Shown: positions 1 to 64,000 of the stretch, one piece after another | Numbering within the stretch: the first letter of the stretch is position 1 | Layout of the letters: the number at the start of each line of letters is the position of its first letter | Source of the DNA: a virus | Taxonomy: Duplodnaviria > Heunggongvirae > Uroviricota > Caudoviricetes | Direction: 5' to 3' (one strand) | Length of the DNA stretch: 64,000 bases | Virus record (IMG/VR): IMGVR_UViG_3300028042_000001 | Location: 92,944-156,943 of that record | Program-made: the position numbers and the translations under genes | Notes under the pieces: generated by a model | Database searches by the model: none | Told to the model about the DNA's origin: nothing | The model's input: the letters and a program-made list of their open reading frames with translations, nothing else

Positions 1-33
1 AGAATCTCGGTTCGAGTCCGAGGTTGCCCACAA
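1..33 (+). tRNA. partial tRNA (3' end only, cut by window start)
   Basis: GGTTCGAGTCCGAGG T-arm followed by an acceptor 3' strand ending ..CCCACA; the 5' half lies outside the window. Confidence 0.45.
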
Positions 34-41
34 TTAAATAT

Positions 42-116
42 GCAGGGTGGAAGTAACGGTAACTTCACTTGTCTCATAAGCAAGAATATTGGCAGTTCGA
101 TTCTGCCCCCTGCGCA
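42..116 (+). tRNA. tRNA-Met/Ile2 (anticodon CAT)
   Basis: acceptor GCAGGG/CCCTGC, D-stem GAAG/CTTC, anticodon stem CTTGT/GCAAG with loop CTCATAA, T-arm GGCAGTTCGATTCTGCC. Confidence 0.65.
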
Positions 117-490
117 ATATTTTATAAAAGGAAATTTATTATGGATCTATGGATATGTGTTGTATGATGGGTTGTATTTGTGATATGTATTTTTATACAT
201 GCTTTAATCATGTGTATTATATTTGACAACTATAATATTAGTGATAATTATAGTGGTTGGATTATAGAATTTCCTAATAAATATAAACGGTTTTTTCTAT
301 TTATGATTGGTGGTGTTTTTTGTTGGGTTTATATTGGGGTTGATTATATTAGATATAAAGTTTCATGTAATATTTTTACAATAATATATAAATGGTTTGG
401 TACAAAATAATATATAAGGAGATATATATGTATAGTAACGGAGGAATTGGTTTTTTATAAGTAATTCAACTTAACTTATAGGAGACTAAA

Positions 491-850
491 ATGAGCAGAA
501 CGTACAGAAGAAGAAAGGGTGAAAAGCCTTCGTCTTGGATAACACATGAATATATATGTGTTGATGAATATACACGTAAAGATAAAGTTATTTTAATATC
601 ATGGATACGTGGATTGTGGAAAGATATTCCTAGAACTGGAAATGATTTAAAAAAACATCTTGCTATATATCATGCTGATGGTTATAGTCATATGAATCAT
701 GTTCCTTCTTGGTTTGTGAATCAGTATTTTACACGCAAGGATAGAGCAAAAGAAAGGCAAGAGCTTAAACGAATTATGAAACGTGGTGGTGAATATGATG
801 ATTATTCATTTCGACCATATAGAAGGGGTGCTCTTTGGGAATGGTGGTGA
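491..850 (+). CDS. hypothetical basic protein (119 aa)
   Basis: ORF with upstream GGAG; K/R-rich N-terminus; no recognisable motif. Confidence 0.4.
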   Translation: MSRTYRRRKGEKPSSWITHEYICVDEYTRKDKVILISWIRGLWKDIPRTGNDLKKHLAIYHADGYSHMNHVPSWFVNQYFTRKDRAKERQELKRIMKRGGEYDDYSFRPYRRGALWEWW

Positions 851-1192
851 ATACAAGGGTATTAAATTAAAGGAATAACGTTATGAAGCAGAAAGAGTTT
901 ATTGAATATATGATAAAAGAAGTTGATAAGTTTTCTGGTGAGATGGATGATTATGATGAGATGGACTTTGAAGAATGGTATGATCAATGGGATGCATTTA
1001 TGACCGATTGAATCATAAAGAACGTGTATATTGGGTGCTCCCATTAATCTTGCTATTAGAACGCTGGATATACATATGAATAGGTTGGCTACTCCAAAAA
1101 AAAAGTAGTCGTGAAATAGCATATAATAATACATATATTATATGGAATGATACTAACGTAATGGGTAAGACGGACACATAACCGTCAATAAT

Positions 1193-1266
1193 GGTCTTGT
1201 CATCCAACGGTTCGGATAGTAGGTTTTCAACCTAAAAATCGGAGTTCGATTCTCCGCAAGATCGCA
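1193..1266 (+). tRNA. tRNA-Glu (anticodon TTC)
   Basis: acceptor GGTCTTG/CAAGATC, anticodon loop TTTTCAA, T-arm GGAGTTCGATTCTCC. Confidence 0.65.
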
Positions 1267-1271
1267 TATAT

Positions 1272-1363
1272 TCTCTTGATAGCCTATTTCTGATCAGATG
1301 GGCGAGTAAAGTTCTCATAAAGGGACATTGGGTATTGTAGGTTCGAATCCTACCAAGAGAGCA
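1272..1363 (+). tRNA. atypical long tRNA-like element (92 nt)
   Basis: perfect 7-bp acceptor pairing TCTCTTG/CAAGAGA and canonical T-arm GTAGGTTCGAATCCTAC; the D and anticodon arms cannot be folded canonically. Confidence 0.35.
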
Positions 1364-1368
1364 AAAAT

Positions 1369-1443
1369 GCCTATTAAACATTTATTGGATGATGTCTGCT
1401 CTTGTAAAGCAGGGAAGGGAGATCGTTACTCTCAATAGGCTCA
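1369..1443 (+). tRNA. tRNA-Thr (anticodon TGT)
   Basis: acceptor GCCTATT/AATAGGC; anticodon stem CTGCT/AGCAG with loop CTTGTAA. Confidence 0.6.
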
Positions 1444-1513
1444 AGTACATTACGAACTTCTTGTTTGTATAAATACTATTATAGGTATTTACTTCACAAC
1501 AGGAGATTGGTAA

Positions 1514-2167
1514 ATGAGAAAAGGAATGAGTTGTTCTGAATCTGGTAAATTAGGAGCATTGAAATCAAAGGTCATACAAGAAACAAAGTTACAAGATAGA
1601 AAAGAAAATTATTACATGATACCAAAATTATGTGAGTATTGTGGTAATATAATAAAATATAAGAAAAGACATAATAGGTTCTGTAATAGATCATGTTCAG
1701 CTTCTTTTAATAATAAAGGAGTTAGGAGACATGGAAATTCAGATAATAACAAAAAAGAGAAGGTTTGTTTGTGGTGTGGTGGATCAGATTTCAGTAAAAA
1801 TTCTAAGAAATTTTGCTCTATGGAATGTCATCACAAATATGAATATTATATATTTATTAATAAATGGAAACTTGGTATTGATAATGGCAACAGAAAAAAT
1901 TGCATAGCAAACCAGATAAGAAGGTATTTATTTGATAAGTATAATAATAAATGTTCAAGGTGTGGATGGAAAGAGATAAATCCAATCACAAATAAAGTTC
2001 CTCTCGAAATAGAACATATTGATGGTAATCATAAAAATAATAATGAATATAATCTTGATTTGATATGTCCTAATTGCCATTCTTTAACACCAACATATAA
2101 ATTATTGAATAAAGGTAATGGACGTTATTATCGTAAAAAACGATATAATTCTGGAAAGAGTTATTAA
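1514..2167 (+). CDS. HNH endonuclease, Cys-rich, putative homing endonuclease
   Basis: C-terminal HNH motif EIEHIDGNHKNN..LICPNCH; multiple CxxC pairs; TATAAATA (T4 late-promoter-like) 39 nt upstream. Confidence 0.75.
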   Translation: MRKGMSCSESGKLGALKSKVIQETKLQDRKENYYMIPKLCEYCGNIIKYKKRHNRFCNRSCSASFNNKGVRRHGNSDNNKKEKVCLWCGGSDFSKNSKKFCSMECHHKYEYYIFINKWKLGIDNGNRKNCIANQIRRYLFDKYNNKCSRCGWKEINPITNKVPLEIEHIDGNHKNNNEYNLDLICPNCHSLTPTYKLLNKGNGRYYRKKRYNSGKSY

Positions 2168-2188
2168 ATTAAAACAAAGGAGATATAA

Positions 2189-2842
2189 ATGAAAGAAAAT
2201 TATTGTCATATAGTTGGAATTATTGATTGTTCTGGATCTATGGTTGGATTAGAAAATGATGTAATTGGTGGGTTTAATAAATTTGTTGATGATCAAAGAA
2301 AAGCAAAAGGTACAGCAACTATGTCTTTAATTCAATTTGATGATGGTTATTATTCAGATTTTGAATTTGTTAATATTAATGATGTTCCTGATTTAAATCG
2401 TGATACTTATATTCCTCGTGGTATGACTGCATTGTATGATGCTATTGGAAAAACTATTAATTCTACAGGAGAGGTTCTTAAAAATATGAATGAAAATGAT
2501 CGTCCTGATCGGGTTGTTGTTTTTATTCAAACTGATGGACAAGAAAATAGTTCTTTAGAATATAATGCAAATTCAATAAAGCAAATGATTAACAAACAAG
2601 AAGAAATGTATAATTGGTCTTTTGTTTTTCTTGGCGCTAATATTAATGCAAAAAGTACAGCTAATATTATTGGTATTGATAAAAAAATGTCAATGACTTT
2701 TGCCGCAAATAGTAAAGGAACAACTTCAGCGTTTAATTCTGTATCTGAGAATCTTTCTGCTGTTCGGTGTGGAACTAAATTAAATATGTGTTATGAGAGT
2801 AAAGATTATAGTGCTCAAGCTGATGCAGGTCTTCATATTTAA
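2189..2842 (+). CDS. von Willebrand factor type A (vWA) domain protein
   Basis: N-terminal MIDAS motif IIDCSGSM (DxSxS) and vWA-like length/layout; RBS AAGGAG. Confidence 0.6.
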   Translation: MKENYCHIVGIIDCSGSMVGLENDVIGGFNKFVDDQRKAKGTATMSLIQFDDGYYSDFEFVNINDVPDLNRDTYIPRGMTALYDAIGKTINSTGEVLKNMNENDRPDRVVVFIQTDGQENSSLEYNANSIKQMINKQEEMYNWSFVFLGANINAKSTANIIGIDKKMSMTFAANSKGTTSAFNSVSENLSAVRCGTKLNMCYESKDYSAQADAGLHI

Positions 2843-2927
2843 TATAAAAACCCTTGACATTCATTAAAAATATGATTATAGTATTTTTAATGAATAATGT
2901 ATATTAAATTTTGAGGAGGATTACATC

Positions 2928-3185
2928 ATGAAATACAATCAAATAGTTAATAAAATTCGTAGTGTTGTTTATAGTTGTGAAACTAATGAGCAATTAGATG
3001 TTGCTTGTAAATATTCATTTTTGTTAATTGATAATTATTTCATAATTAACAAAAATGATAATATTGATGAACGATATGATAAAATTTTTTTAAAGAATGA
3101 AATGTATAATTGGCTTAAATTTATTACTGTTAATAATAATAACATTAACAGTAGAATTATTGGTGTATGTGAAAAAGAAATATAA
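2928..3185 (+). CDS. hypothetical protein (85 aa)
   Basis: ORF with GAGGAGG RBS. Confidence 0.4.
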   Translation: MKYNQIVNKIRSVVYSCETNEQLDVACKYSFLLIDNYFIINKNDNIDERYDKIFLKNEMYNWLKFITVNNNNINSRIIGVCEKEI

Positions 3186-3193
3186 AAAAAAAT

Positions 3194-3268
3194 GGGGCAT
3201 TAGCCCACGCTGGTAGAGGCACAAGGTTTAAGCCCTTGATAGGATCGGTTCGACTCCGATATGCCCTA
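3194..3268 (+). tRNA. tRNA with anticodon TAA (Leu by standard code) but short variable arm
   Basis: acceptor GGGGCAT/ATGCCCT, anticodon stem CAAGG/CCTTG, loop TTTAAGC, T-arm ATCGGTTCGACTCCGAT; paralog of the tRNA at 15761. Confidence 0.6.
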
Positions 3269-3636
3269 ATTATATGCTGAAATTCCTTTGAATAGGTATG
3301 GATACATAATGGTTTGATTCCATGATTTCAGCTCCATTTTTTTGGATGTATAAATAATAATATGAAATCGTTTAGAGAGTTAAATAATAATGATGTTTGT
3401 GTAAATTGCAAACATTGGCTGAAATTAATGAAGCAACATTCTCATCGTAATACATGATATTGTAGAAAAATAGGAAACAAACCTTCTTTATTTGATAAAT
3501 GGGATGTTACTGATTTTGATAATACATGTATTGATTATAAAAGAAGGAAAAAAATAAAATGAAATTTTATAAACATAAACAGGAAAAATACAAAGGAATT
3601 TAGACCATACATACAATATCGGTCTATATTCACTAT

Positions 3637-3711
3637 GGATCGGTGGCGCAACTGGATTAGCGCATCAGGTTTTTACCCTGAATGTTGAGAGTTCGAATCT
3701 CTCTCGATCCA
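3637..3711 (+). tRNA. tRNA-Lys (anticodon TTT)
   Basis: acceptor GGATCGG/TCGATCC, anticodon stem CAGG/CCTG with loop TTTTTAC, T-arm GAGAGTTCGAATCTCTC. Confidence 0.75.
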
Positions 3712-3760
3712 CAATAATGAATGTTATGAAAAGCTTTAAAAAATGTAAAAAAATAAAAAT

Positions 3761-3837
3761 GCGGATTGATAAGTTAAGGGTTTTGACAAACAGTTTTCCA
3801 AACTGTAAATATGGAGTTCGACTCTCCCGATCCGCTC
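3761..3837 (+). tRNA. tRNA-Gly (anticodon TCC)
   Basis: acceptor GCGGATT/GATCCGC, anticodon stem ACAGT/ACTGT with loop TTTCCAA, T-arm GGAGTTCGACTCTCC. Confidence 0.7.
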
Positions 3838-4123
3838 AATAATGGAATTTATGAATTGGTTTAAGAGAATATTTCATATACATAAATGGTTTTTATTATC
3901 ATATGAATGGTGATGCTATGCGTATTTGTGTTAAGTGTGAATGTATTCAAATTAAGAATAACAATAAATGGAATAAGAAATGAAAGTATCAAGAAACAAC
4001 AATCATAGAAGTAACTCGTATATTATGGCTATTACGCCTGTATGTGTGTCTGTGCGCTTTTTTGATGCGTATCCTATAGTGAAAACTATGTAGCTCATTT
4101 CCTTTATATTAGGAAAACCTGAA

Positions 4124-4160
4124 GGGGGAAATGAGATTAAATCTTGTTTCCCCCTTTTTT
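4124..4160 (+). terminator. rho-independent terminator
   Basis: GGGGGAAA...TTTCCCCC hairpin followed by TTTTTT. Confidence 0.6.
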
Positions 4161-4261
4161 ATTGATCTTTGAAAATAGAATATTGAAAGTATGGTATATC
4201 CATAACTATCACTATACCAATAAGTATAAATATTAATATACTTATAAAATAGGAGATTGTA

Positions 4262-4867
4262 ATGGATATAACTATAGCTAATGTAAAAAGGTTAATTAAA
4301 GATGGATTTACACAGAAACAAATTGCAGAAGAATTTGATATTAGCCCATCTGGATTAAGATATTGGTTAAAAAAATATAATTTAAAAACTAATTATATGG
4401 TTGATAGAAGAACATGGACTGACGATATGCTTATTGAAGCAGTTTCTAAATCTATTAGTATAGCTGATGTTATACGAAATATTGGTTTATCATTAAGACC
4501 GGGGAATTATCCAACAATTAACAAAGTTATAAAACGCCTTGATCTTGATATATCACATTTTAAAGGAAAATCTCATGGTAATGGTGGTATTGTGTATGAG
4601 TTAGAAGATGTTATGATTAGAAATTCTCCATATTCAAGAACATCTTTAAAGAGGAGGTTGTTAAAATGTAATATGATAGAGAATATATGTGATATATGTG
4701 GTATTGGTGAATGGAATAATAAACCAATTGTGATGGTACTCGATCATATAAATGGAATTAATAATGATCATCGTAGAGAAAATTTGCGAATGATATGTCC
4801 TAATTGTAACAGCCAACAAAATACCTTTTGTCGTAGAAATAAAAATGGGGGTATAGCTCAGAGGTAG
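4262..4867 (+). CDS. HNH endonuclease with N-terminal HTH, putative homing endonuclease
   Basis: HTH-like FTQKQIAEEFDISPSGLRYWLKKY; HNH motif LDHINGINNDHRRENL..CPNCN; TATAAATA at 4225-4232 upstream; 3' end overlaps the next tRNA. Confidence 0.75.
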   Translation: MDITIANVKRLIKDGFTQKQIAEEFDISPSGLRYWLKKYNLKTNYMVDRRTWTDDMLIEAVSKSISIADVIRNIGLSLRPGNYPTINKVIKRLDLDISHFKGKSHGNGGIVYELEDVMIRNSPYSRTSLKRRLLKCNMIENICDICGIGEWNNKPIVMVLDHINGINNDHRRENLRMICPNCNSQQNTFCRRNKNGGIAQR

Positions 4868-4919
4868 AGCATTACCGTGAAATGGTATGTGTCGAAAGCT
4901 CGAAACTTTCTATCCCCAC
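4847..4919 (+). tRNA. tRNA-like (anticodon GAA, Phe?) with imperfect acceptor stem
   Basis: D-arm TAGCTCAGAGGTAGAGC, anticodon loop GTGAAAT, T-stem GAAAG/CTTTC; two mismatches at the base of the acceptor stem. Confidence 0.45.
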
Positions 4920-4927
4920 AAACATAT

Positions 4928-5011
4928 GGAGAGTTGGCAGAATGGCTATTGCACCCGGCTGTAACCCGGCAGTACCTTTTTAGGTTCTTGGTTCGAGTCC
5001 AAGGCTCTCCA
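4928..5011 (+). tRNA. tRNA-Tyr (anticodon GTA), long variable arm
   Basis: acceptor GGAGAGT/GCTCTCC, anticodon stem CCGG/CCGG with loop CTGTAAC, long variable arm, T-arm TTGGTTCGAGTCCAA. Confidence 0.65.
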
Positions 5012-5040
5012 CAATTTATAATATATATATAACAAAAGAC

Positions 5041-5068
5041 TTGACTTTAAATTTATATAGTGTATAGT
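5041..5068 (+). promoter_or_regulatory. sigma70-like promoter (TTGACT-16-TATAGT) with conserved leader, copy 1 of 3
   Basis: consensus-like -35/-10; followed by leader CATACTTGAGACAAACATTAATTATGGAGAACATAATG, which recurs at 53702 and 51799. Confidence 0.5.
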
Positions 5069-5108
5069 GTATTCATACTTGAGACAAACATTAATTATGG
5101 AGAACATA

Positions 5109-5471
5109 ATGACAATTGACGTAGAAAAATTTCTCAAAGAATATATGAATGAAATGGAAATTAGACTTAATCGATTAGAAAACAGCATTAAACCACGAGG
5201 AATTATATGTGGTCAGAATTGGATTGTTAGAGTTAAAGGTATTTGTGTTACTCCTGAATTTGATAAAGATGGTCAAACAACAGGTGTAGTTAAAAATAAT
5301 GATCCTGATCTTGTTATGAGATTTGTTCAAGAAGATGCTGAAATGCTTGCTTCTACAACAACTAACGGTGCTGGTGATAAAGGTGAATCTGTTATATGGG
5401 CAGATGCAGTAAGGGATTTAATTGAAGAACTTAAACCTCAACTTGAAATATTGAAGAATCGTAAAAAATAA
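5109..5471 (+). CDS. hypothetical protein (start chosen at second ATG, after GGAGA)
   Basis: ORF; RBS GGAGA lies 7 nt upstream of ATG 5109; the track start at 5067 is inside the conserved leader. Confidence 0.45.
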   Translation: MTIDVEKFLKEYMNEMEIRLNRLENSIKPRGIICGQNWIVRVKGICVTPEFDKDGQTTGVVKNNDPDLVMRFVQEDAEMLASTTTNGAGDKGESVIWADAVRDLIEELKPQLEILKNRKK

Positions 5472-5477
5472 ATAAAT

Positions 5478-5563
5478 GGATGCTGTCAGTAAGGTTAGAT
5501 GGTCTAACGGTTGGTTGTAACCCAACTCCCAAAGGGCATGAGGTTCGATTCCTCCGGTATCCA
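5478..5563 (+). tRNA. type II tRNA (apparent anticodon GTA; long variable arm)
   Basis: acceptor GGATGCT/GGTATCC (with G-U pairs), anticodon stem GTTGG/CCAAC with loop TTGTAAC, variable stem CCC/GGG, T-arm GAGGTTCGATTCCTC. Confidence 0.5.
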
Positions 5564-5918
5564 CAAAAATTGAGGTAGTATTATTATTATGTTTATACCA
5601 GATTGTATTATATATTCAGAAGTAAGACCGTCACCAATTATCACATATTATATCGTTGCTATGTTTGATCATAGTGGTGATTGTGATAAATGGCATTATA
5701 CTAATCCTGAAGTATGGGTATAAATTTAAAGAAGTAACGGATATATTATGAAATTAAAAAGATCAAAGATTAAAAAATTTCATGAAGGTGATGTGTATAA
5801 TTTCGTGAATGGTGTTGCAAAAGTTCCTAATATGTTTTTTGGTAGAGGTATAACAAGAGAACAAGCAACAGTATCATTAAAAGATTTTAATATTTTTATT
5901 AAAAAATAGATTATTTAT

Positions 5919-6095
5919 GCCACATTAGCTCAGTGGGTAGAGCGGTTGGAAAAGCGTCATAATTGATTTTTGTATTTAATATTGTATAATAGACTTAATT
6001 AATCCATTATACAATATGATTATAAGAATGATTGTACATAATTTCTTATAATGTTATTTAAATTAATTGCACAGGTTCGAATCCTGTATGTGGCT
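5919..6095 (+). tRNA. tRNA gene interrupted by ~110-nt AT-rich intervening sequence (possible intron)
   Basis: 5' part GCCACAT TA GCTCAGTGGGTAGAGC (acceptor plus D-arm); 3' part ACAGGTTCGAATCCTGT ATGTGGC, T-arm plus a perfectly complementary acceptor strand, about 130 nt downstream. Confidence 0.5.
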
Positions 6096-6216
6096 CATAG
6101 TATAAGTTGTCAAGTAGCTCTTGACTGATGTGGGAGTTTTTCAGTTCCTTCCTACAAAGAATATATAAGCGCTGATAATATTGCAATAATCGGTAATAAC
6201 TGACCAAATTTGTACA

Positions 6217-6292
6217 TCAGAATGTAGGCTAATGGTAAGCCCTTCCTCTTGGACAGGAAAAATTAGAGGTTCGAGTCCTCTCATTCTGACCA
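6217..6292 (+). tRNA. tRNA-Pro (anticodon TGG)
   Basis: acceptor TCAGAATG/CATTCTGA, anticodon stem TTCCT/AGGAA with loop CTTGGAC, T-arm AGAGGTTCGAGTCCTCT, CCA encoded. Confidence 0.75.
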
Positions 6293-6680
6293 TTTTTATT
6301 ATATTAAATAGATGATATCACAGTTGAGGGATATGAGAGTAGGATTTAATTCACAATCTCATTGAAATTACCTATGTATTACGAGGGTTGATCTCCTTAA
6401 TCTATTTGTTTTAGACCAATAATACTGATACGCAAGCGGTCTATTTAGTATAATATTTTTACTTGAATTAAAAATTAAAAAAAAAAGAGGATATTATGAA
6501 AATTTTTTGGAAAGTTGATGACGGATATGTTAATAATGTAGAGCATATGACTGAAATTCCTGATGAAGATTTGGAAGGAATGTCACCAGATGTTAGAAAA
6601 ATGGAAATTGATGAATGGGTTTCTGACGATTTCTCTCAAAATATTTCTTTTGAGATTATCAGAGAAGAATCATAATTAAT

Positions 6681-6856
6681 GTCCTTCGTTGGCTGTCGTA
6701 TGTGAATTTCCTTACAAGGAGCGCATATTAACCATGAATCGGATATGCGAAATTGTAAATACGGATCATGAACTGGTATTAACTTGATACCTGAAGATGG
6801 AACCCTGAAGCTACTGTAAGGGTAGATAAGGCAAGGTTCGATTCCTTGGAAGGGCA
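6681..6856 (+). other. tRNA-like element: T-arm plus acceptor 3' end, with complementary acceptor 5' strand 170 nt upstream (insertion or fragment)
   Basis: CAAGGTTCGATTCCTTG GAAGGGC A at 6832-6856 pairs with GTCCTTC at 6681-6687; intervening sequence has no canonical D/anticodon arms. Confidence 0.3.
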
Positions 6857-6880
6857 CATTTTAATTGACATTGCATGGGT

Positions 6881-6943
6881 ACAGGTGTACAATGAAAGCT
6901 CATATCTTTCATGTAGTGGGTTCGATACCCATACATGCAACCA
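6881..6943 (+). tRNA. tRNA-Met (anticodon CAT), compact D-arm
   Basis: acceptor TTGCATG/CATGCAA plus CCA; anticodon stem TGAAAG/CTTTCA with loop CTCATAT; T-arm GTGGGTTCGATACCCAT. Confidence 0.6.
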
Positions 6944-7026
6944 AAAATAATAATGATAATGTGAAAAAAAAAATGAATATATAATATTAGAAATGTTTAT
7001 AGTTGAAAAACCTGATCAGGAAATAT

Positions 7027-7100
7027 GGTCTTGTGGCTCATTGGTAGAGCGGTACGTTGTCAGCGTATTTTAAGAGGGTTCGATTCCCTTCAAGATCGCA
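7027..7100 (+). tRNA. tRNA-Asp (anticodon GTC)
   Basis: acceptor GGTCTTG/CAAGATC, D-arm GGCTCATTGGTAGAGC, anticodon loop TTGTCAG, T-arm GAGGGTTCGATTCCCTT. Confidence 0.75.
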
Positions 7101-7350
7101 TGAGGATTATTATTTAATTCTCTTTGATAGTAGGTACATACTGTTATTAATTTAACACCATGAACCGTGGGATGAAAAATATTCCCAAAAGTTTAGGGTA
7201 GAGAATGATCTTATTAACCATTTGATTATATCTATCCTTGGTGAAGATGCGAGAGTAGTAAGGTAGCTGTGGTGGTATATCTGAAATCAACCATTAGTAG
7301 CCTAAAAAATTATTGTTAGATTAATAACTATTCGATGAGTAGTTATTGAT

Positions 7351-7424
7351 GTGACAGTAGCTCAAAGGTTAGATCATGTGGCTGTGACCCACAAGATGAG
7401 GGTTCGATTCCCTCCTGTCACCCA
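7351..7424 (+). tRNA. tRNA-His (anticodon GTG)
   Basis: acceptor GTGACAG/CTGTCAC, D-arm TAGCTCAAAGGTTAGA, anticodon stem TGTGG/CCACA with loop CTGTGAC, T-arm GAGGGTTCGATTCCCTC, CCA. Confidence 0.75.
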
Positions 7425-7450
7425 TTTAAATTAAAAAGGATATATATTAT

Positions 7451-7771
7451 ATGAAAGTGATTGATGCAGGACATACATATTTACTTGATGATAACAAATC
7501 ACCAACAAATACTACAACATTAACATTTATGAAGGATGCTAAAATAAATGGAGATGGTTATGAAGGAACAACTAATCAGGAAGTTTTACGAGCATTAATA
7601 GATCGTATTAAATTTCTAGAAGGGCAAGTTCATCATAGATTTAATGATGATATTATTGGTCATCTTAGGATGGCATTGGTTCTTCATGAAGAACGACATT
7701 TAGAACGATTAGTAGAACGAGGAGAATCTATAGAAAATATTAAACCTAAAATTACTGGACATTTTGTATGA
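7451..7771 (+). CDS. hypothetical protein (106 aa)
   Basis: ORF with AAGGA RBS; ATGA overlap with the next gene. Confidence 0.45.
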   Translation: MKVIDAGHTYLLDDNKSPTNTTTLTFMKDAKINGDGYEGTTNQEVLRALIDRIKFLEGQVHHRFNDDIIGHLRMALVLHEERHLERLVERGESIENIKPKITGHFV

Positions 7772-8130
7772 ATAATAAGGAATTGTTATTTTCTATAACA
7801 AAGAAAGATTTTGATTTGTATTGGTTTTCTGGAACTGGTGCTGGTGGTCAAGGACGTAATAAGCTTCAGAACAGCCTTAGATTGTCTCATAGACCATCAG
7901 GAGCATCATCAACAGGGCAAAGTAGTAAAAGTAGAGTTGCTAATCAGAAAGAGGCATTTAAAGGTATTATGGAACATCCTAAGTTTAAGATGTGGTATAA
8001 TAAAAAAATTATGGAGTGCTTATATGAAGAAACAACTGAAGAAAAAATTAAAAAACAAATGATTCCTGATAATCTACGAATAGAAGGTAAAGATGATAAA
8101 GGTAGATGGAATAAAATTATAGAAGATTAG
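7768..8130 (+). CDS. ArfB/RF-1-domain-like GGQ-motif protein (putative peptidyl-tRNA hydrolase / ribosome rescue factor)
   Basis: FSGTGAGGQGRNKLQNSLRLSHRPSGASSTGQSSKSRVANQKEAF parallels the ArfB GGQ domain pattern (..GAGGQHVNKT.TAI.L.....Q.R....N), followed by a basic tail. Confidence 0.6.
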   Translation: MNNKELLFSITKKDFDLYWFSGTGAGGQGRNKLQNSLRLSHRPSGASSTGQSSKSRVANQKEAFKGIMEHPKFKMWYNKKIMECLYEETTEEKIKKQMIPDNLRIEGKDDKGRWNKIIED

Positions 8131-8193
8131 TCTAGGGGTTAAGGCATCTCGCTTACATCGAGAATAACACTGGTTCGAATCCAGTATCTTCTA
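8121..8193 (+). tRNA. tRNA-Val (anticodon TAC)
   Basis: acceptor AGAAGAT/ATCTTCT, anticodon stem TCTCG/CGAGA with loop CTTACAT, T-arm CTGGTTCGAATCCAG; 5' end overlaps the stop of the upstream CDS. Confidence 0.7.
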
Positions 8194-8201
8194 AATTATA
8201 T

Positions 8202-8423
8202 ATGGTGAATATTATGGCATTAGTTAATGGAAAGATTTTAAAAGGTGATGATTGTCCTTATAAGAATATTTGTGATTTTATGATAACTGCCTGTAATGGC
8301 GAAGGATGTCCATTTTTGTTTAAAGATAATCATTTTTGTGAGTTTTCTTGTGGTGCCTCTAGATTTTATGCTCTTATGGAAAAATCAGAAAAATCAGAAA
8401 AAAATAAATATAAGAGTAAATAA
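8202..8423 (+). CDS. hypothetical Cys-rich small protein
   Basis: ORF; several Cys residues, no recognisable motif; GAAAAATCA x2 repeat at 3' end. Confidence 0.4.
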   Translation: MVNIMALVNGKILKGDDCPYKNICDFMITACNGEGCPFLFKDNHFCEFSCGASRFYALMEKSEKSEKNKYKSK

Positions 8424-8443
8424 ATTAAAAGAGAGAATTTATT

Positions 8444-9454
8444 ATGAATTTTAGAAAATATAGTTCTATAGAAAATACATACAGAACAAAAACAATTAAT
8501 TATATTGTTGAATGTGGATATTCTTCTGGTATATGGGTTTCTTCTTTAAAAATTCATGGTGCTAATTATAGTTATTGGAGTGATGGTGATGTTGTAAAAA
8601 AAGCTAGAAAATCAGGATTTCTTGAAGGAGAATCATTTTATGGAGATTCAACATTTAATTATGATCAAAATATATTGAATATGTTTAACAATCTTAAAAA
8701 GCAAGGAGATTTTAGTACTCTTACTGTATATGGAGAAATATATGGAGGAATATACAATCATCCTAATGTAGAAGCTATTAAAAATGTTAAAAAAGTTCAG
8801 AAAGAGGTACAATATAGACCTGATGTTAATTTTATTGTTTTTGATATAAGAGTTGATGATATATTATTAGATCATTATACTGTTGTTGAATTATGTGATC
8901 AATTTGGATTTTTTCACGTACCTGTGTTGGGAATGGGATCTTTTTATGATTTAATGAAAACTCCTGTTGTATTTCCTGATCCTCTTGGTATAATGTTGGG
9001 TTATCCAAAGTTAGAAGATAATGATGCAGAAGGATGGGTGTTAAAACCTGTTATGCCAGAATTTTTTAATAATGGTTCAAGAGTTATTCTTAAAGGTAAA
9101 AATCCTTCCTTTTCTGAAAAAAATGGTGGAAAAAAAGGAAAAATTCATAATACAATAATTGAGATGTCAAAAGAAGGAGATTATATCAAAGAAGAATTAT
9201 TGTTATATATTAATGAAAACAGACTGAGAAATGTATTATCTCATGGGGAGATTTGTAAAATAACTCAAAAAGATTTTGGTAAATTATTAGGATTATTTTC
9301 TAAGGATATTTTTGTTGATTTTTTGAAAGATAATAAAGATAAATTTGATATTATTGATAAGAAAGAACAAATCACTATAAAGAGAATTATGAACAAAACT
9401 GCTGGTGATATTATCCGGTTAAATTTTCTAAATATTATAGATGGTGAATTTTAG
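8444..9454 (+). CDS. rnlB: RNA ligase 2 (T4 Rnl2-like)
   Basis: KYSSIEN N-terminus; nucleotidyltransferase motif I KIHGANYS (T4 Rnl2 KIHGTN); EGWVLKP..NNGSRVILKGKN.SFSEK and KDFGKLLGL blocks match T4 Rnl2 closely. Confidence 0.9.
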   Translation: MNFRKYSSIENTYRTKTINYIVECGYSSGIWVSSLKIHGANYSYWSDGDVVKKARKSGFLEGESFYGDSTFNYDQNILNMFNNLKKQGDFSTLTVYGEIYGGIYNHPNVEAIKNVKKVQKEVQYRPDVNFIVFDIRVDDILLDHYTVVELCDQFGFFHVPVLGMGSFYDLMKTPVVFPDPLGIMLGYPKLEDNDAEGWVLKPVMPEFFNNGSRVILKGKNPSFSEKNGGKKGKIHNTIIEMSKEGDYIKEELLLYINENRLRNVLSHGEICKITQKDFGKLLGLFSKDIFVDFLKDNKDKFDIIDKKEQITIKRIMNKTAGDIIRLNFLNIIDGEF

Positions 9455-9700
9455 ATGGATATTATAAAAACAGGAATTGATGTATTACTTGTTAGCTGTA
9501 TTAATGATAGTAATACATTAACTATAGGTGATGTTTATGAAGTTTTAATATATCAAAATATTCCTCTTGAAAATACATATACTATTGGTGTTATTAATGA
9601 TACTGGTATTTTTGCCAAATATGATGCTAAAACATTTTCTATGGTTTATATTAAACCTGATGTTATATTAAATGATCCTAAACCAGAAGGGCCATTATAA
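9455..9700 (+). CDS. hypothetical protein (81 aa)
   Basis: ORF abutting neighbours (TAGATG junction). Confidence 0.4.
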   Translation: MDIIKTGIDVLLVSCINDSNTLTIGDVYEVLIYQNIPLENTYTIGVINDTGIFAKYDAKTFSMVYIKPDVILNDPKPEGPL

Positions 9701-10168
9701 ATGTCTGCTATAGCTTTTTCTCAAAGTGCGTATGATGAATTTGATAGTAAAGGTAAAACCACAGTAAAACGGTTTTTTAAGTCAAAAGGATTTTTTTGTT
9801 ATCCTGATGATGAGGAACGAGGAATTGATCTTCATTTTTCAAAAAAAGATCATCCAGATATTTATATAGAAGTAGCGGTAAGACATTATTTTGATTGGCC
9901 GTTGTATGATTGGAAAATAAAAGCACCATGGGAAACAATTCATATTTTACGAAGAAAGGCTAAATATGGAAGACCTGAACCGTTTTGGTATGGCGATAAA
10001 GCATACTTATTCGAACTTAATAGAAGTATGGAACAAGCTTTTGTTATAAGACCTTGTGATTTACAAAAGAAATATTTAAAACTTCTAACTAATGTTCGTG
10101 GGAAGGAATGGATTTATGATATTCCTGTAGAAGAATTTAAAATATTTGATTTAAGAATGCATCAGTAG
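9701..10168 (+). CDS. hypothetical protein (155 aa)
   Basis: ORF; no recognisable motif. Confidence 0.45.
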   Translation: MSAIAFSQSAYDEFDSKGKTTVKRFFKSKGFFCYPDDEERGIDLHFSKKDHPDIYIEVAVRHYFDWPLYDWKIKAPWETIHILRRKAKYGRPEPFWYGDKAYLFELNRSMEQAFVIRPCDLQKKYLKLLTNVRGKEWIYDIPVEEFKIFDLRMHQ

Positions 10169-10234
10169 TCAAATTGGATTGGCACAAGATTACGAATCTT
10201 GATTGATGTGGGTTCGACTCCCATCTGGTGCTCA
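10159..10234 (+). tRNA. tRNA-Arg (anticodon ACG)
   Basis: acceptor GCATCAG/CTGGTGC, anticodon stem CAAGA/TCTTG with loop TTACGAA, T-arm TGGGTTCGACTCCCA. Confidence 0.6.
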
Positions 10235-10240
10235 AAATAT

Positions 10241-10316
10241 GCGTCTGTAGCTCAGTTGGAAGAGCACGAGATTTCTACTCTCGGTGTCGGAGGTTCGATC
10301 CCTCTCAGGCGTTCCA
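10241..10316 (+). tRNA. tRNA-Arg (anticodon TCT)
   Basis: acceptor GCGTCTG/CAGGCGT, D-arm TAGCTCAGTTGGAAGAGC, anticodon stem CGAGA/TCTCG with loop TTTCTAC, T-arm GGAGGTTCGATCCCTC, CCA. Confidence 0.75.
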
Positions 10317-10339
10317 TAATTAATATAAAGGAGGATGAT

Positions 10340-10840
10340 ATGGAAAGGGTGATAGTGTTAAATTATGATTATAGTTTTCTAAATGTTGTTTCTCCTGAAA
10401 AGGCTTTTTCTTATATAGCTCGTGGAAAGGTTATTGTTGAAAAAGTAGCGGATAAGGTCTTGACAACTGCTGAAAAATCATTTAAAATACCTGTAATTGT
10501 TCGGTTCTCTTATATGATAAGACAAATATATAAGAGAAAAATACCATGGAGTAAGCGTAATGTGTGTATCAGAGATAATTATACCTGTGCATACTGTGGT
10601 GTAAAAAGTGATATAATGACAGTTGATCATGTTATACCTAAAGCTCATGGAGGAAAAAACACTTTTGATAATTGTGTTGCATCATGTAAGAAATGTAATA
10701 ATAAAAAAGGTGATAAAACATGTAAAGAAATAGGAATGTTTCCTTCTCATAATAGAACACATCCTACTGTTTCTGACTTCATGCGATTATGGTATAAACA
10801 ATATAATGTAAATGATATTATAAAATCAATATGGGAGTGA
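10340..10840 (+). CDS. HNH endonuclease
   Basis: CAYCGVKSDIMTVDHVIPKAHGGKNTFDNCVASCKKCNNKKG HNH motif; RBS AAGGAGGA; the track ORF start at 10199 is translated tRNA sequence, so the start was moved to the ATG at 10340. Confidence 0.75.
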   Translation: MERVIVLNYDYSFLNVVSPEKAFSYIARGKVIVEKVADKVLTTAEKSFKIPVIVRFSYMIRQIYKRKIPWSKRNVCIRDNYTCAYCGVKSDIMTVDHVIPKAHGGKNTFDNCVASCKKCNNKKGDKTCKEIGMFPSHNRTHPTVSDFMRLWYKQYNVNDIIKSIWE

Positions 10841-10844
10841 TAAT

Positions 10845-11057
10845 ATGAGTACAACTGCATTAGATATACAAAAATTTAATTTATGCGAATATAAAGCTAG
10901 AGAAAATGATATTATTATTGATGTTAAATCTGAAGGATTTTTATTGACAAGAAGATCAGATTATTGTATACTTGGAAAAATCTTAACTGTAGAAGAGATG
11001 TATAGTTATTTTTGTGGTTATGAATCAGGATTAGATAAGGGGTTGTCTGATAGTTAA
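10845..11057 (+). CDS. hypothetical protein (70 aa)
   Basis: ORF only. Confidence 0.35.
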   Translation: MSTTALDIQKFNLCEYKARENDIIIDVKSEGFLLTRRSDYCILGKILTVEEMYSYFCGYESGLDKGLSDS

Positions 11058-11078
11058 ATATTAATACGAGGGTATATT

Positions 11079-11486
11079 ATGAATTTTAATCCATATGGTG
11101 TTTGGGAAGTTACTACAGAAGGTGATTGTGAAGGAAGAAGCATAACACATCTTGGTACATTTACGGGTTATTTTGATGTTATAGCTTTAAATCTTGCAAA
11201 ATCTTGTTATTATACTCTTGATTTTAAAAGAATTGATATTGGTAATAATTTAGTTCCTACAAAAAATGAAGTGTCTGTTCGTATTTGGGAAATGGGAAAC
11301 AATATTAAACAATACGAACAATTATTAACAGATCGTGATGTTTATATTAAAGAAAGTAAATTTTTTAAATCTGTTATTATTTGCACTAATAATCCTATAT
11401 CTGAGGAAGAAGCAGAAGCATTAAAAGCTAGAAACTTACTTATTGAAAAAGGCTTTGATGTTGAATCAATAAAAAAATATATATAG
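11079..11486 (+). CDS. hypothetical protein (135 aa)
   Basis: ORF with GAGGG RBS. Confidence 0.45.
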   Translation: MNFNPYGVWEVTTEGDCEGRSITHLGTFTGYFDVIALNLAKSCYYTLDFKRIDIGNNLVPTKNEVSVRIWEMGNNIKQYEQLLTDRDVYIKESKFFKSVIICTNNPISEEEAEALKARNLLIEKGFDVESIKKYI

Positions 11487-11491
11487 TATAT

Positions 11492-11563
11492 GTCTATGTT
11501 CGATGGTTCGGTGTGCTGTCTGCAAAATAGTAAATAAGGGTTCGATTCCCTTCATAGACTCCA
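11492..11563 (+). tRNA. tRNA-Cys? (anticodon GCA)
   Basis: acceptor GTCTATG/CATAGAC perfect; anticodon loop CTGCAAA with a G-U-containing stem; T-arm AAGGGTTCGATTCCCTT; CCA. Confidence 0.55.
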
Positions 11564-11567
11564 ACAT

Positions 11568-11664
11568 GGTATGTGCCGACCAAAGGTGGTCAGCAAGATT
11601 TGAAATCTTGTGGCATGTCTGATGAGGGCATGGGGTTCAATTCCTACACATACCGCATTAATTA
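11568..11664 (+). tRNA. tRNA-Ser (anticodon TGA), type II
   Basis: acceptor GGTATGTG/CACATACC, anticodon stem CAAGA/TCTTG with loop TTTGAAA, long variable arm GGCATG..CATGCC-like, T-arm GGGGTTCAATTCC. Confidence 0.75.
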
Positions 11665-11710
11665 AATATATAGTATATTTAATAATATATAATATAAAAA
11701 GGAGATTATT

Positions 11711-12157
11711 ATGAGGTATGAAGGATGTACAAGTGAAACAGATGCAATAGTAGAAGATATTACAAGAGAAGAATTTCCAAATCTTGATGGAGCAAATATT
11801 ATGATTGTTATGGATACCAAAAAAAAGGTATCTGGTGGTCGTTATGTTATTGCACGTATTAAGAAAATGAATGATGAATTAAAGTTTTTTACTGCTAACG
11901 ATTATGGTATTACATATGATTATGTAATGTTTATAGATAAAGTTATTTTTGATGAGCTTAATTATGATGATAAAAAAAGAATAATTTATCATGAATTATG
12001 TCATTGTGAAGTTGATCCTAGTAAAAATAATCCTTATGGGATAAAAGATCATGAAATTCAAGGATTCCATGATGAATTATCTTATAATGAAGATGATCCT
12101 AGATGGAATGAACGGGTTAGTGCTGTTGCTGAATCTATTTATGATGATGACGAATAA
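11711..12157 (+). CDS. hypothetical protein with HExxH motif (possible metallopeptidase-like)
   Basis: YHELCHCE contains HExxH; AAGGAG RBS; acidic C-terminus. Confidence 0.4.
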   Translation: MRYEGCTSETDAIVEDITREEFPNLDGANIMIVMDTKKKVSGGRYVIARIKKMNDELKFFTANDYGITYDYVMFIDKVIFDELNYDDKKRIIYHELCHCEVDPSKNNPYGIKDHEIQGFHDELSYNEDDPRWNERVSAVAESIYDDDE

Positions 12158-12182
12158 TATACAAAATAATACACATTAACTA

Positions 12183-12211
12183 TTGACTTTATATTTAATG
12201 TGTATTATAAT
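12183..12211 (+). promoter_or_regulatory. sigma70-like promoter TTGACT-17-TATAAT followed by inverted and direct repeats
   Basis: consensus -35/-10; downstream IR AATAACCATTAT/ATAATGGTTATT and direct repeat ATTATGGTAGTTAATGAT x2. Confidence 0.45.
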
Positions 12212-12316
12212 AACCATTATGGTAGTTAATGATTACTATAATGGTTATTATGGTAGTTAATGATCATGAAGCAGAAACACCAGAAGTACAAGAAGAAATA
12301 ATAAAATAAAAAATAT

Positions 12317-12390
12317 GGCTCGTTAGCTCATTGGAAGAGCGTTTGGCTGATCACCAAAAGAGATAGGATCGTTACCTGTACGAGCTACCA
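12317..12390 (+). tRNA. tRNA-Ile? (anticodon GAT)
   Basis: acceptor GGCTCGT/ACGAGCT, D-arm TAGCTCATTGGAAGAGC, anticodon stem TTTGG/CCAAA with loop CTGATCA, CCA; T-loop non-canonical. Confidence 0.55.
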
Positions 12391-12472
12391 CATAAAAATG
12401 AACCTCTATTTATATTTATACAAATGGAAATAGAGGTTCATAATATGATTAGTTATAAAAGAGTAAAAAAAT

Positions 12473-12560
12473 GACCATGGGTGGTTCGTCTAATTAGGGA
12501 GGACACTTACCCGTTATGTGGTTTGAAATATAGGTTCGATTCCTATACGATTCATGGTCA
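12473..12560 (+). tRNA. long tRNA-like element (88 nt)
   Basis: perfect acceptor pairing GACCATG/CATGGTC and T-arm ATAGGTTCGATTCCTAT; internal arms not resolvable by eye. Confidence 0.35.
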
Positions 12561-13051
12561 TTTTTTTATTACTAAGGATATATCATGATAAAACACATAA
12601 TTCTGCTGATGTGTTTGTGATGGATATTGCTCAAACATATGATGGATTAAAAGTTATAGAGTATAATACATTTAATTCTGCTGGATTATATGCCTGTGAT
12701 GTTGGTAATATAATTGATGGTATAAACAATTTCTTACAAGAACCATGTTGAGGTTCATTACCTCTTCATGAGAACGGACTATGCGTAAGTAGTCTTCCTA
12801 AGTGGTACGCAACCATGTAGGGCAAAATCAATAAGTCTTTTTGAAGGACATGTGTTGATGTTGTGGTGAAAATCCATATTACGATCCAATGGGGCTATAC
12901 TTGGGAGGACTGAATGGCTTGCAACCAATCGGGCAGGGTTCAATTCCCTGTAGTTCCACAATATATTTTTCAGCGATATCAGCCACTAAAGCTGATAACG
13001 GTGTTCTTAATCACTTAACAGAATGCGAAGGAGTAGTGACCGGACTGAAAC

Positions 13052-13125
13052 GCTACATGGTGAAATGTTATCACAAAGGGATATATGACCCTTAGTTTCA
13101 GGTTAAATTCCTGATGTAGCAACCA
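13052..13125 (+). tRNA. tRNA-like with apparent 8-nt anticodon loop (ATATATGA)
   Basis: acceptor GCTACAT/ATGTAGC, D-stem GTGA/TCAC, anticodon stem AAGGG/CCCTT enclosing 8 nt, T-arm TCAGGTTAAATTCCTGA. Confidence 0.4.
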
Positions 13126-13133
13126 TTTTTAAT

Positions 13134-13217
13134 GGAAGTATGGCAGAGTATGGTAATGTACCTGATTGCTAATCAGTGGTCAAGGAAACTTGCGTAGGTT
13201 CGAATCCTACTACTTCC
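13134..13217 (+). tRNA. tRNA-Ser (anticodon GCT), type II
   Basis: acceptor GGAAGTA/TACTTCC, D-arm TGGCAGAGTATGGTAATG, anticodon stem CTGA/TCAG with loop TTGCTAA, long variable arm, T-arm GTAGGTTCGAATCCTAC. Confidence 0.7.
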
Positions 13218-13272
13218 TCATATTATGATTATCATGTAGATAATATTAAATTAATTCAAAAGGAGAGTTATT

Positions 13273-13617
13273 ATGGAAGGAGTAGATTTCCCAAAAGTAA
13301 ATAAAGAAGAAGATCAAGGTCAAGGTCAAGAGGCATTTACAGTTTCTGCTGAAATGCTTTTAGCTCAAATTGTACAGGCTGTTGGGGAAGAATTTGTTAT
13401 TATTCCAACTTCAGGATGGCAAAAAATTGTTACTACTATTCAAGATTATTCTAAATCAGCACAAAATTCACTCACAAATGATGAAGATTTACTAAAAATT
13501 TTAGAAGGTCTTGGTATTCCTGTAATTCCTGTTAGTCTTGCACCAAAACAGGAAGAAAGCCTTATTATTATGCCAAATGATACACCTAAAGGCGAATCTA
13601 AAATAATTATTCCATAA
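13273..13617 (+). CDS. hypothetical protein (114 aa)
   Basis: ORF with AAGGAG RBS. Confidence 0.45.
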   Translation: MEGVDFPKVNKEEDQGQGQEAFTVSAEMLLAQIVQAVGEEFVIIPTSGWQKIVTTIQDYSKSAQNSLTNDEDLLKILEGLGIPVIPVSLAPKQEESLIIMPNDTPKGESKIIIP

Positions 13618-13664
13618 ATTATGTTTTATATGCGTTAATGAAATTTATAAAAAAAAGGTAAATA

Positions 13665-14603
13665 ATGAAAAGAAAAACACTTAAAGCAGTATTAAGAAAA
13701 AAGTTTGATCATTTTGTTAAATCTATAGAAGATGATAAAGTAAGGCAACTTGTAAATAATAATTCTATTATTACTGGTGGATGTATTGCTTCTATGTGGT
13801 TAAAAGAAAAAGTCAATGATTATGATATTTATTTTACAAATAAAGAAACTGTTTTAGCTGTATGTAATTATTATTGTGATAAATTTAATGACTATAATGG
13901 AACTCAAAAATTCTCTATTATTGATGGTACTATTCCTGTTGAAGATTATAAGATTGATGGTGTTTATGTAAGTCAATCTTGGTATGATAATAATGTTACA
14001 GAAGGACGTATAAAAATTAGAATAGAATCTGCTGGTATTGCATCAGTACCAGATATAGATTATGAAGATGCTGATTTTGATAATGATGATAATGATGATA
14101 ATGATGATGAAATTAATGTTGATGATACACAGGAACAATATAGACCTGTTTATATTTCTGCTAATGCTATTACTTTAGATAATGATATACAACTTATCAT
14201 TCGTTTTTTTGGTGATGCTAAAGAAATTCATTCTAATTATGATTTTGAACATTGTAAATGTTGGTGGTCTTCTGTAGATAATATATTAGAATGTCCTTCT
14301 AAATCATTAGAATGTTTGTTAGCACGAGATTTAGTATATTCTGGTAGTAAATATCCTTTAGCTTCTATTATAAGATCTCGGAAATTTATTAATAGGGGTT
14401 TTACTATTAATGCAGGTCAATATTTAAAAATGTGTATTGAACTTAATAGTTATGATCTTACAGATTTAAATGTCCTTGAAGATCAATTAACTGGTGTGGA
14501 TGCTTATTGGTTTTCTGAAATGCTTGCATGTGTTGATACTGATAAATTATCAACATCAGAAGATAATTCCTATATGTTTGAATTGATAAATAAGTTTTTT
14601 TAG
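13665..14603 (+). CDS. hypothetical protein with highly acidic tract
   Basis: 312-aa ORF; DIDYEDADFDNDDNDDNDDEINVDD acidic low-complexity region (GATGATAAT tandem codons). Confidence 0.5.
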   Translation: MKRKTLKAVLRKKFDHFVKSIEDDKVRQLVNNNSIITGGCIASMWLKEKVNDYDIYFTNKETVLAVCNYYCDKFNDYNGTQKFSIIDGTIPVEDYKIDGVYVSQSWYDNNVTEGRIKIRIESAGIASVPDIDYEDADFDNDDNDDNDDEINVDDTQEQYRPVYISANAITLDNDIQLIIRFFGDAKEIHSNYDFEHCKCWWSSVDNILECPSKSLECLLARDLVYSGSKYPLASIIRSRKFINRGFTINAGQYLKMCIELNSYDLTDLNVLEDQLTGVDAYWFSEMLACVDTDKLSTSEDNSYMFELINKFF

Positions 14604-14682
14604 CTTGACAAATATAATCTCATATTGTATGATAATTTATCAACAATACAAAATATTAATATTACAATATGAGAGGTTTATT

Positions 14683-15057
14683 ATGATTGAAGACTTAATA
14701 ATGGCTAAGAAATATATATCAAAAGCAAACAGAGCATCAAAAAAAGGATTAGATTTTACACTTACTTTTGCTCAATATAAAAGGTTGATGTCTAGAAAAA
14801 CTTGCGCTTATTCTGGTCTTAGATTTTCTGAAATTAATGAAAAACGTGCATGGAAAAATGAATGGTTAGGACTTACTCTTGATCGTATTGATAATAGTAA
14901 AGGATATATTCAAGGTAACGTGGTTCCTGTGTGTAATGGAGTTAATCAATTAAAAGGACAGTGGGAAAATCCTCTTCTTCCTTTTGATGAAAAAACAACT
15001 ATAAAAATCATTACAAAAATTATGTTAGCTAAGAATAATCTTGACATTCTTGATTAG
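14683..15057 (+). CDS. HNH-family endonuclease (LDRIDN..GN type)
   Basis: LTLDRIDNSKGYIQGNVVPVCNGVNQLKGQW motif; start moved to the ATG after GAGAGG RBS; TTGACA-17-TATGAT promoter at 14605. Confidence 0.6.
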   Translation: MIEDLIMAKKYISKANRASKKGLDFTLTFAQYKRLMSRKTCAYSGLRFSEINEKRAWKNEWLGLTLDRIDNSKGYIQGNVVPVCNGVNQLKGQWENPLLPFDEKTTIKIITKIMLAKNNLDILD

Positions 15058-15107
15058 ATCTGATATATTGTATTTATAAATCAGATTAATTCATCAAAAG
15101 GAATAAT

Positions 15108-15473
15108 ATGTCTCGTAAAATAAAGATTAATCAGGCAACAAGAAGAACTGCTCAAATTATTGTACAGAATATCTTAAAGCCTACTTATTTTAAAGAAGGT
15201 GTTCCTCTTGACGAAATAGCTGATGCTCTTAGAGATATGGGTATAACTATGATTATGGAGGATAACACTGAATGGTCTGGTTTTTTAGTAGGATCTACTG
15301 GTGAAGCTTTTATTCGTCTTGCTCCAACAACTACTTCTGTGTTTGGAAATAGTTGGTGTAATAAAAATATTATTTTTTACGAGCCATATGATAACACAGG
15401 GTTATTAATCACTTGGTATAAATGTGAATCTAGAAGATATGAAAAATTTGAAGTTATAGGCTATATTTCATAG
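15108..15473 (+). CDS. hypothetical protein (121 aa)
   Basis: ORF with AAAGGA RBS. Confidence 0.45.
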   Translation: MSRKIKINQATRRTAQIIVQNILKPTYFKEGVPLDEIADALRDMGITMIMEDNTEWSGFLVGSTGEAFIRLAPTTTSVFGNSWCNKNIIFYEPYDNTGLLITWYKCESRRYEKFEVIGYIS

Positions 15474-15528
15474 TATATAATAATATTAATAATGATAAAT
15501 AATTATCAAAAAAAAAAGGAGATTTATT

Positions 15529-15750
15529 ATGGCATTACTTAAAAAGAAGAAAAATTACGCTAAAGTTATGAGTTCTTTTACACAGGTTGTTACAGACCTT
15601 CAGGAAATTTCAGATCGAGAAGAATCTAATATAGAAGCTTTTATCGAAAAACGGAATGATATTAATAGTAAAATTGATACATCTGAGGCAGAAATGAAAA
15701 ATTGTAAAACTGCTATTGATAATGTTAGGAATATATTTCCTAATGTATAA
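15529..15750 (+). CDS. hypothetical protein (73 aa)
   Basis: ORF with AAGGAG RBS. Confidence 0.4.
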   Translation: MALLKKKKNYAKVMSSFTQVVTDLQEISDREESNIEAFIEKRNDINSKIDTSEAEMKNCKTAIDNVRNIFPNV

Positions 15751-15760
15751 CTAATAGAAA

Positions 15761-15835
15761 GGGGTATTACTCCACGCTGGTAGAGAGAATAGGCTTAGAC
15801 CCTATACAGGATCGGTTCGACTCCGATATACCCTA
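15761..15835 (+). tRNA. tRNA with anticodon TAG (Leu by standard code), short variable arm
   Basis: acceptor GGGGTAT/ATACCCT, anticodon stem ATAGG/CCTAT with loop CTTAGAC, T-arm ATCGGTTCGACTCCGAT identical to the tRNA at 3194. Confidence 0.6.
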
Positions 15836-15844
15836 AATTTTATT

Positions 15845-16072
15845 ATGATTTGTAATTCATGTTTCCATAATTGGAATGAAATAATAAAAATCCATCCGCA
15901 TTTTATGAATGATGATGGATTTCTTATTTATATATGTGATATATGTTATAGTGAAACCCAAAATCCCTTATCTGAGGATGATATTATATATAAACCCGAA
16001 ATAAAAAAATCCAATCATAACAAAGTTATATACAATCATATGATATGTTTAAATTATAAATATTTATATTGA
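15845..16072 (+). CDS. hypothetical Cys-rich protein (75 aa)
   Basis: ORF; CNSC..CDIC pattern. Confidence 0.35.
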   Translation: MICNSCFHNWNEIIKIHPHFMNDDGFLIYICDICYSETQNPLSEDDIIYKPEIKKSNHNKVIYNHMICLNYKYLY

Positions 16073-16132
16073 CATTTTTATTTATAAGTAGTATATTTTA
16101 TATAATATAATTTATTTCTAAAGGAGATTCAA

Positions 16133-16465
16133 ATGAAAACTACTGATATAAGATATTGTGTTGAATACACATATAATGGCCCTTCCAGTGATTTTTTTCC
16201 TATAAAATCAAAACGTTTTTTTACAAAACAAAATAATGTTTCTAAGTTTCTTATCGATATTAAAGAAAAAAAAGGTGATAATATTTATTGTTATAATCCT
16301 ATTGTATATATGTCTATATTTGAACGATGGGGTAATGCAACAGTTGATAGTATGGTTGAATCATATGAAAAATCATTAATTATTGAAGAAATTAATTTAA
16401 AAAAGAAAAAGCAACGTGCTCTTTCTAAATTATCAGAAGAAGATCGTAAAATATTATGCTTATAG
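16133..16465 (+). CDS. hypothetical protein (110 aa)
   Basis: ORF with AAGGAG RBS; TTGACA-17-TATATT promoter at 16069. Confidence 0.4.
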   Translation: MKTTDIRYCVEYTYNGPSSDFFPIKSKRFFTKQNNVSKFLIDIKEKKGDNIYCYNPIVYMSIFERWGNATVDSMVESYEKSLIIEEINLKKKKQRALSKLSEEDRKILCL

Positions 16466-16785
16466 GAGAAAATATGAAAAATTTATTTATTGCGTTACTG
16501 TTGGTAATTTGTACATGTTCTTTATCTGTTGCTGGTAATATTGCTACAGTATTAGTTCCTGCTGAATGTAAAACTATTCAAAGTGCAACATATTCATCAG
16601 GTGGTGGAAAAAAGATGGTGGTATATGCTAAAATTCATTGTATAATGGATGATGGATCTGATGTTTTATTTTTGGCATATAAAATTAGTGCATCTGGTAT
16701 GATGGGATTTGGAAGATGGACATTACCAGAAAGGATTAATATTATCAGATCTAATAAATTGAAAAATAAAGCAGAATGGAAATAA
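16456..16785 (+). CDS. small secreted protein (signal peptide)
   Basis: N-terminal MKNLFIALLLVICTCSLSVAG hydrophobic signal-like segment. Confidence 0.45.
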   Translation: MLIGENMKNLFIALLLVICTCSLSVAGNIATVLVPAECKTIQSATYSSGGGKKMVVYAKIHCIMDDGSDVLFLAYKISASGMMGFGRWTLPERINIIRSNKLKNKAEWK

Positions 16786-16795
16786 GAGGGATTTT

Positions 16796-17338
16796 ATGGG
16801 TAAATTATTTAGTCGTTTAGAATATGATCGTGATGTATTTTTAAAGAATAGGGATACTATAGCTCTTGCTACATGCAAACTTATTATTGGAGAAATTCAT
16901 CGTGATCCAAATAAAGATAGATCGGATAATAATGTTCTTAAAATATTAAAAGTATTAAGAAAAATGACATTAAAAAGTCCTATAAAAGATCCATTACTTA
17001 TTGATATGATTGATAAATATCTTCCTGCATTTATATCTAACATTGATGTTATACAATGGCTGAAATCTATTTATTCGTATGATGATATTTTGTCTATGAA
17101 TAAAAAGGCATATTCTATTATTGGAATAGCAAAACAACATTTTAAAGATAATGAAATAAATTCAAAATTTATTAAAGAATTTATTGATGATGTTTTGACT
17201 AAAGGAAAGGAATCATATAATAATGGTGGTGTTATTGTTCCTTATGAACTGAAATTAGATAGTGATATTGTAAATGAATTATTTAGTGCTACTCAATCTA
17301 AAAGAAAAGGAGTTAATATTAATGAAACATTCGATTGA
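16796..17338 (+). CDS. hypothetical protein (180 aa)
   Basis: ORF with GAGGG RBS. Confidence 0.45.
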   Translation: MGKLFSRLEYDRDVFLKNRDTIALATCKLIIGEIHRDPNKDRSDNNVLKILKVLRKMTLKSPIKDPLLIDMIDKYLPAFISNIDVIQWLKSIYSYDDILSMNKKAYSIIGIAKQHFKDNEINSKFIKEFIDDVLTKGKESYNNGGVIVPYELKLDSDIVNELFSATQSKRKGVNINETFD

Positions 17339-17612
17339 TAATGTAAATAAAAACGCTATCAATAATCTATTAAATAATCAAGTTGAGGATAATATAGTAA
17401 TTTACACATTATTAACTATGCTTGTCGGGTATATGGGTAAGGTTGTTTATTCTGATAAAGATGTTGAAAAACATAGAATGATTGTTAAAACTATTTTTTC
17501 TGATCATAATATTAATACTATTGATGATTTAAATAAAAGAATGAAAGAATGTGCAGAAGAAGTTAAAAAATGTAGATTAAATTCATTAAAACCATTAAAA
17601 GGAATACACTAA
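17322..17612 (+). CDS. hypothetical protein (start moved to the ATG after AAGGAG)
   Basis: ORF; RBS AAGGAG 12 nt upstream of ATG 17322. Confidence 0.4.
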   Translation: MKHSIDNVNKNAINNLLNNQVEDNIVIYTLLTMLVGYMGKVVYSDKDVEKHRMIVKTIFSDHNINTIDDLNKRMKECAEEVKKCRLNSLKPLKGIH

Positions 17613-20156
17613 TTGTATACATTTTGTAAAAAATATGGAAATAAAATATTTCTTAGAGAACATAATTCACCAGAACCATCATCAATAACGAAACACCATT
17701 GGAATTTATATTACGAATCACCTCATGGCAAATTTTCTTCTATTAATGGTAAATCGTTAAGAAGAGATACATTTTCTACTGTTAGAGAAGCTGTTAAAAA
17801 TCAGAAAGAAAATGAAAAATATGTTAATATTTATGGTGCTAAGACATTTGGTTATCAGTATATAAGAGATGTATTTCTTAATAGCCCTCCTATATCTCCT
17901 TTAGATTTGTATATTGCTAATATAGATATAGAAACTGGAAGAGATAAATATGGTTATTCTAGTGCAGAGGATGCTCGATGTCCTATTACATCTATAACTA
18001 TTCATGATATATCAAGAGATATATATACTGTTTGGGGGTATCATATTGATGGTTATGCTCCAAAAAAAGATAATGTTAGATATATTAATTGTAGTGATGA
18101 AAAACATATGCTTGATAAATTTACGGTTTTTTTAGCATGTAGGCATCCAGATGTTATTACTGGATGGAATGTAGAACAATATGATATTACTTATATTATT
18201 AATAGAGTACATAATATAATGCCTCATAGTGATGAGATTATAAAATCTTTATCACCTTTTGGTATTGTTAATGAAAAAGAATCTCGTGATGCTTTTGGTA
18301 ATTCTCACCAAATATATGATATTGTAGGTATATCTATATTAGATTATTTACATCTGTTTAAAAAATTCACATATAAAACACCAGAAAATTATAAATTAGA
18401 TACTATAGCTAATATGATTCTCGGTGATAAAAAAATTGATTATTCTGAATATGATAACCTTCAGGATTTGTATAATAGAAATTATGAATTATTTATTGAT
18501 TATAATATAAAAGATGTTGAAATTGTAACAAGACTTGATCATAAATTAAAATTATTTGATCTTATTTTATCTGTTGCTTATAAAGCAGGAATAAATTATA
18601 ATGATGTTGTTAGTCCAGTTACTACATGGGATATATTAATATATAATGCTGTTATGGATCAGAATATTGTTCCTTCTTGTCGTATGCCTTCCAGTGAATC
18701 TGGACATTATGTGGGTGCTTATGTAAAAGAACCTATTCCGGGTATGTATAAATGGATTATGTCTTGTGATCTTAATTCACTTTATCCTCATTTACAAATG
18801 GGTATTAATATATCTCCTGAAAAACGAATATCAGATAATGAATTACCAAAAGAATTATCTGATCTTCGCAGTATGTTAAATGGAACAATATCTGGTATTC
18901 AATTACTTCTTGATGAAAAATTGGATACATCTATTTTACAACATTATGATGTTACTCTTTCTCCTAATGGACAATTTTATAAAAGGGATGCTGATGGCTT
19001 TATTCCTGTTATATTAGAGGGGTTGTATGATGAAAGAAAGGCTGTAAAACGGTCTATGCTTGATGATAAACAAAAGATGGAAGATGATAATACTGTAGAT
19101 TTATCTGATCAAATATCACAAAAAAATACACTTCAAATGGCTCTTAAAATTCTTATGAATTCTGAATATGGAGCTATGGCTAATAAATATTTTAGATATT
19201 TTGACCTCAGAAATGCAGAAGCAGTAACATCTTCAGGCCAATTAGCTATTATGTGGGTAGCAAAACATCTTAATATATTTCTCAATTCTATGTTAGAAAC
19301 AGAAAATAATGATTATATTATTGCTATTGATACTGATAGTGTTTATCTTAATCTTGAATACCTTGTTGAAAAAGGAATACCTAAAGGAACATCTGATGAT
19401 AACAAAGTTGAAATTTTATCTAGATGGGCTACACAAGTACTTGAACCTAAAATAGATAAAATATATGATAATTTAGCTCAATATGTCAATGCTCATAAAC
19501 AAAAGATGGTTATGGCTCGTGAGGTAATAGCTAATAAAGGCTTCTGGACAGGCAAGAAGCGGTATGCATTGAACGTTTATGATAATGAGGGTGTTCGGTA
19601 TGCAAAACCTCATACAAAGATTATGGGGCTAGAGTGTGTTCGTTCTTCTGTTCCTGAATTTTGTAGAAATAATATAAAAGATGGTATTATTAATATATTA
19701 ACAAAAGATGAGAAAATGCTTCAAGAATTTGTTAATAATATTAATAATGATTTTTTAAAGCAAAAACCTGAAGATATATCGTTTCCAAGAGGTACTAACA
19801 ATATAGAAAAATGGATAGGGAGTGATGGATTTCCAAAAAAAGGATGTCCTATTCATGTGAGAGGGTGTATTGTATATAATAAATATCTTGATGATAATGG
19901 ATTTATTGATGAAAGAATAAAATCAGGAGATAAGATTAAATTTTGTAATCTAAAACAGCCTAATATATTTAGATCTTATGTTGTATCTTTTCCTCCTGCA
20001 ATGAATAAACATTTTTATGAAGAATTAGTTGAAAGTATTGATTATGATAAACAATGGGAAGGAACATTTTATAAACCAATAAATTCTATAATGGAATGTG
20101 TTGGGTGGAGTGCAGAAGCAATTAATAAAATAGAACAATTAGGAGAGGCGTATTAA
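17613..20156 (+). CDS. family B DNA polymerase (T4 gp43-like), TTG start
   Basis: exo motif ANIDIETG; polymerase motifs CDLNSLYPH (motif A), KILMNSEYGA (motif B), IAIDTDSVY (motif C); no intein or intron interruption. Confidence 0.9.
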   Translation: MYTFCKKYGNKIFLREHNSPEPSSITKHHWNLYYESPHGKFSSINGKSLRRDTFSTVREAVKNQKENEKYVNIYGAKTFGYQYIRDVFLNSPPISPLDLYIANIDIETGRDKYGYSSAEDARCPITSITIHDISRDIYTVWGYHIDGYAPKKDNVRYINCSDEKHMLDKFTVFLACRHPDVITGWNVEQYDITYIINRVHNIMPHSDEIIKSLSPFGIVNEKESRDAFGNSHQIYDIVGISILDYLHLFKKFTYKTPENYKLDTIANMILGDKKIDYSEYDNLQDLYNRNYELFIDYNIKDVEIVTRLDHKLKLFDLILSVAYKAGINYNDVVSPVTTWDILIYNAVMDQNIVPSCRMPSSESGHYVGAYVKEPIPGMYKWIMSCDLNSLYPHLQMGINISPEKRISDNELPKELSDLRSMLNGTISGIQLLLDEKLDTSILQHYDVTLSPNGQFYKRDADGFIPVILEGLYDERKAVKRSMLDDKQKMEDDNTVDLSDQISQKNTLQMALKILMNSEYGAMANKYFRYFDLRNAEAVTSSGQLAIMWVAKHLNIFLNSMLETENNDYIIAIDTDSVYLNLEYLVEKGIPKGTSDDNKVEILSRWATQVLEPKIDKIYDNLAQYVNAHKQKMVMAREVIANKGFWTGKKRYALNVYDNEGVRYAKPHTKIMGLECVRSSVPEFCRNNIKDGIINILTKDEKMLQEFVNNINNDFLKQKPEDISFPRGTNNIEKWIGSDGFPKKGCPIHVRGCIVYNKYLDDNGFIDERIKSGDKIKFCNLKQPNIFRSYVVSFPPAMNKHFYEELVESIDYDKQWEGTFYKPINSIMECVGWSAEAINKIEQLGEAY

Positions 20157-21247
20157 TGAGTGTATTAGATAGAGTATTAAAATCAATAAACAATCCATAT
20201 GCAACAATAGCAAAGGATGGTTTAATATGTGGTGATATTTCTGGATATATAGATACAGGAATTTATACATTAAATGGTCTTATTTCTGGGCAAATGATTG
20301 ATGGAGGATTCCCAAAAGGAAAAGTAGTTGCTCTTGCCGGAGAAAAAGGTACAGGAAAAACTTTTATATTACTTAATTCTTTAAGAAAATATCTTGATTC
20401 AAATTTAAAAGCAGAAGTAATTTTATTTGAATCTGAAGGTGCTCTTACTAAAGAATTATTAATAGATAGGGGAATAGATATTAATCGTGTTGCTATTATC
20501 CCTGTTGCTACTGTAGAAGAACTTCGATATCAATCTCTTGTTATATTAGAAACATTAGAAGAATATTTGTCTGAAACCGGAGAATATCCTGAAGTTGTAA
20601 TGTGTTTGGATTCTCTTGGTATGCTAGGAACAGAATTTGAGCAAAATACATCTAGAACTAATGATAATAAAGCTGATATGGGTAAAAGAGCGCAGTTAAT
20701 CAAATCTGTTTTTAGAAATATCACTCTCAAATTAAGTCTTTTACAAGTGTCTATGATTATTACTAATCATACATACAAAGGTATGGGAAAATATGATCCT
20801 ACTAAAATGGGTGGTGGTCAAGGATTAGAATTTGCCGCATCTATTATTATTTTCCTTAATAAATCTGCTGTTCGTGAGGATTCTCCGTCTGGAAAAGGAA
20901 AAGATAGAATTAAACATCTTATAGGAAATAATATTACTTTTATTGTGCATAAAGGTAGAATGACTATCGAAGGATCAAGAGCTATTTTAGGACTTGATTT
21001 TAAGAAAGGTATTGATCAATATGCAGGATTGCTTCCTCTGCTTATTTCTAGTGGTGTGTTTGAAAAGAAAGGATCATGGATTAGTCATAATGGTGATAAT
21101 ATAGCTCAAGGTGATAAACAATTTTATAAAAATATTGATGAAATTATTAATAATGATATAATTACAGAATTAGAACCATATATTGTAGAAAAGTTTTGTT
21201 ATGGAGTAGTTGATAAAAATCAAAATAAGGAATCTGAAGATGAATGA
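20156..21247 (+). CDS. uvsX: UvsX/RecA-family recombinase
   Basis: Walker A LAGEKGTGKTF; block VMCLDSLGMLG..RAQLIKSVFR..IITNHTYKGMGK..KMGGGQG parallels T4 UvsX (DSLGNLA..INHTY..MGGG). Confidence 0.85.
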   Translation: MSVLDRVLKSINNPYATIAKDGLICGDISGYIDTGIYTLNGLISGQMIDGGFPKGKVVALAGEKGTGKTFILLNSLRKYLDSNLKAEVILFESEGALTKELLIDRGIDINRVAIIPVATVEELRYQSLVILETLEEYLSETGEYPEVVMCLDSLGMLGTEFEQNTSRTNDNKADMGKRAQLIKSVFRNITLKLSLLQVSMIITNHTYKGMGKYDPTKMGGGQGLEFAASIIIFLNKSAVREDSPSGKGKDRIKHLIGNNITFIVHKGRMTIEGSRAILGLDFKKGIDQYAGLLPLLISSGVFEKKGSWISHNGDNIAQGDKQFYKNIDEIINNDIITELEPYIVEKFCYGVVDKNQNKESEDE

Positions 21248-21503
21248 AAATGATAAGATACCAATTAAAAACGAAAAAAATATAAATTATATTACAGTTC
21301 CAGATGGTGATTATGAAGGTGTTTCTTATAAGATTAATAACGTTGAAGTTATTGAAGATGAAAAGGGAAATTTTCTCAAATTTGATTATGATGTTAAAGG
21401 TCTTAATGAAGGAGACGAAAAAGAGTTTGAACATTACCTTGGAGATTTTATTATTAAATCTCTTGAAGATTTTTTAGAAACAAATAAAGGCAAAGAGATA
21501 TAA
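21240..21503 (+). CDS. hypothetical protein (start moved to internal ATG)
   Basis: AAGGA RBS 7 nt upstream of ATG 21240; overlaps the uvsX stop. Confidence 0.4.
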   Translation: MNENDKIPIKNEKNINYITVPDGDYEGVSYKINNVEVIEDEKGNFLKFDYDVKGLNEGDEKEFEHYLGDFIIKSLEDFLETNKGKEI

Positions 21504-21516
21504 TGGAATATAGACT

Positions 21517-22005
21517 TTAATAACTATAACATAAATGGTGATTATATTTTGTGCAAATTCTTTGTATATTAGATGTTAATATGTTGAAAAATAATCCTGC
21601 TTCTTTAGCAGAATAGAATATTTTTCCGTTTATTATCCATTTTTTTGAACATGGATTGTTTTTTCCTGTATGATATATAATCATCTTTTTGATAGTATTT
21701 GGAGAATGTTTTTTTCCTATTGCTTTAAGTCTTATTTTATTTTTGGTTTCTATAGAATGATGTTTTCCGTACATAGGATTTTCTTTACCACATGCATAAA
21801 ATGATAATTGACCAGATGACATATATTTCCATGCGAACTCACAACCAGAATCACCAGTAAGCATAAACAACCATTTATGAAGAGCAATATGATGTTTTAA
21901 TGAAACACGAATAATATTACAAGGATCATCAACAAATTCCTTTGATTTATGTTTTAATAAACAACGAGGGGTGATATGATGCTTGTGATAAATACATTTA
22001 GACAT
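21517..22005 (-). CDS. HNH homing endonuclease with NUMOD-like repeats (Mob-like); only minus-strand gene
   Basis: [32 protein letters not shown] core plus repeated NPMYGKHHS / [14 protein letters not shown]3-like motifs; inserted between uvsX and the helicase. Confidence 0.7.
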
Positions 22006-22106
22006 GAGCTTTCATCCAAAGAAAGTTTAATTTTAGAGAGGTATTTGAACTTGTAATTCTTATACCTCTTGTTATTATTTATACGTTTTAATTTAAAGGA
22101 GATACC

Positions 22107-23561
22107 TTGATACCAATTAGAATAGAAGAAGTAATCATCAACCAATTAATATATAATGAAGAATATTATAGAAAAGTATATCCTCATATAGAAAAAGATT
22201 ATTTTGGTGAGAGAATAGAATCTCTTTTATTTGAAGTAATTAAAGAATATGTTGATGAATATAAGGTGTCTCCATCTATAGATACAATATCACTTCTTAT
22301 CAATAAAAAAGATGGGATAAATGGAGACGAAATAGAAGAAATTAATGAATATATTAATGAGTTATTAACATCTCCTGCTAATTTTCCTAAAATTGATTCT
22401 ATCATAGATCAAACAGAGGATTTTTGTCAAGAAAAGTCTATGTATAATGCTATTGTTGATGCAATGGCTATTATTAATGGTGATGATACCAAACGGACTA
22501 AAAATACTATTCCTGAAATGATGAGAGATGCGTTAAAGGTTTCTTTTAATTCATCTATTGGTCTTGATTATTCAGAAGCAGAAGAGCGGTATGATAAACT
22601 GCATCAGCTTAGAAATAAATTAAAATTTGATATTGAAGCATTAAATATCATTACTAAAGGAGGTCTTGAAGATAAAACCCTTAATTGTGTTCTTGCTTCT
22701 ACAGGGGTAGGTAAGACTATTTTTATGTGCCATTGTGCCGCTTCTGCTCTTACTCAGGGAAAAAATGTTCTTTATATTACTATGGAAATGTCTGAAGAAA
22801 AGATTGCAGAACGTATTGATGCAAATCTTATGGATGTTGAAGTTGATGATTTTGAGCATATGGATAAAGATACTTTTGTTTCTAAATTCAAGAAAGTTGT
22901 TGATGGTAATGGATTTCTTAGCAAATTATTCGGTATAAAAAAGAAAAAGAAGTTAGGAAGATTATTTGTTAAAGAATATCCAACTGGTGCTGGTAATGCT
23001 GATCATTTTAGATTTCTTTTAGATGAATTACAACTCAAAAAAGGGTTTGTTCCTGATTTTATTGTAATTGATTATATTAATATTTGTTCATCTACTAGAA
23101 TTCTTCCCATGGCAGGATCATATGCATTTGTTAAATCTATTGCTGAAGAACTTCGTGGATTAGCTGTGGAATATAAACTTCCTATATTAACAGGAACACA
23201 AACAAACAGAGGAGGGTTTTCTAATTCTGATATTGATATGACTGATACTTCAGAATCTATCGGACTTCCACAAACATTAGATCTTTATATAGCTTTGATG
23301 TCTAATGATCAAATGGCTAAAGCTGGAAGAATTGCATTAAAACAGTTAAAAAATAGGTATAGAGATGAAAATAAGAATAGATATTTCTCTATTGGATTAG
23401 ATAAACCAAAAATGAGATTTTTTCATGTCGATGATTGGAATAAGAGTATGGATGACGAATCATCTCAAGAACTTAGACCTATAGAAGATGAAGATTTTGT
23501 AAATGTAGATACAAGTAATAAAATTAAAAAAACTAATAGATTTGAAGGAATTAATATATGA
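22107..23561 (+). CDS. replicative DNA helicase (T4 gp41 / DnaB-like), TTG start
   Basis: LNCVLASTGVGKTIFMC..GKNVLYITMEMSEEKIAERIDANLMDV matches the T4 gp41 Walker A / RecA-fold blocks; AAGGAG RBS. Confidence 0.85.
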   Translation: MIPIRIEEVIINQLIYNEEYYRKVYPHIEKDYFGERIESLLFEVIKEYVDEYKVSPSIDTISLLINKKDGINGDEIEEINEYINELLTSPANFPKIDSIIDQTEDFCQEKSMYNAIVDAMAIINGDDTKRTKNTIPEMMRDALKVSFNSSIGLDYSEAEERYDKLHQLRNKLKFDIEALNIITKGGLEDKTLNCVLASTGVGKTIFMCHCAASALTQGKNVLYITMEMSEEKIAERIDANLMDVEVDDFEHMDKDTFVSKFKKVVDGNGFLSKLFGIKKKKKLGRLFVKEYPTGAGNADHFRFLLDELQLKKGFVPDFIVIDYINICSSTRILPMAGSYAFVKSIAEELRGLAVEYKLPILTGTQTNRGGFSNSDIDMTDTSESIGLPQTLDLYIALMSNDQMAKAGRIALKQLKNRYRDENKNRYFSIGLDKPKMRFFHVDDWNKSMDDESSQELRPIEDEDFVNVDTSNKIKKTNRFEGINI

Positions 23562-23782
23562 ATAATATACAACATATAAAACCATTTTATGCTCCACCAG
23601 AAGTTCAAGATGATTTACGTGAAGATGGTTTAACGTTAATGGGAATTAATATATCAGGAAATTTTAAACATTATAATAAACGTCCTATGACTAAAAAAGA
23701 GATTGACAATATTATACAGATATTATATAATGTTCTTATTAATGAAAACAATTTATCAAGTGAATGGGATCAAACATCATAA
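23558..23782 (+). CDS. hypothetical protein (74 aa)
   Basis: ORF overlapping the helicase stop (ATGA). Confidence 0.35.
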   Translation: MNNIQHIKPFYAPPEVQDDLREDGLTLMGINISGNFKHYNKRPMTKKEIDNIIQILYNVLINENNLSSEWDQTS

Positions 23783-24651
23783 GGAGATATGTAATGATAG
23801 ATAAATGTATATATTGTATAGGAAACGATAAATATAATGAAATATCTGATGATTTATTGGTTAATTTCGGCCCTGCCGCTATATTTTGTCCTTATTGTGG
23901 TAGATGTTTAGAAAAAATAGATTATAAGAAGAAACAAAAACCTACAGTTAGATTAAGAGAAAATGGACTTGATACAGGAGAAACTGAAGAACATCATCCT
24001 GCATACGCTCAATTACAATTTTCTAGACAATCGGGAGGGTGTGATAATTTATATGGATCTGCTGTATCACATCAAGAAACAATTTCTATGCGTGTTAGTA
24101 GATCATATAAACATGTATCAAATTATTCTGAACGGTATTTTGCCGAACACACTCCTATTATTGAAATTAGGATGACTCATTCTCAGTTTTCACAGGCAAT
24201 AACTTCTATGAATATGGGTAGTGGTGTTCCTGTAACTCTTGAAATGTTAAAAGGTCAAAGATTTCCTAGATGTGAAGAAAAAACTGTTTCTGAAATAGCT
24301 AATGATGGATTAGATGAAACTTTTAATAATTTTGCTGATAAAATATCAAAAGGAGAACGTAGGCTTCATCAAATTATAGAAAAAAAGGGTACTATTCTAA
24401 AAAAAGAAAGAGAAGAAATTATCAATATATATAATATGTTGATGCAAGAGTTGAGAGATAATATACCATTTCTTCATAAGTGTATGGTTGAAGCTTATGA
24501 AAAAACTGCTCAAAGTTCTAAAGCGGATATAGAGGCATTTTATACGAATGCAATAATGCGGATGGGAGAAGAAGCAATAAATCATAAAAAAATAAATCAT
24601 ATATTAAATGATTCAGGAAGCCTTGATATTATTGATGTGGAGGAAATATGA
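23764..24651 (+). CDS. hypothetical protein with N-terminal zinc ribbon
   Basis: CIYCIGN..CPYCGRC pattern; 295 aa. Confidence 0.45.
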   Translation: MGSNIIRRYVMIDKCIYCIGNDKYNEISDDLLVNFGPAAIFCPYCGRCLEKIDYKKKQKPTVRLRENGLDTGETEEHHPAYAQLQFSRQSGGCDNLYGSAVSHQETISMRVSRSYKHVSNYSERYFAEHTPIIEIRMTHSQFSQAITSMNMGSGVPVTLEMLKGQRFPRCEEKTVSEIANDGLDETFNNFADKISKGERRLHQIIEKKGTILKKEREEIINIYNMLMQELRDNIPFLHKCMVEAYEKTAQSSKADIEAFYTNAIMRMGEEAINHKKINHILNDSGSLDIIDVEEI

Positions 24652-25385
24652 AATTAGCATTTGGTAGTGATTTCCATTTTGAGTTTTATCATAGTATAAT
24701 TGATGCAAAAAAAATGATATCAAAATGGAAATTTGATAAAGATACCGACATGATTGTTATAGCAGGAGATCTTCATGTTGGTGCTAAAAAAGTATTTAAA
24801 TTATTAACATTTATATATGATATACATAAAATTCCTATTATATATGTTCCCGGAAATCATGAATACTATAATTCATCATTTTATAGAGAAAATGATCATT
24901 TTTATAGAAAAGGTATAAGTCACGAAGGAAAATTTTATATTCTTTTACAAAATAGCGTATCATTTGGTGATAAGAAATTTTATGGATGTATGGGTAATAT
25001 TGATGGTTCTTATAAGCATATTTCTATAGATACTCATGGATCATTAAATGACTTCCATAAGATCAAAGACTTTAATAAACATGATGCTAAGGGAAGACGA
25101 GAATTTGATTTTTTGCTTAAAAATGTAGAAAAAGATTCTGTTGTTATTACTCACACCATGCCTTCACCTAAATGTATTTCAGAACGATATAAAGGGGATC
25201 ATTATAATCCTTGTTTTACTAATGATTGGTCTGAGATAATATACACAAATGAACCAAGAGTTTGGATTTGTGGTCATACTCATGATAGTGTTAATATACA
25301 AATTGATAATACTTTTGTTGTTGCTAATCCTTTTGGATATCCACATGAAAATGTTAATTGGGAATGGGTGAATATTCATGTGTGA
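24648..25385 (+). CDS. calcineurin-like metallophosphoesterase
   Basis: motifs GSDFHFE, AGDLHVG (GDxHG), PGNHEYY (GNHE), CGHTHD (GHTH). Confidence 0.75.
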   Translation: MKLAFGSDFHFEFYHSIIDAKKMISKWKFDKDTDMIVIAGDLHVGAKKVFKLLTFIYDIHKIPIIYVPGNHEYYNSSFYRENDHFYRKGISHEGKFYILLQNSVSFGDKKFYGCMGNIDGSYKHISIDTHGSLNDFHKIKDFNKHDAKGRREFDFLLKNVEKDSVVITHTMPSPKCISERYKGDHYNPCFTNDWSEIIYTNEPRVWICGHTHDSVNIQIDNTFVVANPFGYPHENVNWEWVNIHV

Positions 25386-25821
25386 TGACATATTAGAATT
25401 TCAGGGTGAATATAGATGGTTGTCTAATTTTTGGCCTGTAATTATACAATATGAAGGGTATAAATTTCCTTCTAATGAGCATTTTTATCAAGCTATGAAA
25501 TTTAAAGAAACTCGTTGGGATTTTTTTACTAAATGCAGAAATCCTAAAAAAGAAGCAAGGAAAATTCCCTATAATTATACACATAACCTATGGAATAAAT
25601 ATAAAGTTGGTATTATGTGGGCAGGACTTCATATTAAATTTCAAGATTATATATTAAAAGACAAATTATTAAATACTGGTAATGTTGAAATTGTTGAAGG
25701 TAATAGTTGGCATGATAATTTCTGGGGAAATTGTTTGTGTGATAAATGCAAGAATATTGATGGAGAAAATATTCTTGGAAAATATTTGATGTTGATAAGA
25801 GAGGAAATAAAAAATGGATAA
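25378..25821 (+). CDS. NADAR (YbiA/DUF1768) domain protein
   Basis: FQGEYRWLSNFWP..YKFPSNEHFYQAMKF signature of the NADAR family. Confidence 0.75.
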   Translation: MCDDILEFQGEYRWLSNFWPVIIQYEGYKFPSNEHFYQAMKFKETRWDFFTKCRNPKKEARKIPYNYTHNLWNKYKVGIMWAGLHIKFQDYILKDKLLNTGNVEIVEGNSWHDNFWGNCLCDKCKNIDGENILGKYLMLIREEIKNG

Positions 25822-26761
25822 TAAACGAAGATTTTTATTAACGCATTATGATCTTGATGGTGTTGCGGCTGATATTTTGATGTCTAACATGTATATGTTT
25901 GAAAAGAAGCATATGTGTGGCTACGCAAAAATAAAAGAGAAAATTGATAATGGAGAATTGAGTGGGTATGATTCTGGTGTTATTACTGATGTTAGTCTTG
26001 CACCAGAACAATTTTCTTTTATTTCTAAAGAATATAAAGATAAATTATTATATATTGATCATCATAAACCTAGTATTAATGCCGTTAGTAATAATGAATA
26101 TAAATCTACATGTGTTGTTGATACAACATTCAGTGCCTCTGGGTTGATATTTCAAACTTTTTTCAAGAAATTAAAAAAAGTTCCTCATGTTGTTGATTTT
26201 GTTATTGCAGTTGATGCTTATGATATGTGGAGAATAGATACCAATATAGATAATTTTAAGAAAGGGTATGATCTTAATGTTCTTTTTTGGAAATATGGAT
26301 ATTTTGATTTTTATGATCGTTTTTTTGATAATATGTCTTTTAACTTTTCAAGCACAGAAAAAAAATATATAAGTGATCATAAAAAAGAAAGAGATGATCA
26401 TATAATTCATTCTGATAAAACAGATTTCGGTAATAATTCTCTTTTGGTATTAGATGCTCCTGCTGATTATGTTAATGATTTTACTATTCAATTACCAGAT
26501 TATGATATATATTTTATGGTTTGTACGACTAGAGAAGGTACATTAACTCTTTCTATGAGATCCAAATTAAATGGAGTTGAAAGTGATCTTGGTAATGTAG
26601 CAAAAAATGCAAAAAATATGTTTGATTATATTATATCTGCTGGTGGTCATCCTAAAGCCGCTGGTATTGATTTTTTTGAAAATACATCTATTGATGATAT
26701 TCTTACTGTTGTTGAATATGTTAATGATACTATGGAAGCTAATGAGTTAATTCCATTTTGA
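25814..26761 (+). CDS. DHH/DHHA1 family phosphoesterase (NrnA-like)
   Basis: motif I THYDLDGVAAD, motif III IDHHKP, DHHA1 SAGGHPKAAG. Confidence 0.7.
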   Translation: MDNKRRFLLTHYDLDGVAADILMSNMYMFEKKHMCGYAKIKEKIDNGELSGYDSGVITDVSLAPEQFSFISKEYKDKLLYIDHHKPSINAVSNNEYKSTCVVDTTFSASGLIFQTFFKKLKKVPHVVDFVIAVDAYDMWRIDTNIDNFKKGYDLNVLFWKYGYFDFYDRFFDNMSFNFSSTEKKYISDHKKERDDHIIHSDKTDFGNNSLLVLDAPADYVNDFTIQLPDYDIYFMVCTTREGTLTLSMRSKLNGVESDLGNVAKNAKNMFDYIISAGGHPKAAGIDFFENTSIDDILTVVEYVNDTMEANELIPF

Positions 26762-27054
26762 ATAATCTTAATAAGAATCAAAAGAAATTTATTACTTATG
26801 CATTAAACCATTTTGGTGATGAATCTGATAATATACGATTAAAAGATTTAAATTCTTTTGCAAAAGATAATGATTTAATTCTTCCTACATCATTTTTAAA
26901 GAATCATTGCCGTAAAAATCAACAAACAAGAGGGTATTATGATTTGACTCTTGCAGGTATAAAACCAAAAATAAAATCAAAAGTAGAAGAATCATTATTG
27001 GAATTTAAAAGTTCAGAAAATGTGATTTTGGATACTTCAGCTTTTATTAAATAA
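26758..27054 (+). CDS. hypothetical protein (TTG start?)
   Basis: ORF only; followed by terminator. Confidence 0.3.
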   Translation: MNNLNKNQKKFITYALNHFGDESDNIRLKDLNSFAKDNDLILPTSFLKNHCRKNQQTRGYYDLTLAGIKPKIKSKVEESLLEFKSSENVILDTSAFIK

Positions 27055-27076
27055 AAAAAATAATTAATTATTTCAA

Positions 27077-27109
27077 GGGATATAGCATAAATGCTATATC
27101 CCTTTTTTT
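27077..27109 (+). terminator. rho-independent terminator
   Basis: GGGATATAGCAT..ATGCTATATCCC hairpin plus TTTTTTT. Confidence 0.65.
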
Positions 27110-27148
27110 GTTTGTTATAAATAATAGTATAAAATTAGAGGATAAAAT

Positions 27149-27376
27149 ATGTCAGTAGAAAAATCATATGAAGAATTTGTAATTATTCATGAAAAAAAGC
27201 TTATGTCTAAGGATGTTGATTCTGTAGAGAATGGCATTGTTAGTGTTATTAACAGAGCATCATCTATATTAGGAAATATAGATGATGGTGAGTTAGATAA
27301 AGTTAATGAATTGTTTGATAAAGGAATGTTATTATTAAAGAAAATACTTAACAAACATGATTTATATGAAATATGA
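27149..27376 (+). CDS. hypothetical protein (75 aa)
   Basis: ORF with GAGGA RBS. Confidence 0.35.
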   Translation: MSVEKSYEEFVIIHEKKLMSKDVDSVENGIVSVINRASSILGNIDDGELDKVNELFDKGMLLLKKILNKHDLYEI

Positions 27377-27888
27377 ATAAATTATTTAAAGAATTTATAT
27401 TAGAAATTGCTAGAATTGTTCGGTTTGATCAAGATATAGCAGATAATATACAAAAAACATACATATCTAAAAATTCAAAAAATGATAATAAAGATGTTTT
27501 GTTATTATATAATAAAATAAATAATATTGCTAAAAAATATAATGCTAAGATAGATAAAACATCTTTCATAGGTCATTTAAATGATAGAATAGTTGAACGT
27601 AATATTTCTTATGATGATATATTTAAATTATTTCTTAAAGTATCTAAACAAACATCATTTTTTGATGATTTATCAATCCAAAATAAAGGATATATAAATC
27701 ACCAACGAAGAAAATATGGCCCTCAAATTCTTTATCCTTCTAAAAATATACACATCGGAACAGAAATTACTAAAGAAAATGGAAAATATAATATAGTGGT
27801 TAGATCTGTAATGGGTAAATATAGTTCAGGAACTATAAAAAAATTAAAGAAATGGACACCAACACCAAAATTGTATTTTGTAAAATAA
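27373..27888 (+). CDS. hypothetical protein (171 aa)
   Basis: ORF, ATGA overlap with upstream gene. Confidence 0.4.
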   Translation: MNKLFKEFILEIARIVRFDQDIADNIQKTYISKNSKNDNKDVLLLYNKINNIAKKYNAKIDKTSFIGHLNDRIVERNISYDDIFKLFLKVSKQTSFFDDLSIQNKGYINHQRRKYGPQILYPSKNIHIGTEITKENGKYNIVVRSVMGKYSSGTIKKLKKWTPTPKLYFVK

Positions 27889-27889
27889 T

Positions 27890-28246
27890 ATGGATATATT
27901 AACAGAAGAAAATTATATAGGAGTTGCTATGCATCATTATGATAATATTCAATGTAATACTATTGAAGAATTTCAAAACGATATGTATAGGATTATTTGT
28001 ATAAAAAAATTAATAGACAGATATATATCTTCAGGAAACATAAATTTAAGACTTATACTAAACCATATAATTGTTATTAATAATTCTTTTGGAGAAATTA
28101 CATTTGAATTATTAAAACTAAGACTTGGAAATAAATATTATCCAGTGATCAAAGCGATTTTAGTATTTTTAAAATATATAGAGTCTGATATATGGAATGA
28201 AATACAAGAAGATTCTAAAATATTTAACGAACTTAGGAGATTATAA
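27890..28246 (+). CDS. hypothetical protein (118 aa)
   Basis: ORF. Confidence 0.4.
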   Translation: MDILTEENYIGVAMHHYDNIQCNTIEEFQNDMYRIICIKKLIDRYISSGNINLRLILNHIIVINNSFGEITFELLKLRLGNKYYPVIKAILVFLKYIESDIWNEIQEDSKIFNELRRL

Positions 28247-29019
28247 TGGCAGGGATAATTGATGCTATATATACATTTAGATTTTTAAAACTACTTTCTA
28301 CTAAATGGGAAAATACTGATGCTTTTAAGTTAGATATTATTGATAAAGATGGAAAACCCTTAAAGAAAAGTAAAGATTTAACAACAACAAAAGAGAAGAA
28401 ATCTTATACATCTTTTGTTCGTCTTGTTTTTAAATTGAAACGTTTAATGGGTACTATACCCGGAGGAAAATCAGCCGTTGCTCGTTATGGTGCGGCATTA
28501 GCATTATTAAAAGAACATAAAGAAGAGGTATGTCAAATGGGAATTAATTTCAACATCCTTACAGAAGGATTAAATAAATATATAAAAGAAGAGGTTTCTA
28601 CTGGAACTGGTGGTATAGAAGGAAAAGAACAACCTATCGGAAAAAAAGGCGAGATAAAAAAACGTAAAGATAATAAATCTAAACAAGAAGTGATAGATAA
28701 AGGAACAAAAGAATCTAATAAAAATGAAGAGACTAACTATTCATATCAAGTTATTGGAGACGTTGTTGTTCGTGTCGATGAATTAAAGCGTGTGGTAAAA
28801 AAACGAGTCCATGGAAATAAACGTCAAAAGAAACGAGAATATGTTCCTACTAAAAGAAGAACAAGAACTGGAAGAAAGAAACTTAGAGGAGGTCAAAAGG
28901 CGAAATGGAAGAGATCTCATAAGAAGGCATACAGAAAGGCTCATACAGGATCAGCGGCTCATAAAAGAAAACGATCTATGAAAAAGAGTAATAAATATAA
29001 TCATAGAGGAAAAAAATAA
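28246..29019 (+). CDS. hypothetical protein with extremely basic C-terminal tail
   Basis: C-terminal ~70 aa K/R-rich (KRQKKREYVPTKRRTRTGRKKLRGGQKAKWKRSHKK..). Confidence 0.45.
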   Translation: MAGIIDAIYTFRFLKLLSTKWENTDAFKLDIIDKDGKPLKKSKDLTTTKEKKSYTSFVRLVFKLKRLMGTIPGGKSAVARYGAALALLKEHKEEVCQMGINFNILTEGLNKYIKEEVSTGTGGIEGKEQPIGKKGEIKKRKDNKSKQEVIDKGTKESNKNEETNYSYQVIGDVVVRVDELKRVVKKRVHGNKRQKKREYVPTKRRTRTGRKKLRGGQKAKWKRSHKKAYRKAHTGSAAHKRKRSMKKSNKYNHRGKK

Positions 29020-29060
29020 TTGACATTTAATCGCTCATGATCTATAATTATAAGTTATGA
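29010..29060 (+). promoter_or_regulatory. sigma70-like promoter TTGACA-17-TATAAT embedded in a 14-bp-arm hairpin
   Basis: TTTAAATCGCTCAT / ATGAGCGATTTAAA inverted repeat flanks the -10 hexamer; immediately upstream of the primase gene. Confidence 0.5.
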
Positions 29061-30076
29061 GCGATTTAAACATAGACATTACATATATTGGAAGGTTATC
29101 TTCTAGAATTGATCAATTTAAAAAGGTTAGGAGAAATGTATGGAATGCCCGTTGTCCTATATGCGGAGATAGTAAAAAAAATAAATTCAAGAAAAGATTT
29201 TATATATTTCTTGACAAAGGCAAGTATTTCACTAAATGTCATAATTGCCCAGATGCTAATTATGAATTTTCTTTCTTTTTGAAAATTCATCACCCTGATT
29301 TATATAATGAATATCTTATTGAAAAATTACCCCAAAAAACATCATTAAAGAAAAATAGGTTTAAACATATAAAGGATATTGTTCCTAAAAAAATTCATTG
29401 TAATGGATTTGATTATAATAATTTAAAACGATTTAACGAATTAAATATATCACATCCTGCTAGAATTTATGTAGAAAAAAGAAAAATACCAAATAATTTA
29501 ATATATTATTGTGATAATTTTTCTTTATTTATAGATAGTTTAAATATAAATCATTATAAAATATCATACAAAAATTCAAATGAACCTAGAATAATCATTC
29601 CTTTTTATAGAGAAGATGGATTATCTACAGTATTTCAAGCAAGAGCATTTTCTAAACAAGAAGGACTTCGATATATAACTATTAAAGAAGATGATCAAGA
29701 GAGTAAAATATATGGTTTGGAAAGAATAGATAAGAGAAAGCCTGTATATTGCGTTGAGGGGCCGATTGATTCTGTTATGATACCAAACTGTATTGCTATG
29801 TCTGGAATATCCACAAGGCTTCCTGATGGTATAGATGAATATATATTTATATTTGATAATGAACCGAGGAATATTGATGTTGTTAAAAATATGAGAAAAC
29901 GATTAAGACAAGGACATAAAGTTGTTATAATGCCAGAAAGAATAAAATTTGATGATTTGAATGATATGAAAGTTAAAGGTGGTATGAGTTCAAAGAAAAT
30001 ACTTGACGTGATTAATTCAAACATATATAATGGTGATGTTGGTTATATGAAACTAAAAGAATGGAGCAGATTATGA
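29057..30076 (+). CDS. DNA primase (T4 gp61-like; Zn ribbon plus Toprim)
   Basis: RCPICGDSKKNKFKKRFY..CHNC zinc ribbon; EPRIIIPFY, RYITI, KIYGLERI, VYCVEGPIDSVMI, IFDNEPRN blocks parallel T4 gp61. Confidence 0.85.
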   Translation: MSDLNIDITYIGRLSSRIDQFKKVRRNVWNARCPICGDSKKNKFKKRFYIFLDKGKYFTKCHNCPDANYEFSFFLKIHHPDLYNEYLIEKLPQKTSLKKNRFKHIKDIVPKKIHCNGFDYNNLKRFNELNISHPARIYVEKRKIPNNLIYYCDNFSLFIDSLNINHYKISYKNSNEPRIIIPFYREDGLSTVFQARAFSKQEGLRYITIKEDDQESKIYGLERIDKRKPVYCVEGPIDSVMIPNCIAMSGISTRLPDGIDEYIFIFDNEPRNIDVVKNMRKRLRQGHKVVIMPERIKFDDLNDMKVKGGMSSKKILDVINSNIYNGDVGYMKLKEWSRL

Positions 30077-30321
30077 GAATTAAAATAAGAGCAAAAGATG
30101 TTATAAATGTTTGTGAAAAATATGAAGCATATATAGAACTTAATAATAAAAATGTTAAACGTATTATTAATAGTGATGATACGTTTAATGAAATTTGTTA
30201 TCTTTGCAAGGAATCTTTTTTTGTTAATATAAAACATATGGCAGAATATGCTGATAATTCTAATTTTCCGTATCTAATAATCAACCAAAAAGAATTCAAC
30301 AAAATGGAAAAATATTTATGA
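30061..30321 (+). CDS. hypothetical protein (86 aa)
   Basis: ORF. Confidence 0.35.
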   Translation: MEQIMRIKIRAKDVINVCEKYEAYIELNNKNVKRIINSDDTFNEICYLCKESFFVNIKHMAEYADNSNFPYLIINQKEFNKMEKYL

Positions 30322-31184
30322 TATTAAAAGACCAAGAAGTTAGAGTATGGGGCCAAACTCCATGTAGTAAAAAAGAATCTATTAATTGGATCGAAGCGGC
30401 AGGAAGAACTTGTTATAGATCTGAAGATAAAATAATTGATGGTTCTGGTATAAAATTTGTTAAAAATATATGGAAAAGAAACCATTATTCAGTTTTAGAA
30501 CATTCTAATATTGTTTTAAGAACACGTATAAAATCAAAATTTCCTAATATGGCATTAATAAAAGAGAAATCTGTTTTTGATTCTAAATATTTCTCTTTTT
30601 GTATTCATCATGATCATGTTTATATTTCTGGTAATTGGCGATCATGGATAGAATTTTATAAAGCTTTACGAGGTAATGATGATATAATGACAATCGATAA
30701 TATTATTGATTTTCTAGAATCAGAAACATATGAAGTAATAAAAGACAATCAATGTGTTCCTAATCAACTAAAAGCTATCACAGTAGAGTTTATTACTGAT
30801 AGAGCAGTTACACATGAATTAGTTAGACATAGGCCAGCAAGCTATTCCCAAGAGTCTCAGAGATATGTTCGTTATGGTGATATAACGTTTATCAAACCTT
30901 CATGGTTTGATAAAATCGAAGATGGTTCATATGAACGGGTTATTTTTAATAATTCATGTAAATCTATAGAAACGCAGTATAAAGGATTGCTTGCTATTGG
31001 TATGAAAGCAGAAGATGCTAGAGTTATTCTTCCAAACTGTACCGCTACAAAAATAATCATGACTGCTAGTATTCCTGAATGGAAACATGTATTTTTTCTT
31101 AGAACAAGCAAGGCGGCATACCCACAAATACGCAATATTATGATACCTGTTCAAGAAATATTTAATATTAATAAATGGATATAA
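30318..31184 (+). CDS. thyX: flavin-dependent thymidylate synthase ThyX
   Basis: ThyX signature VRHRPASYSQESQRY (RHRxxSxxxESxRY). Confidence 0.85.
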   Translation: MILKDQEVRVWGQTPCSKKESINWIEAAGRTCYRSEDKIIDGSGIKFVKNIWKRNHYSVLEHSNIVLRTRIKSKFPNMALIKEKSVFDSKYFSFCIHHDHVYISGNWRSWIEFYKALRGNDDIMTIDNIIDFLESETYEVIKDNQCVPNQLKAITVEFITDRAVTHELVRHRPASYSQESQRYVRYGDITFIKPSWFDKIEDGSYERVIFNNSCKSIETQYKGLLAIGMKAEDARVILPNCTATKIIMTASIPEWKHVFFLRTSKAAYPQIRNIMIPVQEIFNINKWI

Positions 31185-31185
31185 T

Positions 31186-31485
31186 ATGATTAATACAATT
31201 GTTTATTTAACTAATATAGCATGTGTTGGTATTGTTTTATTTATTTCTTTATGTGTTCTTATATGGTCTTTTATATGTTTGCATGAATATATAACTAATA
31301 GAATAAAAACAAAAAAAATAACAAAGATGAATACATCTTTTCATCTTAAATTTGACGAGATGAAAAGATATTGTGGTTCTGAATTTCCAATAGTCGAAGA
31401 TATATCATCATATATACATAATAATGCATTTGATATTGTAAATTTTAGAGATTTTTTACGAATAAAATATAAAAACAAGGAGTAA
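31186..31485 (+). CDS. small membrane protein
   Basis: N-terminal hydrophobic segment INTIVYLTNIACVGIVLFISLCVLIWSFICL. Confidence 0.4.
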   Translation: MINTIVYLTNIACVGIVLFISLCVLIWSFICLHEYITNRIKTKKITKMNTSFHLKFDEMKRYCGSEFPIVEDISSYIHNNAFDIVNFRDFLRIKYKNKE

Positions 31486-31487
31486 TA

Positions 31488-33434
31488 ATGGGATGTTTTG
31501 AAACAGACTTGCAACGATATATTCATATATCTAAATATGCAAGATGGATAGAAGAGGAAAATCGAAGAGAAACATGGGAAGAATCTGTGGGGAGATTTAT
31601 AGATTTCTGGGAAAATAAGAAAGTTGGTATAGGAAATGTGTCATTAATAGAAGATCCTGAAATTCTTGGAGATATTGAAAAAGCTATATTGAGATGTGAT
31701 ATAATGCCTTCTATGCGTGGTATGATGACTGCTGGAAAGGCTCTTGAACGGGATAATATTGCGCTTTATAATTGTACTGCAAGCGCTGTTATCCATCCTG
31801 CCATTTTTTCTGAGGCATTTTATATATTAATGAATGGTTGTGGTTTTGGTTTTTCTGTTGAAAGGCAATATATCAATGAATTGCCAGAAATTGCAGAAGA
31901 ATTGTTTGAAACAGAAACTACTTTAATCATTAGAGATTCAAAAATTGGATGGGCTACTGGATTGAAAGAATTGATTTCTATGTTATATAATGGACAAATT
32001 CCTAAATGGGATCTTTCTAAGGTTCGTCCTGCTGGTGCTCGTTTAAAAACCTTTGGTGGTAGAGCTTCTGGCCCTGAACCTCTTAATAAATTATTTATTC
32101 ATGTAGTATCATTATTTAAAAATGCTTCTGGAAGAAAATTAACTTCTATTGAATGTCATGATCTTATGTGTTATATTGCTGATACTGTTATTGTTGGATC
32201 TGTTCGTAGAGCGGCATTAATATCATTATCTAACCTTACTGATGATCGTATGAGAAGAGCAAAAGATGGACAATGGTGGATGGTTGCTCCTCATAGAGCA
32301 CTTGCTAATAATTCTGTATCATATACAGAAAAACCTGATCTAGATTCATTTTCGAAGGAGTGGAGAACTCTTTATAAAAGTAAATCAGGAGAAAGAGGTA
32401 TATGGAATAGTGAAGGTGCTAAAAAATTGTCAATAGAACAAGGAAGGCCAAATGCTGAAGATTATAATTTTATACCTAATCCTTGTGGAGAAGTATCTAT
32501 TCGTCATACCGGAGGCGTGTGTAATTTAACAGAAGTTATGATACGACCTAAAGATAGTCTTAATATGATAAAAAAGAAAATTAGACTTGCTACTATTATG
32601 GGAACTATTCAAGCAACATTAACTAATTTTCGTTTTTTGAGAAAGGTATGGAAAACAAATGCAGAAGAAGAGAGATTATTAGGTGTATCTTTGACAGGTA
32701 TTATGGATCATAAAATATTTAATAATCAATCATCTAAAAAAGAAATTAGTGATTGGTTTGGTATTGACTCTGATTTAGAAACAATACTTGATTATTTACG
32801 GGAATATTCACATAAAGTAAATAAACGATGGGCTAAAAAACTTAATATTAATAGTACAGGACATGTTTGTGTTATAAAACCATCAGGAACTGTTTCTATT
32901 TTGACAGGAACATCTTCTGGTATTCATCCTAGATATGGACAATATTATATAAGACGTGTAAGAAATGATAAAAAAGATCCTCTTTCTCAATTAATGATAT
33001 CAGAAGGTATTCCTTATGTTGATGAAGGAGATAAATATGTATTTTCTTTTTATGTCAAATCTCCTGATCATTCTGTAATTCAATGTGATATTGGAGCAAT
33101 GAAACAATTAGAAATATGGAAAATTTATAAAGAAAATTGGTGTGATGGTAATCCTTCTCAAACAATTTATTATAATGATGATGATTATTTCGCTATTGCT
33201 GATTGGTTGTGGAAAAATTGGGATGTTGTTGGAGGATTATCATTTTTCCCTTACACTGATGCATCTTATACTAATGCTCCTCTTGAAGAAATATCAGAAG
33301 AAATATATAATAAATCATTAGAAACATTTCCTAAAGATATAAATTGGGAAATGTTGTCTAATTTTGAACTGAAGGACAGTACAGAGTCTGCAATGACATT
33401 AGCATGTTCTGGAGATAATTGTTCGTTAGTATAA
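31488..33434 (+). CDS. nrdJ: ribonucleotide reductase, class II-like (NPCGE active site), single chain
   Basis: FIPNPCGEVSI catalytic Cys/Glu motif typical of class II RNR; 648 aa; no adjacent beta subunit gene. Confidence 0.75.
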   Translation: MGCFETDLQRYIHISKYARWIEEENRRETWEESVGRFIDFWENKKVGIGNVSLIEDPEILGDIEKAILRCDIMPSMRGMMTAGKALERDNIALYNCTASAVIHPAIFSEAFYILMNGCGFGFSVERQYINELPEIAEELFETETTLIIRDSKIGWATGLKELISMLYNGQIPKWDLSKVRPAGARLKTFGGRASGPEPLNKLFIHVVSLFKNASGRKLTSIECHDLMCYIADTVIVGSVRRAALISLSNLTDDRMRRAKDGQWWMVAPHRALANNSVSYTEKPDLDSFSKEWRTLYKSKSGERGIWNSEGAKKLSIEQGRPNAEDYNFIPNPCGEVSIRHTGGVCNLTEVMIRPKDSLNMIKKKIRLATIMGTIQATLTNFRFLRKVWKTNAEEERLLGVSLTGIMDHKIFNNQSSKKEISDWFGIDSDLETILDYLREYSHKVNKRWAKKLNINSTGHVCVIKPSGTVSILTGTSSGIHPRYGQYYIRRVRNDKKDPLSQLMISEGIPYVDEGDKYVFSFYVKSPDHSVIQCDIGAMKQLEIWKIYKENWCDGNPSQTIYYNDDDYFAIADWLWKNWDVVGGLSFFPYTDASYTNAPLEEISEEIYNKSLETFPKDINWEMLSNFELKDSTESAMTLACSGDNCSLV

Positions 33435-33894
33435 TACATAACATAATGGTATGATAAACGATATTATCATACCATTATTGTATATAAAATAAAATATAGG
33501 ATAAACAATGACATTAAAAATGTGTGAATATATTTCATATAAAAAATATATAATATATATTAAATCGTGGGATGAATGGCAAACAGCAATTCGTTCTCAT
33601 CTATTTAAAAACCCAATGAGAATAACATGAAAATAAATATAGAATGCCCAGAATGTGATGCAGTTTGTAATGTTAAACATGATATGGATGATGAATTATA
33701 CATAATTTCATTTTGTCCGTGTTGTGGATGTGATATAGAAGAAGATGATATGTATTATGCATATTATAATGAATAAATGATTTAGATATTGACTTTTATT
33801 TTAATATACACTATATTAAAATAAAATATTAAAAGGTTCTGATTGTATATATAATATTAGAACCTTTTAATATATATAAAAACGGAGATATAAA

Positions 33895-34704
33895 ATGAAA
33901 AATATTATTGGTATTATTTTAATAGGAGTATTTTGTTATTCCTCTTCTGCTGTTGCTTCAATAATGAATGATGATGGATGCCCTAAACAAACATGTGAGA
34001 CTATAGAAGTACATGAATCTCATACATACACAACAACAGAAGAGGTTGTTACTCATTATACATCTGAAGTTGTATCAGAATATCAAATTCAATGGGATAA
34101 TAATATTAATATTAATAATAGCGATAATAATAGCGATAATAATAGCGATAATAATAGCGATAATAATAGAAATAATAACAGTCGTTATAATGATATAAGA
34201 AGAACATGGAATAAAAACGGTACTTGTAGTGTTACTATGGATAGTAATCTGCATTCTGGCTGGCATAATAGATGGTCTTCTAATGATAATATCATAATTA
34301 GTAATATTAATGGTTTTACTCATTATGATATCAATGATATTAATGAATGCGCTTTTTATCTAAATGCGTTATCAACTAATAATAGAAGTGGTGGTAATAA
34401 TAGAAATGGTGGTAATAATAGAAATGGTGGTAATAATAGAAATGGTGGTAATAATAGTACCGGGTATTTATCACGAAATATATCATTCATTGATATATAT
34501 TCTACTAGCTTCTTTACAACATCACACACAGATTCTTATGATTATTTTTCTACTATATGTACTTATGATATAGATCCTTTCGAATGTCCTGAAAATAATT
34601 GTGAAGATGATAACTCCCCCGTACCTGAACCATCAACTATGTTACTATTTGGTGTTGGTATTTTCAGTATAGGATTATTTAACATAAAAAAAATAAAAAA
34701 ATAG
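33895..34704 (+). CDS. secreted tandem-repeat protein with PEP-CTERM-like C-terminal anchor
   Basis: signal peptide MKNIIGIILIGVFCYSSSAVASI; NSDN x4 (12-nt repeats) and RNGGNN x4 (18-nt repeats); C-terminus PVPEPSTMLLFGVGIFSIGLFNIKKIKK. Confidence 0.6.
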   Translation: MKNIIGIILIGVFCYSSSAVASIMNDDGCPKQTCETIEVHESHTYTTTEEVVTHYTSEVVSEYQIQWDNNININNSDNNSDNNSDNNSDNNRNNNSRYNDIRRTWNKNGTCSVTMDSNLHSGWHNRWSSNDNIIISNINGFTHYDINDINECAFYLNALSTNNRSGGNNRNGGNNRNGGNNRNGGNNSTGYLSRNISFIDIYSTSFFTTSHTDSYDYFSTICTYDIDPFECPENNCEDDNSPVPEPSTMLLFGVGIFSIGLFNIKKIKK

Positions 34705-34777
34705 TTGCTTTTTTTATATAGTCATGTTATATTCTTTTTATTGAATTGTATTTAACAATTATACATTAGAGGAAAAC

Positions 34778-35044
34778 ATGACTAATAAAAATAAAATCAA
34801 AATTTTAATAGAAATTGCTGAAGATAATAATGTTCTTGTTGAACGTGGTAATATGATTCGATGGGATGGATCTATTGGATCTCAATTTCGATATAATATC
34901 AAAAAGAATGTAATTCGTTTTGAATGTAGAAAATTATCATCTACATTATGGACACGTATTAGTTCTCATAGTATTAAAGATTTAAATATCAATTTATGGA
35001 CAGGGAATATGAACTTAGTCAATAAAAAACAAAATAGGTATTGA
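34778..35044 (+). CDS. hypothetical protein (88 aa)
   Basis: ORF with GAGGAAAA RBS. Confidence 0.35.
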   Translation: MTNKNKIKILIEIAEDNNVLVERGNMIRWDGSIGSQFRYNIKKNVIRFECRKLSSTLWTRISSHSIKDLNINLWTGNMNLVNKKQNRY

Positions 35045-35105
35045 CTTTTATTATAATATATTGTATATTAATTGAAAATAATAATAATAATAAAGGAGAA
35101 TTATT

Positions 35106-35339
35106 ATGAAAGATCTTGAAAATTTTAAATCAATAATTACTGAAGTTATTGAATGGGAAGAAGCTATTATTGATATGAATCAAAAAGGTATTAAAATTCC
35201 TAAAGTTTGTTCTCGTAAAATGCATGAATCTTTTGATGCCGCTCTTGAATGTATAGCTCATCTTAGGAATGAAGGTTTAGATAATATTGATTTAGCAGAA
35301 GTTGTTATCGAAATTATGAATATGAATATTAACAAATAA
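35106..35339 (+). CDS. hypothetical protein (77 aa)
   Basis: ORF with AAGGAG RBS. Confidence 0.35.
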   Translation: MKDLENFKSIITEVIEWEEAIIDMNQKGIKIPKVCSRKMHESFDAALECIAHLRNEGLDNIDLAEVVIEIMNMNINK

Positions 35340-35352
35340 GGATACCTATATC

Positions 35353-35613
35353 ATGGCACATTTTTATGGAAGTGTTCAAGGACATAAAGGATCAGTAACC
35401 CGTACTGGTTCAAAAAACTCTGGATATAATGCTACTGTTGCTTCTTGGGAAGGCGCTGTAACAGTTGTTGCTTGGTATAATGAAGAGAAAAATGAAGATT
35501 GGGTTACTGTCCGTTTAACTACATGGAAAGGTGCTGGTAAAGATGTTCCTTTGTATCGTGGCCCTGTTAATGGTAATGAATCGTCTAAATATATTCAAAA
35601 TGGAATTGAATGA
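35353..35613 (+). CDS. hypothetical protein (86 aa)
   Basis: ORF. Confidence 0.4.
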   Translation: MAHFYGSVQGHKGSVTRTGSKNSGYNATVASWEGAVTVVAWYNEEKNEDWVTVRLTTWKGAGKDVPLYRGPVNGNESSKYIQNGIE

Positions 35614-35660
35614 GATTTATAATGAAAACTAATATTTTAACAGCAAAAAATTATTAATGA

Positions 35661-35852
35661 ATGTCTAGTTTGTATCAAGGAGATCAAATGAAATTTACAG
35701 TAAAAAAATGTAATTGTGGTCGTGTTTGTAATCCTTTTCAATTGAGTATTGTTGATGATACTTGGTTAAAAAATAATATAGAATATTATCAATATAAATG
35801 TCCTCAATGCAGAAAAACTCATGTAATTGAGGTTGTGCATGAAGAAAAATAA
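35661..35852 (+). CDS. hypothetical zinc-ribbon protein
   Basis: CNCGRVC..CPQCRK. Confidence 0.35.
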   Translation: MSSLYQGDQMKFTVKKCNCGRVCNPFQLSIVDDTWLKNNIEYYQYKCPQCRKTHVIEVVHEEK

Positions 35853-36114
35853 ATTATTTAATATTAATAATAATGTATGGGTTAAACTTAATGATTATGG
35901 AATGTTAATTCATAAAAAACATTACAATAAATATAAAACAGAATATATTCCTCCTCATAAAGATGATGAAGGATGGAGTAAATTTCAATTATGGACTCTG
36001 ATGAGTATATATGGAAAATATATGTATAATGGTTGTAATATTCCATTCGAAACTGATATTTTGTTTAATGTACCACAAGAAAAAGATACAAATCTATTGA
36101 CATCTTATAAATAA
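35827..36114 (+). CDS. hypothetical protein (95 aa)
   Basis: ORF. Confidence 0.35.
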   Translation: MRLCMKKNKLFNINNNVWVKLNDYGMLIHKKHYNKYKTEYIPPHKDDEGWSKFQLWTLMSIYGKYMYNGCNIPFETDILFNVPQEKDTNLLTSYK

Positions 36115-36164
36115 TATGTTATAGTTTTTTATATTAATTGAAACTATAATTATAGAGGTTTATT

Positions 36165-37556
36165 ATGAATGAATTTTTAAATAAAGTACCACAAAAAGAA
36201 TCAATCATCTGGAAGACTTTAATCGATGCTGGATATCAAACATATCTAGTTGGTGGTGCTGTAAGAGATATTCTTTTGTGTGAATCTCCTAAAGATTTTG
36301 ATTTTGCTACAAAAGCAACGCCTTCTGATATTAGTAATGTTTTTGAAAACAGTAATTTTAAATTGGATTTTGTTGGAGCATCTTTCGGTGTTATGATGAT
36401 TGATGATATTGAGGTCGCTACTTTCCGAGGAGATCGGTATTTTGGTGGTGGAGACAAGGATGTAGAAATAACATATGTTGATAATATCGATGAAGATCTT
36501 TCTAGGAGGGACTTCACTATCAACGCAATGGCTATGTCTCCTAATGGAAATCTTATTGATCCTTTTGATGGAGAAGCTGATTTAATTAATCATGATTCTA
36601 TTATAATTCGGTTTGTTGGTAATCCTGAAGATCGGATTAATGAAGATCCAAACAGAATTATGAGAGCATTCCGGTTCTCTGCTAGGTTTGATGCTGATTT
36701 TGCTAGAACAACAGCAGTTGCGTTAAATAATAATATAGATAAAGTCAATATGATCGCTCCTGAACGTATTCGATTAGAAATAATTAAAACTTTAAAATCT
36801 ACTAAAGATTCTTCTATATTTTGGGAATTGCTTCGTAACAGTGGTGCTTTGGATATTATATTTCCTGAGATGGGCTATGGATGGAAACATGATCATGGTA
36901 ATCATCATCCAGAAGATGTATGGACTCATAATATGCTTGCTGGTGATTATATAAAAGGAGAAAGACCTTTGCTTAAATTAGCAGGATACCTTCATGATGT
37001 TGGAAAACCTGCGTCATATGATCCTGAAAAAAGAACATTTTATGAACATCATACTATGGGAGCTGATATTATTAGAGAAAGGCTTTCGTTATTGAAATTT
37101 TCTAATGAAGAGATTCGATATATTGTTAATCTTACATTGGTTCATATGGATGGAACACGAGGTATGTCTGATAAAGCTCGTAGGCGTTTAAAGAATAAAT
37201 TAGGTAGATATGATATTAATTGGGAAGAATATCTTACTATTCGTGTTGCTGATAGACATGCTAATCTTTCACGCCCCGATTTTACAGTAAAACAAATCAA
37301 TGATTATATTGAAATGTTTACAATAGATGAAGTTGTACCTATTAGTGTTAATTCTCTTGTATTGTCTGGTGGTCAGATTATAGATATATTTAACTTGACA
37401 CCATCTCCTATTGTTGGTAATATACAAAGAGAGTTGTTAAGATTAGTTGTAGAAAATGGTGATCAATTTAATACAATTCCTCGTCTTGTAGATCATATAA
37501 TGGATGTGTTTGATATTGAACCTGATTTTATAAAAGTTCAGAAATTAACAAAATAA
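36165..37556 (+). CDS. cca: tRNA nucleotidyltransferase (CCA-adding enzyme) with HD domain
   Basis: N-terminal polymerase-beta head LVGGAVRDILL..PKDFDFAT; C-terminal HD motif YLHDVGKP and HH pairs. Confidence 0.8.
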   Translation: MNEFLNKVPQKESIIWKTLIDAGYQTYLVGGAVRDILLCESPKDFDFATKATPSDISNVFENSNFKLDFVGASFGVMMIDDIEVATFRGDRYFGGGDKDVEITYVDNIDEDLSRRDFTINAMAMSPNGNLIDPFDGEADLINHDSIIIRFVGNPEDRINEDPNRIMRAFRFSARFDADFARTTAVALNNNIDKVNMIAPERIRLEIIKTLKSTKDSSIFWELLRNSGALDIIFPEMGYGWKHDHGNHHPEDVWTHNMLAGDYIKGERPLLKLAGYLHDVGKPASYDPEKRTFYEHHTMGADIIRERLSLLKFSNEEIRYIVNLTLVHMDGTRGMSDKARRRLKNKLGRYDINWEEYLTIRVADRHANLSRPDFTVKQINDYIEMFTIDEVVPISVNSLVLSGGQIIDIFNLTPSPIVGNIQRELLRLVVENGDQFNTIPRLVDHIMDVFDIEPDFIKVQKLTK

Positions 37557-37559
37557 CTA

Positions 37560-37600
37560 TTGACATAAGAGATTGTATATGTTATAATCTCTTATGTCAA
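37560..37600 (+). promoter_or_regulatory. sigma70 consensus promoter TTGACA-17-TATAAT embedded in a 15-bp-arm hairpin
   Basis: TTGACATAAGAGATT / AATCTCTTATGTCAA perfect inverted repeat spans -35 through -10; sits between the cca stop and the next ORF. Confidence 0.5.
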
Positions 37601-37623
37601 ATGTATTAAATTTGACATAAGAT

Positions 37624-37923
37624 GTGTTTATGAATAAATATACGTTAAGTAGTAATGAGTATAAGGAGTTTGTGAGGGATCATTTTTTTCGGCCATACCA
37701 AAACAGGATATCGAAAAGCGAGAAGCCATTAGCTTTTTCACAGAAAGACTATGACCTAATTCCTGATTATGTGGCAAGACACCCAGATTGGGCTGAAAAA
37801 GTCTTCAGACGAATATCTAACATATTCAAAACGATAGAAACTGGTGTTTTTCCTTCTGATTTATCAGCAATGGTTATAATGACAGAATGTGCAAAGCGTG
37901 GTGTGGTGATTGAATATACATAA
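37624..37923 (+). CDS. hypothetical protein (99 aa)
   Basis: ORF. Confidence 0.4.
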   Translation: MFMNKYTLSSNEYKEFVRDHFFRPYQNRISKSEKPLAFSQKDYDLIPDYVARHPDWAEKVFRRISNIFKTIETGVFPSDLSAMVIMTECAKRGVVIEYT

Positions 37924-37963
37924 CAATAACAATAACGTTATTATTAATTAAAGGAGATTTATT

Positions 37964-38230
37964 ATGGGAAATTTAGATAAAGAAGTAGGAAAGACTGTAG
38001 GTGGAAATCAATGGGTACGAGTAATTGGTACTCCTATTTCTGTTGAAGAAATGGCTCGACAAGATGCTAATGTATCTACTTTTAATCAGCCTGTATTTAC
38101 TACTGCTTGTGATAATGCTGGTATTAAAATTACCAAGCGACAAGCTTCTAAATGGAATAATAAAAAAGGAGCCGCATACAATTTTCGTAACAAGATTGAT
38201 ATGAATGGTTTTGTTGCTCCTGTTGTTTAG
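37964..38230 (+). CDS. hypothetical protein (88 aa)
   Basis: ORF with AAGGAG RBS. Confidence 0.4.
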   Translation: MGNLDKEVGKTVGGNQWVRVIGTPISVEEMARQDANVSTFNQPVFTTACDNAGIKITKRQASKWNNKKGAAYNFRNKIDMNGFVAPVV

Positions 38231-38373
38231 TACAAAACAAAAGCGTGAGATATCAAATGCAATTCAGGAAGTTTTAAGAAATACAAATCATCCTGAATTG
38301 CCTCATAGAGAGATACAATTTGATATACATATTAAAGGCGCTGAAAATTGGTCGTATGCTCATATAACTAATA

Positions 38374-38697
38374 ATGGATCTTGTGTTAAACCATCAGTTA
38401 ATGAATGGAATGAATATTAAGATAAAATGTGTAAAGGAATTTAATATGAAAAATAAAAGTTGGAAAGAACGGGCACTTGAATGTGTTAATGATTACCCTC
38501 ACAACACATTTAAAACAGAAGATGTTCGTGTATGGGCTTATGGACATGGATTAGAAAAACCTAAGAATTGTAGATCGTGGGGGGGAGTAATCCTAGAAGC
38601 AAAGAAGCGAGGAATGGTTAAAAGTGTTGGATTTATGTTGGTTGATAATCCTAAAGCACATAAAACCCCTGCATCAGTATGGAAACGTATTAATTAG
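38374..38697 (+). CDS. hypothetical protein
   Basis: ORF (true start may be an internal ATG). Confidence 0.35.
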   Translation: MDLVLNHQLMNGMNIKIKCVKEFNMKNKSWKERALECVNDYPHNTFKTEDVRVWAYGHGLEKPKNCRSWGGVILEAKKRGMVKSVGFMLVDNPKAHKTPASVWKRIN

Positions 38698-38729
38698 TGT
38701 AATAAAAATAAATTTAAAGGAGAATTATT

Positions 38730-39503
38730 ATGGGAAAAGGTAAATTGCATGAATTGTTGGCTGTAGAATCTGATTTGGAAGGACGTGCTCGAAATATTAT
38801 GAACGAAACACGCAAAGTATTTTCTGACAAGGCTGTTTTGTTTATGGGTGCGGTTCGTAGTTATAATCCATTTGTTGATGATGGTATTGATTATCCTTCT
38901 GAATATCAGGAGCTTACCTCTACTGTTGATGAAAAACTTTCTTATACAGGAAAAACAATTGTACAATATTATGATGCTTTGTTGCAAAAGGAAGCTACTA
39001 ATCAAGTAGCTAAAGCAGATCTTATTGTTGATGGTGTTGTTATTGCATCGAATTTACCTGCTACGTTCCTTTTAGGTATGGAATCACGTCTTCGTAAAGT
39101 ACGAGAGGTATATGAAAAAATTCCTACTTTGTCTATCGGTACTGAATGGCAAAAAGATGAATCAAAAGGAGAAGGTGTATGGTGTGTTGCACATCCTGAA
39201 GAGACTATGAAGACTGAAAAGACAGTCAAATCTAAAGTCCTTTATGATGCAAAGTTTCCTAAAGCAAATGAGGGCGGTCAATCAATCCCTGCTGTAATTG
39301 ATAAATGGACAGAAACAGTTAATGTTGGTAAATATACTAAACATGTTTGGTCTGGAATGGTTTCTCCTGCTCGTAAATCTGAATTGCTTGATCGTATTGA
39401 TACATTGCTTCGTGCTGTTAAAAAGGCTCGTCAAAGAGCAAATAGTACTGAAGTAGTAAAAGTTAATGTTGGTAAAGCGTTAATGGATTATATCAATGGG
39501 TAA
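38730..39503 (+). CDS. hypothetical protein (257 aa)
   Basis: ORF with AAGGAG RBS. Confidence 0.45.
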   Translation: MGKGKLHELLAVESDLEGRARNIMNETRKVFSDKAVLFMGAVRSYNPFVDDGIDYPSEYQELTSTVDEKLSYTGKTIVQYYDALLQKEATNQVAKADLIVDGVVIASNLPATFLLGMESRLRKVREVYEKIPTLSIGTEWQKDESKGEGVWCVAHPEETMKTEKTVKSKVLYDAKFPKANEGGQSIPAVIDKWTETVNVGKYTKHVWSGMVSPARKSELLDRIDTLLRAVKKARQRANSTEVVKVNVGKALMDYING

Positions 39504-39819
39504 AGTATTAACAAATTCTGAGGGAGAGATTATATCTCTCTCTCAGATTAAGGATATAGAATTTTCTTCATACGAAATGGATTCAGATGTTACTATAGGA
39601 GATTTTCTTACAGAATTATTAGCTACATTGTGGTCTGAAAAGGATGAATTTAGTGGAAAACATCCTTTTGGAAATTCTGGTTGGGAATATGATTTATATA
39701 GACCTCTTATAGAACATGGTATTATTGAAGGGAGTTTTGATGAATACGGTGATTTTGAAGATTTTGATCAGCGTCTTGCAGATAAAATAATACTTGACAT
39801 TATCCTTTTGGATTATTAA
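39496..39819 (+). CDS. hypothetical protein (107 aa)
   Basis: ORF overlapping the upstream stop. Confidence 0.4.
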   Translation: MGKVLTNSEGEIISLSQIKDIEFSSYEMDSDVTIGDFLTELLATLWSEKDEFSGKHPFGNSGWEYDLYRPLIEHGIIEGSFDEYGDFEDFDQRLADKIILDIILLDY

Positions 39820-39965
39820 AGTATATAAATAGAATTGATGAACAGTTTTAGTGTCTGGTGTTAGTTTAATAAAATACAACATGAATGTTGTATAATAAGT
39901 GTCAGTTTTTTGTTCATCCAGTTTTATGACAAATGTGTTTTATTAGTTATTATAAAATCCAAACA

Positions 39966-40058
39966 ATCGAAGGTCAAAGGTTCGATTCCTTTCCTGGCAT
40001 CTATGCTTATTAATATAGATGTGGTAATCATAGATGCCGGGTAGCTCAGTGGTAGAGT
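39966..40058 (+). other. tRNA-fragment mosaic: T-arm plus acceptor-3' segment placed upstream of its complementary acceptor-5' plus D-arm segment
   Basis: AAAGGTTCGATTCCTTT CCTGGCA (39976-39999) and TGCCGGG TA GCTCAGTGGTAGAG (40035-40057) are mutually complementary at the acceptor strands, separated by a 35-nt hairpin-forming spacer. Confidence 0.35.
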
Positions 40059-40124
40059 GTCATTATAAGAATGAGAATTTATAATAAAACGAACAAATAC
40101 GGAATAAGTCAAACACTACGATAG

Positions 40125-40186
40125 CTCAGTGGTAGAGCGCCTGTATATTAAACAGTATGTGGTAGGTTCAATTCCTACTCGTAAAT
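40125..40186 (+). tRNA. tRNA-like gene with imperfect acceptor stem and ambiguous anticodon loop
   Basis: D-arm TAGCTCAGTGGTAGAGC, T-arm GTAGGTTCAATTCCTAC, anticodon region CTGT ATATTAA ACAG; acceptor ACTACGA/TCGTAAA has two terminal mismatches. Confidence 0.4.
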
Positions 40187-40263
40187 GACTAGGGGAATAT
40201 GGAAGGATATCTGTATTCCCCATTTTTTTTATAAAAAATAGATAATAATGTTTGGAGTTATAA

Positions 40264-40596
40264 ATGAGATCAAATAAAAAACCTATTCCTACAGAGCCTT
40301 ATCCTCGTCTTATATGGTATCAAGAGAAAAAGCAACCATCAACACCCGAAGAGATTAAAATACTCACAGATAGATATTATGACGTTTCTTATAATAGATT
40401 AGAGAAGATTTTTCCTAATGCAGAACCTGATAGTCTTCATGAACTTGCTGTAGAAAAAGCTAAAGTTCTTGTTGAATGTGAGATTAATTTACCAACTATT
40501 ATGAAAAAAGTGTTAGTTGAATCAAAAAAAGAACATATTATTACTAAAGATATGTTAGAGAAGTCTGATAATTTCCTTCAATGGTATCAGGAGTAA
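40264..40596 (+). CDS. hypothetical protein (110 aa)
   Basis: ORF. Confidence 0.4.
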   Translation: MRSNKKPIPTEPYPRLIWYQEKKQPSTPEEIKILTDRYYDVSYNRLEKIFPNAEPDSLHELAVEKAKVLVECEINLPTIMKKVLVESKKEHIITKDMLEKSDNFLQWYQE

Positions 40597-40597
40597 T

Positions 40598-41251
40598 ATG
40601 CTACCTGATATATTAAAAGAAGTGCAACAAGTTTTACGAACAAACATTATAGTTCATTGTAAAGATCATAATGATGAAAGAGTTAATTCTAGTTTAACTG
40701 AAGAGCGTGTAATAAAATTATTAAAATCTAATTTTGATATTATTATTCCTTGTGTAAGATATTGGTATGATGTTATAATAATTGATGGTGATAAAAAATT
40801 ATATTGCAATATAAAATGTACAGTATCTTCTAAAAGAACGGCTGATAATGTAGGATCAATAAAAGGGTTATCTTATGCTGTTACAGGAAATATCCCTAAT
40901 AAAAGCAATGATATCCGTAAAATATATTCGTATATGATGAATAATTGTGCTGATACTGATGTTGATTATTATTTTATAATAGCGGATAAAAAAAATTCTA
41001 AATTATCATTTGTAACTTCGCTTAAATTATTAAATGAAGTTACAATGAATTATCATAACTTACCGTTTCAGTGTGTATGGCATAATAATAGAATATTGGT
41101 GGAAAAATCATATAAAGAATTTATTAATCAAGTAATGTTACCTGTTTTGACTGCTCATAAAAAAAGTAAAGATAATCATCAATTTATTATAGATGTAATA
41201 GAAAAAAATACTAATTTAGATTATGATAATAAATTAGTAAGCGTTGTGTAA
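40598..41251 (+). CDS. hypothetical protein (possible PD-(D/E)XK-like nuclease)
   Basis: YWYD..IIIDGDKKLYCNIKC resembles a D..(D/E)xK catalytic core, but weakly. Confidence 0.35.
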   Translation: MLPDILKEVQQVLRTNIIVHCKDHNDERVNSSLTEERVIKLLKSNFDIIIPCVRYWYDVIIIDGDKKLYCNIKCTVSSKRTADNVGSIKGLSYAVTGNIPNKSNDIRKIYSYMMNNCADTDVDYYFIIADKKNSKLSFVTSLKLLNEVTMNYHNLPFQCVWHNNRILVEKSYKEFINQVMLPVLTAHKKSKDNHQFIIDVIEKNTNLDYDNKLVSVV

Positions 41252-41491
41252 TTATTCTATTGACAAAATGTAATTATACTGTATAATGAATACATGTTTG
41301 ATATAATAATTAAATAATGATGTGGGTGTGTGTAATGAAAAAATATGATGAAGTAAAACTTATACCTAAATTCGAGAATGATATAATTTATATTGTTGCT
41401 GAAGTAATATATACTGGAATTATATCTCTTTTTCCTAAATCGGGTGGTTTTCTTGTTTCTGCTGATGTTAAAAATCTTATTAGGATATGAT

Positions 41492-41662
41492 ATGGAAATT
41501 TTATGTAATGAATGTTTTCAACCGTTGATAGTGCATGAATATGATATTGGAATTTATGTTGATACTTGTGATTGTCAGAAGGAAAAATATGAAATACTAG
41601 ATGAAGAATTATCTAACGAAATAGAAAATCTTCTTTCTGATTATGATATACTTCATAAATAG
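41492..41662 (+). CDS. hypothetical small Cys-rich protein
   Basis: CNEC..CDC pattern; TTGACA-16-TATAAT promoter at 41260. Confidence 0.3.
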   Translation: MEILCNECFQPLIVHEYDIGIYVDTCDCQKEKYEILDEELSNEIENLLSDYDILHK

Positions 41663-41698
41663 AAAACAATAAAAAAAAATTACAACTGAGAATATTAA

Positions 41699-42271
41699 AT
41701 GAAACCTACCGTACTAATTATTAACGGCCATCCACGAACAGGAAAAGATACGTTTTGTGATTTCGCAATACCATATTATAATTCTGTTAAATATAGTAGT
41801 GTTGATACTGTGAAAGAGATAGCAACTATTATGGGGTGGGATAAAACAAAAACCCCTCATAATAGAGAAATGTTGTCTTCTCTTAAAGATTTTACAACTA
41901 AATGGTTTGATATGAGTTTTAATGAAATGATTCGTCTTATCGATTATGAGAATGAATTTAATAAAAATCCTTTAGGCTCACTGATCATCAAAAATACAAC
42001 TGATTTTATATTTTTGATGATCAGAGAGCCTAAAGAAATCAAAAAAGTATGTGCGTGGTGTTTAGATAAAGAAATAGATTGTTATACTGTTTGTGTTACT
42101 CGAACAGGATCAGAAATTACTGAATTTAGTAATCATGCAGATCAACATGTTAATGAAATGGTATATGATGTATATATATCTAATAATTCGTCTATTGAAA
42201 AATTTAAATCTATTTCTGAACGGTTTTTTAATGATGTTTTGTCTGGTGAAATGAAAAAACAATTATTATAG
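41699..42271 (+). CDS. deoxynucleoside monophosphate kinase (T4 gp1-like)
   Basis: LIINGHPRTGKDTFCDFAIPYYNSVKYS parallels T4 gp1 N-terminus (LSGVKRSGKDTTADFI..YSAVKYQ). Confidence 0.65.
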   Translation: MKPTVLIINGHPRTGKDTFCDFAIPYYNSVKYSSVDTVKEIATIMGWDKTKTPHNREMLSSLKDFTTKWFDMSFNEMIRLIDYENEFNKNPLGSLIIKNTTDFIFLMIREPKEIKKVCAWCLDKEIDCYTVCVTRTGSEITEFSNHADQHVNEMVYDVYISNNSSIEKFKSISERFFNDVLSGEMKKQLL

Positions 42272-42279
42272 GAATTATT

Positions 42280-42591
42280 ATGAAAAAGATTATATTAACT
42301 ATTATGATTTTATTATTTATGCCTGTGGTATCTATTGCTGATGGATCATTTTATATAAGTTTTAATGATGGATATCATATTAATTCTGTTGGAGTTGGAT
42401 ATAGAAATACACAACATAGAGTTAGATATCATCATACATATGTACGGAATAATATACGATATTATAGGAATGGATATTCTCATATTCATAGGCAAGCAGG
42501 GAGGATATACGTTAATGATTATAATTGTGCTCCTGTTGTCGTTGTTCCTTCTGGAAGATATTATAATACATCAACATATTATCATTATTAA
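42280..42591 (+). CDS. small secreted Tyr/His/Arg-rich protein
   Basis: signal peptide MKKIILTIMILLFMPVVSIADG. Confidence 0.4.
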   Translation: MKKIILTIMILLFMPVVSIADGSFYISFNDGYHINSVGVGYRNTQHRVRYHHTYVRNNIRYYRNGYSHIHRQAGRIYVNDYNCAPVVVVPSGRYYNTSTYYHY

Positions 42592-42644
42592 TCAGCGCTT
42601 ATTTTCGGATAAGTAAATTATAAATCTCTAATAATGGAGAACAC

Positions 42645-42830
42645 ATGGAAAAAACATACAGGATCGGTAAAAAGTATGTGAAGGGTGATCGTAAAGGAAA
42701 GCGATTCACTGAAACTATTAATATTAAATCAGGGAAAACAATTCATAGTTTTCTTTGGGATCTTACTAATTCTTTCGATATGAATAGATGCACATATATC
42801 GTAGAATGGTATCGAGAAATATCTAATTAG
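42645..42830 (+). CDS. hypothetical protein (61 aa)
   Basis: ORF with GGAGA RBS. Confidence 0.3.
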   Translation: MEKTYRIGKKYVKGDRKGKRFTETINIKSGKTIHSFLWDLTNSFDMNRCTYIVEWYREISN

Positions 42831-42878
42831 ATATATTATTAATTGAGTCTCCTAAATAGTATCAAAGGAGACTCAATT

Positions 42879-43349
42879 ATGCATCAACTTAAACAAAGAG
42901 ATATACAATCTGTAAGAAGTAAAATATTAAAAGAAGACCAAGACGGTGTTTGTTTAATATGTGGCAACGAACCAAAGATTCCTTGTCTTGATCATAGTCA
43001 TAAAAAAAGAACAAAAGGTACAGGTTTAGTTAGAGGAGTTTTATGTTCATCTTGTAATATTTTTATAGCAAAATCAGAGAATAATTGTGTTCGGTATGGT
43101 ATTGCTCAAAAAGATCTTCCTAACATACTAAGAAAAACTGCTGATTATTTGGAAAGAGAACATTATCATTATATACATCCATCAGAAGCACCAAAACCAA
43201 AGAAACTAAAGAAACGTAGCTATAATGTGCTTAAAAAGGCGTATAAAGGACGTGCAAAGTTCCCACCATACCCAAAGTCGGGTAAGCTAACAAAACCTCT
43301 CAGAACGCTATATAAGACTTATAATATATTACCTTCATTTTATGCTTGA
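42879..43349 (+). CDS. endonuclease VII (T4 gp49-like Holliday junction resolvase)
   Basis: GVCLICGNEPKIPCLDHSHKKRTKGTGLVRGVLCSSCN matches the EndoVII Zn-binding/HNH-like core (CLICQ..HLDHDH..GKVRGLLCNLCN); start taken at ATG 42879 after the hairpin. Confidence 0.75.
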   Translation: MHQLKQRDIQSVRSKILKEDQDGVCLICGNEPKIPCLDHSHKKRTKGTGLVRGVLCSSCNIFIAKSENNCVRYGIAQKDLPNILRKTADYLEREHYHYIHPSEAPKPKKLKKRSYNVLKKAYKGRAKFPPYPKSGKLTKPLRTLYKTYNILPSFYA

Positions 43350-43419
43350 CATAAAAACATTAATCGGTTATATTCTTTTTTATTAAATAACGAATAAAAA
43401 AAAAAATAATGGAGAATTT

Positions 43420-43704
43420 GTGATGAAAACAAGGACAGCGGCTGTTGTTGTAAATCGGTTAAATAAAGCATTCCCTGATATCAAAGGTCTTAAAAAAATA
43501 TCAGAGACTAAAATTTTCCTTGGTGATGTAGCTGAAGGATTTGAAATTGATAATCTTCCTGCTTGTGATTATTATACTAATCTTGAAGGAAGTCATTATA
43601 CTTATGGAGTACATAATAAGTTATGGAATCTTGTTGTAGATTGTGGGTGGTTTGTTGAGTGTTATGATCCCGGAACATATTACGCATTTCCCGTATATGG
43701 ATAA
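43420..43704 (+). CDS. hypothetical protein (94 aa)
   Basis: ORF with GGAGAA RBS. Confidence 0.4.
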   Translation: MMKTRTAAVVVNRLNKAFPDIKGLKKISETKIFLGDVAEGFEIDNLPACDYYTNLEGSHYTYGVHNKLWNLVVDCGWFVECYDPGTYYAFPVYG

Positions 43705-43709
43705 TTATT

Positions 43710-44804
43710 ATGCATGTTATTGATTATTTAAAGGTAAATTCATTAGAAAAACTAAAAGATGAATTTGGAATTAAGGTTAGAGAATATAATAATGGTTTGG
43801 TTGTTTTGAATTATGATCAAATAAATTCACCAAAATATCATCCTATAATTAAAGAATGTAGAGGGTTGATTATAGATATAATTACATTAAAACCAGTATC
43901 TAGGACATTTAATAGATTTTTTAATCTTAATGAAAATGAGCGTGATAATTTTAATTCGTTTCGTCTTGAAAGAGTTGAAGAAAAAGCTGATGGATCTTTG
44001 ATATCTGTTTATTGGTATGATGATAAATGGAATATTGCTACAAGAGGAACAGCATATGCAGAAGGAGAAACTAATACTGGTATAACCTATCATCAGTTGT
44101 TTCTTAATATAATTGGTGTCCCTCTTGATGAATTTATGAAAGATCAATTTAGAAATGAATCATATACATTCGAATTATGTTCTGTATATAATAAAGTAGT
44201 AAAATTATATACAGAGCCTACTATTTACTTATTGAATGCTGTTGAGGTGATAACAGGTATTGAACGTAATAAAGATTCTCTCGATTGTATAGCGGATACT
44301 CTTAATGTAAAACGTCCTAATATATATAATATTGACTTTGCGAGTATTATTAGTTCTTTTGAACAATTCCCTGCAACAGAAGAGGGATATGTTCTTATTG
44401 ATATGGAAGGTAATCGAGTAAAGGTTAAAAATCCTGCATATGTTAATTTACATCATTTAAAAGGAAACGGGCCGTTATCCCCTAAAAGAATAACTAATGT
44501 TGTTTTTAGTGGGGAAACTGATGAAGTTCTTGAATATTTCCCAGAATATACTGAAATATTTGATCCTTATGAAAAATCATACAATCATTTGATAAAGGAA
44601 ATTAAATATGTTTTTTCTGAATTAACCCGGATGGCTTTGAATCAGAAAGATTATGCAGAAAGAGCTGTTAAATTTAATTATTCAGGAATTTTATTTTCAT
44701 TAAGAAAAGGATTGACATTAAAAGAATCTATTGGTAAAATAGGTATTGAAAGTAAGGTTGTCTTACTAGAACAGTTTTTAAAAATATATAACGGAGATTT
44801 ATAA
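43710..44804 (+). CDS. rnlA: RNA ligase 1 (T4 RnlA-like)
   Basis: nucleotidyltransferase motif I EEKADGSLIS (KxDGS), motif EGYVLID; 364 aa, size and layout of T4 Rnl1. Confidence 0.7.
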   Translation: MHVIDYLKVNSLEKLKDEFGIKVREYNNGLVVLNYDQINSPKYHPIIKECRGLIIDIITLKPVSRTFNRFFNLNENERDNFNSFRLERVEEKADGSLISVYWYDDKWNIATRGTAYAEGETNTGITYHQLFLNIIGVPLDEFMKDQFRNESYTFELCSVYNKVVKLYTEPTIYLLNAVEVITGIERNKDSLDCIADTLNVKRPNIYNIDFASIISSFEQFPATEEGYVLIDMEGNRVKVKNPAYVNLHHLKGNGPLSPKRITNVVFSGETDEVLEYFPEYTEIFDPYEKSYNHLIKEIKYVFSELTRMALNQKDYAERAVKFNYSGILFSLRKGLTLKESIGKIGIESKVVLLEQFLKIYNGDL

Positions 44805-45328
44805 TGGGTGTAAATAAAACAGAAGGTGTTGGTATTCAGTATTCAAATGAAGAAGTTCATCGATTTGCAATGGCTATGATTGATGGTATTTTTTCTGACT
44901 TAACAGGAGGTAATACAGAAACTGCAATTCCTGTAGTTAATGATAAACAACATACAGGAAATGTAAAAACCAAGAAGGAAACTTATAGTGAAAATATTCG
45001 ATTTTCGTATTATGGTTGTGTTGGGCAATGCACAAAACATAATGGTGTTTTTGTTATTGCTTCTAATGTCGATGTAGAATTAGGAGTTGTGTTTTATGGT
45101 ATTTCTTATTGCTCTCCTAAAGATGTTTATGATAAACATATAGGAAAATCATTAGCAATGGCTGATCTTGATGATTTAAAAAATGTTGAGCTTGCTGGTA
45201 AGAAGCATCATGAAATTAATGCTCGTATTTTTAGTGATATAATTGCTAATAATGATGCTCCTTCATGGGCTGTGGGTATGATTTCTCGTGAATTGATTAA
45301 TCATTTATCAGAGGCATTTAATGATTAA
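44804..45328 (+). CDS. hypothetical protein (174 aa)
   Basis: ORF overlapping rnlA stop. Confidence 0.4.
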   Translation: MGVNKTEGVGIQYSNEEVHRFAMAMIDGIFSDLTGGNTETAIPVVNDKQHTGNVKTKKETYSENIRFSYYGCVGQCTKHNGVFVIASNVDVELGVVFYGISYCSPKDVYDKHIGKSLAMADLDDLKNVELAGKKHHEINARIFSDIIANNDAPSWAVGMISRELINHLSEAFND

Positions 45329-45593
45329 CTCAAACACACGAAAGACAAATAATAATTTTATTAGTTTAGGAATTGTTATTTATGTTATTTCTATCATTTT
45401 TGGTTCTTATATTGGTATGTGGGTATGTTTTATTGGAGGGATTGTTAATATAATTGATGGATGGAATCATGATCCTGTTCAATCTATGGTAATCGCTATC
45501 GGTGTAGCTAAATTCTTCTTTTCTGGTGTTGTTGGTTGGGTTACTTTCTTTATTGGTATTGCTATTGGTAATGGTTTCATAAGAAAAGGATGA
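45321..45593 (+). CDS. small membrane protein (2-3 TM)
   Basis: hydrophobic segments IVIYVISIIFGSYIGMWVCFIGGIV and VIAIGVAKFFFSGVVGWVTFFIGIAIG. Confidence 0.4.
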   Translation: MINSNTRKTNNNFISLGIVIYVISIIFGSYIGMWVCFIGGIVNIIDGWNHDPVQSMVIAIGVAKFFFSGVVGWVTFFIGIAIGNGFIRKG

Positions 45594-45832
45594 TGATGCT
45601 TGAGTTATTCTTATTATTTATTGGTGTTGCTATTGCTGGATGGTTATCAGTTTCATATGCTATCCAGCAATACAAAACAATGAATATATACTTTCATGAA
45701 GGTATATACACAAAAGCAGTGTTTAGTTTTATGTGTATGATATGTTCTCCTATTATTTTTATTTTAGGAGTATTATTCGACCTTGTATTAATACAGATGT
45801 TTTTCATATTTACAACAGGACATTTATTCTAA
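45590..45832 (+). CDS. small membrane protein
   Basis: hydrophobic segments LELFLLFIGVAIAGWL and FSFMCMICSPIIFILGVLF. Confidence 0.4.
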   Translation: MMMLELFLLFIGVAIAGWLSVSYAIQQYKTMNIYFHEGIYTKAVFSFMCMICSPIIFILGVLFDLVLIQMFFIFTTGHLF

Positions 45833-46737
45833 TGATACTTTTAGATTATTCAGCAGTAGCTATCGCAAATATTATGTTTTCTATAAAAAGAGAAGGGGAG
45901 ATTCTTACTAATCCTTTCGCTCTTCATATGATTTTAAATTCTATAAGGAGAGCAAATAAACAATTTTCTTCTGAGTTTGGTTCTATGATTATTTGTTGTG
46001 ATGGAGGTAATAATTGGAGAAAACGTGTATTTCCTTTTTATAAATATAAACGAAAGAAAGACAAGAAAATGTCTGATGTTGATTGGGATCTTATATATGA
46101 ATGTCTTGATTTTGCTAAAAAAGAAATTAACGATGGATTTCCATATCAAGTAGTAGAAGACAATGAAGCAGAAGCAGATGATATTATTGGTATTCTTGCT
46201 AAACATTCTACTAATACAAAAGAGCATACTGTTGTTGTATCAAATGATAAGGATTTTGTTCAACGACATTCTGAATTTGTATGTCAGTGGAGGCCATGTG
46301 AGAAGGCATTTGTAAGAAATCCAGATCCTAAATTATTTCTTAAAGAACTTATCCTTAGAGGAGATTCTGATGATGGAGTTCCTAATATAAAATCACCAGA
46401 CAATATTTTTACACTTGATGGTGTTAAACAAAAATCTATGTTTAAAAAAGAGCTTGACATATGGCTTTATGATGATGATAATATGTTTTTAGAAGAATTG
46501 GATATTAAAATCGCAAAAACTTTCAAAAAAGGAGAAACTATTAATAGCATCCCTTCTAAAAATTTTGTAAGAAATAGACAATTGATTGATCTTGATTATA
46601 CACCTTCTCATATTAAAGATAGAATAATGAACAGTTTTAATAAAGGAACGAAGAAAGCTAATAAATCAAAAATGGTTAAGTTTTTCATGAAGAACAAATT
46701 AAGATTTCTTCAAGAAAGAATTAATGACTTTATGTAA
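45832..46737 (+). CDS. rnh: RNase H / 5'-3' exonuclease (T4 rnh-like, FEN family)
   Basis: HMILNSIRRANKQF, IICCDGGNNWRKRVFPFYKYKRKK, AEADDIIGIL, VVVSNDKDFVQ parallel T4 RNase H blocks (HLILNSIK..IDNAKSGYWRRDFAYYYKKNR..EADDHIAVL..ISSDGDFTQL); start uncertain. Confidence 0.8.
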   Translation: MILLDYSAVAIANIMFSIKREGEILTNPFALHMILNSIRRANKQFSSEFGSMIICCDGGNNWRKRVFPFYKYKRKKDKKMSDVDWDLIYECLDFAKKEINDGFPYQVVEDNEAEADDIIGILAKHSTNTKEHTVVVSNDKDFVQRHSEFVCQWRPCEKAFVRNPDPKLFLKELILRGDSDDGVPNIKSPDNIFTLDGVKQKSMFKKELDIWLYDDDNMFLEELDIKIAKTFKKGETINSIPSKNFVRNRQLIDLDYTPSHIKDRIMNSFNKGTKKANKSKMVKFFMKNKLRFLQERINDFM

Positions 46738-46746
46738 GGAGACATA

Positions 46747-47493
46747 ATGACAAAACAAACAGTATATTTCCCTGAAATATTTCAAATGGTTGGGGAAGCA
46801 GAAACACGAAAGGATAAAATTGCAGTATTACATAAGTATCAGCATGTTAAAGGGTTTTTCGATATTATCAAATTATCATATGATCCTAAATGTGAATGGG
46901 TTGTGTCTAGAGAAGATATCGAATATCTAAAATATCATGATATGGACATTCCTGATTATGATTTGGCTCCTACCACATTATTTCTTGAAGCTAGACGTAG
47001 ATTATATAATTTTACTAATGCAAGAAAGCCTAAATTTAAAAAAGAAAAGGTAAAAACTTTAATTGCTCGAATGTTTTCAGGTCTTTATCATGAAGAGATC
47101 GAATTATTTAAACAAATGGTTGATGGACGTATAGAAGAGAGAGGATTAACCGAAAACCTAGTAAGAGAAGCATTTCCGGGTTTGTTGAATGATATGGGAG
47201 ATGAATCTGTTGAGGAAACATCAAGATTAACAGAAGGAAATATGCTTTCTAATACAAAACCTCCTAGTGTTAATAAACATCCTTCTGAAGCTCCTCCTGC
47301 TCCAAAACCTAAATCTAAAGATAAGATTAAAAATAAAGTTTCTGTTAAAAAAAGTAAATTAGATTTAGTTAAAACTGAAATTCATGATTCTCTCAGACAA
47401 AAGAAATCAAAATCATCAATTGCAAAAGAATATAAGATTTCTATTTCTGGGTTTAATAATTGGTTGAAGAAAAATCCATTAGAGGAATCATAA
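46747..47493 (+). CDS. hypothetical protein (248 aa), basic C-terminal region
   Basis: ORF with AAGGAG RBS. Confidence 0.45.
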   Translation: MTKQTVYFPEIFQMVGEAETRKDKIAVLHKYQHVKGFFDIIKLSYDPKCEWVVSREDIEYLKYHDMDIPDYDLAPTTLFLEARRRLYNFTNARKPKFKKEKVKTLIARMFSGLYHEEIELFKQMVDGRIEERGLTENLVREAFPGLLNDMGDESVEETSRLTEGNMLSNTKPPSVNKHPSEAPPAPKPKSKDKIKNKVSVKKSKLDLVKTEIHDSLRQKKSKSSIAKEYKISISGFNNWLKKNPLEES

Positions 47494-47759
47494 TGCCATC
47501 ATATGAATTTTGTTGTGATAAATGTAAATATAATTTTTCTGTTGTAAATAAAATTATAAACAGAGATATTCCTTTATCAGAACCATGTCCTGCTTGTGGT
47601 ATAGATGAAAATATGATATATAGGGTTTTTTCGCATTCTGGTACTATTGGTATTGATACTCTTAAAGCTGATAGACGTATGGAACAATCAGGAGTTCAAC
47701 AAGCTCTTGAACGTATAAGGGATAGTCATAAAGACGCTGATATGAAATGGAAGGGGTAA
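47460..47759 (+). CDS. FmdB-family zinc-ribbon protein
   Basis: MPSYEFCCDKCKYNF..SEPCPACG. Confidence 0.55.
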   Translation: MVEEKSIRGIIMPSYEFCCDKCKYNFSVVNKIINRDIPLSEPCPACGIDENMIYRVFSHSGTIGIDTLKADRRMEQSGVQQALERIRDSHKDADMKWKG

Positions 47760-48161
47760 TATATTATATATTATGAATAAACCTATTGACAAACATAAAA
47801 AAATATGTTATTGTGGTGAATGTCTTCATTGTAGAGATGATTATGGAATTGTATTTTGTGATCATTTCTATGTTTGTATTGAAAAAGATGAAGATAATAA
47901 TTATATAAAATGTAAACAATGTATTAATAAAGGAGTTTTTTGACATGGGTAAAATTATTCTTATTGGTATTATTATTTTTTTTGTAATCATGACATATAA
48001 AGAATATAGAAAGTATAATAAATTTATGACAGCGGAGGATAAAAGAAGAAAAAGTAAAATAAATTTAGAAACTAAGATAATTGAAGTGGAGACAGTTATT
48101 TCTGATAAATGTATCAAAGAAATGTCTTCAAAAATTAATGATTTAAAAGGAGAATAATATA

Positions 48162-49505
48162 ATGATTGTTAGAAAAATTGCTGGTATGTTGAGAGTTGGT
48201 GGTATGATGAGAGTTGCTATTCCTGTAATGTTGCTTGTAGCTACTTTAATGATAGCTCCTATGATGGTTGGTGTTAATGATGCAGGACAGCGAACAGTGG
48301 TTCAATATCTTAATGGTACTATGACTGTTAAATTTGATGCTGGTTGGTATCCTAAATTGGCAGGAAAAACAATCGAATATAATGATTTTATCACATTCGA
48401 TTTTGATAGATCTAAAGCTGAAGGTGGTGTAGCCACACTAGATCAGGCAGGTATTTCAGTAAGATATCAGGATGGTGGTATGGGAACTGTTTTTGGTAAG
48501 GCTCGGTTTGCTCTTCCTAATGATGAACAAACTATGCTAGAACTTAATAAAGCATTTAGATCGCATTCTGGTCTTGCTAACAAACTCATTAAACCAGTTA
48601 CAGAAGAGGCTATGAACCTTACTGCTGGTTTAATGCGGTCTGAAGAAGCTTATGCTACAAAACGTGCTATTTTCACACAATTAGCAAAGTCTCAAGTAAA
48701 TAAAGGTAAATTCGAAACAAAACTTGAAACAACTTCTATAAAGGATGAAGCTACTGGAAAAACTGTATGGAAAGAAGTTCCTATTATTGCTCTTGATAAG
48801 AATAAAATGCCTATTCATATTTCTTCAGATCTTGTTGATTTTGGTCTTAGTCTTGCAAGTTTTCAACTAAATGATCCGGGATTCGAGAAATCAACAATGA
48901 AGCAAATCTCAGACAAGCGTGATGCTACTATGGCTATCATTACTGCTAAAGCTAATGCTGAACGAGCAAAGCAAGAGGCTATTACTGCTGAAGAAAAAGG
49001 TAAAGCTAATGTAATGACTGCTAAATATGAGCAAGAAGTAGAAAAAGAAAAAGCTGTTGTTGTTGCTGAAAGAGAAAGAAAAGTAGCTGTTATTGCGGCA
49101 AATCGTAAAGTTGAGGTTGCGGAACAAGCTAAACTCGAAGCTCTTGTTGTTGCAGAACGTAAAGTTGCTGTTGCAGAACAAGCTAAACTCGAAGCTGAAC
49201 AGAAGAAACTTATGGCTAAAGAGTATAAACAAGAACAAATACTTCGTGGTGAAGGTGATGGTGCTTATAAACGTCTTGTGATGCAAGCTGATGGTGCTCT
49301 TGAACAAAAGCTTGATGCTTATATTCAAGTACAGAACGCATATGCTAAAGAATTTGGTAAGCAAAAATGGGTTCCTGAAATTCAAATGGGTTCATCTGGT
49401 TCTGAAGGTGGAAATGAAGCGGCTAATTTGATTAATCTCCTTTCTGCTAAAGCTCTTACTGATCTTGGACTTGATCTTAAAGTGCCTAATATGGTAAAAC
49501 AATAA
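48162..49505 (+). CDS. SPFH/band-7 flotillin-like protein with EA-rich coiled coil
   Basis: N-terminal TM VAIPVMLLVATLMIAPMMVG; C-terminal AEQAKLEA / AERKVAV repeats typical of flotillin EA repeats; internal ~54-nt direct repeat at 49106-49200. Confidence 0.5.
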   Translation: MIVRKIAGMLRVGGMMRVAIPVMLLVATLMIAPMMVGVNDAGQRTVVQYLNGTMTVKFDAGWYPKLAGKTIEYNDFITFDFDRSKAEGGVATLDQAGISVRYQDGGMGTVFGKARFALPNDEQTMLELNKAFRSHSGLANKLIKPVTEEAMNLTAGLMRSEEAYATKRAIFTQLAKSQVNKGKFETKLETTSIKDEATGKTVWKEVPIIALDKNKMPIHISSDLVDFGLSLASFQLNDPGFEKSTMKQISDKRDATMAIITAKANAERAKQEAITAEEKGKANVMTAKYEQEVEKEKAVVVAERERKVAVIAANRKVEVAEQAKLEALVVAERKVAVAEQAKLEAEQKKLMAKEYKQEQILRGEGDGAYKRLVMQADGALEQKLDAYIQVQNAYAKEFGKQKWVPEIQMGSSGSEGGNEAANLINLLSAKALTDLGLDLKVPNMVKQ

Positions 49506-49536
49506 TATATAGTTAATTAGTAAATATGAGTATTTA

Positions 49537-49570
49537 AAAGGCAATCATTGTATAAGTGATTGCCTTTTTT
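49537..49570 (+). terminator. rho-independent terminator
   Basis: AAAGGCAATCA..TGATTGCCTTT hairpin plus TTTTT. Confidence 0.65.
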
Positions 49571-49593
49571 GTAGTATAACTAAAGGTGATATT

Positions 49594-49965
49594 ATGGCTG
49601 ATTTATGTAAGCAGTGTTCTATTGAGTGGTTTGGAGAAGATTGTGAAGATTTTGTATATGAAAGAAGCCTTAAACTTCCTGTGGGTATGGGATGGGGAGT
49701 TTTTTGTGAAAGTTGTGGTGTTATTTGTGTGAATGATCTTGGAGAATGTATAAGTAAAGATTGCCCTATCCATGGTGGTCTTTTACCAAATATATCAAAA
49801 GATGTCATAAGAGCTATACAGAAAGGAGATTTTGAAGATAATGAAACAATAGATACTGCTTGTGCAAAAAGATTATTGAATATATGTAAAGATTATGGTG
49901 GTGATGGAGTAGAGGCAACCAATTTTATTAAATTAGCATGTAGAAAAATAGGAGTTTATATATGA
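49594..49965 (+). CDS. hypothetical Cys-rich protein (123 aa)
   Basis: ORF with AAAGG RBS. Confidence 0.4.
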   Translation: MADLCKQCSIEWFGEDCEDFVYERSLKLPVGMGWGVFCESCGVICVNDLGECISKDCPIHGGLLPNISKDVIRAIQKGDFEDNETIDTACAKRLLNICKDYGGDGVEATNFIKLACRKIGVYI

Positions 49966-50010
49966 CTTTAAAAAAAAACTGATATAAAATCTAATACAAA
50001 AATTAGTGTA

Positions 50011-50298
50011 ATGAAAGCCCCTTGGTCATTTGGAGTTGATATCCTTATTACTCAAGGAAAATATGTTGTTACCGATGTTATTTTTAAAGAACGCAAAGAA
50101 GGTGATTATATAAATCCTTCATTCAATCTAGATTCTAATAATACTCAACAACTCATGGATCAATTATGGGTAGCTGGTTTCCGACCATCAGAAGGTAGTG
50201 GATCTGCTGGTGCGTTAAAAGCAACAGAGAATCATTTACAGGATATGAGGAATATTATTTTCAGTAGTATTGATTTTGTAAAGAAGGAAAAAAAATGA
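50011..50298 (+). CDS. hypothetical protein (95 aa)
   Basis: ORF. Confidence 0.4.
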   Translation: MKAPWSFGVDILITQGKYVVTDVIFKERKEGDYINPSFNLDSNNTQQLMDQLWVAGFRPSEGSGSAGALKATENHLQDMRNIIFSSIDFVKKEKK

Positions 50299-50454
50299 AA
50301 TCATTACATATTATATGCGCTAAGTGTGGGTCAGAAGAAATAGAAACATTAATAAGGACACCAAATACAGAAACGTGTGGAGTATGTTTTGTGTGTAGGG
50401 ATTGCTCTACTATGACATGGCCTGAAGAATTACAAGAATATTATAAGGAAAGAT

Positions 50455-50664
50455 ATGAAAAGAATAGATAATATAATGCAGTATTTTAAATATGATCATC
50501 TCCCTAAAGAATTACAGGAGGTTTCAAAACCCTGTGGTGATTTAGCAAAAGAAATTGATGAATATATGAATATCCATATATTTAGTGTTAATGAAGATGA
50601 ATGGTATGAGGGAATGCGAAAACTTCTTGAAGCAAAGGATTGTTTTGTCCGGGCAAAGGTATAA
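50455..50664 (+). CDS. hypothetical protein (69 aa)
   Basis: ORF. Confidence 0.35.
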   Translation: MKRIDNIMQYFKYDHLPKELQEVSKPCGDLAKEIDEYMNIHIFSVNEDEWYEGMRKLLEAKDCFVRAKV

Positions 50665-50870
50665 TTATGCCTTTATATGAATATAAATGTGATAATTGTG
50701 AATCTATATTTGAAAAAATTCAATCAATTTCTAATCGTAATATTCCTTTATCACAACCATGTCCAGAATGTAAAGAAATTGGATATATTATAAGTTTAAT
50801 GTCATCTGCTAATTTTAAAATTAATGGATATTCTGAAGCAAATGGGTATTCAAAACAAGGAAAAAAATAA
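50640..50870 (+). CDS. FmdB-family zinc-ribbon protein (paralog of 47460)
   Basis: MPLYEYKCDNCESIF..SQPCPECK. Confidence 0.5.
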   Translation: MFCPGKGIIMPLYEYKCDNCESIFEKIQSISNRNIPLSQPCPECKEIGYIISLMSSANFKINGYSEANGYSKQGKK

Positions 50871-51142
50871 TGTTTATTAATATAGAAATTGTTGTTGTTA
50901 TTATTATATTTATTATTATATTTATCATACATATGGGTAATAATATTAATATGCTTGTAGATATAGTTGAAAAACAAACAAAATCATTAACATTACTTAA
51001 TGATAGATTAAATAATCATAAACAACATATAAATTATATAGTAGAAAGTACTAAACCTATCATTAAATATATTTATATGTATGGTACAGATAAAGATATA
51101 AAAGATCTTAAACAAGCGTTGCAACGATGGGGTGATGAATAA
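50870..51142 (+). CDS. hypothetical membrane-anchored protein
   Basis: N-terminal hydrophobic INIEIVVVIIIFIIIFIIH. Confidence 0.35.
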   Translation: MFINIEIVVVIIIFIIIFIIHMGNNINMLVDIVEKQTKSLTLLNDRLNNHKQHINYIVESTKPIIKYIYMYGTDKDIKDLKQALQRWGDE

Positions 51143-51818
51143 TATGATGCACAAATTTAAACAGCATATTTATGATGATGTGGGGAGAATTTATGAATTT
51201 GATAATGGTAGTCGGTATTATAGTGTAACTACTGCATTGGGTGCTACAGGAGATAAAAGCTTCCTTGATGCATGGAAGAAACGATTAGGCAAGCAACGAG
51301 CAGAGGCAGAACTAAAATATGCCGGGGATATTGGTACTCAAATGCATGAATCTCTTGAATATTATCTTATATATAAAGAAGAGCCTGAAAATTATCCAAA
51401 TTCTGTTGTTAAAAATCTTTCTAAACAAATCATTCCATATCTTGATCGTAATGTTTCTGATGTTTTTGCTACAGAAAAGGTATTATATTCTAATAATCTT
51501 AAATTAGCTGGTACTGCTGATGGAATTGTTCATTATCGACTAAAATCAGGTATTTTTCCTGTTATTCTTGATTTTAAAACATCTAAAAAATTAAAACAAA
51601 TTAAATGGATGCATGATTATTTTCTTCAGTTGGCTATATATGCTATTATGATGGAAGAATTATATGGTCAGCCTATAAATTCTGGTGTATTATTATTTGC
51701 ATACAAACAAGTACGGAATATAAATAAAGAATTTATCGTTAATTTAACAAAGTATAAACAAATTGCTATAAAAAGAATAGAAATGTTTCATAAAATGATT
51801 GACATATCTGTTAAATAG
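51132..51818 (+). CDS. PD-(D/E)XK nuclease (RecB/Cas4/lambda-exo-like fold)
   Basis: motifs MHESLE, AGTADGIVHY, ILDFKTSKK (DxK), QLAIYAIM (QxxxY). Confidence 0.6.
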   Translation: MMNNMMHKFKQHIYDDVGRIYEFDNGSRYYSVTTALGATGDKSFLDAWKKRLGKQRAEAELKYAGDIGTQMHESLEYYLIYKEEPENYPNSVVKNLSKQIIPYLDRNVSDVFATEKVLYSNNLKLAGTADGIVHYRLKSGIFPVILDFKTSKKLKQIKWMHDYFLQLAIYAIMMEELYGQPINSGVLLFAYKQVRNINKEFIVNLTKYKQIAIKRIEMFHKMIDISVK

Positions 51819-51826
51819 TGTATAAT
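51799..51826 (+). promoter_or_regulatory. sigma70-like promoter TTGACA-16-TATAAT with conserved leader, copy 2 of 3
   Basis: followed by CATACTGATTGAGACATACATTTTATTATGGAGAACATTATGAC, homologous to the leaders at 5069 and 53730. Confidence 0.5.
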
Positions 51827-51870
51827 GATTACATACTGATTGAGACATACATTTTATTATGGAGAACATT

Positions 51871-52443
51871 ATGACTGATGAGCAGAAGATTAAGAGACTT
51901 GAAGAAATTCAAAAAACAATATTTGATCTAGCAGAAAAAGCAGAGAATGTTATAATTTCTTATGGATCTGCTAATGATGTTCGATCTGCTCTTCTTCAGA
52001 TCAGGAAAGAAAGTTTGAATTTATTTGAAGTTGTTTCTGATATTGAGATTGAATTTAATAATTCTAAAGAAGATCCTTCCAATGATGGTATAGTTCCTTT
52101 TGAAGAAGATGAATTAACGCCTCTAATTAAAGATCATACTTGTAGTAAAGATGATGATCGTGTTATTATATTTTTTACTGGTGCTAAGAAAATTAATAAA
52201 AAACATAATGAGAAGTTTTTCCCTAATGTTCCTCTTGATAAATTTCGTATGACTCAAGGAAAACGATATATTAAAGTAATTCGTGGTGGAAGTGTTCATT
52301 GTTTTATTGACCGCATCAATGGTGATGTATTAAAAGCGGCTTCGTGGAATGCTCCTGCAAAACATGCCCGTGGTAATATATGGGATGATGATAATGGTCT
52401 TAATTGTATGTCTGAATATGGTGCGGCTTACCTTAGAGGATGA
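51871..52443 (+). CDS. hypothetical protein
   Basis: ORF; start taken at the second ATG after GGAGA (alternative in-frame start at 51859). Confidence 0.45.
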   Translation: MTDEQKIKRLEEIQKTIFDLAEKAENVIISYGSANDVRSALLQIRKESLNLFEVVSDIEIEFNNSKEDPSNDGIVPFEEDELTPLIKDHTCSKDDDRVIIFFTGAKKINKKHNEKFFPNVPLDKFRMTQGKRYIKVIRGGSVHCFIDRINGDVLKAASWNAPAKHARGNIWDDDNGLNCMSEYGAAYLRG

Positions 52444-52955
52444 TATGACTATTATTATTAGTATAGGTGCGCCTAATCCTGTAATATATGATGTTTTTAA
52501 AGATGATGATCGTGTTATTATTGTTGATGATAACACGATTAAAGGAGAAGATATTGATATGATGAATGCAAGGATACATAAATTTGAATTGATTGATTAT
52601 GATTATGATTATTTTGAGAAATATACTGAATATGATTGGAACCAATTATCAAATGATGTAAATTCTATTAATATTTTATTAATTATATCAAAGATGTTTA
52701 TTTGTAAAATTTTTGTAACTTATTTTATTAGTTATTGGTGTTGTAATAAAATGATGTTTAGTGTTAGTGGGTATTTACCTAAAAAAATAAGGGAAAATAA
52801 AAAATGAAAAATGCACAACTTGTAATGGTGATTTTGTTGATAATTGAATTTTTTGCACATAATAATAGATTAAATAAATTTAATAGTAAAGGATCATCAG
52901 GAATAAATTTATTATCTTCTATTATAAGGATGTCTGTTATTATCGGTGTTCTTTA

Positions 52956-53234
52956 TTGGGGAAATTTCTGGATATGAAACATTTTAATTATGAATCAATA
53001 TGTAAAGAATTATTAAATCTTCTTATAATAAAAATAAGCGAGTCTTGTGATGATTGTGAATATCTTAATTATTCTACATCAGCTATAAGCTCTTATTGTG
53101 AAAGTTCATTAAGTCCTATGAATAATGGATTTATGGATGGAGAATATGGGTGTAAATATCATTCACAAATTATTAAATTAAAAAAAACATATTCAATTAT
53201 ATTGGATGAAACAAAACAGGAGAATAAATTATGA
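52956..53234 (+). CDS. hypothetical Cys-rich protein
   Basis: ORF. Confidence 0.35.
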   Translation: MGKFLDMKHFNYESICKELLNLLIIKISESCDDCEYLNYSTSAISSYCESSLSPMNNGFMDGEYGCKYHSQIIKLKKTYSIILDETKQENKL

Positions 53235-53318
53235 TCGATGATATAATTATGTATTGTGATGAATGTGGATGGGTTACTATTGATGCAGAAGATGTTCATA
53301 TTACCATGAATTTAAAAA

Positions 53319-53681
53319 ATGATAACGTTGAATATAATGATACATGTTCTAATGATGATTGTGATTGTAGATTATTTAATTCAAGGAGAGCACATGTATA
53401 ATGTTAATGAGGAAAATTATGATGATGGTGTTGATTTTGCAGATGGTGATTGGTCTGATGGATGGCATGAACGTTGCGGTAACACATTATTTAAAGAAAA
53501 ATCTATATACGCTTTAACATTTATGGAATTTAGAGATAAAGAATTTATTTGTATATTTAAAGATGGTGATTTTTCTCCATTAGCATCTATTCATGGTAAT
53601 TATGATGTTGTTTATCCTCCTCTTTTGCCCCTTTGTAATCAATTAAGGATAACATCAGTAAAGAAATATTCATGTGCATAA
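53319..53681 (+). CDS. hypothetical protein
   Basis: ORF; true start probably at the internal ATG near 53394 after GGAGAG. Confidence 0.35.
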   Translation: MITLNIMIHVLMMIVIVDYLIQGEHMYNVNEENYDDGVDFADGDWSDGWHERCGNTLFKEKSIYALTFMEFRDKEFICIFKDGDFSPLASIHGNYDVVYPPLLPLCNQLRITSVKKYSCA

Positions 53682-53701
53682 TTAATTAATAAATAATGTG
53701 C

Positions 53702-53729
53702 TTGACTTTTATGATAAGTAGTGTATAAT
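53702..53729 (+). promoter_or_regulatory. sigma70-like promoter TTGACT-16-TATAAT with conserved leader, copy 3 of 3
   Basis: followed by CATACTTGAGACAAACATTACTTATTATGGAGACTACATCATGA; here the first ATG opens a 5-codon mini-ORF overlapping the main start. Confidence 0.5.
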
Positions 53730-53774
53730 ATATCCATACTTGAGACAAACATTACTTATTATGGAGACTACATC

Positions 53775-55004
53775 ATGATCAATTCAGTTATTACTTCTTA
53801 TTACCTCGAATCATTTAAAACTGATCTTAAAATTGCATGTAAAAAGATGAAAGTTGATTATGATGTGGTTGTTGGAGAAAAACGTGTAATTGCTTCTATT
53901 CCTTATAATCAAGCAGATACTTCATCATTTTCTTCTTTTTATGATGTTTGGGGATATGATGTAGTTATCAATATTCATGATATTGATAAAATGACTGATA
54001 CTGGTTATGAATATCTTGGCTGTATTAAAGATGATGGATTATTGTCTGTTCATCCTAATGATAATGCTGATTTTGATATATCTTCTATGGATCAAATTAA
54101 AACCTTTCCTTGTGATCGTTGTGGTCGCAATCATTCTCGTAATATAATTCATGTTTTTCGTAAAGATGGTAAAGTTACCGTTTATGGATCTACATGTGCA
54201 AAAACTAAATTTGGTATTGATGTTAATGTTTTGATTGCTAAATTTAGTAAAATTAAAGAGCAATTTGGGTTTGCTGATTATGATGATATGGATACTTATG
54301 GTGGATTTGGTAAAGGATGGAAATTCATTAATGCAGATATCTTTATTCCTATGTCATATTATGAGATTGTAGAACATGGTTATGTATCTGCATCTAAAGT
54401 ATATGATGATGGATGTGGTATATCTACTGCTGAAACTGTTGAAAGTGATTATTTTCAAATGATTGATGGTAATAATACTATCAGAAAGGAATTTGATTGG
54501 AATACAAATAATATCGAATTTGATTTTGACGATTTTATGGTATGGGCGAAAGGATTTATCAATGATATGGATTCTAATGATTTTAAGTTCAATATGGAAG
54601 GTGCATTTACCTCTATAGAAGAAGGATATGTTCATCCTCGTACTAAAGGGTTTGTATCATATCTTGCATTTAAATTTTGGTATGACAATAAAAAAGTATG
54701 TATTCCTATAGATACTTTTAATGAAGATTATTCTGATATGCCTATTGGTTTTAAATTTAAGAATCTCACAGTAGAAATTATTAATGAATATACTTTTGAA
54801 GGAAATTATGGAACAACTCATATTTACACTATGAAAGGTGTTGATGATGGTGTAAAATATAAATGGTTTGCATCAAAAGAATTAGATACTAATTATATTC
54901 ATATACTAACATCAGGCACTGTTAAGGATCATGAAAATGATGTTCGTTATGGTAAATCATGTGTTATTACTCGATGCAGAGCAAAAGCTATAGTAGAGGA
55001 CTGA
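53775..55004 (+). CDS. hypothetical protein (410 aa) with CxxC..C Zn-binding patch
   Basis: ORF; CDRCGRNHSRN..CAKT; start set at the ATG after GGAGA. Confidence 0.45.
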   Translation: MINSVITSYYLESFKTDLKIACKKMKVDYDVVVGEKRVIASIPYNQADTSSFSSFYDVWGYDVVINIHDIDKMTDTGYEYLGCIKDDGLLSVHPNDNADFDISSMDQIKTFPCDRCGRNHSRNIIHVFRKDGKVTVYGSTCAKTKFGIDVNVLIAKFSKIKEQFGFADYDDMDTYGGFGKGWKFINADIFIPMSYYEIVEHGYVSASKVYDDGCGISTAETVESDYFQMIDGNNTIRKEFDWNTNNIEFDFDDFMVWAKGFINDMDSNDFKFNMEGAFTSIEEGYVHPRTKGFVSYLAFKFWYDNKKVCIPIDTFNEDYSDMPIGFKFKNLTVEIINEYTFEGNYGTTHIYTMKGVDDGVKYKWFASKELDTNYIHILTSGTVKDHENDVRYGKSCVITRCRAKAIVED

Positions 55005-55005
55005 T

Positions 55006-55263
55006 ATGGCAGATATAAAAATAACATCTCCTGATAAAAAGCAAATAATGGTTAGAAAAGTGCATGATATACAGGAAGAATTGTATGAAATGCTACCTCC
55101 TGATACAAATGTTATCAGAGAGACTATACATGATAGAAAATGGGAAGATGCAGAAAGTCTTATATCCGATTATATGAACACTTTACACTGGAAGATTCAA
55201 TCACTTAAAGAATCTAGAAAGATGATAAAACGTATTATAAGTCAAAATAAAGGATTATTATAA
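55006..55263 (+). CDS. hypothetical protein
   Basis: ORF. Confidence 0.35.
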   Translation: MADIKITSPDKKQIMVRKVHDIQEELYEMLPPDTNVIRETIHDRKWEDAESLISDYMNTLHWKIQSLKESRKMIKRIISQNKGLL

Positions 55264-55586
55264 TGTATTATTTTGATAATAAAAGACAAACTGGCCGCAC
55301 CACAAGAATGATTGATGACGCATTAGAATCATTTATGGATGGGTGGGATATTATTATAACAGCATTTACATTAAGTTATTCTCTTGATATTCAAAATTTG
55401 ATGTGTTATAAAATGGAAGCATATGGTATTAAATTTAATGCGTCAAAATATATTATTAATGTTTGTGGTCGTGAAATGATATTTACTAGACATATTGAAA
55501 ATATCAATTATGTCCGGGAATGTCATTATATAAAACATAATAAAACTTATTTATTATTCGAGGATCATTATAATGGTAAAATGTAA
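55263..55586 (+). CDS. hypothetical protein
   Basis: ORF. Confidence 0.35.
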   Translation: MYYFDNKRQTGRTTRMIDDALESFMDGWDIIITAFTLSYSLDIQNLMCYKMEAYGIKFNASKYIINVCGREMIFTRHIENINYVRECHYIKHNKTYLLFEDHYNGKM

Positions 55587-55830
55587 TTATAGTCGTGGAT
55601 GGGCAGGTAATTGTACTAATAGTAGAAATAATACATCACCATATTGTGATGCACATGATGGCGTTCCTTGTGTGTCCTGTGGAGAACAAGCAACACACGA
55701 ATGTTCAGAAGAAACAAAACAATTTTTGAGAGATGATTTGATTCAATATGTTATGAAAGAAGGTAGAGGCCATTTTAATGCTAAAAATGTTAAAGAAATT
55801 ATTGATTGTATATTCGAGAATAATAAATGA
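55573..55830 (+). CDS. hypothetical Cys-rich protein
   Basis: ORF. Confidence 0.35.
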   Translation: MVKCNYSRGWAGNCTNSRNNTSPYCDAHDGVPCVSCGEQATHECSEETKQFLRDDLIQYVMKEGRGHFNAKNVKEIIDCIFENNK

Positions 55831-56075
55831 TACTTAAAACAAAATATAGTATTGATGATAATGTTATATTTCAAACACAATCATCAGGAAAACCCTTGAC
55901 AGGATGGATACATCATGTTAAGATGCAGGTGTTCAAAGTAGAAACTAAAGGTAATGTAAGAATGTGTAATCATACTATCATTATATATTATCAAATAAAA
56001 GATACATTAGGAAGAATTTGGATTGCTCTTGAAGAAGATATTAAAGGGTTAAGAAGAGATTTAATAAAATTATAA
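55827..56075 (+). CDS. hypothetical protein
   Basis: ORF. Confidence 0.35.
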   Translation: MILKTKYSIDDNVIFQTQSSGKPLTGWIHHVKMQVFKVETKGNVRMCNHTIIIYYQIKDTLGRIWIALEEDIKGLRRDLIKL

Positions 56076-56090
56076 CAGAGGAAATTTATT

Positions 56091-56444
56091 ATGAGTGTAA
56101 TGAAACCAACAGCAGGAGAAGTATCATCTCTTAAAGGTACTGAAATTATTTATGTGTTTGATGAATCTAATGGAGATATACTTAACGGAAAGGTGTGTAA
56201 AGCTTATGTAGCTCAATCTGATGTTGATAAAGGTATCACTATTATGGGCCATCTTCCTGATGATGGTGATGATGTGCCTGATTGTGTAATTCAATGTTGT
56301 AATTCTCATGGAAACCCTGATAGTGAGGATTATATAGAAATTCTTAATAAATACATCACATTAATAAAATCAGGAGTTTTTGAAGATAATACTGCTAGTG
56401 GTGGTGATGTATATTATATGAATGAATCTTGTGCTTTTAGTTAA
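56091..56444 (+). CDS. hypothetical protein
   Basis: ORF with GAGGAAA RBS. Confidence 0.4.
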   Translation: MSVMKPTAGEVSSLKGTEIIYVFDESNGDILNGKVCKAYVAQSDVDKGITIMGHLPDDGDDVPDCVIQCCNSHGNPDSEDYIEILNKYITLIKSGVFEDNTASGGDVYYMNESCAFS

Positions 56445-56476
56445 AAAAAAAATAATAACCTAAAAAAGGTAATATC

Positions 56477-56923
56477 ATGATTAAATTAAATAAACTCGAC
56501 AAACCTAATACCATCTACGCAGAAGTTATTGAAGATGGTGCTTTGACTCAATTTATAACTGCTATGGAACAACATTTTACTGTTCGTGGTGCGCTTATGC
56601 CTGATGCTCATTTAGGATATACTTTGCCTATTGGTGCTGTTATCGAAACTGAGGGTGTTGTATATCCTTCTTATGTTGGTTTTGATATTGGGTGTGGTGT
56701 GTGTGCTCTTCCTTTATCATGTAGAACTGGTGATATCAAACATAAAGCTCATCGAATTTATGAAATGATTAAACGTAATGTTCCTGTGGGATTTAATAAA
56801 CATAAAAACTCTGTTAAAGAGTCGTATAATTTTTTAGTAAATAAAGATAATTGTACTAAAACTATGCATGAAATTTATCATAATAAAAATGGTGATCTTC
56901 AGCTTGGTACTCTTGGGGGTGGT
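56477..56923 (+). CDS. rtcB: RtcB RNA ligase, exon 1
   Basis: RGALMPDAHLGYTLPIGAV, GFDIGCGV, ..LGTLGGG at exon end (conserved GTLGGGNHFIE is completed by exon 2); the ORF continues into the intron for 10 codons before a stop. Confidence 0.8.
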
Positions 56924-57991
56924 AAAATGACTGCTTCCAGCCCAAGAGGATAATCTAAATATACTGAAATCTCTTCTGATTGACTTGGAAATCCAGTAGC
57001 GAGGATGACAGGGGGCAAGCGTAAAGGTAGCCTGAGAGACTGAGTGAAGAGACTCAACAAAATGTGAGAAGCGACAGTCCGATCTACAGTATAACCTTAC
57101 GGGAAGCTGTAGAGACAACCAGAAATGAGTTGTCCGTTGTTTCAATGAAATGGTATCAAATATCCTGTTTGTATAAATAATATAAACAGGAGGATTTATG
57201 TTAGATAATATTTCAAACAATGATTTTAGTTATATCGTAGGATTTTTACAAGGTGATGGTAATTATTACAAACAATCAAGAAATCGGGGAAAAGTAACAA
57301 TAGAGTTATCTATTAGAGATAAAAATATTATAACCAAGATGATTGATAACCTCTCAGAATATAAATGTTATTATTCTGAGAGGAAAAGAAATACTAATTT
57401 TAAAGATTGTTTTGAATCTTGTAAATTAAGTATTTATGAAAAACGGTTCAGGGATGAAATAGAAAAATACATTCCTGAAGGAAACAAATCACATATTATA
57501 GAACCACCTTTAAAAGAAGATTGGTTTTCTTCGTTTGATTATTTAAGAGGAATATATGATGCTGATGGTAGTATTGGTATAACTGGTAATAATAGACCGT
57601 TTATATCATTATGTACTGATTCAAAACCGTTAAAACAGTTTGTAATAAGAATATTAAATGATAATATTGGTATTGTAAAACGCATAAATCGTAACAAAAG
57701 AGACAATATATATAATATTGTTTGTTACGATGAAGATGCTGTTAATTTTGCTGATTTATTATATAATAATTCTGATATGTATTTAGACAGAAAGTTTGTT
57801 AGTTATAAAAAAATACAATCATGGGTTAGAACCACACCAAAACGAAAGGGAACTAAGAAAACATGGTTGCCTATTGAAGATAAAATAATAATGAATAATG
57901 ATTATTCATTAGATGAAAAGGTTATCTTACTCAATCGTAGTAAAAGTTCTATCAAGACTAGAATATGGAGAAACAATAGTAACAAAACATG
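56924..57991 (+). mobile_element. group I intron in rtcB carrying a LAGLIDADG homing endonuclease gene
   Basis: exon 1 ends with U; P1-like pairing CTCTTGGG / CCCAAGAG across the 5' splice site; intron ends with G immediately before exon 2 codon AAT (N of NHFIE); locally GC-richer structured core 56950-57170. Confidence 0.7.
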
Positions 57992-57992
57992 A
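57198..57992 (+). CDS. LAGLIDADG homing endonuclease (double motif), intron-encoded
   Basis: YIVGFLQGDGNYY and YLRGIYDADGSIG motifs; TATAAATA at 57172-57179 with AGGAGG RBS; stop codon overlaps the 3' splice site. Confidence 0.75.
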   Translation: MLDNISNNDFSYIVGFLQGDGNYYKQSRNRGKVTIELSIRDKNIITKMIDNLSEYKCYYSERKRNTNFKDCFESCKLSIYEKRFRDEIEKYIPEGNKSHIIEPPLKEDWFSSFDYLRGIYDADGSIGITGNNRPFISLCTDSKPLKQFVIRILNDNIGIVKRINRNKRDNIYNIVCYDEDAVNFADLLYNNSDMYLDRKFVSYKKIQSWVRTTPKRKGTKKTWLPIEDKIIMNNDYSLDEKVILLNRSKSSIKTRIWRNNSNKT

Positions 57993-58681
57993 ATCATTTT
58001 ATTGAGATTGGTATTGATGATTATGATTGTCCTTGGATTATTATTCACTCTGGATCAAGAGGAGTTGGTCATGGATGTGCTACTCATTATATGAAAACTG
58101 CTCATCCTAATAATAAAGCAGGAGAAGGTCATTATGGATTCATGGTTGATTCTGATAATGGTAAAAATTATATAAAAGATCTTAATTTTTGTTTGGATTT
58201 TGCTTTATTGAATCGTAAAGTTATGTTGCGGTTAGTTGTTGATTCTATTAAACAACTTGGTATTGAATGTAGTGGTGATTGGGAAAATATGATTAACAGG
58301 AATCATAATCATGCAGAGTCTAAAGATGGTATTCATTGGATTCATCGTAAAGGTGCTACTCATGCAGAGAATGGTATGCTTGGAGTAATTCCGGGTAATA
58401 TGCGTGATGGTTCATTTATTGTAAGAGGACTTGGTAATGAAGATGCTTTATGTTCGTCATCTCATGGCGCTGGCCGGGTTCTTGGACGTAGAAAGGCTAA
58501 AGAGAATCTTGACCTTAATGAGTTCAAGGATACTATGGAAGGTATTGTTGCTAATGTGGATTCTGGTACTCTTGATGAATCTCCTATGGCTTATAAAAAT
58601 ATATTTGATGTAATGCGTCTTCAGGATGGTCTTGTTGATGTTATTACTCATATTAAACCTATTATTAATGTAAAAGGATAG
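57992..58681 (+). CDS. rtcB: RtcB RNA ligase, exon 2
   Basis: NHFIEIG, HSGSRGVGH, HNHA, SSSHGAGR blocks characteristic of RtcB C-terminal half. Confidence 0.8.
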   Translation, partial: NHFIEIGIDDYDCPWIIIHSGSRGVGHGCATHYMKTAHPNNKAGEGHYGFMVDSDNGKNYIKDLNFCLDFALLNRKVMLRLVVDSIKQLGIECSGDWENMINRNHNHAESKDGIHWIHRKGATHAENGMLGVIPGNMRDGSFIVRGLGNEDALCSSSHGAGRVLGRRKAKENLDLNEFKDTMEGIVANVDSGTLDESPMAYKNIFDVMRLQDGLVDVITHIKPIINVKG

Positions 58682-58832
58682 TTATGAATAAACATGAAGT
58701 TGTTGATAGAATTTTAAGTGTTGTTGTTATTGTTGTAGGAGGATATTTTCTTGCTAAAGGTACTCAATGGGAGATCGGGTTGGGTGCATCATTACTTACA
58801 TGGGCAGGTCTCCCATATAAAGGAGAAAAATA

Positions 58833-59300
58833 ATGTCAGATCAAACAGTTTATGTGGGAACTTATATTAAACTTATACTTAAACCTATGAATGAACCTAA
58901 AACAGTAAGATCATGTCCTAATCATCATGACGTATCTGAAGTGGATGATTGGAATTATTGTCCTGTATGTGGAGAGCGTATTGTTACTAAAACATATAAT
59001 GATATCATGTATCCAAGTAAAGATGATATATTTAATAATTCAAATGTAGAATCTGATGATATGCAATCTATCGACCTTATAGAATTGAATGGTGACGAGA
59101 TGATTCTTATTTCTAATATAGTTGATGATAAAACACATTCATATATTGATTTTGAAATGGGTGATGGTGAATATAAATTACATAAAAATACTCGTGTAGC
59201 ATTTATGAATATGTTTAATGATCAGATTCAATGTATTAAGGAAAGTGATTTGGTCTATGGAAGCAAAATTATGAGTGGTATTATTGTTTATTGGAAATGA
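58833..59300 (+). CDS. hypothetical zinc-ribbon protein (155 aa)
   Basis: CPNHH..CPVCGERI. Confidence 0.4.
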   Translation: MSDQTVYVGTYIKLILKPMNEPKTVRSCPNHHDVSEVDDWNYCPVCGERIVTKTYNDIMYPSKDDIFNNSNVESDDMQSIDLIELNGDEMILISNIVDDKTHSYIDFEMGDGEYKLHKNTRVAFMNMFNDQIQCIKESDLVYGSKIMSGIIVYWK

Positions 59301-59436
59301 TATTATTATAATCAGGACTTCTGCATATATCTATTATTTGTGAAAGTCCTGATTTAATTGTTCATATTCATGTATTAAAAACCATCAGTAACATTATACA
59401 AAACAGAACTAAAATATTTATTATACGGATATATAT

Positions 59437-59685
59437 ATGAAAAATAAAGATACTAAATTCCTTCTAAGTTGTAATGATGATAAGCACAATCAATTATGTT
59501 GTAATGATGAATATAAAATTGCCAAACGTTTAAAAAAGAAGGGATATATTAAAAAGATTGAATTCGATCTATTTGATAATGTTGCAACCAATCAGGGAGA
59601 TTTCTTTATTTGGTTATCGAAAAAAGGGATTAAAAAAGTAAAAGAATTGTATATAGAACTTGACATTAATAATAAAATACTGTAA
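59437..59685 (+). CDS. hypothetical protein
   Basis: ORF. Confidence 0.35.
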   Translation: MKNKDTKFLLSCNDDKHNQLCCNDEYKIAKRLKKKGYIKKIEFDLFDNVATNQGDFFIWLSKKGIKKVKELYIELDINNKIL

Positions 59686-59737
59686 AGTATGAGGGTGTAT
59701 ATAATATTTTATTATTATTAAAAAAAGGATAATACAA

Positions 59738-60025
59738 ATGGACATTAAAACAGCAAATGATGTATTTATGACGTTACATCCTCAACATAAAGCTATAGTT
59801 ATTGCAATTCTTAAAGATTGTAGAAAAAAATATATTGTTAGTAATATCAATGTAGATGTTCCTTATTTCTTTTGGAGTATTCATCGTCCTATGTTTGATG
59901 GTATAGATCCTTCAGAATTTTTAGATATTGAAGATCCTAAACAATTTGCTATTCAAGCTGTGTATTATATATCAAATCATATTATTAACGCTATCAAAGA
60001 GGAACGAAATAATGAAGCACAATAA
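59738..60025 (+). CDS. hypothetical protein
   Basis: ORF with AAAGGA RBS. Confidence 0.4.
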   Translation: MDIKTANDVFMTLHPQHKAIVIAILKDCRKKYIVSNINVDVPYFFWSIHRPMFDGIDPSEFLDIEDPKQFAIQAVYYISNHIINAIKEERNNEAQ

Positions 60026-60269
60026 TGTTAAAGTATTAAACGATCTTAATCTTAATCAATCATCAATGTATAATGAAATGATTATTGATTTTTTTAATGA
60101 TTATAACCCTGCCGGCCATCTTCGTTTTGGTCAGGCATTATATAATCATTTTTATGGTATAGTGTTTAATGGATCATATCCTGAGTTGTTTTATTGTGAA
60201 GATAATAATAAAGCTGGTGATATGTTCAGTACATGCCTTGTTGATTATGTAAAAGGTAAGGTTCAATGA
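60012..60269 (+). CDS. hypothetical protein (start moved to ATG 60012)
   Basis: GGAACGAAATA ATG context; overlaps upstream stop. Confidence 0.35.
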   Translation: MKHNNVKVLNDLNLNQSSMYNEMIIDFFNDYNPAGHLRFGQALYNHFYGIVFNGSYPELFYCEDNNKAGDMFSTCLVDYVKGKVQ

Positions 60270-60345
60270 AAGATATAGAATGTCCTTATTGTAAAAAAGG
60301 ACAAAGTATAAATCATGATGATGGTACAGTATGGGATAATATATA

Positions 60346-60567
60346 ATGAAAACATATGGTATATCAATAGATGCTGATAGGGTGGTGATAGATGATAAAA
60401 CAATCATGGTTGGATATATAGGATGGTGGAGTTCATTAGGCGTTAAAACATCTACACAATACACAAGAAAATCATATTATAAAGCTATATCAGATGCTAT
60501 ATCAGATGCTAAACAATACGCTACAGAAAATAGTATTGTTTTTATAAATGAAGGAGGAACATTATGA
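60346..60567 (+). CDS. hypothetical protein
   Basis: ORF. Confidence 0.35.
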   Translation: MKTYGISIDADRVVIDDKTIMVGYIGWWSSLGVKTSTQYTRKSYYKAISDAISDAKQYATENSIVFINEGGTL

Positions 60568-60764
60568 TTATATCAGAAACAATAAAGAAAGCAATATTAC
60601 ATGATGTTGAAAATTGGGGTGGTGCTCTTAATTCTGCCAGTTGGAAATATATAGACACTTATAGAGTAGTAATGAATGACAATGAAACATCAGAATTGTT
60701 TAATAATAACAAAATAATATTAAGAGAAGCAATAATTGAATATATTAATAAATTAGAGATTTGA
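60564..60764 (+). CDS. hypothetical protein
   Basis: ORF. Confidence 0.35.
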   Translation: MIISETIKKAILHDVENWGGALNSASWKYIDTYRVVMNDNETSELFNNNKIILREAIIEYINKLEI

Positions 60765-60765
60765 T

Positions 60766-60993
60766 ATGATGAAATTTCCTACATTATATACGATATCAGT
60801 AGTTAAACATAAAAACTCTATATCACAACCATTATCATCATCTTTATGTATAGATAAACTTATATCGTCTGTATGTATTCCGGGCATATCATGGACAATA
60901 ACATCACAATTATCAAACACAACAATAGTAAGAGAGACAAACCCGGATATATTCCCTTATTATATGATACATGAGGTTAATTTTATATTATGA
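60766..60993 (+). CDS. hypothetical protein
   Basis: ORF. Confidence 0.3.
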   Translation: MMKFPTLYTISVVKHKNSISQPLSSSLCIDKLISSVCIPGISWTITSQLSNTTIVRETNPDIFPYYMIHEVNFIL

Positions 60994-61217
60994 CAAAAGA
61001 TAAAATAATAGAAACTATATTTAAATATATTCCTTATTCAAATCAAATTACAAAGTTAAATACAACAACATCATCAAAAGTAAAATTTGAATGGAGAGGA
61101 TCATTATACGTTGTAGATCATAATGTAATGGTAGATGAACTAAAAGAAGGAATGCTTGTAAGGTCAGATAAAGCTATTCTAATATCAGAGATAATACAAC
61201 TAGGAGCACACCAATAA
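60990..61217 (+). CDS. hypothetical protein
   Basis: ORF. Confidence 0.35.
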   Translation: MTKDKIIETIFKYIPYSNQITKLNTTTSSKVKFEWRGSLYVVDHNVMVDELKEGMLVRSDKAILISEIIQLGAHQ

Positions 61218-61218
61218 T

Positions 61219-61656
61219 ATGAGTACTAATAATATATTCACAGGAACAGTTAAAGTAGAGGCATCAATAGCTTTAAAGGCCGCTCTTAAATGTATATGTT
61301 TTATAGAAAGAAAGAGATCTTATATATTTGAACAAAGAGTACAAGAGATATTAGATACTCCTCCAATAAGAAAATGGTATCATGATAATTATAAGATGAA
61401 TTGGAAACATATATCAAAATGGTTTAAATCTTATCAAATTGTAAATAATAGACAAGAAGCAATTAAATGGGCACATTATATGATAAAATGGTATCATCAT
61501 GTTCCATGGGTTACTTACAAATCAAACGAGTACGAATATTCATTATCTCTTATAAATTTACAACACAATGAATATATATACATTACTCCTCAACAAGGTA
61601 TGATAATCAATAGATATAATAACGGAGAATATAATGAAATGGACAACAAAGAATGA
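61219..61656 (+). CDS. hypothetical protein
   Basis: ORF. Confidence 0.4.
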   Translation: MSTNNIFTGTVKVEASIALKAALKCICFIERKRSYIFEQRVQEILDTPPIRKWYHDNYKMNWKHISKWFKSYQIVNNRQEAIKWAHYMIKWYHHVPWVTYKSNEYEYSLSLINLQHNEYIYITPQQGMIINRYNNGEYNEMDNKE

Positions 61657-61900
61657 CCTTTTTGGATGGGATTATGTTAGTGTATCTACTACTTATAGTG
61701 ATAGCATAGAAAGAGTATATCATCAAGATAACCAGTTGATGTCTCTTACTATTGGAACAACTGCTATAATTATACAAAACAGATTACCATTAGCAGGGAT
61801 AACAAATGGTCTGATGAAAATAAAACCACTAACTCCTAATATTATTAAGAGTGATGAGGAAATTCAAAAAGAAAAGGAAGGATTAAAAGAAAAGGAATAA
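61634..61900 (+). CDS. hypothetical protein ending inside a GLKEKE tandem repeat
   Basis: ORF; stop TAA lies inside an 18-nt tandem repeat that continues in frame. Confidence 0.4.
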   Translation: MKWTTKNDLFGWDYVSVSTTYSDSIERVYHQDNQLMSLTIGTTAIIIQNRLPLAGITNGLMKIKPLTPNIIKSDEEIQKEKEGLKEKE

Positions 61901-61950
61901 TTAAAAGAAAAGGAAGGATTAAAAGAAATAGAAGGATTAAAAGAAATAGA
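61857..61950 (+). repeat. 18-nt tandem repeat GAAGGATTAAAAGAAA(A/T)(G/A) x ~5
   Basis: direct reading; copy 2 carries GG>TA, which creates the TAA stop. Confidence 0.7.
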
Positions 61951-62079
61951 AGGAACCAACAAATGAAATTTTATAATATATGGAAGAATAAATGGAGAGC
62001 AACTGAAGTATGTGAAGAACAATATTCAGGGCCATGGGAAAACGGTAGAATTATATTTTCAACAAAACATTAAATCATT

Positions 62080-62508
62080 ATGACTACATTATTACCAAAC
62101 ACTATATTACCAGTATTAATAGGAACACGATGTAAAGAACCTTGCTCATTTGATCCAATGTGTAGATTATGGTTTGAATCTAAAGATAATCATACTACTG
62201 AAGATAGAGCATGGGGAATGATATATATGATGGAGGATATTAATTGTCCTTTATATAAATGTGATTCGTCCTTAAAAACTGATGATGAAATATATGTAAA
62301 ACTATCTCCTTTCTCTAATATTTATTCTCATTATCCCAAAGACCTTGTATTCGTCCTTTGTAACCATGATGAAAGAAGTAATATGTCTAATATCAAATAT
62401 AAGAAATACGAAGCGTGGGCGAGTATATGTGTCCCTTCTGACCATGTTATTTTATTTGAGGAAGAAGTCGAACCATGGATGTTGGAGTATCATAAACTTA
62501 AAGAATAG
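62080..62508 (+). CDS. hypothetical Cys-rich protein (142 aa)
   Basis: ORF. Confidence 0.4.
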   Translation: MTTLLPNTILPVLIGTRCKEPCSFDPMCRLWFESKDNHTTEDRAWGMIYMMEDINCPLYKCDSSLKTDDEIYVKLSPFSNIYSHYPKDLVFVLCNHDERSNMSNIKYKKYEAWASICVPSDHVILFEEEVEPWMLEYHKLKE

Positions 62509-62724
62509 AAATATAACAATTATGTAATAAATATGATATTTGTTACGATATAGTAATATTATTAATATATAGTGACAATAATTAAAAGACAAATATGTAA
62601 TAAATACGATATATACCATTTATTGATATTCATTTATTACAAATATGTTAGAATAGGGCCGAAATAAATACGATATTTTTGATATTTATTTTTCAATCAA
62701 TAACTTAGAGGAGATCCTTAAATT

Positions 62725-62970
62725 ATGATAAGAGAATGGTGTGATTCATGTGATAATGAAATAACTAATAAAACTCGTAAAGAAATCAATAATATACCAT
62801 GTCATATGTTTTCATTAAAAGGTAAATCAGGGTATCAAGACAGTGAAGGAATGCCCTCTTCAAGACGGTGTGATGGAGTAGTTTTATGTTCTAATTGTTG
62901 GAATAGAGGATGGTCAGCATTTCTTAATCAGTTGAATCTCCCTAAACATAATCATATAACATGGAAATAA
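62725..62970 (+). CDS. hypothetical Cys-rich protein
   Basis: ORF with GAGGAGA RBS. Confidence 0.4.
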   Translation: MIREWCDSCDNEITNKTRKEINNIPCHMFSLKGKSGYQDSEGMPSSRRCDGVVLCSNCWNRGWSAFLNQLNLPKHNHITWK

Positions 62971-63037
62971 CATGAAAAATAATGTATTTGAATGTAGAAA
63001 ACATAATATTCATATATCAAAAAATAGGGAATAATAT

Positions 63038-63313
63038 ATGAATAAGAAAATCAATAAGATAGACAAGTTCCATCATCATGAAGTTATTGATAGAGCAAAT
63101 ATGATATGTGATATTATTGATACTACATTAAGCAATCATCCTGCGTTAAGTTATATTATGCAGGAAAATATTGACAAAGCTATTGAATTGTTATATAATG
63201 TATCTAATAGAGCATGTGGAGAATATTGTAATAATTGTGGAAGTTTTGAAATAAACAATATTAATATTCATTTTAGTGTCTGTGAAGTTTGTAAGAATAT
63301 TCAGAGAAGATAA
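63038..63313 (+). CDS. hypothetical zinc-ribbon protein
   Basis: CGEYCNNCG..CEVCKN. Confidence 0.4.
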   Translation: MNKKINKIDKFHHHEVIDRANMICDIIDTTLSNHPALSYIMQENIDKAIELLYNVSNRACGEYCNNCGSFEINNINIHFSVCEVCKNIQRR

Positions 63314-63483
63314 TAATATATGGAAAGATTATATACAAAAGATGATTTATTATTAATACTCAACTACTTACGTGCTATTAATGATATAAATTCTCAACAT
63401 TATCGATCATTAAAAAATTCTAACATTAAAGATCTATCTCGATTTTTATATAATATAGGTATGATAAAAGGAATATTAGTATA

Positions 63484-63849
63484 ATGAATTTACATCAAAA
63501 ACATTTTAATGGATATGATTGGACAGAATTAGCTCGTGCATGGAATGTCTATATCCCTGATGATTTCTTTATGGGTATTGGTTTTTCATATGGGTTTCAT
63601 CCTACTTGTAAAGATTATGATCCTATTAAATGGATGATATATGGTGCTATAGAGGGATATGATGGAATAAAATCATCTAGAGTGATGTATAAGTTAGCTC
63701 AAGATTGTAGAGAATACCTTTCTTTATTGGGTAATGAGGATACATCTAATTCATATTCAGCTCCTGTATGGTTAGGAATGAGTAAAATAAAAGATGATTG
63801 GACACTTTTATGGTTTGTTTATGAAAATATAGGCTCTATGTGGGATTAA
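63484..63849 (+). CDS. hypothetical protein
   Basis: ORF. Confidence 0.4.
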   Translation: MNLHQKHFNGYDWTELARAWNVYIPDDFFMGIGFSYGFHPTCKDYDPIKWMIYGAIEGYDGIKSSRVMYKLAQDCREYLSLLGNEDTSNSYSAPVWLGMSKIKDDWTLLWFVYENIGSMWD

Positions 63850-63951
63850 TACCATTTTATCAATAATAATAAATTCAATGAGTTAGTATAACTTTCTCTA
63901 GGGGTAAGTATAAACAGTTATTTGTATTCAATTTTTGTAAGGAGGGGCTAT

Positions 63952-64000
63952 ATGTATTATTTATTGTTTCATATTTTCATGGCATTATTAGTATTATTTA
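63952..64000 (+). CDS. partial CDS (membrane protein N-terminus), runs off window
   Basis: AAGGAGGGG RBS then ATG; hydrophobic MYYLLFHIFMALLVLF. Confidence 0.35.
   Translation, partial: MYYLLFHIFMALLVLF

Follow-up and report, generated by a model that had tools for sequence, protein, structure and literature searches.

What kind of gene begins and ends as a tRNA, yet carries well over a hundred additional nucleotides in place of the part that decodes? Positions 5919–6095 of the stretch of phage DNA that we analysed (64,000 nucleotides in length; hereafter, the window) raise this question. A preliminary description of the locus had put forward three possible answers: a small tRNA intron, a mobile insertion that has inactivated the gene, or a split tRNA. 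From the comparisons that follow we arrive at a different one, namely that this 177-nt element probably specifies a conserved, stable, non-decoding small RNA of a T4-like phage, built upon a tRNA scaffold.

The phage and its tRNA array

The window has a G+C content of 29%, and its + strand holds nearly all of its genes. These include a family B DNA polymerase that is ~41% identical to the polymerases of T4-like cyanophages, a DnaB-like helicase, a RecA/UvsX-like protein, ribonucleotide reductase, two RNA ligases (Rnl1-type, 43710–44804; Rnl2-type, 8444–9454, the latter 2.4 kb downstream of the element) and a CCA-adding enzyme (36165–37556); judging by this set of encoded proteins, the source is a distant T4-like phage. 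Positions 1–16000 are occupied by a + strand array, with 21 tRNAs according to ARAGORN, all of them oriented like the element. The tRNAs for Gln, Trp and Ser(UGA) are missing from these calls, and at least four tRNA-shaped RNAs in the array are missed by standard tools. The array intermingles small ORFs with tRNAs on one strand, and HNH homing endonuclease genes are present in the tRNA arrays of both the window and its relatives.

The element is flanked by tRNA-Tyr on its preceding side (4928–5012) and by tRNA-Pro on its following side (6218–6292). More immediately, an ORF of 53 amino acids (5748–5909) has its stop codon 10 nt before the start of the element; a gene for an RF-1 domain protein is situated at 7768–8130.

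A tRNA scaffold around a long insert

The acceptor stem is formed by GCCACAT (5919–5925; this and all other parts of the element are read on the + strand) and ATGTGGC (6088–6094), which form a perfect 7-bp complement, exactly as the preliminary description had stated. A TA dinucleotide separates the 5′ acceptor strand from a D arm, GCTC-AGTGGGTA-GAGC (5928–5943), which has G18 and G19 in its loop and aligns to the D arm of the Rfam tRNA model with high posterior probability. At the opposite end, the T arm, ACAGG-TTCGAAT-CCTGT (6071–6087), is followed directly by the 3′ acceptor strand and by a discriminator T (6095), with no encoded CCA. Both of the elements that characterize the tRNA elbow are present: the GG of the D loop and the TTCGAAT of the T loop. 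The scaffold resembles that of ordinary class I tRNAs, and there is no close paralogous tRNA within the window.

In a search confined to 341 nt (5880–6220), the Rfam tRNA family (RF00005; gathering score, 29) matched 5919–6095 with 31.6 bits (E = 6e-5) across model positions 1–71; the alignment skips 113 nt in place of the anticodon arm. The structural features by which Rfam defines a tRNA are recognizable in the scaffold, i.e., a 7-bp acceptor stem, a D arm, and a T arm with a GTTCGAATC-type loop. This match, together with our direct reading, bears out the original observation of a canonical acceptor stem and D arm with a canonical T arm some distance away. The element was reported neither by the default ARAGORN scan nor by Rfam scans of the whole window.

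The sequence between the D and T arms (5945–6070) is AT-rich, as first described; its length is ~126 nt rather than the ~110 nt that had been given. The insert opens with GTTGG AAAA GCGTC and a linker (5945–5978), a degenerate remnant of an anticodon arm that occupies the place of a hairpin in the two homologues that we describe below (L001 and L002); within it is a single-stranded motif, TTGAT (5963–5967), that is present in 3/3 copies (window, L001 and L002) as judged by eye. Next comes a hairpin that we name H2 (5979–6017), comprising a 12-bp stem and a 15-nt loop, AGACTTAATTAATCC, which appears in both the minimum-free-energy and the centroid folds. The 10-bp inverted repeat to which attention had already been drawn (ATTGTATAAT at 5981–5990 and ATTATACAAT at 6006–6015) is indeed present, and the predicted fold lengthens its pairing to 12 bp. 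A further hairpin, H3 (6019–6052), pairs positions 6019–6028 with 6043–6052 in a 10-bp stem that carries a 14-nt loop, TGATTGTACATAAT (6029–6042), and a linker (6053–6070) then leads to the T arm. In the predicted fold of the whole element the acceptor, D and T helices are all retained beside these two long central hairpins, with a z-score of −2.8 versus shuffled sequences.

Homologues preserve the structure and the H3 loop

Relatives were reached by way of contigs that contain Rnl2 homologues, with Rnl2 and the 53-aa ORF as syntenic landmarks. They have in common the gene order tRNA-Tyr, tRNA-Pro, tRNA-Asp, tRNA-His, RF-1-domain protein and Rnl2; the Rnl2 proteins among the related genomes are only ~60% identical. 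The L001 homologue of the element (457–633) is 177 nt in length, the same as in the window, and it directly follows a homologue of the 53-aa ORF, the last codons of which it overlaps; its ends read GCTTCAT-TA-GCTC-ATTGGTA-GAGC and ATAGG-TTCGAAA-CCTAT-ATGAAGC-T. The L002 homologue (3948–4175) is 228 nt long and has no 53-aa ORF directly upstream; here the ends read GCGCCAT-TA-GCTC-AGTAGGTTA-GAGC and GTTGG-TTCGAAT-CCGAC-ATGGGGC-A. The D arm is conserved in both. Relative to the window, 2–3 pairs of the acceptor stem are changed in L001 and L002, in most cases on both sides of the pair (a single G–G mismatch occurs in L002), and 1–3 pairs of the T stem are changed and compensated.

Apart from H3, the central part of the three copies has undergone almost complete divergence. 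The stem of H3 differs in L001 and L002, and its loop, TGAGTGTACATAAT in both, is near-invariant. The length of the linker from H3 to the T arm is likewise conserved in all three copies, with 31–32 nt separating the loop motif from GGTTCGAA in each. There is a counterpart of H2 in L001, TTAAGG-ACGTAATTAAC-CCTTAA, in which the stem is different and covarying, and the loop has a core, TAATTAA, in common with that of the window; we recognized no H2 counterpart in L002.

For an estimate of covariation we aligned the window, L001, L002 and L015 (one of the more distant RNAs described below), and trimmed the alignment by hand to the 5′ module and the part that runs from H3 to the 3′ end. In this set of few sequences, three of which are true homologues, 83% of cells are paired and both-side changes occur in 17 of the 26 pairs; 0/500 column shuffles were as high as the observed value, and a slide of the pairing partner by 1–3 columns collapsed the signal. 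All seven pairs of the acceptor stem show both-side changes in at least one of the four sequences, with 96% of cells paired; in the T arm, 100% of cells are paired and three of the five pairs have changed on both sides. That the covariation exceeds chance, and is lost upon sliding, leads us to view the two halves as one selected structure and not as independent elements: they pair with each other as halves of a tRNA, and the compensatory changes in the acceptor stem contradict their independence. Several of the stem pairs are G–U, for example in the H3 stem of L001 and the T stem of L002, which is in keeping with a + strand RNA and not with a feature of the DNA or of the minus strand.

These data also address the proposal that the element is a decaying tRNA pseudogene that has been disrupted by junk or by the remnant of a mobile element. 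Such an origin could account for the patchy presence of the element (it is absent from the relatives L003, L021 and L031), and would be in keeping with the HNH genes in the arrays, with the degenerate anticodon arm of the window copy and with the likeness of the scaffold to class I tRNAs; it is hard to reconcile, however, with acceptor, T and H3 stems that have been kept by compensatory changes at ~60% Rnl2 identity, with a 14-nt loop that is nearly invariant amid diverged surroundings, with a length of 177 nt that is held in both the window and L001, or with the recurrence of the H3 module in other lineages. We consider a pseudogene most unlikely, and the inactivating mobile insertion that had been suggested is contradicted by the same covarying stems and conserved loop. 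A split tRNA is not supported either: both halves are on one strand, they are 126 nt apart, and the unit is conserved as a whole.

No conserved anticodon

The window copy lacks the marks of a decoding tRNA: it has no closed anticodon stem, no 7-nt loop and no U33. At the corresponding site L001 has a closed 5-bp hairpin with a tetraloop, GTTGC-GTAG-GCAAT, and L002 has a closed hairpin, ACAGA-TGGATAA-TCTGT, the loop of which (UGGAUAA) has a G at position 33; in the window (GTTGG-AAAA-GCGTC) the pairing is lost. With this arm closed locally in L001 and L002 and unpaired in the window, no anticodon is conserved; the additional sequence comes after the arm, not within its loop. With regard to tmRNA, an ARAGORN search was negative, and there is no G3–U70 pair: pair 3:70 is C–G, U–A or G/G among the three copies.

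A genuine tRNA might still be encoded if the insert were a small, new, non-group-I intron, excised by an endonuclease of the phage or its host and followed by rejoining of the halves by Rnl1 or Rnl2. The phage does encode two RNA ligases and a CCA-adding enzyme, and tRNAs for Gln, Trp and Ser(UGA) are wanting in the array. When introns are allowed, ARAGORN returns a tRNA-Leu(taa) with an 86-nt intron; we rejected this model, which requires a long extra arm that contains mismatches and has no counterpart in the homologues. Bacterial tRNA group I introns are well over 200 nt, and the insert is indeed too short to be one, as had been recognized: it is 126 nt, with no detectable core. Rfam models of group I (Intron_gpI) and group II introns gave no match near the locus (5880–6220, E up to 10) or across positions 1–17000 (E up to 5), and nothing but tRNA matched the element when Rfam ribozymes, introns and riboswitches were considered.

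Bulge-helix-bulge introns were sought with a scanner of our own. As a positive control, this recovered at the right place the motif of an unrelated contig, L011, which has a tRNA-Gln with an intron at 37/38 (helix, 3-nt bulge, 4-bp helix, 3-nt bulge). The tip of that intron resembles H3, and a real intron of this type is a point in favour of an intron in the element too; the element's own hits, however, clash with the D arm, differ in position among the homologues, and are matched in 81–95% of shuffles. When we add that the anticodon loop is not conserved among the three copies, that the arm is closed locally by a tetraloop in L001 and by a loop with G33 in L002, that no anticodon stem-loop can be rebuilt and that the most conserved part of the element would be inside the supposed intron, a tRNA intron, as originally entertained, becomes very unlikely.

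Distribution and genomic context

The only matches to the element's DNA in deposited phage genomes are to tRNA halves, its exact 5′ half is absent from IMG/VR, and protein-anchored scans of IMG/VR gave no relatives; a scan of GTDB genomes gave only chance matches in coding sequence. Of the window's own proteins, neither the RF-1 domain protein nor Rnl2 has an exact counterpart on record. L003, L021 and L031 lack the element at the syntenic position and have other structured RNAs there. Because of this absence, the element is an accessory gene of its phage group, and one that is dispensable or mobile. The family may exceed the members found here, bearing in mind that fixed-pattern scans are a blunt tool.

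The proximity of the 53-aa ORF raises another prospect: the element could act in cis on processing or stability, as a tRNA-like punctuation mark at which RNase P cuts after the ORF, with the hairpins protecting the ends. The 10-nt interval in the window, the overlap in L001 with the 3′ end of the ORF's homologue, and the mixing of small ORFs with tRNAs on one strand are all compatible with this function. Nevertheless, L030, L031 and L032 have this ORF but lack the element, and L002 has the element but no 53-aa ORF directly upstream; moreover, punctuation needs no invariant loop that is common to unrelated phages. We regard a cis-acting role as quite unlikely.

The H3 module in other phage lineages

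The consensus of the 14-nt H3 loop is [U/G]-R-A-N-UGUACAUAAU. We scanned public collections for the pattern TGTACATAAT followed, at 15–45 nt, by a T-arm consensus. The matches were mostly due to chance; there were in addition three further RNAs, in which the 10-mer ends a loop of 13–14 nt that is closed by a flush stem of 6–7 bp. These hairpins are GTGTGG-GAAGTGTACATAAT-CCACAC in L015, AGAGAGT-TAAGTGTACATAAT-ACTCTCT in L034, and AGCTAA-TGAATGTACATAAT-TTAGCT in L036 (identical in L037 and L039). A scan of metagenomes (JGI collection) was the source of L015, and also of L011, and pattern scans of IMG/VR recovered L034 and L036 but nothing that belongs to the family of the window's element. The flush geometry occurs only in tRNA-like contexts, and never in chance matches of the 10-mer to coding sequence. 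Matches in L004/L010, L017 and L044 lack a flush hairpin, and were taken as chance or as different phenomena.

The scaffolds that bear H3 are diverse. In the L015 RNA there is a D arm of the tRNA-Leu type, with a tetraloop hairpin where the anticodon arm would be and H3 in place of the variable arm; a T arm and an acceptor stem complete it. The L034 RNA has an acceptor stem but no D arm; here H3 is at the anticodon position, and a T arm and a further, long hairpin are also present. This RNA is the first in an array that has an amber-suppressor tRNA among its members. In the L036 RNA, two hairpins that resemble T arms accompany a terminal stem of 9 bp. No proteins are common to the H3-bearing lineages within 6 kb on either side.

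Positions 4 and 11 of the loop are able to pair (G–U in four copies, A–U in one; one copy has U–U), which would leave UGUACA, a self-complementary sequence, as a hexaloop. A search for H3-like hairpins in which another palindromic hexamer takes its place found none, and so it is the hexamer sequence itself that is constrained, rather than covarying. The H3 module matches no Rfam family, and we found no description of it. From its conservation we infer that H3 is the working part of the RNA.

Candidate partners of H3

The H3 loop contains UACAUA (6035–6040), which is single-stranded in the predicted fold. A preprint (bioRxiv 10.64898/2026.08.06.743204) describes this hexamer as the strict, conserved site at which MazF cleaves in Bacillus, Listeria and Staphylococcus, and an account of Bacillus phage phi3T reports that it inactivates MazF with proteins (PMC10769878). 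H3 might, then, be a portable RNA bait, mounted upon tRNA-like scaffolds by several unrelated phages so as to neutralise, or to exploit, a host factor that reads single-stranded UACAUA, or it might serve in kissing or self-assembly driven by UGUACA; we judge this proposal as a whole to be unlikely. Foremost among the candidate targets of such a bait would be MazF/EndoA, an endoribonuclease of Gram-positive bacteria. That the RNA acts on MazF as a decoy or pseudo-substrate is conceivable from the sequence, the 6-mer match being weak evidence that was found post hoc; if true, this would be the first RNA anti-toxin decoy on a tRNA scaffold. TACATA is not avoided on the sense strand of the phage: it is observed 31 times against 30–41 expected (Markov orders 0–4) and ranks 16th lowest among 60 6-mers of the same composition; this lack of depletion argues against strong MazF pressure.

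Other partners can be envisaged. By analogy with the kissing loops of ROOL and GOLLD, UGUACA could mediate loop–loop dimerisation. The UGUA of the loop also mimics U33-G34-U35-A36 of tRNA-Tyr, and UAC is a Tyr codon; the apparent link to tRNA-Tyr is only a pattern in the sequence. A non-canonical Tyr-like tRNA is encoded upstream of the element, immediately so in L002 and 350 nt away in the window. No antisense target for the loop emerged in the window: the sole exact match to ATTATGTACA there is the element itself, and one-mismatch matches, at 24 versus 17.4 ± 4.3, are no more than chance would give.

Comparison with known RNAs

The closest known system is T4 RNAC (species 1 RNA, the product of rnaC, with RNAD as its neighbour), which is also a small RNA encoded within a tRNA cluster, on the tRNA strand. 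Like the element, it has a canonical T arm (CCGGG-UUCGAAU-CCCGG) beside its terminal stem, with extra hairpins in between; unlike the element, it has neither a canonical D arm nor an H3-type loop, and it is 139 nt as compared to 177 nt. In sequence, only the 11-nt T loop, GGTTCGAATCC, of T4 rnaC matches the element. Since there is no homology to T4 RNAC beyond that T loop, we place the two RNAs, by analogy, in the same kind but not in the same family. T4 RNAC accumulates late in infection as a stable processed RNA (PMC9697503), and its role is still listed as unknown in reviews (PMC3014915).

tRNA genes that are interrupted by group I introns (of the cyanobacterial tRNA-Leu(UAA) and tRNA-fMet type) likewise have split tRNA halves in a genome of bacterial type, but those introns are located in an intact anticodon loop and contain a P3–P8 catalytic core, whereas the element has no anticodon and a 126-nt insert in which no core was detected. 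The bulge-helix-bulge tRNA introns of archaea and eukaryotes are also short inserts in a tRNA, and are spliced by proteins; the element, however, has no consistent motif of this type across the window, L001 and L002, and it resides in the genome of a bacterial, T4-like phage.

The ends of YrlA form a Ro-binding stem, not an acceptor stem. tmRNA and YrlA nonetheless resemble the element in being non-decoding RNAs that keep the elbow module of acceptor and T arm and replace the anticodon region; the sole Rfam match to YrlA, which is below threshold, covers two Arg tRNAs at 10179–10293 and not the element. ToxI-type antitoxins, and the pseudo-ToxI decoys of phages, are RNAs that show a toxin endoribonuclease its own recognition sequence. 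The element resembles them in having a toxin site, UACAUA, but it has no tandem repeats and no linked toxin gene.

ROOL RNAs are several hundred nucleotides in length. Both ROOL and GOLLD are like the element in that they are phage non-coding RNAs found near tRNA islands, but neither has an Rfam match at the element or at the related loci. These RNAs self-assemble via kissing loops, and GOLLD is often >800 nt (PMC12286853). For the element's RNA, self-assembly would be a pure inference, drawn by analogy from the self-complementary UGUACA in H3.

A model for the element, and its implications

We propose that the RNA would be co-transcribed with the + strand tRNA array, whereupon its tRNA-like module would direct RNase P to cut the 5′ end; 3′ trimming, and the addition of CCA by a host enzyme or by that of the phage (36165–37556), would finish the 3′ end. 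Maturation in the manner of a tRNA could confer a tRNA-like stability and abundance. The scaffold would then present the H3 loop, as well as H2 in the window's lineage, to a partner that reads sequence. Our order of preference for that partner would be, first, an RNA-binding protein or endoribonuclease with sequence specificity, since UACAUA is contained in the H3 loop; second, another copy of the RNA, through UGUACA; and third, tRNA-Tyr, by way of its anticodon loop.

The element is under clear structural selection, yet is unable to decode. Annotation of phage tRNA arrays generally stops at the calls of tRNA finders. Such loci should not be annotated as intron-containing tRNAs or as pseudogenes. 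The short invariant loop UGUACAUAAU makes the question of what H3 binds a testable one. If our interpretation is correct, the fifty-year-old puzzle of T4 RNAC and RNAD would widen to a class of tRNA-scaffolded effector RNAs.

Non-canonical tRNA-like genes of the array

The tRNA-like element at window 5919–6095 is not the only long one in the array: another, nearly equal in length (175 nt), lies close by at window 6681–6855 (+). Its GTCCTTC acceptor strand pairs with GAAGGGC (one G-U pair), its T arm is canonical (CAAGG-TTCGATT-CCTTG), and the 5' acceptor strand and T arm are separated by ~120 nt of structured sequence from which a canonical D arm is absent; the fold z-score of the element is -2.65. 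This element was called by neither ARAGORN nor Rfam. Its 5' part is similar to the related contig L031 from ~1646 on.

Two shorter genes of the array also depart from the canonical form. One is a tRNA-Tyr-like gene (window 5480–5567, +; anticodon loop UUGUAAC) in which the extra arm is short (CCC-AAA-GGG) and the D region is aberrant, holding ~7 additional nt; it was missed by ARAGORN, and its Rfam tRNA score is only 19 bits. We found a similar gene in the related phage contig L002 (3850–3937), directly upstream of that contig's homologue of the 5919–6095 element. The other is tRNA(CAT)-like, its D arm being strongly reduced (TTGCATG ... CTCATAT ... GTGGG-TTCGATA-CCCAT-A-CATGCAA-CCA); it lies at window 6870–6945 (+) and recurs in L002 (~5075–5150) and in a further related phage contig, L001 (1539–1614), the window and L001 copies being 89% identical. 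The window copy is likewise uncalled by ARAGORN.

Two anticodon calls deserve comment. ARAGORN assigns a four-base anticodon (atat) to the tRNA at window 13051–13125 (+); because the matching place in L001 and in the related contig L003 is occupied by tRNA-Ile(tat), this gene is probably a tRNA-Ile(UAU) whose loop was called as 8 nt. At window 40115–40186 (+; Rfam, 48.6 bits), 24 kb from the tRNA array, a tRNA with the ATT (Asn) anticodon stands alone; in bacteria, an A34 that is left unmodified is unusual.

Other non-coding structures

Directly upstream of tRNA-Pro is a conserved non-coding block of ~110 nt (window 6107–6215, +), with counterparts in L003 (5611–5715), L001 (697–760) and the related contig L021 (3828–3900). 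At its start is a hairpin with a covarying stem (GTCAAG-TAGC-TCTTGAC, GTCAGA-TAGC-GTCTGAC), and TGATGTGGGAG ... CCTTCCTACAAAGAAT comes next. The presence of this block is independent of the presence or absence of the 5919–6095 element, and it may serve as a processing signal or encode a further small RNA.

A structured region of ~300–400 nt, absent from the window, is present in L001 (~810–1204), L002 (~4500–4776), L021 (~3300–3613) and L031 (~920–1308), where it has the conserved core ATTAGCGTAGGCGAAAGAAACCAGACAGGGTTAAAGGGACTGTCAAGCA. Directly downstream of it in these relatives is an odd tRNA with an enlarged anticodon loop, which contains CATACGCTAAT, complementary to TTAGCGTA upstream. An Rfam search of the region in the relatives returned tRNA only, and no other family. 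L021 has a further structured non-coding stretch (3060–3200), whose ends pair in a long terminal stem (TTCGGGGGCGCATC ... GGATGCCCCACCGAA) and which is located after an ORF that itself follows tRNA-Tyr.

In L011, an unrelated contig from the metagenome scan, a tRNA-Gln(UUG) (1340–1470) carries a 58–60-nt insert at position 37/38 with a textbook bulge-helix-bulge motif: in order, a 5-bp stem, a UUA bulge, a CUUU/AAAG helix, a GAA bulge and a 10-bp helix. Excision of the insert would yield the loop CUUUGAA. The source is probably archaeal or an archaeal virus. The loop of the insert's tip hairpin, TATTGTACATAAT, is like that of H3 (the hairpin at window 6019–6052 of the 5919–6095 element, with its near-invariant 14-nt loop), a likeness that is possibly due to chance.

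Protein genes in and around the array

A 201-aa ORF (window 4262–4867, +), the 3' end of which runs into the start of tRNA-Phe (4847), encodes a protein with a helix-turn-helix domain at the N terminus and an HNH-like motif (DHINGINNDHRRENLRMICPNCN) at the C terminus. It is likely a homing endonuclease within the tRNA array; HNH genes also occur in the arrays of L001, L002, L003, L021 and another contig, L025. On the same strand, the window encodes an RF-1/GGQ-domain protein (7768–8130), Rnl2 (8444–9454), an HD-domain CCA-adding enzyme (36165–37556) and an Rnl1-type ligase (43710–44804); with these four, the phage is fully equipped for RNA repair and translation rescue.

Follow-up and report, generated by a model that had tools for sequence, protein, structure and literature searches.

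The DNA analyzed here (the window) is a stretch of 64,000 nucleotides from an IMG/VR virus record of 156,943 bp. At 7768-8130 on its plus strand it carries a short gene, an ATG-to-TAG open reading frame of 120 codons, whose 120-residue product we refer to as mini-GGQ. The sequence quoted in the original prediction, FSGTGAGGQGRNKLQNSLRLSHRPSG...SKSRVANQKEAF, is found exactly within this frame. The catalytic motif (G26, G27 and Q28) reads ggt ggt caa at 7843-7851 and lies in a GGQ (RF-1) domain of residues 8-71 (7789-7980), delimited by the Pfam match, a profile alignment to RF2 and predicted secondary structure. Residues 72-120 (7981-8127), beyond the Pfam RF-1 match, make up a family-specific C-terminal module that is set apart by its conservation, isoelectric point and model confidence (pLDDT).

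Mini-GGQ lies inside an array of 21 tRNA genes, all on the same strand, that extends from 41 to 15835; one more tRNA gene at 40115 brings the total to 22. As had been predicted, the gene is located between tRNA-His and tRNA-Val, and a second reading frame lies there as well. The tRNA-His gene (GTG; 7351-7423, plus strand; found by ARAGORN and by Rfam at 62.7 bits) marks the 5' boundary of this two-gene pair. The first member of the pair is a frame of 106 codons at 7451-7771 on the plus strand, encoding 106 amino acids. It matches phrog_2428 (9e-8) but has no assigned function. Its TGA stop overlaps the mini-GGQ start codon as ATGA and, given this overlap, the two genes are probably translationally coupled. 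On the other side, the tRNA-Val gene (TAC; plus strand) spans 8121-8193 according to Rfam (63.5 bits) and 8120-8194 according to ARAGORN. The mini-GGQ frame runs into this tRNA gene, its final codons and TAG stop (8128-8130) overlapping with the 5' strand of the acceptor stem (AGAAGAT/ATCTTCT). The sequence as read does not encode the CCA end of tRNA-Val. We considered and dismissed an ArfA-like autoregulation in which RNase P, by cutting tRNA-Val, would leave a non-stop mRNA: the overlap between reading frame and tRNA is not conserved. In the locus of an 80%-identical relative (L003) tRNA-Val begins 136 nt past the mini-GGQ stop, and in the other array-embedded relatives a distance of 45 nt or more separates the mini-GGQ homolog from the next tRNA downstream. 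We regard the overlap in the window as a local curiosity only. A scan for promoters and terminators gave results no better than those from shuffled sequence.

Because dN/dS is 0.13 in comparison with the 80%-identical homolog and G24, G26, G27 and Q28 are invariant among 119 homologs, we conclude from the sequence that mini-GGQ is a real gene under purifying selection. Its N-terminus (M..KELLFS) agrees with the N-termini of its homologs.

The window has no nucleotide-level relatives among sequenced phages. Its DNA polymerase is T4 gp43-like, with 41% identity to the enzymes of cyanomyoviruses, and the window, at a GC content of ~29%, also encodes UvsX, a DnaB-like helicase, a primase and RNR; the source is a T4-like uncultivated myovirus. 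Three further genes, all on the plus strand, act on RNA by their profile matches. An Rnl2-family RNA ligase begins 314 nt 3' of mini-GGQ (8444-9454; PF09414 and PF18043; phrog_548, 5e-60), with a TIGR02307 match (1e-47) that falls under the model cutoff. A CCA-adding tRNA nucleotidyltransferase lies at 36165-37556 (phrog_2244, 3e-68; NCBIfam CCA models, 2e-58) and an Rnl1-like RNA ligase of the T4 gp63/RnlA type at 43710-44804 (phrog_562, 1e-50; TIGR02308, 6e-20). The synteny of mini-GGQ and Rnl2 is kept in L003, and the Rnl2 ligase is a possible functional partner of mini-GGQ in the window.

Domain identity and comparison with known GGQ factors

A search against the RF-1 profile (PF00472), proposed along with the original prediction, matched residues 8-71 at a score that is marginally above the gathering cutoff for this single sequence (36.4 bits against 35; E=5.4e-9), and a precomputed PF00472 match is recorded for all 120 homologs listed. 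The profile of phrog_3122, whose annotation is "RF-1 domain peptide chain release factor", is matched by residues 3-115 (E=5.3e-18; positions 20-128 of the 136 in the profile). A profile built from 119 homologs was compared with the PDB and found RF2 and RF1 structures at 1e-12 to 4e-12, C12orf65/mtRF-R at 3.5e-10 and PrfH at 4e-8; it aligns to RF2 residues 234-303 with no insertion. An AlphaFold2 model made from the 119-homolog alignment has a mean pLDDT of 88.7 and places strands at 15-20, 36-41 and 46-50 and a helix at 56-69 around the GGQ loop. The GGQ, which is invariant in a 26-sequence set and in the 119 homologs (as is N31 in the latter), sits in the loop between the first strand and a short helix, as in the GGQ-domain fold. 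The protein starts ~10 residues before this domain and ends ~50 residues after it. Judged by these profiles and the predicted fold, mini-GGQ is a GGQ peptidyl-tRNA-hydrolase domain of the RF1/RF2/PrfH/mtRF-R type, a member of the class I release-factor superfamily, and its 120 residues include no stop-codon-reading domain. Since a codon reader is missing, any release activity would be codon-independent. The assignment of a GGQ hydrolase domain, likely independent of stop codons, which had been made from the letters alone, thus holds up.

GGQ domains hydrolyze peptidyl-tRNA in the peptidyl-transferase center only. Their targeting differs from factor to factor: RF1 and RF2 have codon-reading domains, PrfH reads a damaged decoding center, ArfB and ICT1 insert a tail into the mRNA channel and mtRF-R uses a partner protein. 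To our knowledge, all of the ribosome-rescue GGQ factors that have been characterized so far carry a targeting module or have a partner. Mini-GGQ corresponds to domain 3 of RF1 and RF2 and to nothing else in them; domains 1, 2 and 4, with stop-codon recognition and the switch loop, are absent. Scores against the RF1 and RF2 equivalogs were 30-34 bits (cutoffs 370-423), with RF positions ~206-281 alone matched, and the protein has no counterpart of the PxT or SPF codon-recognition region. The PrfH equivalog TIGR03072 gave 25.3 against a cutoff of 166.65 and was matched at PrfH positions 105-162 alone. PrfH has an N-terminal ribosome-recognition domain (PMC9304027), similar to RF domain 2/4, that is missing from mini-GGQ, in which the GGQ domain starts at about residue 8. 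In the prfH-rtcB2 operon, PrfH frees the peptide from the damaged ribosome and RtcB2 reseals the 16S rRNA (PMC9304027). No RtcB adjoins mini-GGQ in the window, where the Rnl2 ligase is found downstream instead, and unlike PrfH and RtcB2, members of the mini-GGQ family usually come without a partner ligase; where there is one, its class varies. The insertion-free GGQ domain of mtRF-R/C12orf65 aligns over mini-GGQ residues 6-102. However, the C-terminal extension of mtRF-R is basic and the factor works with a partner of its own, MTRES1, whereas the module of mini-GGQ is neutral to acidic and family members have no conserved partner gene beside them.

The original prediction described mini-GGQ as ArfB-like and gave it the short basic tail of ArfB, and neither part of this description stands. 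Although the two proteins are of similar overall length and each has a GGQ domain in a codon-independent architecture, ArfB and ICT1 are the weakest matches in sequence and in structure among the GGQ proteins compared. The score with the NCBIfam ArfB equivalog NF006718 is 13.1 bits (E=0.06) where the cutoff is 100, and the family profile found ArfB/YaeJ in the PDB at 6e-3 only, over residues 13-39, which is the GGQ loop alone. We aligned the family with E. coli ArfB (a sequence identical to PDB 4v95 chain AY) using hhalign. Residues 10-93 could be aligned only by introducing gaps that total ~24 residues (21+2+1) and lie opposite ArfB residues ~41-66, the characteristic insertion of ArfB and ICT1 between strands 2 and 3; the linker and tail of ArfB (94-140) have no counterpart in the family. 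By these comparisons, which find the β2-β3 insertion, the linker and the basic tail all absent, mini-GGQ is not ArfB.

The C-terminal half of mini-GGQ, described as a basic tail, has another character. Residues 75-120 contain 10 K/R and 11 D/E (net charge -1, pI 5.4) and residues 100-120 have a pI of 5.05. The tail of ArfB (residues 101-140), in comparison, has 16 K/R and 3 D/E, a net charge of +13 and a pI of 12. This half is neutral or acidic in most family members. The model predicts helices at 71-86, where the long helix that starts at 56 continues, and at 90-97 and strands at 106-108 and 114-116 that form a hairpin (106-116), with pLDDT values of 79-89. F73, W76 and E106 are invariant and N102 almost so, and residues 72-120 fall outside the ArfB alignment as well as the Pfam match. 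The module is thus predicted to be a conserved, folded, family-specific helix and hairpin unit that is not basic. The activity and ribosome binding of ArfB depend predominantly on its C-terminal tail, in which Arg118, Leu119, Lys122, Lys129 and Arg132 serve in the empty mRNA channel, and once the tail is removed, the GGQ domain has no activity and only poor affinity for ribosomes (PMC3950681). Since ArfB depends on a tail that is absent here, its mechanism, a sensor helix placed in the empty mRNA channel, cannot be transferred to mini-GGQ.

Distribution and genomic neighborhood of the family

Using tblastn we found the family in 209 of 50,697 GenBank phage records, with 93% of the query covered; 206 of the 209 are Bxz1-type mycobacteriophages of cluster C, whose members are already annotated in GenBank as "RF-1 (domain) peptide chain release factor". 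In IMG/VR the family occurs at 435 places. In a word-indexed search of proteins we obtained 156 that are stand-alone (81-137 aa among the 120 matches listed), and when 1.84 billion representatives were searched exhaustively with the profile, ~716 clusters (50% identity) were recovered at E<=1e-10. The best 150 of the ~716 cluster representatives are all 65-193 aa and include no informative domain fusions. Among 185,579 prokaryotic species, each represented by one genome, only ~10 full-length relatives were found, mostly on phage-like MAG contigs. One of these contigs, of 144,548 bp, is identical to an IMG/VR entry. BFVD holds more small RF-domain proteins, from Acinetobacter, Pseudomonas and Aeromonas phages. 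The family is phage-specific and nearly always stand-alone, and the window gene is a new, divergent member of what is a widespread and already catalogued phage family. Such hydrolases had been called rare in phages. By the GenBank and IMG/VR counts this is apt in relative terms only, and among large phages the family is common.

The closest known relatives are the phage proteins of phrog_3122, among them gp204 of Mycobacterium phage ScottMcG (Bxz1-like, cluster C) and gp125 of Tunturiibacter phage Tunturi_3. These proteins of ~110-125 aa are 32-37% identical to mini-GGQ and alike over the whole protein, sharing the N-terminal LLFS.T..D, the GGQ loop and the C-terminal F..W and NLK.E motifs. 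They belong to another phage lineage than the T4-like, 29% GC uncultivated myovirus of the window, and the setting differs too: the ScottMcG gene lies between those for DNA polymerase III alpha and UvsX/RecA, whereas the window gene lies in a tRNA array beside Rnl2. Morgado and Vicente reported in 2018 that in one class of mycobacterial tRNA arrays the core gene is a CDS with an RF-1 domain, for which they speculated on a role in ribosome rescue (PMC5966550). In the literature that we searched we found no experimental work, biochemical or genetic, on phage members of the GGQ family.

To describe the neighborhood we drew 78 non-redundant loci from three sources (the window, the relatives obtained by looking up proteins, and 80 loci of IMG/VR) and examined their 20-kb flanks. 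A search for a dedicated partner protein ended in its dismissal. Jackhmmer searches with the frames at 7451-7771 and 8202-8423 found no homolog in 86 other loci, clustering of immediate neighbors gave nearly all singletons and no conserved partner gene, BLAST clustering likewise supplied no partner, and no Pfam family was dominant among 125 flanking ORFs. The neighbors that do recur, at low frequency, are SF2 helicase, DnaB, DNA methylase, Pol A, Pol III alpha, RecA/UvsX, RNR and SbcC. Most members are thus found among replication and recombination genes rather than translation genes, which counts against a reading in terms of rescue.

The tRNA-array setting emphasized in the original prediction is real in the window and in several lineages, in which mini-GGQ is embedded in an array or abuts one (the window with L003, L033 with 22 tRNAs, L035, L079 and L081), and such placement was already noted in 2018 (PMC5966550). 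It does not extend to the family. A tRNA lies within 10 kb in 20 of the 78 loci, and a rank test within the tRNA-containing loci placed mini-GGQ no nearer to tRNAs than other genes (p=0.18); with these two results we dismissed a family-wide linkage to tRNA arrays.

RNA ligases give a different picture. Rnl2 lies 224-314 nt from mini-GGQ in the window and L003, a DRB0094-type ATP ligase 594 nt away in L005 and an Rnl2-like ligase 736 nt away in L009. In L013 the ATG of an RtcB gene overlaps the mini-GGQ TGA as ATGA; by this overlap the two genes are translationally coupled, an echo of bacterial PrfH-RtcB. The L013 RtcB scores 163.6 against a release_rtcB cutoff of 271.8 and is not classifiable as the PrfH-linked type. 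Three non-homologous classes of RNA ligase therefore adjoin mini-GGQ in four independent lineages. Where any ligase is found within 10 kb, it lies within 750 nt in four of six lineages (binomial p = 4e-4 to 7e-4, for n=6 lineages and a gene order that is itself non-random), and because of the small sample and the non-random gene order the pairing is suggestive only. A general linkage to RNA ligases was dismissed: a nearby ligase is present in ~5% of lineages, and the conditional proximity test alone is significant. As the other ~95% have no ligase within 10 kb, a ligase cannot be required for the function of the family. The family as catalogued and its placement in tRNA arrays were already known; the recurrent adjacency of RNA ligases is new here.

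A model for mini-GGQ in infection

We favor, with some reservation, a model inferred from sequence in which mini-GGQ is a ribosome-dependent, codon-independent peptidyl-tRNA hydrolase that would probably serve in ribosome rescue during infection. In this model, on ribosomes that have long had no occupant in the A site, mini-GGQ would enter the large-subunit part of that site, its GGQ loop would be placed in the peptidyl-transferase center, and peptidyl-tRNA would be hydrolyzed with no reading of a stop codon. Release of the peptide would then allow ribosome and tRNA to be recycled. Stalls of this kind could arise in infection from cleavage of tRNA, mRNA or rRNA by host ribotoxin or anticodon-nuclease defenses and from the breakdown of host mRNA. 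The rescue by a phage of ribosomes jammed with cleaved tRNA has been proposed before, for phage PTH2 (PMC7824862). In the window, mini-GGQ is probably co-expressed with the tRNAs and the Rnl2 ligase, and together with the 22 tRNAs, the Rnl1-like and Rnl2 ligases and the CCA-adding enzyme it could form a toolkit for maintenance of the translation apparatus. It is the combination of a GGQ domain, the lack of a codon reader, the tRNA array, the ligases and the CCA-adding enzyme that makes a rescue role under translational stress reasonable. Of the interpretation first offered for this gene, the GGQ domain and codon-independence survive, and the kinship with ArfB and the mechanism that came with it do not.

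The choice of substrate must differ from that of ArfB, since no part of mini-GGQ reaches the decoding center or the mRNA channel. Candidate substrates are ribosomes stalled with mRNA remaining in the channel and 50S-peptidyl-tRNA complexes like those acted on by mitochondrial mtRF-R. As ArfB deprived of its tail is inactive (PMC3950681), a GGQ domain with no sensor may be a weak enzyme, and for the same reason its affinity for the ribosome would have to be supplied by the C-terminal module, a partner or a host factor. Targeting could also be provided by a host factor, which might mark the stalled complexes, or by the C-terminal module of mini-GGQ itself.

Other readings of the gene share parts of this evidence. 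A non-stop factor of the ArfB type, in which a basic tail senses the empty mRNA channel and positions the GGQ domain, was the model first put forward. The presence of the domain, the codon-independent architecture, a length of 120 aa close to the 140 aa of ArfB and an overall pI of 9.55 all speak for it, but the protein has neither the insertion nor the basic tail of ArfB, and we consider this model highly unlikely. Mini-GGQ could instead be a large-subunit factor resembling mtRF-R/C12orf65 that acts on split 50S-peptidyl-tRNA, possibly with host Hsp15/RqcP in the role of MTRES1. The extension of C12orf65 is basic where that of mini-GGQ is not, and the 25 commonest Pfam families in the 125 flanking ORFs include no S4-domain partner; a factor of this sort seems unlikely here. 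A more hostile role is conceivable, in which mini-GGQ is a promiscuous A-site binder for host shut-off or hijack that aborts host protein synthesis or interferes with the RF, tmRNA and ArfA pathways. A GGQ domain with no sensor could use any vacant A site, the gene belongs to early or middle replication modules in most phages and no partner would be needed. However, no feature of the sequence would confer selectivity for host over phage messages, the invariant GGQ favors catalysis over mere blocking, and support of translation is suggested by the tRNA arrays and RNA ligases with which the gene is associated in several lineages; together these points leave shut-off a decidedly improbable function.

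The remaining alternative can also be taken as a refinement of the rescue model. By analogy with PrfH, mini-GGQ could be a minimal agent of rescue followed by repair, freeing the peptide so that a neighboring ligase can reseal the RNA. The damage would be cleavage of tRNA or rRNA by a ribotoxin or an anticodon nuclease of the host, and the ligase would be Rnl2 in the window and RtcB or the DRB0094-type enzyme elsewhere. The ligase-free surroundings of most lineages weigh against this idea, as do the absence of the ribosome-recognition domain of PrfH (and the low TIGR03072 score), the failure of the L013 RtcB to reach the cutoff of the PrfH-linked type and the small sample behind the statistics, and we entertain it only tentatively. 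Extending it, we speculate that mini-GGQ may represent a new functional class of release factors without a sensor and that, with ligases and tRNAs, it could constitute a rescue-and-repair module directed against host defenses, a possibility to which we attach limited confidence. Its targets would be stalls caused by RNA cleavage, including those with an mRNA-filled channel or a split 50S, that ArfB and tmRNA handle poorly. If true, the module would be a minimal, convergent phage analog of bacterial PrfH-RtcB2.

The mini-GGQ family has no recognizable targeting module, yet it is conserved across large phages, in hundreds of them, and its catalytic loop is invariant. In annotation, the names "peptide chain release factor 1" and "ArfB" do not suit its genes. 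The recurrent pairing with RNA ligases would tie peptide release to RNA repair in a concrete, testable way, and this pairing and the absent targeting module together make the family a reasonable target for experiments. Identifying the substrate of mini-GGQ would make clear what directs a bare GGQ domain to its target and would also show whether phages recycle ribosomes in the course of infection, after attack by RNA-cleaving defenses or decay of host mRNA.

A stop codon within tRNA-Val

The mini-GGQ gene (7768-8130), which encodes a stand-alone release-factor GGQ domain protein and putative ribosome-rescue factor, ends inside the tRNA gene that follows it in the tRNA array. Its TAG stop and last two sense codons (8119-8130) lie in the 5' acceptor stem of tRNA-Val (8121-8193). 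If the two genes share a transcript, processing by RNase P would strip the stop codon from the mini-GGQ mRNA. The message for a rescue-type factor would thus itself be a potential non-stop mRNA. Relatives do not share this overlap.

RNA maintenance and the tRNA array

The window encodes three enzymes of RNA maintenance: an Rnl2-type RNA ligase (8444-9454), an Rnl1-like RNA ligase (43710-44804) and a CCA-adding tRNA nucleotidyltransferase (36165-37556). No polynucleotide kinase/phosphatase was recognized among the window ORFs scanned, which do include a DHH phosphoesterase (25814-26761) and a metallophosphoesterase (24648-25385). tRNA-Val, the only tRNA of the window that we read in detail, lacks an encoded CCA.

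Two further protein-coding genes lie within the array. Between tRNA-Val and the Rnl2 gene is a small cysteine-rich ORF of 73 aa (8202-8423), whose cysteine spacings (C..C, C...C and C...C) suggest that its product is possibly zinc-binding; it matched nothing in Pfam or PHROGs, and none of the related loci has a homolog. The second is an HNH homing-endonuclease gene (10199-10840). Called as the longest ORF, it overlaps two tRNA-Arg genes (10159-10316) and its true start is therefore probably further downstream than 10199. The position of this gene is kept in the close relative L003 (12492-13016), and its presence is in keeping with the literature, where HNH genes have been described within tRNA arrays.

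Some of the tRNA calls are themselves unusual. ARAGORN assigned no identity to a tRNA with a four-base anticodon, 'atat' (13051-13125), a call that Rfam does not make at its gathering threshold; 5 of the 22 ARAGORN tRNAs are missing from the Rfam list at that threshold. Far outside the array is a lone tRNA-Asn (40115-40186; Rfam, 48.6 bits) whose anticodon, ATT, is unusual.

Mini-GGQ genes in other phage contigs

In the 74.8-kb IMG/VR phage contig L013, a mini-GGQ gene (54% identical) is paired with a gene for an RtcB-family RNA ligase of 382 aa (region 9983-11496). The two genes are translationally coupled by an ATGA overlap and so form the phage counterpart to prfH-rtcB, an operon of bacteria. 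The ligase scored under the cutoff for both NCBIfam RtcB models, general and PrfH-linked.

A mini-GGQ match also lies on JBAYVI010000001.1 (144,548 bp), binned as a Melioribacteraceae MAG. This contig and the IMG/VR viral contig IMGVR_UViG_3300014205_000181 are equal in size and in mini-GGQ match identity. The MAG contig is probably phage DNA that was wrongly binned with a bacterial genome, or else offers a hint of the host.

An independent lineage, the 168.6-kb IMG/VR contig L033, likewise has its mini-GGQ gene (48% identity) embedded in a 22-tRNA array, flanked by two tRNA-Ser genes (region 7930-10196). An ORF 1.4 kb downstream, to which no profile match was assigned, contains the two signature motifs of peptide deformylases, EGC[LM]S and HExDH. 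If it does encode a deformylase, it would add to the accessory genes related to translation.

Follow-up and report, generated by a model that had tools for sequence, protein, structure and literature searches.

The gap between the genes for the replicative helicase gp41 and the primase gp61 of phage T4 has been called an anti-toxin-antitoxin island, with dmd, tifA and adfA (PMC9391042). NADAR enzymes represent another known type of counter-defence protein. DarT1 ADP-ribosylates guanine, a modification reversed by NADARs, and DarT2 modifies thymidine, which NADARs do not reverse. Phage NADARs from three separate clades neutralise DarTG1, and every one tested, including the validated enzyme of Bas32, counters DarTG1 and none DarTG2 (PMC11825919). 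Among DHH-type phosphoesterases, NrnB enzymes degrade RNA exonucleolytically in the 3'-to-5' direction, with a preference for 2-5-mers, and those tested left c-di-AMP uncut (PMC12709177). Here, we analysed a window of 64,000 nucleotides from an uncultured T4-like phage, in which the gp41-gp61 gap holds genes for a metallophosphoesterase (MPE), a NADAR-domain protein and a DHH-DHHA1 phosphoesterase (hereafter DHH). The initial annotation read these as one inserted candidate anti-defence island. Our analysis points, with about an even chance of being right, to a composite rather than a three-enzyme system, namely a known type of counter-defence gene within a replication-linked pair of phosphoesterases.

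The left and right flanks of the variable gap are formed by gp41 and gp61, respectively, and profile matches bore out both identities; gp41 shares 45% identity with a cyanophage gp41. Elsewhere among T4-like contigs the gap ranges in length from about 130 bp up to about 6 kb, in agreement with its description as a variable slot. The three ORFs were recovered exactly where they had been placed (Table 1), and their genes are joined by 8-nt overlaps, ATGTGTGA and ATGGATAA, read directly from the sequence. Overlaps of 4 nt also tie in the upstream p295 and the downstream p98, so this coupling is not special to MPE, NADAR and DHH. The overlapping, coupled arrangement proposed earlier was thus found, but as a unit of five genes (p295, MPE, NADAR, DHH and p98) rather than a trio, with a promoter before it and a terminator after it. 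The promoter is a perfect TTGACA-17-TATAAT of the sigma-70 (early) type, 33 nt 5' of p295; the 64-kb window contains four such perfect matches, all on the plus strand, where shuffles expect 0.11. The terminator is a strong one, with a 13-bp stem, a 4-nt loop and a T-run, and gp61 has its own perfect promoter. The first gene product, p295, carries an N-terminal CxxC...CxxC zinc-ribbon-like motif and has no match in Pfam or PDB; homologues lie 5' of MPE in three related loci (L002, L058 and L059) and occur in 92 cultured-phage records, all 92 annotated as hypothetical. The last, p98, corresponds to no more than the N-terminal half of its homologues in relatives, which are 186-201 aa long, with tblastn matches directly 3' of DHH in L001, L002, L003, L010, L022, L024 and L058; the 197-aa homologue of L001 had no Pfam match.

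Table 1 Coordinates of the gp41-gp61 region and of other genes discussed, numbered from the first nucleotide of the window
Feature	Position	Strand	Evidence
Rnl2	8444-9454		
180-aa ORF	16796-17338		
gp41 replicative helicase	22107..23561	+	DnaB_C E=1e-14; phrog_19 E=8e-109
Operon promoter, sigma-70 type	23703..23731	+	perfect match
p295, operon gene 1	23764..24651	+	phrog_6452 E=2e-39
MPE, calcineurin-like, catalytically intact, 245 aa	24648..25385	+	PF00149 E=1.4e-13; phrog_1649 E=4e-37
NADAR-domain protein, 147 aa	25378..25821	+	PF08719 E=1e-21; phrog_1017
DHH-DHHA1 phosphoesterase, stand-alone, NrnB-like, 315 aa	25814..26761	+	phrog_4771 E=9e-18, model, alignment
DHH C-terminal tail N-E-L-I-P-F-COOH, SSB-tip-like short linear motif	26741..26758	+	family alignment, model
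p98, last operon gene	26758..27054	+	tblastn matches in relatives
Intrinsic terminator	about 27075..27114	+	stem-loop and T-run
gp61 promoter	29020-29048		perfect match
gp61 primase	29057..30076	+	phrog_47 E=6e-64
CCA-adding enzyme	36165-37556		
Rnl1	43710-44804		
T4-type RNase H	45733-46737		
RtcB	57989-58681		

All three domain calls of the initial annotation held, Metallophos and NADAR by scores above the model cut-offs and DHH through phrog_4771, fold and alignment. MPE reached 52.2 bits against PF00149 (cut-off 21.5), and its five motifs (D8-x-H10, G40-D41, G69-N70-H71-E, H169 and G209-H210-x-H212) are all present and invariant in 32 homologues, which would be expected of an active di-metal phosphoesterase. 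The closest fold to its AlphaFold2 model (pLDDT 96) is that of M. tuberculosis PptH (6unc, TM 0.71), followed by Dbr1, GpdQ, Rv0805 and SbcD; PptH is also the best sequence-profile match (E=1.6e-10, over the N-terminal part). NADAR scored 78.3 bits against PF08719 (cut-off 35.1) and has the motifs FQGEYRWLSNFWP...EHFYQAMKF. It shares 37% identity with the Bas32 NADAR bas32_0066 over its full length (residues 5-145), and in the alignment its E34 and K41 fall opposite the catalytic residues E36 and K43 of T4 AdfN. Judged from its sequence, it is probably an AdfN-type DNA (guanine) ADP-ribosylglycohydrolase, with guanine ADP-ribosylation by DarT1 as the likely target. The counter-defence role suggested earlier is therefore well founded, on the clade data (PMC11825919) and the identity to the Bas32 enzyme. 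On the other hand, the product of DarT2, which had been named as the substrate, has to be replaced by that of DarT1, since DarT2 marks thymidine.

The single DHH sequence falls below the PF01368 cut-off (24.0 against 28.1 bits), but matches the family phrog_4771, annotated as 'DHH phosphoesterase', and the DHH/DHHA1 fold is seen in its AlphaFold2 model (pLDDT 93.9). The motifs HYDLDG, IDHH and SAGGH are present, and H11, D13, D15, D59, D82-H83-H84, D137, R249 and G277-G278-H279 are invariant in 37 homologues; the catalytic set is, as far as the alignment tells, intact. In profile searches the best PDB match was H. pylori 6mtz (E=8e-15), with TM1595 at only E=6e-6 and no match to solved NrnA chains at E<=1. 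By fold it resembles, among others, PAP phosphatase, TM1595, NrnA, GdpP and RecJ/Cdc45, the best viral match (BFVD) being 'Oligoribonuclease NrnB [Bacillus phage AR9]', and family members are labelled COG2404 by JGI. Sequence comparison thus places DHH closest to the NrnB-type nanoRNases, a family of short-oligonucleotide exonucleases. Homologous folds also occur in jumbo phages and giant eukaryotic viruses, which suits a general function in nucleic-acid turnover or handling better than one directed at bacterial immune signals.

Furthermore, DHH ends in a short tail, modelled as disordered over residues 312-315. Of 37 close family representatives, 28 end in [IVL]PF-COOH and nine have no tail altogether; of 141 distant ones, 21 share the ending. 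This ending is absent from every other ORF in the window and in all the loci, and from all of 66 MPE homologues, and it is not shared by gp32 in L057 or by gp43 in the window. The consensus is (E/S)(D/E)D-[IV]-P-F, and N-E-L-I-P-F in the window is less acidic. RecO, PriA and further proteins of genome maintenance dock on the C-terminal tip of bacterial SSB. In E. coli this tip reads DDDIPF (PMC5928155). The resemblance of the DHH family tail, (D/E)-D-[IV]-P-F-COOH, to the SSB tip is a new observation.

Across 12 related T4-like loci, the DHH gene remains a neighbour of replication genes, gp41 or in one case gp32. It lies 3' of UvsX-gp41 in L001, L003, L004, L006, L009, L010 and L056 and adjoins gp32 in L057; the L002 contig begins after gp41. 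Most of these contexts were retrieved with DHH as the query, so that its constant position beside replication genes is partly a matter of ascertainment; the independent ones are L022 and L024, close relatives fetched via gp61, and both carry DHH. T4-like genomes are also broadly collinear, and conserved position alone is thus no proof of a replication role. DHH is syntenic across T4-like phages whose gp41 is only 35-82% identical, which argues against an inserted island gene. MPE precedes DHH in about half of the 12 loci, being found just 5' of it in the window, L002, L003, L006/L008, L009, L022 and L058/L059, and the two genes overlap directly in L003 and L022. NADAR occupies the MPE/DHH junction in the window and in just one other lineage (L058/L059). 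Five lineages have the MPE-DHH pair without NADAR and five more have DHH alone, so the three genes do not form one unit as had been supposed. MPE and DHH are the longer-established genes here, and NADAR is an accessory gene between them.

Several other readings were weighed. NADAR might be a housekeeping N-glycosidase of the YbiA type, clearing reactive riboflavin-pathway intermediates or similar damaged metabolites, with no part in counter-defence. In the PDB it matches E. coli YbiA best (E=1.7e-8), whose branch is regarded as housekeeping, its score on the riboflavin-type model TIGR02464 (72.5 bits) lies just below the cut-off of 73.7, and for many phage homologues the annotation or fusion is GTP cyclohydrolase II or ribA-ribD. 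However, there is no riboflavin gene in the gp41-gp61 region, YbiA-type NADARs, YbiA included, also hydrolyse guanosine-ADPr in vitro, and the patchy accessory distribution suits a counter-defence gene; with the Bas32 enzyme as a validated relative, a housekeeping role appears improbable. We consider very improbable a single ADP-ribose pathway, in which NADAR would free ADP-ribose, and MPE, as an ADP-ribose pyrophosphatase, and DHH would degrade it or its derivatives. Overlap and co-transcription of the three genes would suit such a pathway, as would the recurrence of their arrangement in L058/L059 at only 34-60% protein identity, which indicates that it has been retained over some time, and the weaker fold matches of MPE include 2nxf, a structure of the Mn-dependent ADP-ribose pyrophosphatase type. 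Yet the top folds of MPE are PptH and Dbr1 rather than ADPRibase, and validated phage AdfN proteins act alone when expressed in trans. Moreover, unrelated small ORFs fill the same junction in L002, L006 and L009, and the occurrence of the pair, or of DHH alone, without NADAR indicates that MPE and DHH do not depend on it for their function.

The DHH superfamily includes c-di-AMP and cyclic-oligoadenylate nucleases. DHH and/or MPE might accordingly hydrolyse nucleotide immune messengers early in infection (cyclic oligoadenylates, CBASS cyclic di-/trinucleotides, Pycsar cCMP/cUMP or Thoeris ADPR derivatives), with NADAR as a second, independent counter-defence gene of the island. The early-type promoter, the variable slot that is an anti-toxin-antitoxin island in T4, a RelA/SpoT-type HD hydrolase in the same gap of L058, the fold matches of DHH to GdpP, Rv2837c and PggH and of MPE to Rv0805 and GpdQ, and a weak match of MPE to the PADLOC candidate family PDC-S10 are all consistent with this. 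We nevertheless think it unlikely: the nearest sequence relatives of DHH are NrnB-like, and tested NrnB enzymes spare c-di-AMP; a soluble messenger scavenger would not be expected to stay beside gp41/gp32 over deep divergence or to carry an SSB-like docking tail; giant eukaryotic viruses have DHH homologues; and the CpdA model gives MPE 16 bits against a cut-off of 225. The initial annotation knew of no phage DHH enzyme established in anti-signalling, and the literature searched indeed contains no experimental case, but the role had already been predicted in print (PMC7824862). Alternatively, MPE could heal RNA ends by 2',3'-cyclic phosphodiesterase or 3'-phosphatase activity while DHH degrades the short fragments, both partnering the RNA-repair enzymes of the phage against host nucleases that cut anticodons or mRNA. 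The window encodes Rnl2, Rnl1, a CCA-adding enzyme and RtcB, genes for P-loop kinases (AAA_33) lie near UvsX in L006 and L009, Herelleviridae DHH adjoins a gene for a triphosphate tunnel metalloenzyme or NUDIX protein, both end-processing, and calcineurin-like phosphatases have been proposed as RNA-end healers in some jumbo phages (PMC7824862). There is little probability in this reading, because the repair genes are 15-30 kb off and unlinked to the operon, no kinase gene adjoins the operon in the window (the 180-aa ORF has no Pfam match), and the best folds of MPE are not Pnkp- or lambda-phosphatase-like; for DHH, it overlaps the main explanation.

According to the composite reading, DHH would be an NrnB-type exonuclease taking very short oligonucleotides, such as abortive or excised RNA primers or end-products of host nucleic-acid breakdown, to mononucleotides. 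Primer excision and nucleotide recycling are plausible, since the window also encodes RNase H, ThyX and ribonucleotide reductase. In lineages yet farther removed, a lone DHH gene comes after gp41 or before gp32. The tail may tether DHH to a genome-maintenance protein with an SSB-tip-binding pocket. For MPE, the simplest guess is that it strips off phosphates, terminal or cyclic, at which a 3'-to-5' exonuclease would be blocked. NADAR, as an accessory cassette at the junction, would hydrolyse ADP-ribose off guanine bases of phage DNA and could thereby counter defences based on DarT1-type ADP-ribosyltransferases, like AdfN of T4, Bas32 and Bas60.

Like AdfN of T4 (gp30.3), Bas32 and Bas60 (Johannesman et al. 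2025, PMC11825919), the window NADAR is a stand-alone phage-encoded domain of about 150 aa, keeps the 7-residue spacing of the catalytic Glu and Lys, and is accessory in its distribution among related phages. It differs in that its sequence leans to the YbiA branch; identity to T4 AdfN is just 24%, over the N-terminal part only, and T4 AdfN sits beside gene 30 rather than in the gp41-gp61 gap. MPE shares the di-metal calcineurin-like fold and the five motifs with PptH (6unc), Dbr1, GpdQ and Rv0805, but identity to PptH and other calcineurin-like phosphodiesterases is 13-15%, and a lack of conservation in the regions that bind substrate precludes carrying one over to MPE. DHH resembles NrnB (COG2404) of B. 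subtilis, H. pylori and B. thuringiensis (Myers et al. 2025, PMC12709177) in being a stand-alone DHH+DHHA1 protein with DHH and GG(G)H motifs, and, like the clades preferring short substrates, it is short, without a C-terminal extension of >100 aa. Its closest solved relative, an H. pylori protein (6mtz), is about 17% identical in the fold alignment. Unlike these enzymes it is phage-encoded, and its [IV]PF-COOH tail is unmentioned in the NrnB study and absent from the C-terminus of 6mtz as far as the alignment shows it. The DHH tail and the SSB tip both place an acidic run and [IVL]-P-F at a free C-terminus, on a disordered stretch of variable length, whereas the former sits on an enzyme and the latter on an OB-fold DNA-binding protein, and the window tail has just one acidic residue close to IPF. 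Finally, the T4 61.x island (dmd 61.5, tifA, adfA 61.2; Srikant et al. 2022, PMC9391042) lies in the same slot, is early-expressed and includes a DarT1-directed factor, adfA, where the window has NADAR. The T4 genes encode small inhibitor proteins without enzymatic domains, whereas the window slot holds enzymes, two of them conserved rather than variable.

Ten ORFs lie between the genes for the gp41 helicase and the gp61 primase in the window, an AT-rich (28.9% G+C) stretch of a T4-like myovirus. The gp41 proteins of cultured phages share no more than ~46% identity with that of the window (best matches, cyanophages S-CAM7 and S-SSM7), and the sole megablast match of the region among cultured phages was 140 bp of gp41 in cyanophages, so this DNA has no close cultured relative. 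The initial annotation had regarded three overlapping genes in this gap as a candidate anti-defence island that could act either as an ADP-ribose removal pathway or in the degradation of nucleotide immune signals. All three genes, hereafter MPE, NADAR and DHH, were recovered at exactly the coordinates it had claimed, and HMM annotation found the Metallophos, NADAR and DHH/DHHA1 domains that it had named. The translational coupling that it had described is real in the form of 8-nt overlaps, but overlaps of the same style occur in the flanking genes and therefore do not set the three genes apart as a trio.

Given a perfect TTGACA-17-TATAAT promoter upstream of p295 (p-numbers give protein length in aa) and a terminator with a 13-bp stem and T-run downstream of p98, the transcription unit comprises p295, MPE, NADAR, DHH and p98. 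The window has four perfect promoters of this kind (0.11 would be expected by chance), every one of them on the + strand and one directly upstream of gp61; they are probably indicative of early transcription units in this phage. By analogy with T4, the unmodified polymerase of the host most likely transcribes the p295-p98 unit, which would place its expression early in infection. p295 had no match in Pfam or PDB. In relatives, DHH is followed by a protein of 186-201 aa, of which p98 matches just the N-terminal half; the p98 gene looks truncated in the window because the terminator stands where the remainder would be. PADLOC returned merely weak, uninformative matches to the candidate families PDC-S10 and PDC-M42C. 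Downstream in the gap, p171 weakly resembles the T4 endoribonuclease RegB, below the threshold (PF10715, E=9e-5, 23 bits versus a cut-off of 27), and the corresponding position of L058, the contig of a relative, encodes a RelA/SpoT-type HD domain protein (PF13328). p257, directly upstream of the primase, is conserved in relatives, the close ones being 54-72% identical across the aligned part. It had no family match, its last ~70 aa form an extremely basic, Lys/Arg-rich tail, and a role in replication as an accessory DNA-binding protein is possible.

Coordinates of features in the window and in contigs of relatives (L numbers)
Feature	Source	Coordinates	Strand	Remark
gp43 DNA polymerase	window	17613-20156	+	
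UvsX	window	20156-21247	+	
HNH/NUMOD3 homing endonuclease	window	21517-22005	-	between UvsX and gp41
gp41 helicase	window	22107-23561	+	
Perfect promoter	window	23703-23731	+	upstream of p295
p295	window	23764-24651	+	first gene of unit
MPE	window	24648-25385		
NADAR	window	25378-25821		
DHH	window	25814-26761		
p98	window	26758-27054	+	last gene of unit
Terminator	window	27075-27104		downstream of p98
p171	window	27373-27888		
p257	window	28246-29019		
Perfect promoter	window	29020-29048	+	upstream of gp61
gp61 primase	window	29057-30076	+	
Perfect promoters	window	37560-37588, 63171-63199	+	
Further HNH endonuclease genes	window	1514-2167, 4262-4867, 10199-10840, 57198-57992		
Rnl2-type ligase	window	8444-9454		RNA repair
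CCA-adding tRNA nucleotidyltransferase	window	36165-37556		RNA repair
Rnl1-type ligase	window	43710-44804		RNA repair
RtcB-like ligase	window	57989-58681		RNA repair
Ribonucleotide reductase	window	31488-33434		648 aa
ORF with PEP-CTERM motif	window	33895-34704		269 aa
p98 counterparts	L001; L002; L003; L010	8982-9575; 2721-3290; 2919-3479; 8926-9531		
HNH/NUMOD3 homing endonuclease	L010	5204-5737	-	
Ribonucleotide reductase genes	L002; L003	9087-10737; 8581-10843		
7-deazaguanine-type genes and L004 nuclease-fold gene	L004; L006; L009; L056	3304-4778, 12132-13979; 10721-12952; 11413-12429; 9353-10246		listed jointly

Several other genes of the window deserve mention. Its RNA-repair set is unusually full; a scan of ORFs in the window identified no polynucleotide kinase-phosphatase. 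The ribonucleotide reductase appears intein-free, and the ribonucleotide reductase genes of L002 and L003 carry inteins with LAGLIDADG domains. The HNH/NUMOD3 homing endonuclease gene between UvsX and gp41 has a counterpart in the same place in L010. At its C-terminus, a 269-aa ORF bears the sorting motif PEP-CTERM (PF07589, 27.4 bits versus a cut-off of 20.7), a signal used by exosortase-bearing Gram-negative bacteria; the motif is odd for a phage and is possibly a clue to the host.

An IMG/VR scan with the DHH protein gave no match, and its relatives were taken from the protein database and contig look-ups. Metagenomic homologues numbered 36, with identities of 27-60%, and a profile search gave 196 cluster representatives at E<=1e-30. 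Contexts were fetched mostly through DHH, and also through gp61 and NADAR, with gap genes mapped by tblastn; gp41 identity to the window ranged from 82% down to 35% across these loci. The MPE-NADAR-DHH junction was found in the window and in L058/L059. MPE and DHH overlap directly in L003 and L022, are separated by other small ORF(s) in L002, L006/L008 and L009, and DHH occurs without MPE in L001, L010, L004/L005, L056 (directly after gp41) and L057 (directly before gp32). Both close relatives obtained independently of DHH, L022 and L024, carry it (2/2). In more distant T4-like contigs (gp61 identity <=38%), MPE, NADAR and DHH are all missing from the gap, which can be as short as ~130 bp (L019, L027 and L030). 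T4-like phages thus vary in their gp41-gp61 gap. Across a wide range of lineages, in contexts fetched for the most part through DHH itself, DHH keeps a stable place linked to genes of replication, and MPE is often its partner on the upstream side. The MPE/DHH junction acts as a small site of insertion, with NADAR as one of several occupants. Genes of 7-deazaguanine-type DNA modification (QueC-like, radical SAM, PTPS, GTP cyclohydrolase I and TAGT) lie in or beside the same gap of more distant relatives, and L004 has a staphylococcal-nuclease-fold gene directly 3' of DHH.

L058/L059 are 57% identical to the window in gp61, 60% in NADAR and 54% in MPE, and only 34% in DHH. Two homologous protein records, P0024 (DHH, 36%) and P0039 (MPE, 73%), are both reported from a contig of 5,878 bp, which is probably one and the same. 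Either faster evolution of the DHH gene or its exchange between lineages seems to be at work, because its identity in L058 and in P0024/P0039 is far below that of MPE and, in L058, also below that of NADAR and gp61. The arrangement in L058/L059, found by the NADAR homologue search, also rules out that NADAR is unique to this phage. NADAR has a GC of 0.273 and a GC3 of 0.189 (0.11-0.17 in its neighbours), a deviation too small to indicate recent transfer.

The NADAR protein matches PF08719 at 78.3 bits (cut-off 35.1), with residues 11-145 spanning profile positions 9-163 of 163. Within ...PSNEHFYQAMKF..., E34 and K41 align with E36 and K43 of T4 AdfN and with their YbiA and PnNADAR equivalents; in T4 AdfN these are the catalytic Glu and Lys, both in contact with ADP-ribose, and their mutation impairs the protein (PMC11825919). 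Residues 5-145 are 37% identical (56/150) to bas32_0066 of phage Bas32 (MZ501075), which we infer to be the published AdfN-Bas32, as the only NADAR match within the 100 kb searched of its 112,239 bp; similarity to T4 gp30.3 is weak (24% identity, E=0.005). DarT1 ADP-ribosylates guanosine and DarT2 thymidine, and NADARs undo guanosine ADP-ribosylation only (PMC11825919; PMC11125620). Three phage NADARs of unrelated clades (gp30.3 of T4 and those of Bas32 and Bas60) protect phages against DarTG1, not DarTG2 (PMC11825919). Furthermore, the T4 helicase-primase slot, termed an anti-TA island, holds adfA (gene 61.2), dmd and tifA (PMC9391042). Based on the strong domain match, the aligned E34/K41, the homology to bas32_0066, the AdfN literature and the T4 slot, the window NADAR is read as a putative AdfN-type counter-defence enzyme, adding to a known class. 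It also resembles YbiA, and scored 72.5 bits against TIGR02464 (YbiA-type riboflavin-intermediate N-glycosidase), marginally below the cut-off of 73.7. This likeness is offset because YbiA itself strips guanosine-ADPr in vitro (PMC11125620) and because no riboflavin genes are nearby: the gap contains no rib genes, and NADAR is flanked by MPE and DHH, with no RibA/RibD fusion or adjacency.

In the DHH protein, the superfamily motifs (DxD, D, DHH and D in the N-terminal domain; GG(G)H in DHHA1) are all present, none of the residues D13/D15, D59, D82-H83-H84, D137 and G277-G278-H279 varies among 37 homologues, and the model (pLDDT 93.9) confirmed the two-domain fold. As a single sequence it scored 24.0 bits against Pfam DHH, slightly under the cut-off of 28.1, and several family members have precomputed PF01368 and PF02272 matches. 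The best profile match in PDB was 6mtz, an uncharacterised H. pylori protein (E=8e-15), followed by TM1595, a PAP phosphatase (6e-6); fold matches also included NrnA, Rv2837c, GdpP, PggH and RecJ/Cdc45 cores. Six members are labelled COG2404, 'NrnB/cAMP-cGMP phosphodiesterase', by JGI, and the best viral structural match (BFVD) was 'Oligoribonuclease NrnB [Bacillus phage AR9]', with others in jumbo phages and giant eukaryotic viruses. Characterised NrnB enzymes, one of them from H. pylori, are RNases that work from the 3' end, prefer 2-5-mers and did not cleave c-di-AMP, and NrnB proteins without a long C-terminal extension prefer short substrates (PMC12709177). Clade A of NrnB (general exoribonucleases) has an extension of >100 aa with a basic patch after DHHA1, whereas the window protein ends ~35 residues after GGH. 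RecJ and archaeal RecJ-Cdc45 have a core of >420 aa plus an OB fold or CID, in contrast to two domains only in the 315 aa of the window protein, which scored 23.4 bits against the RecJ_archaeal model (cut-off 360) and whose RecJ/Cdc45 fold matches span the shared core only. Its fold resembles the catalytic cores of GdpP and Rv2837c (E ~1e-9); GdpP and MAD have membrane or sensor domains, whereas it has no extra domains. Homology thus predicts that it most likely digests very short oligonucleotides. T4-type RNase H, ThyX and ribonucleotide reductase are also encoded in the window; together they could plausibly supply short oligonucleotides and make use of the mononucleotides.

The DHH protein ends in ...N-E-L-I-P-F, a segment disordered in the model. 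An [IVL]-P-F end was found in 28 of the 37 close homologues and in 21 of 141 more distant representatives (49/178 overall), with the consensus (E/S)(D/E)D-[IV]-P-F after a linker of variable length; PPF variants occur in the family as well. The same ending is absent from every other ORF of >=60 aa in the window and all fetched loci, and from MPE homologues (0/66). The tip of bacterial SSB (DDDIPF in E. coli) docks RecO, PriA and other genome-maintenance proteins, and the phage SSB variant NDYPPF is functional (PMC5928155). The DHH-family tail has the same features, namely acidic residues, [IL]-P-F, a free C-terminus and a flexible segment, and is taken to be a putative docking peptide. Our literature search found no report of an SSB-tip-like tail on a DHH enzyme. 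A copy of the phage's own gp32 or gp43 tail was rejected as its source, gp32 of L057 ending in ...ENFFNSLGK and gp43 of the window in ...QLGEAY. DHH proteins of Herelleviridae (Nachito and LysYB1) are without the IPF tail and have other neighbours (TTM and NUDIX), and are therefore not directly informative on the T4-like family. A further reading, which we regard as possible but less likely than not, is that an NrnB-like DHH exonuclease uses its SSB-tip mimic to dock in SSB-binding pockets on genome-maintenance proteins of the host or the phage. Such docking could bring an enzyme for oligonucleotide disposal to replication forks; alternatively, during takeover it could put the tail in competition with host SSB for clients. 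If this is true, an SSB-tip motif is carried by an enzyme instead of an SSB and has been kept across several T4-like lineages; binding to SSB clients would mean a phage enzyme tapping the host SSB interaction network.

MPE has invariant D8/H10, G40-D41, G69-N70-H71, H169 and G209-H210/H212 (DxH, GD, GNH(E/D), H, GHxH), matches PF00149 at 52.2 bits (cut-off 21.5) and has a model pLDDT of 96. A PDB search with the single sequence gave noise only, and matches required a profile: the best was M. tuberculosis PptH (profile E=1.6e-10, TM 0.71), then Dbr1, GpdQ, Rv0805 and SbcD/Mre11, at identities of just 13-15%, so that no substrate can be transferred. Placement in class III (CpdA/Icc/Rv0805) was not obtained, with 16.4 bits against the CpdA model NF008359 (cut-off 225) and Rv0805 only 18th among the fold matches (TM 0.58). 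MPE is widespread in cultured phages (145 records) and this DHH family is not (7 records), so the two need not be paired. In a mycobacteriophage, a metallophosphoesterase reportedly helps immune evasion via host DNA damage (PMC12287305).

Taken together, we give a composite explanation of the region about an even chance. One ADP-ribose pathway served by all three genes is highly improbable, given that MPE-DHH occurs independently of NADAR and that validated AdfN proteins act alone. Somewhat less improbable, and still unlikely, is an action of DHH or MPE against nucleotide immune signals. Points in favour are the predicted early expression, a slot in which counter-defence genes are known, the HD alarmone-type hydrolase in the same gap of L058 and a role predicted in print for phage DHH enzymes (PMC7824862). 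Points against are the apparent NrnB affinity of DHH, the negative result of NrnB enzymes on c-di-AMP, the deeply conserved position of DHH next to gp41 or gp32, its SSB-like tail and the occurrence of the DHH fold in giant eukaryotic viruses. We consider each of the remaining alternatives very improbable.

Large phages and giant viruses commonly encode stand-alone DHH phosphoesterases, and to our knowledge none of these enzymes has an assigned role. The stable gp41/gp32 linkage and the conserved SSB-tip-like tail provide two handles on this family, which make a replication-coupled function directly testable and caution against calling DHH genes anti-signalling from domain identity alone. If the window NADAR is of the AdfN type, this validated class of counter-defence enzymes also reaches into an AT-rich and uncultured T4-like lineage from environmental metagenomes. 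T4 carries its anti-DarT factor adfA in the helicase-primase slot, and the NADAR of the window occupies the same slot, which suggests that this slot is a recurrent home of anti-toxin genes.
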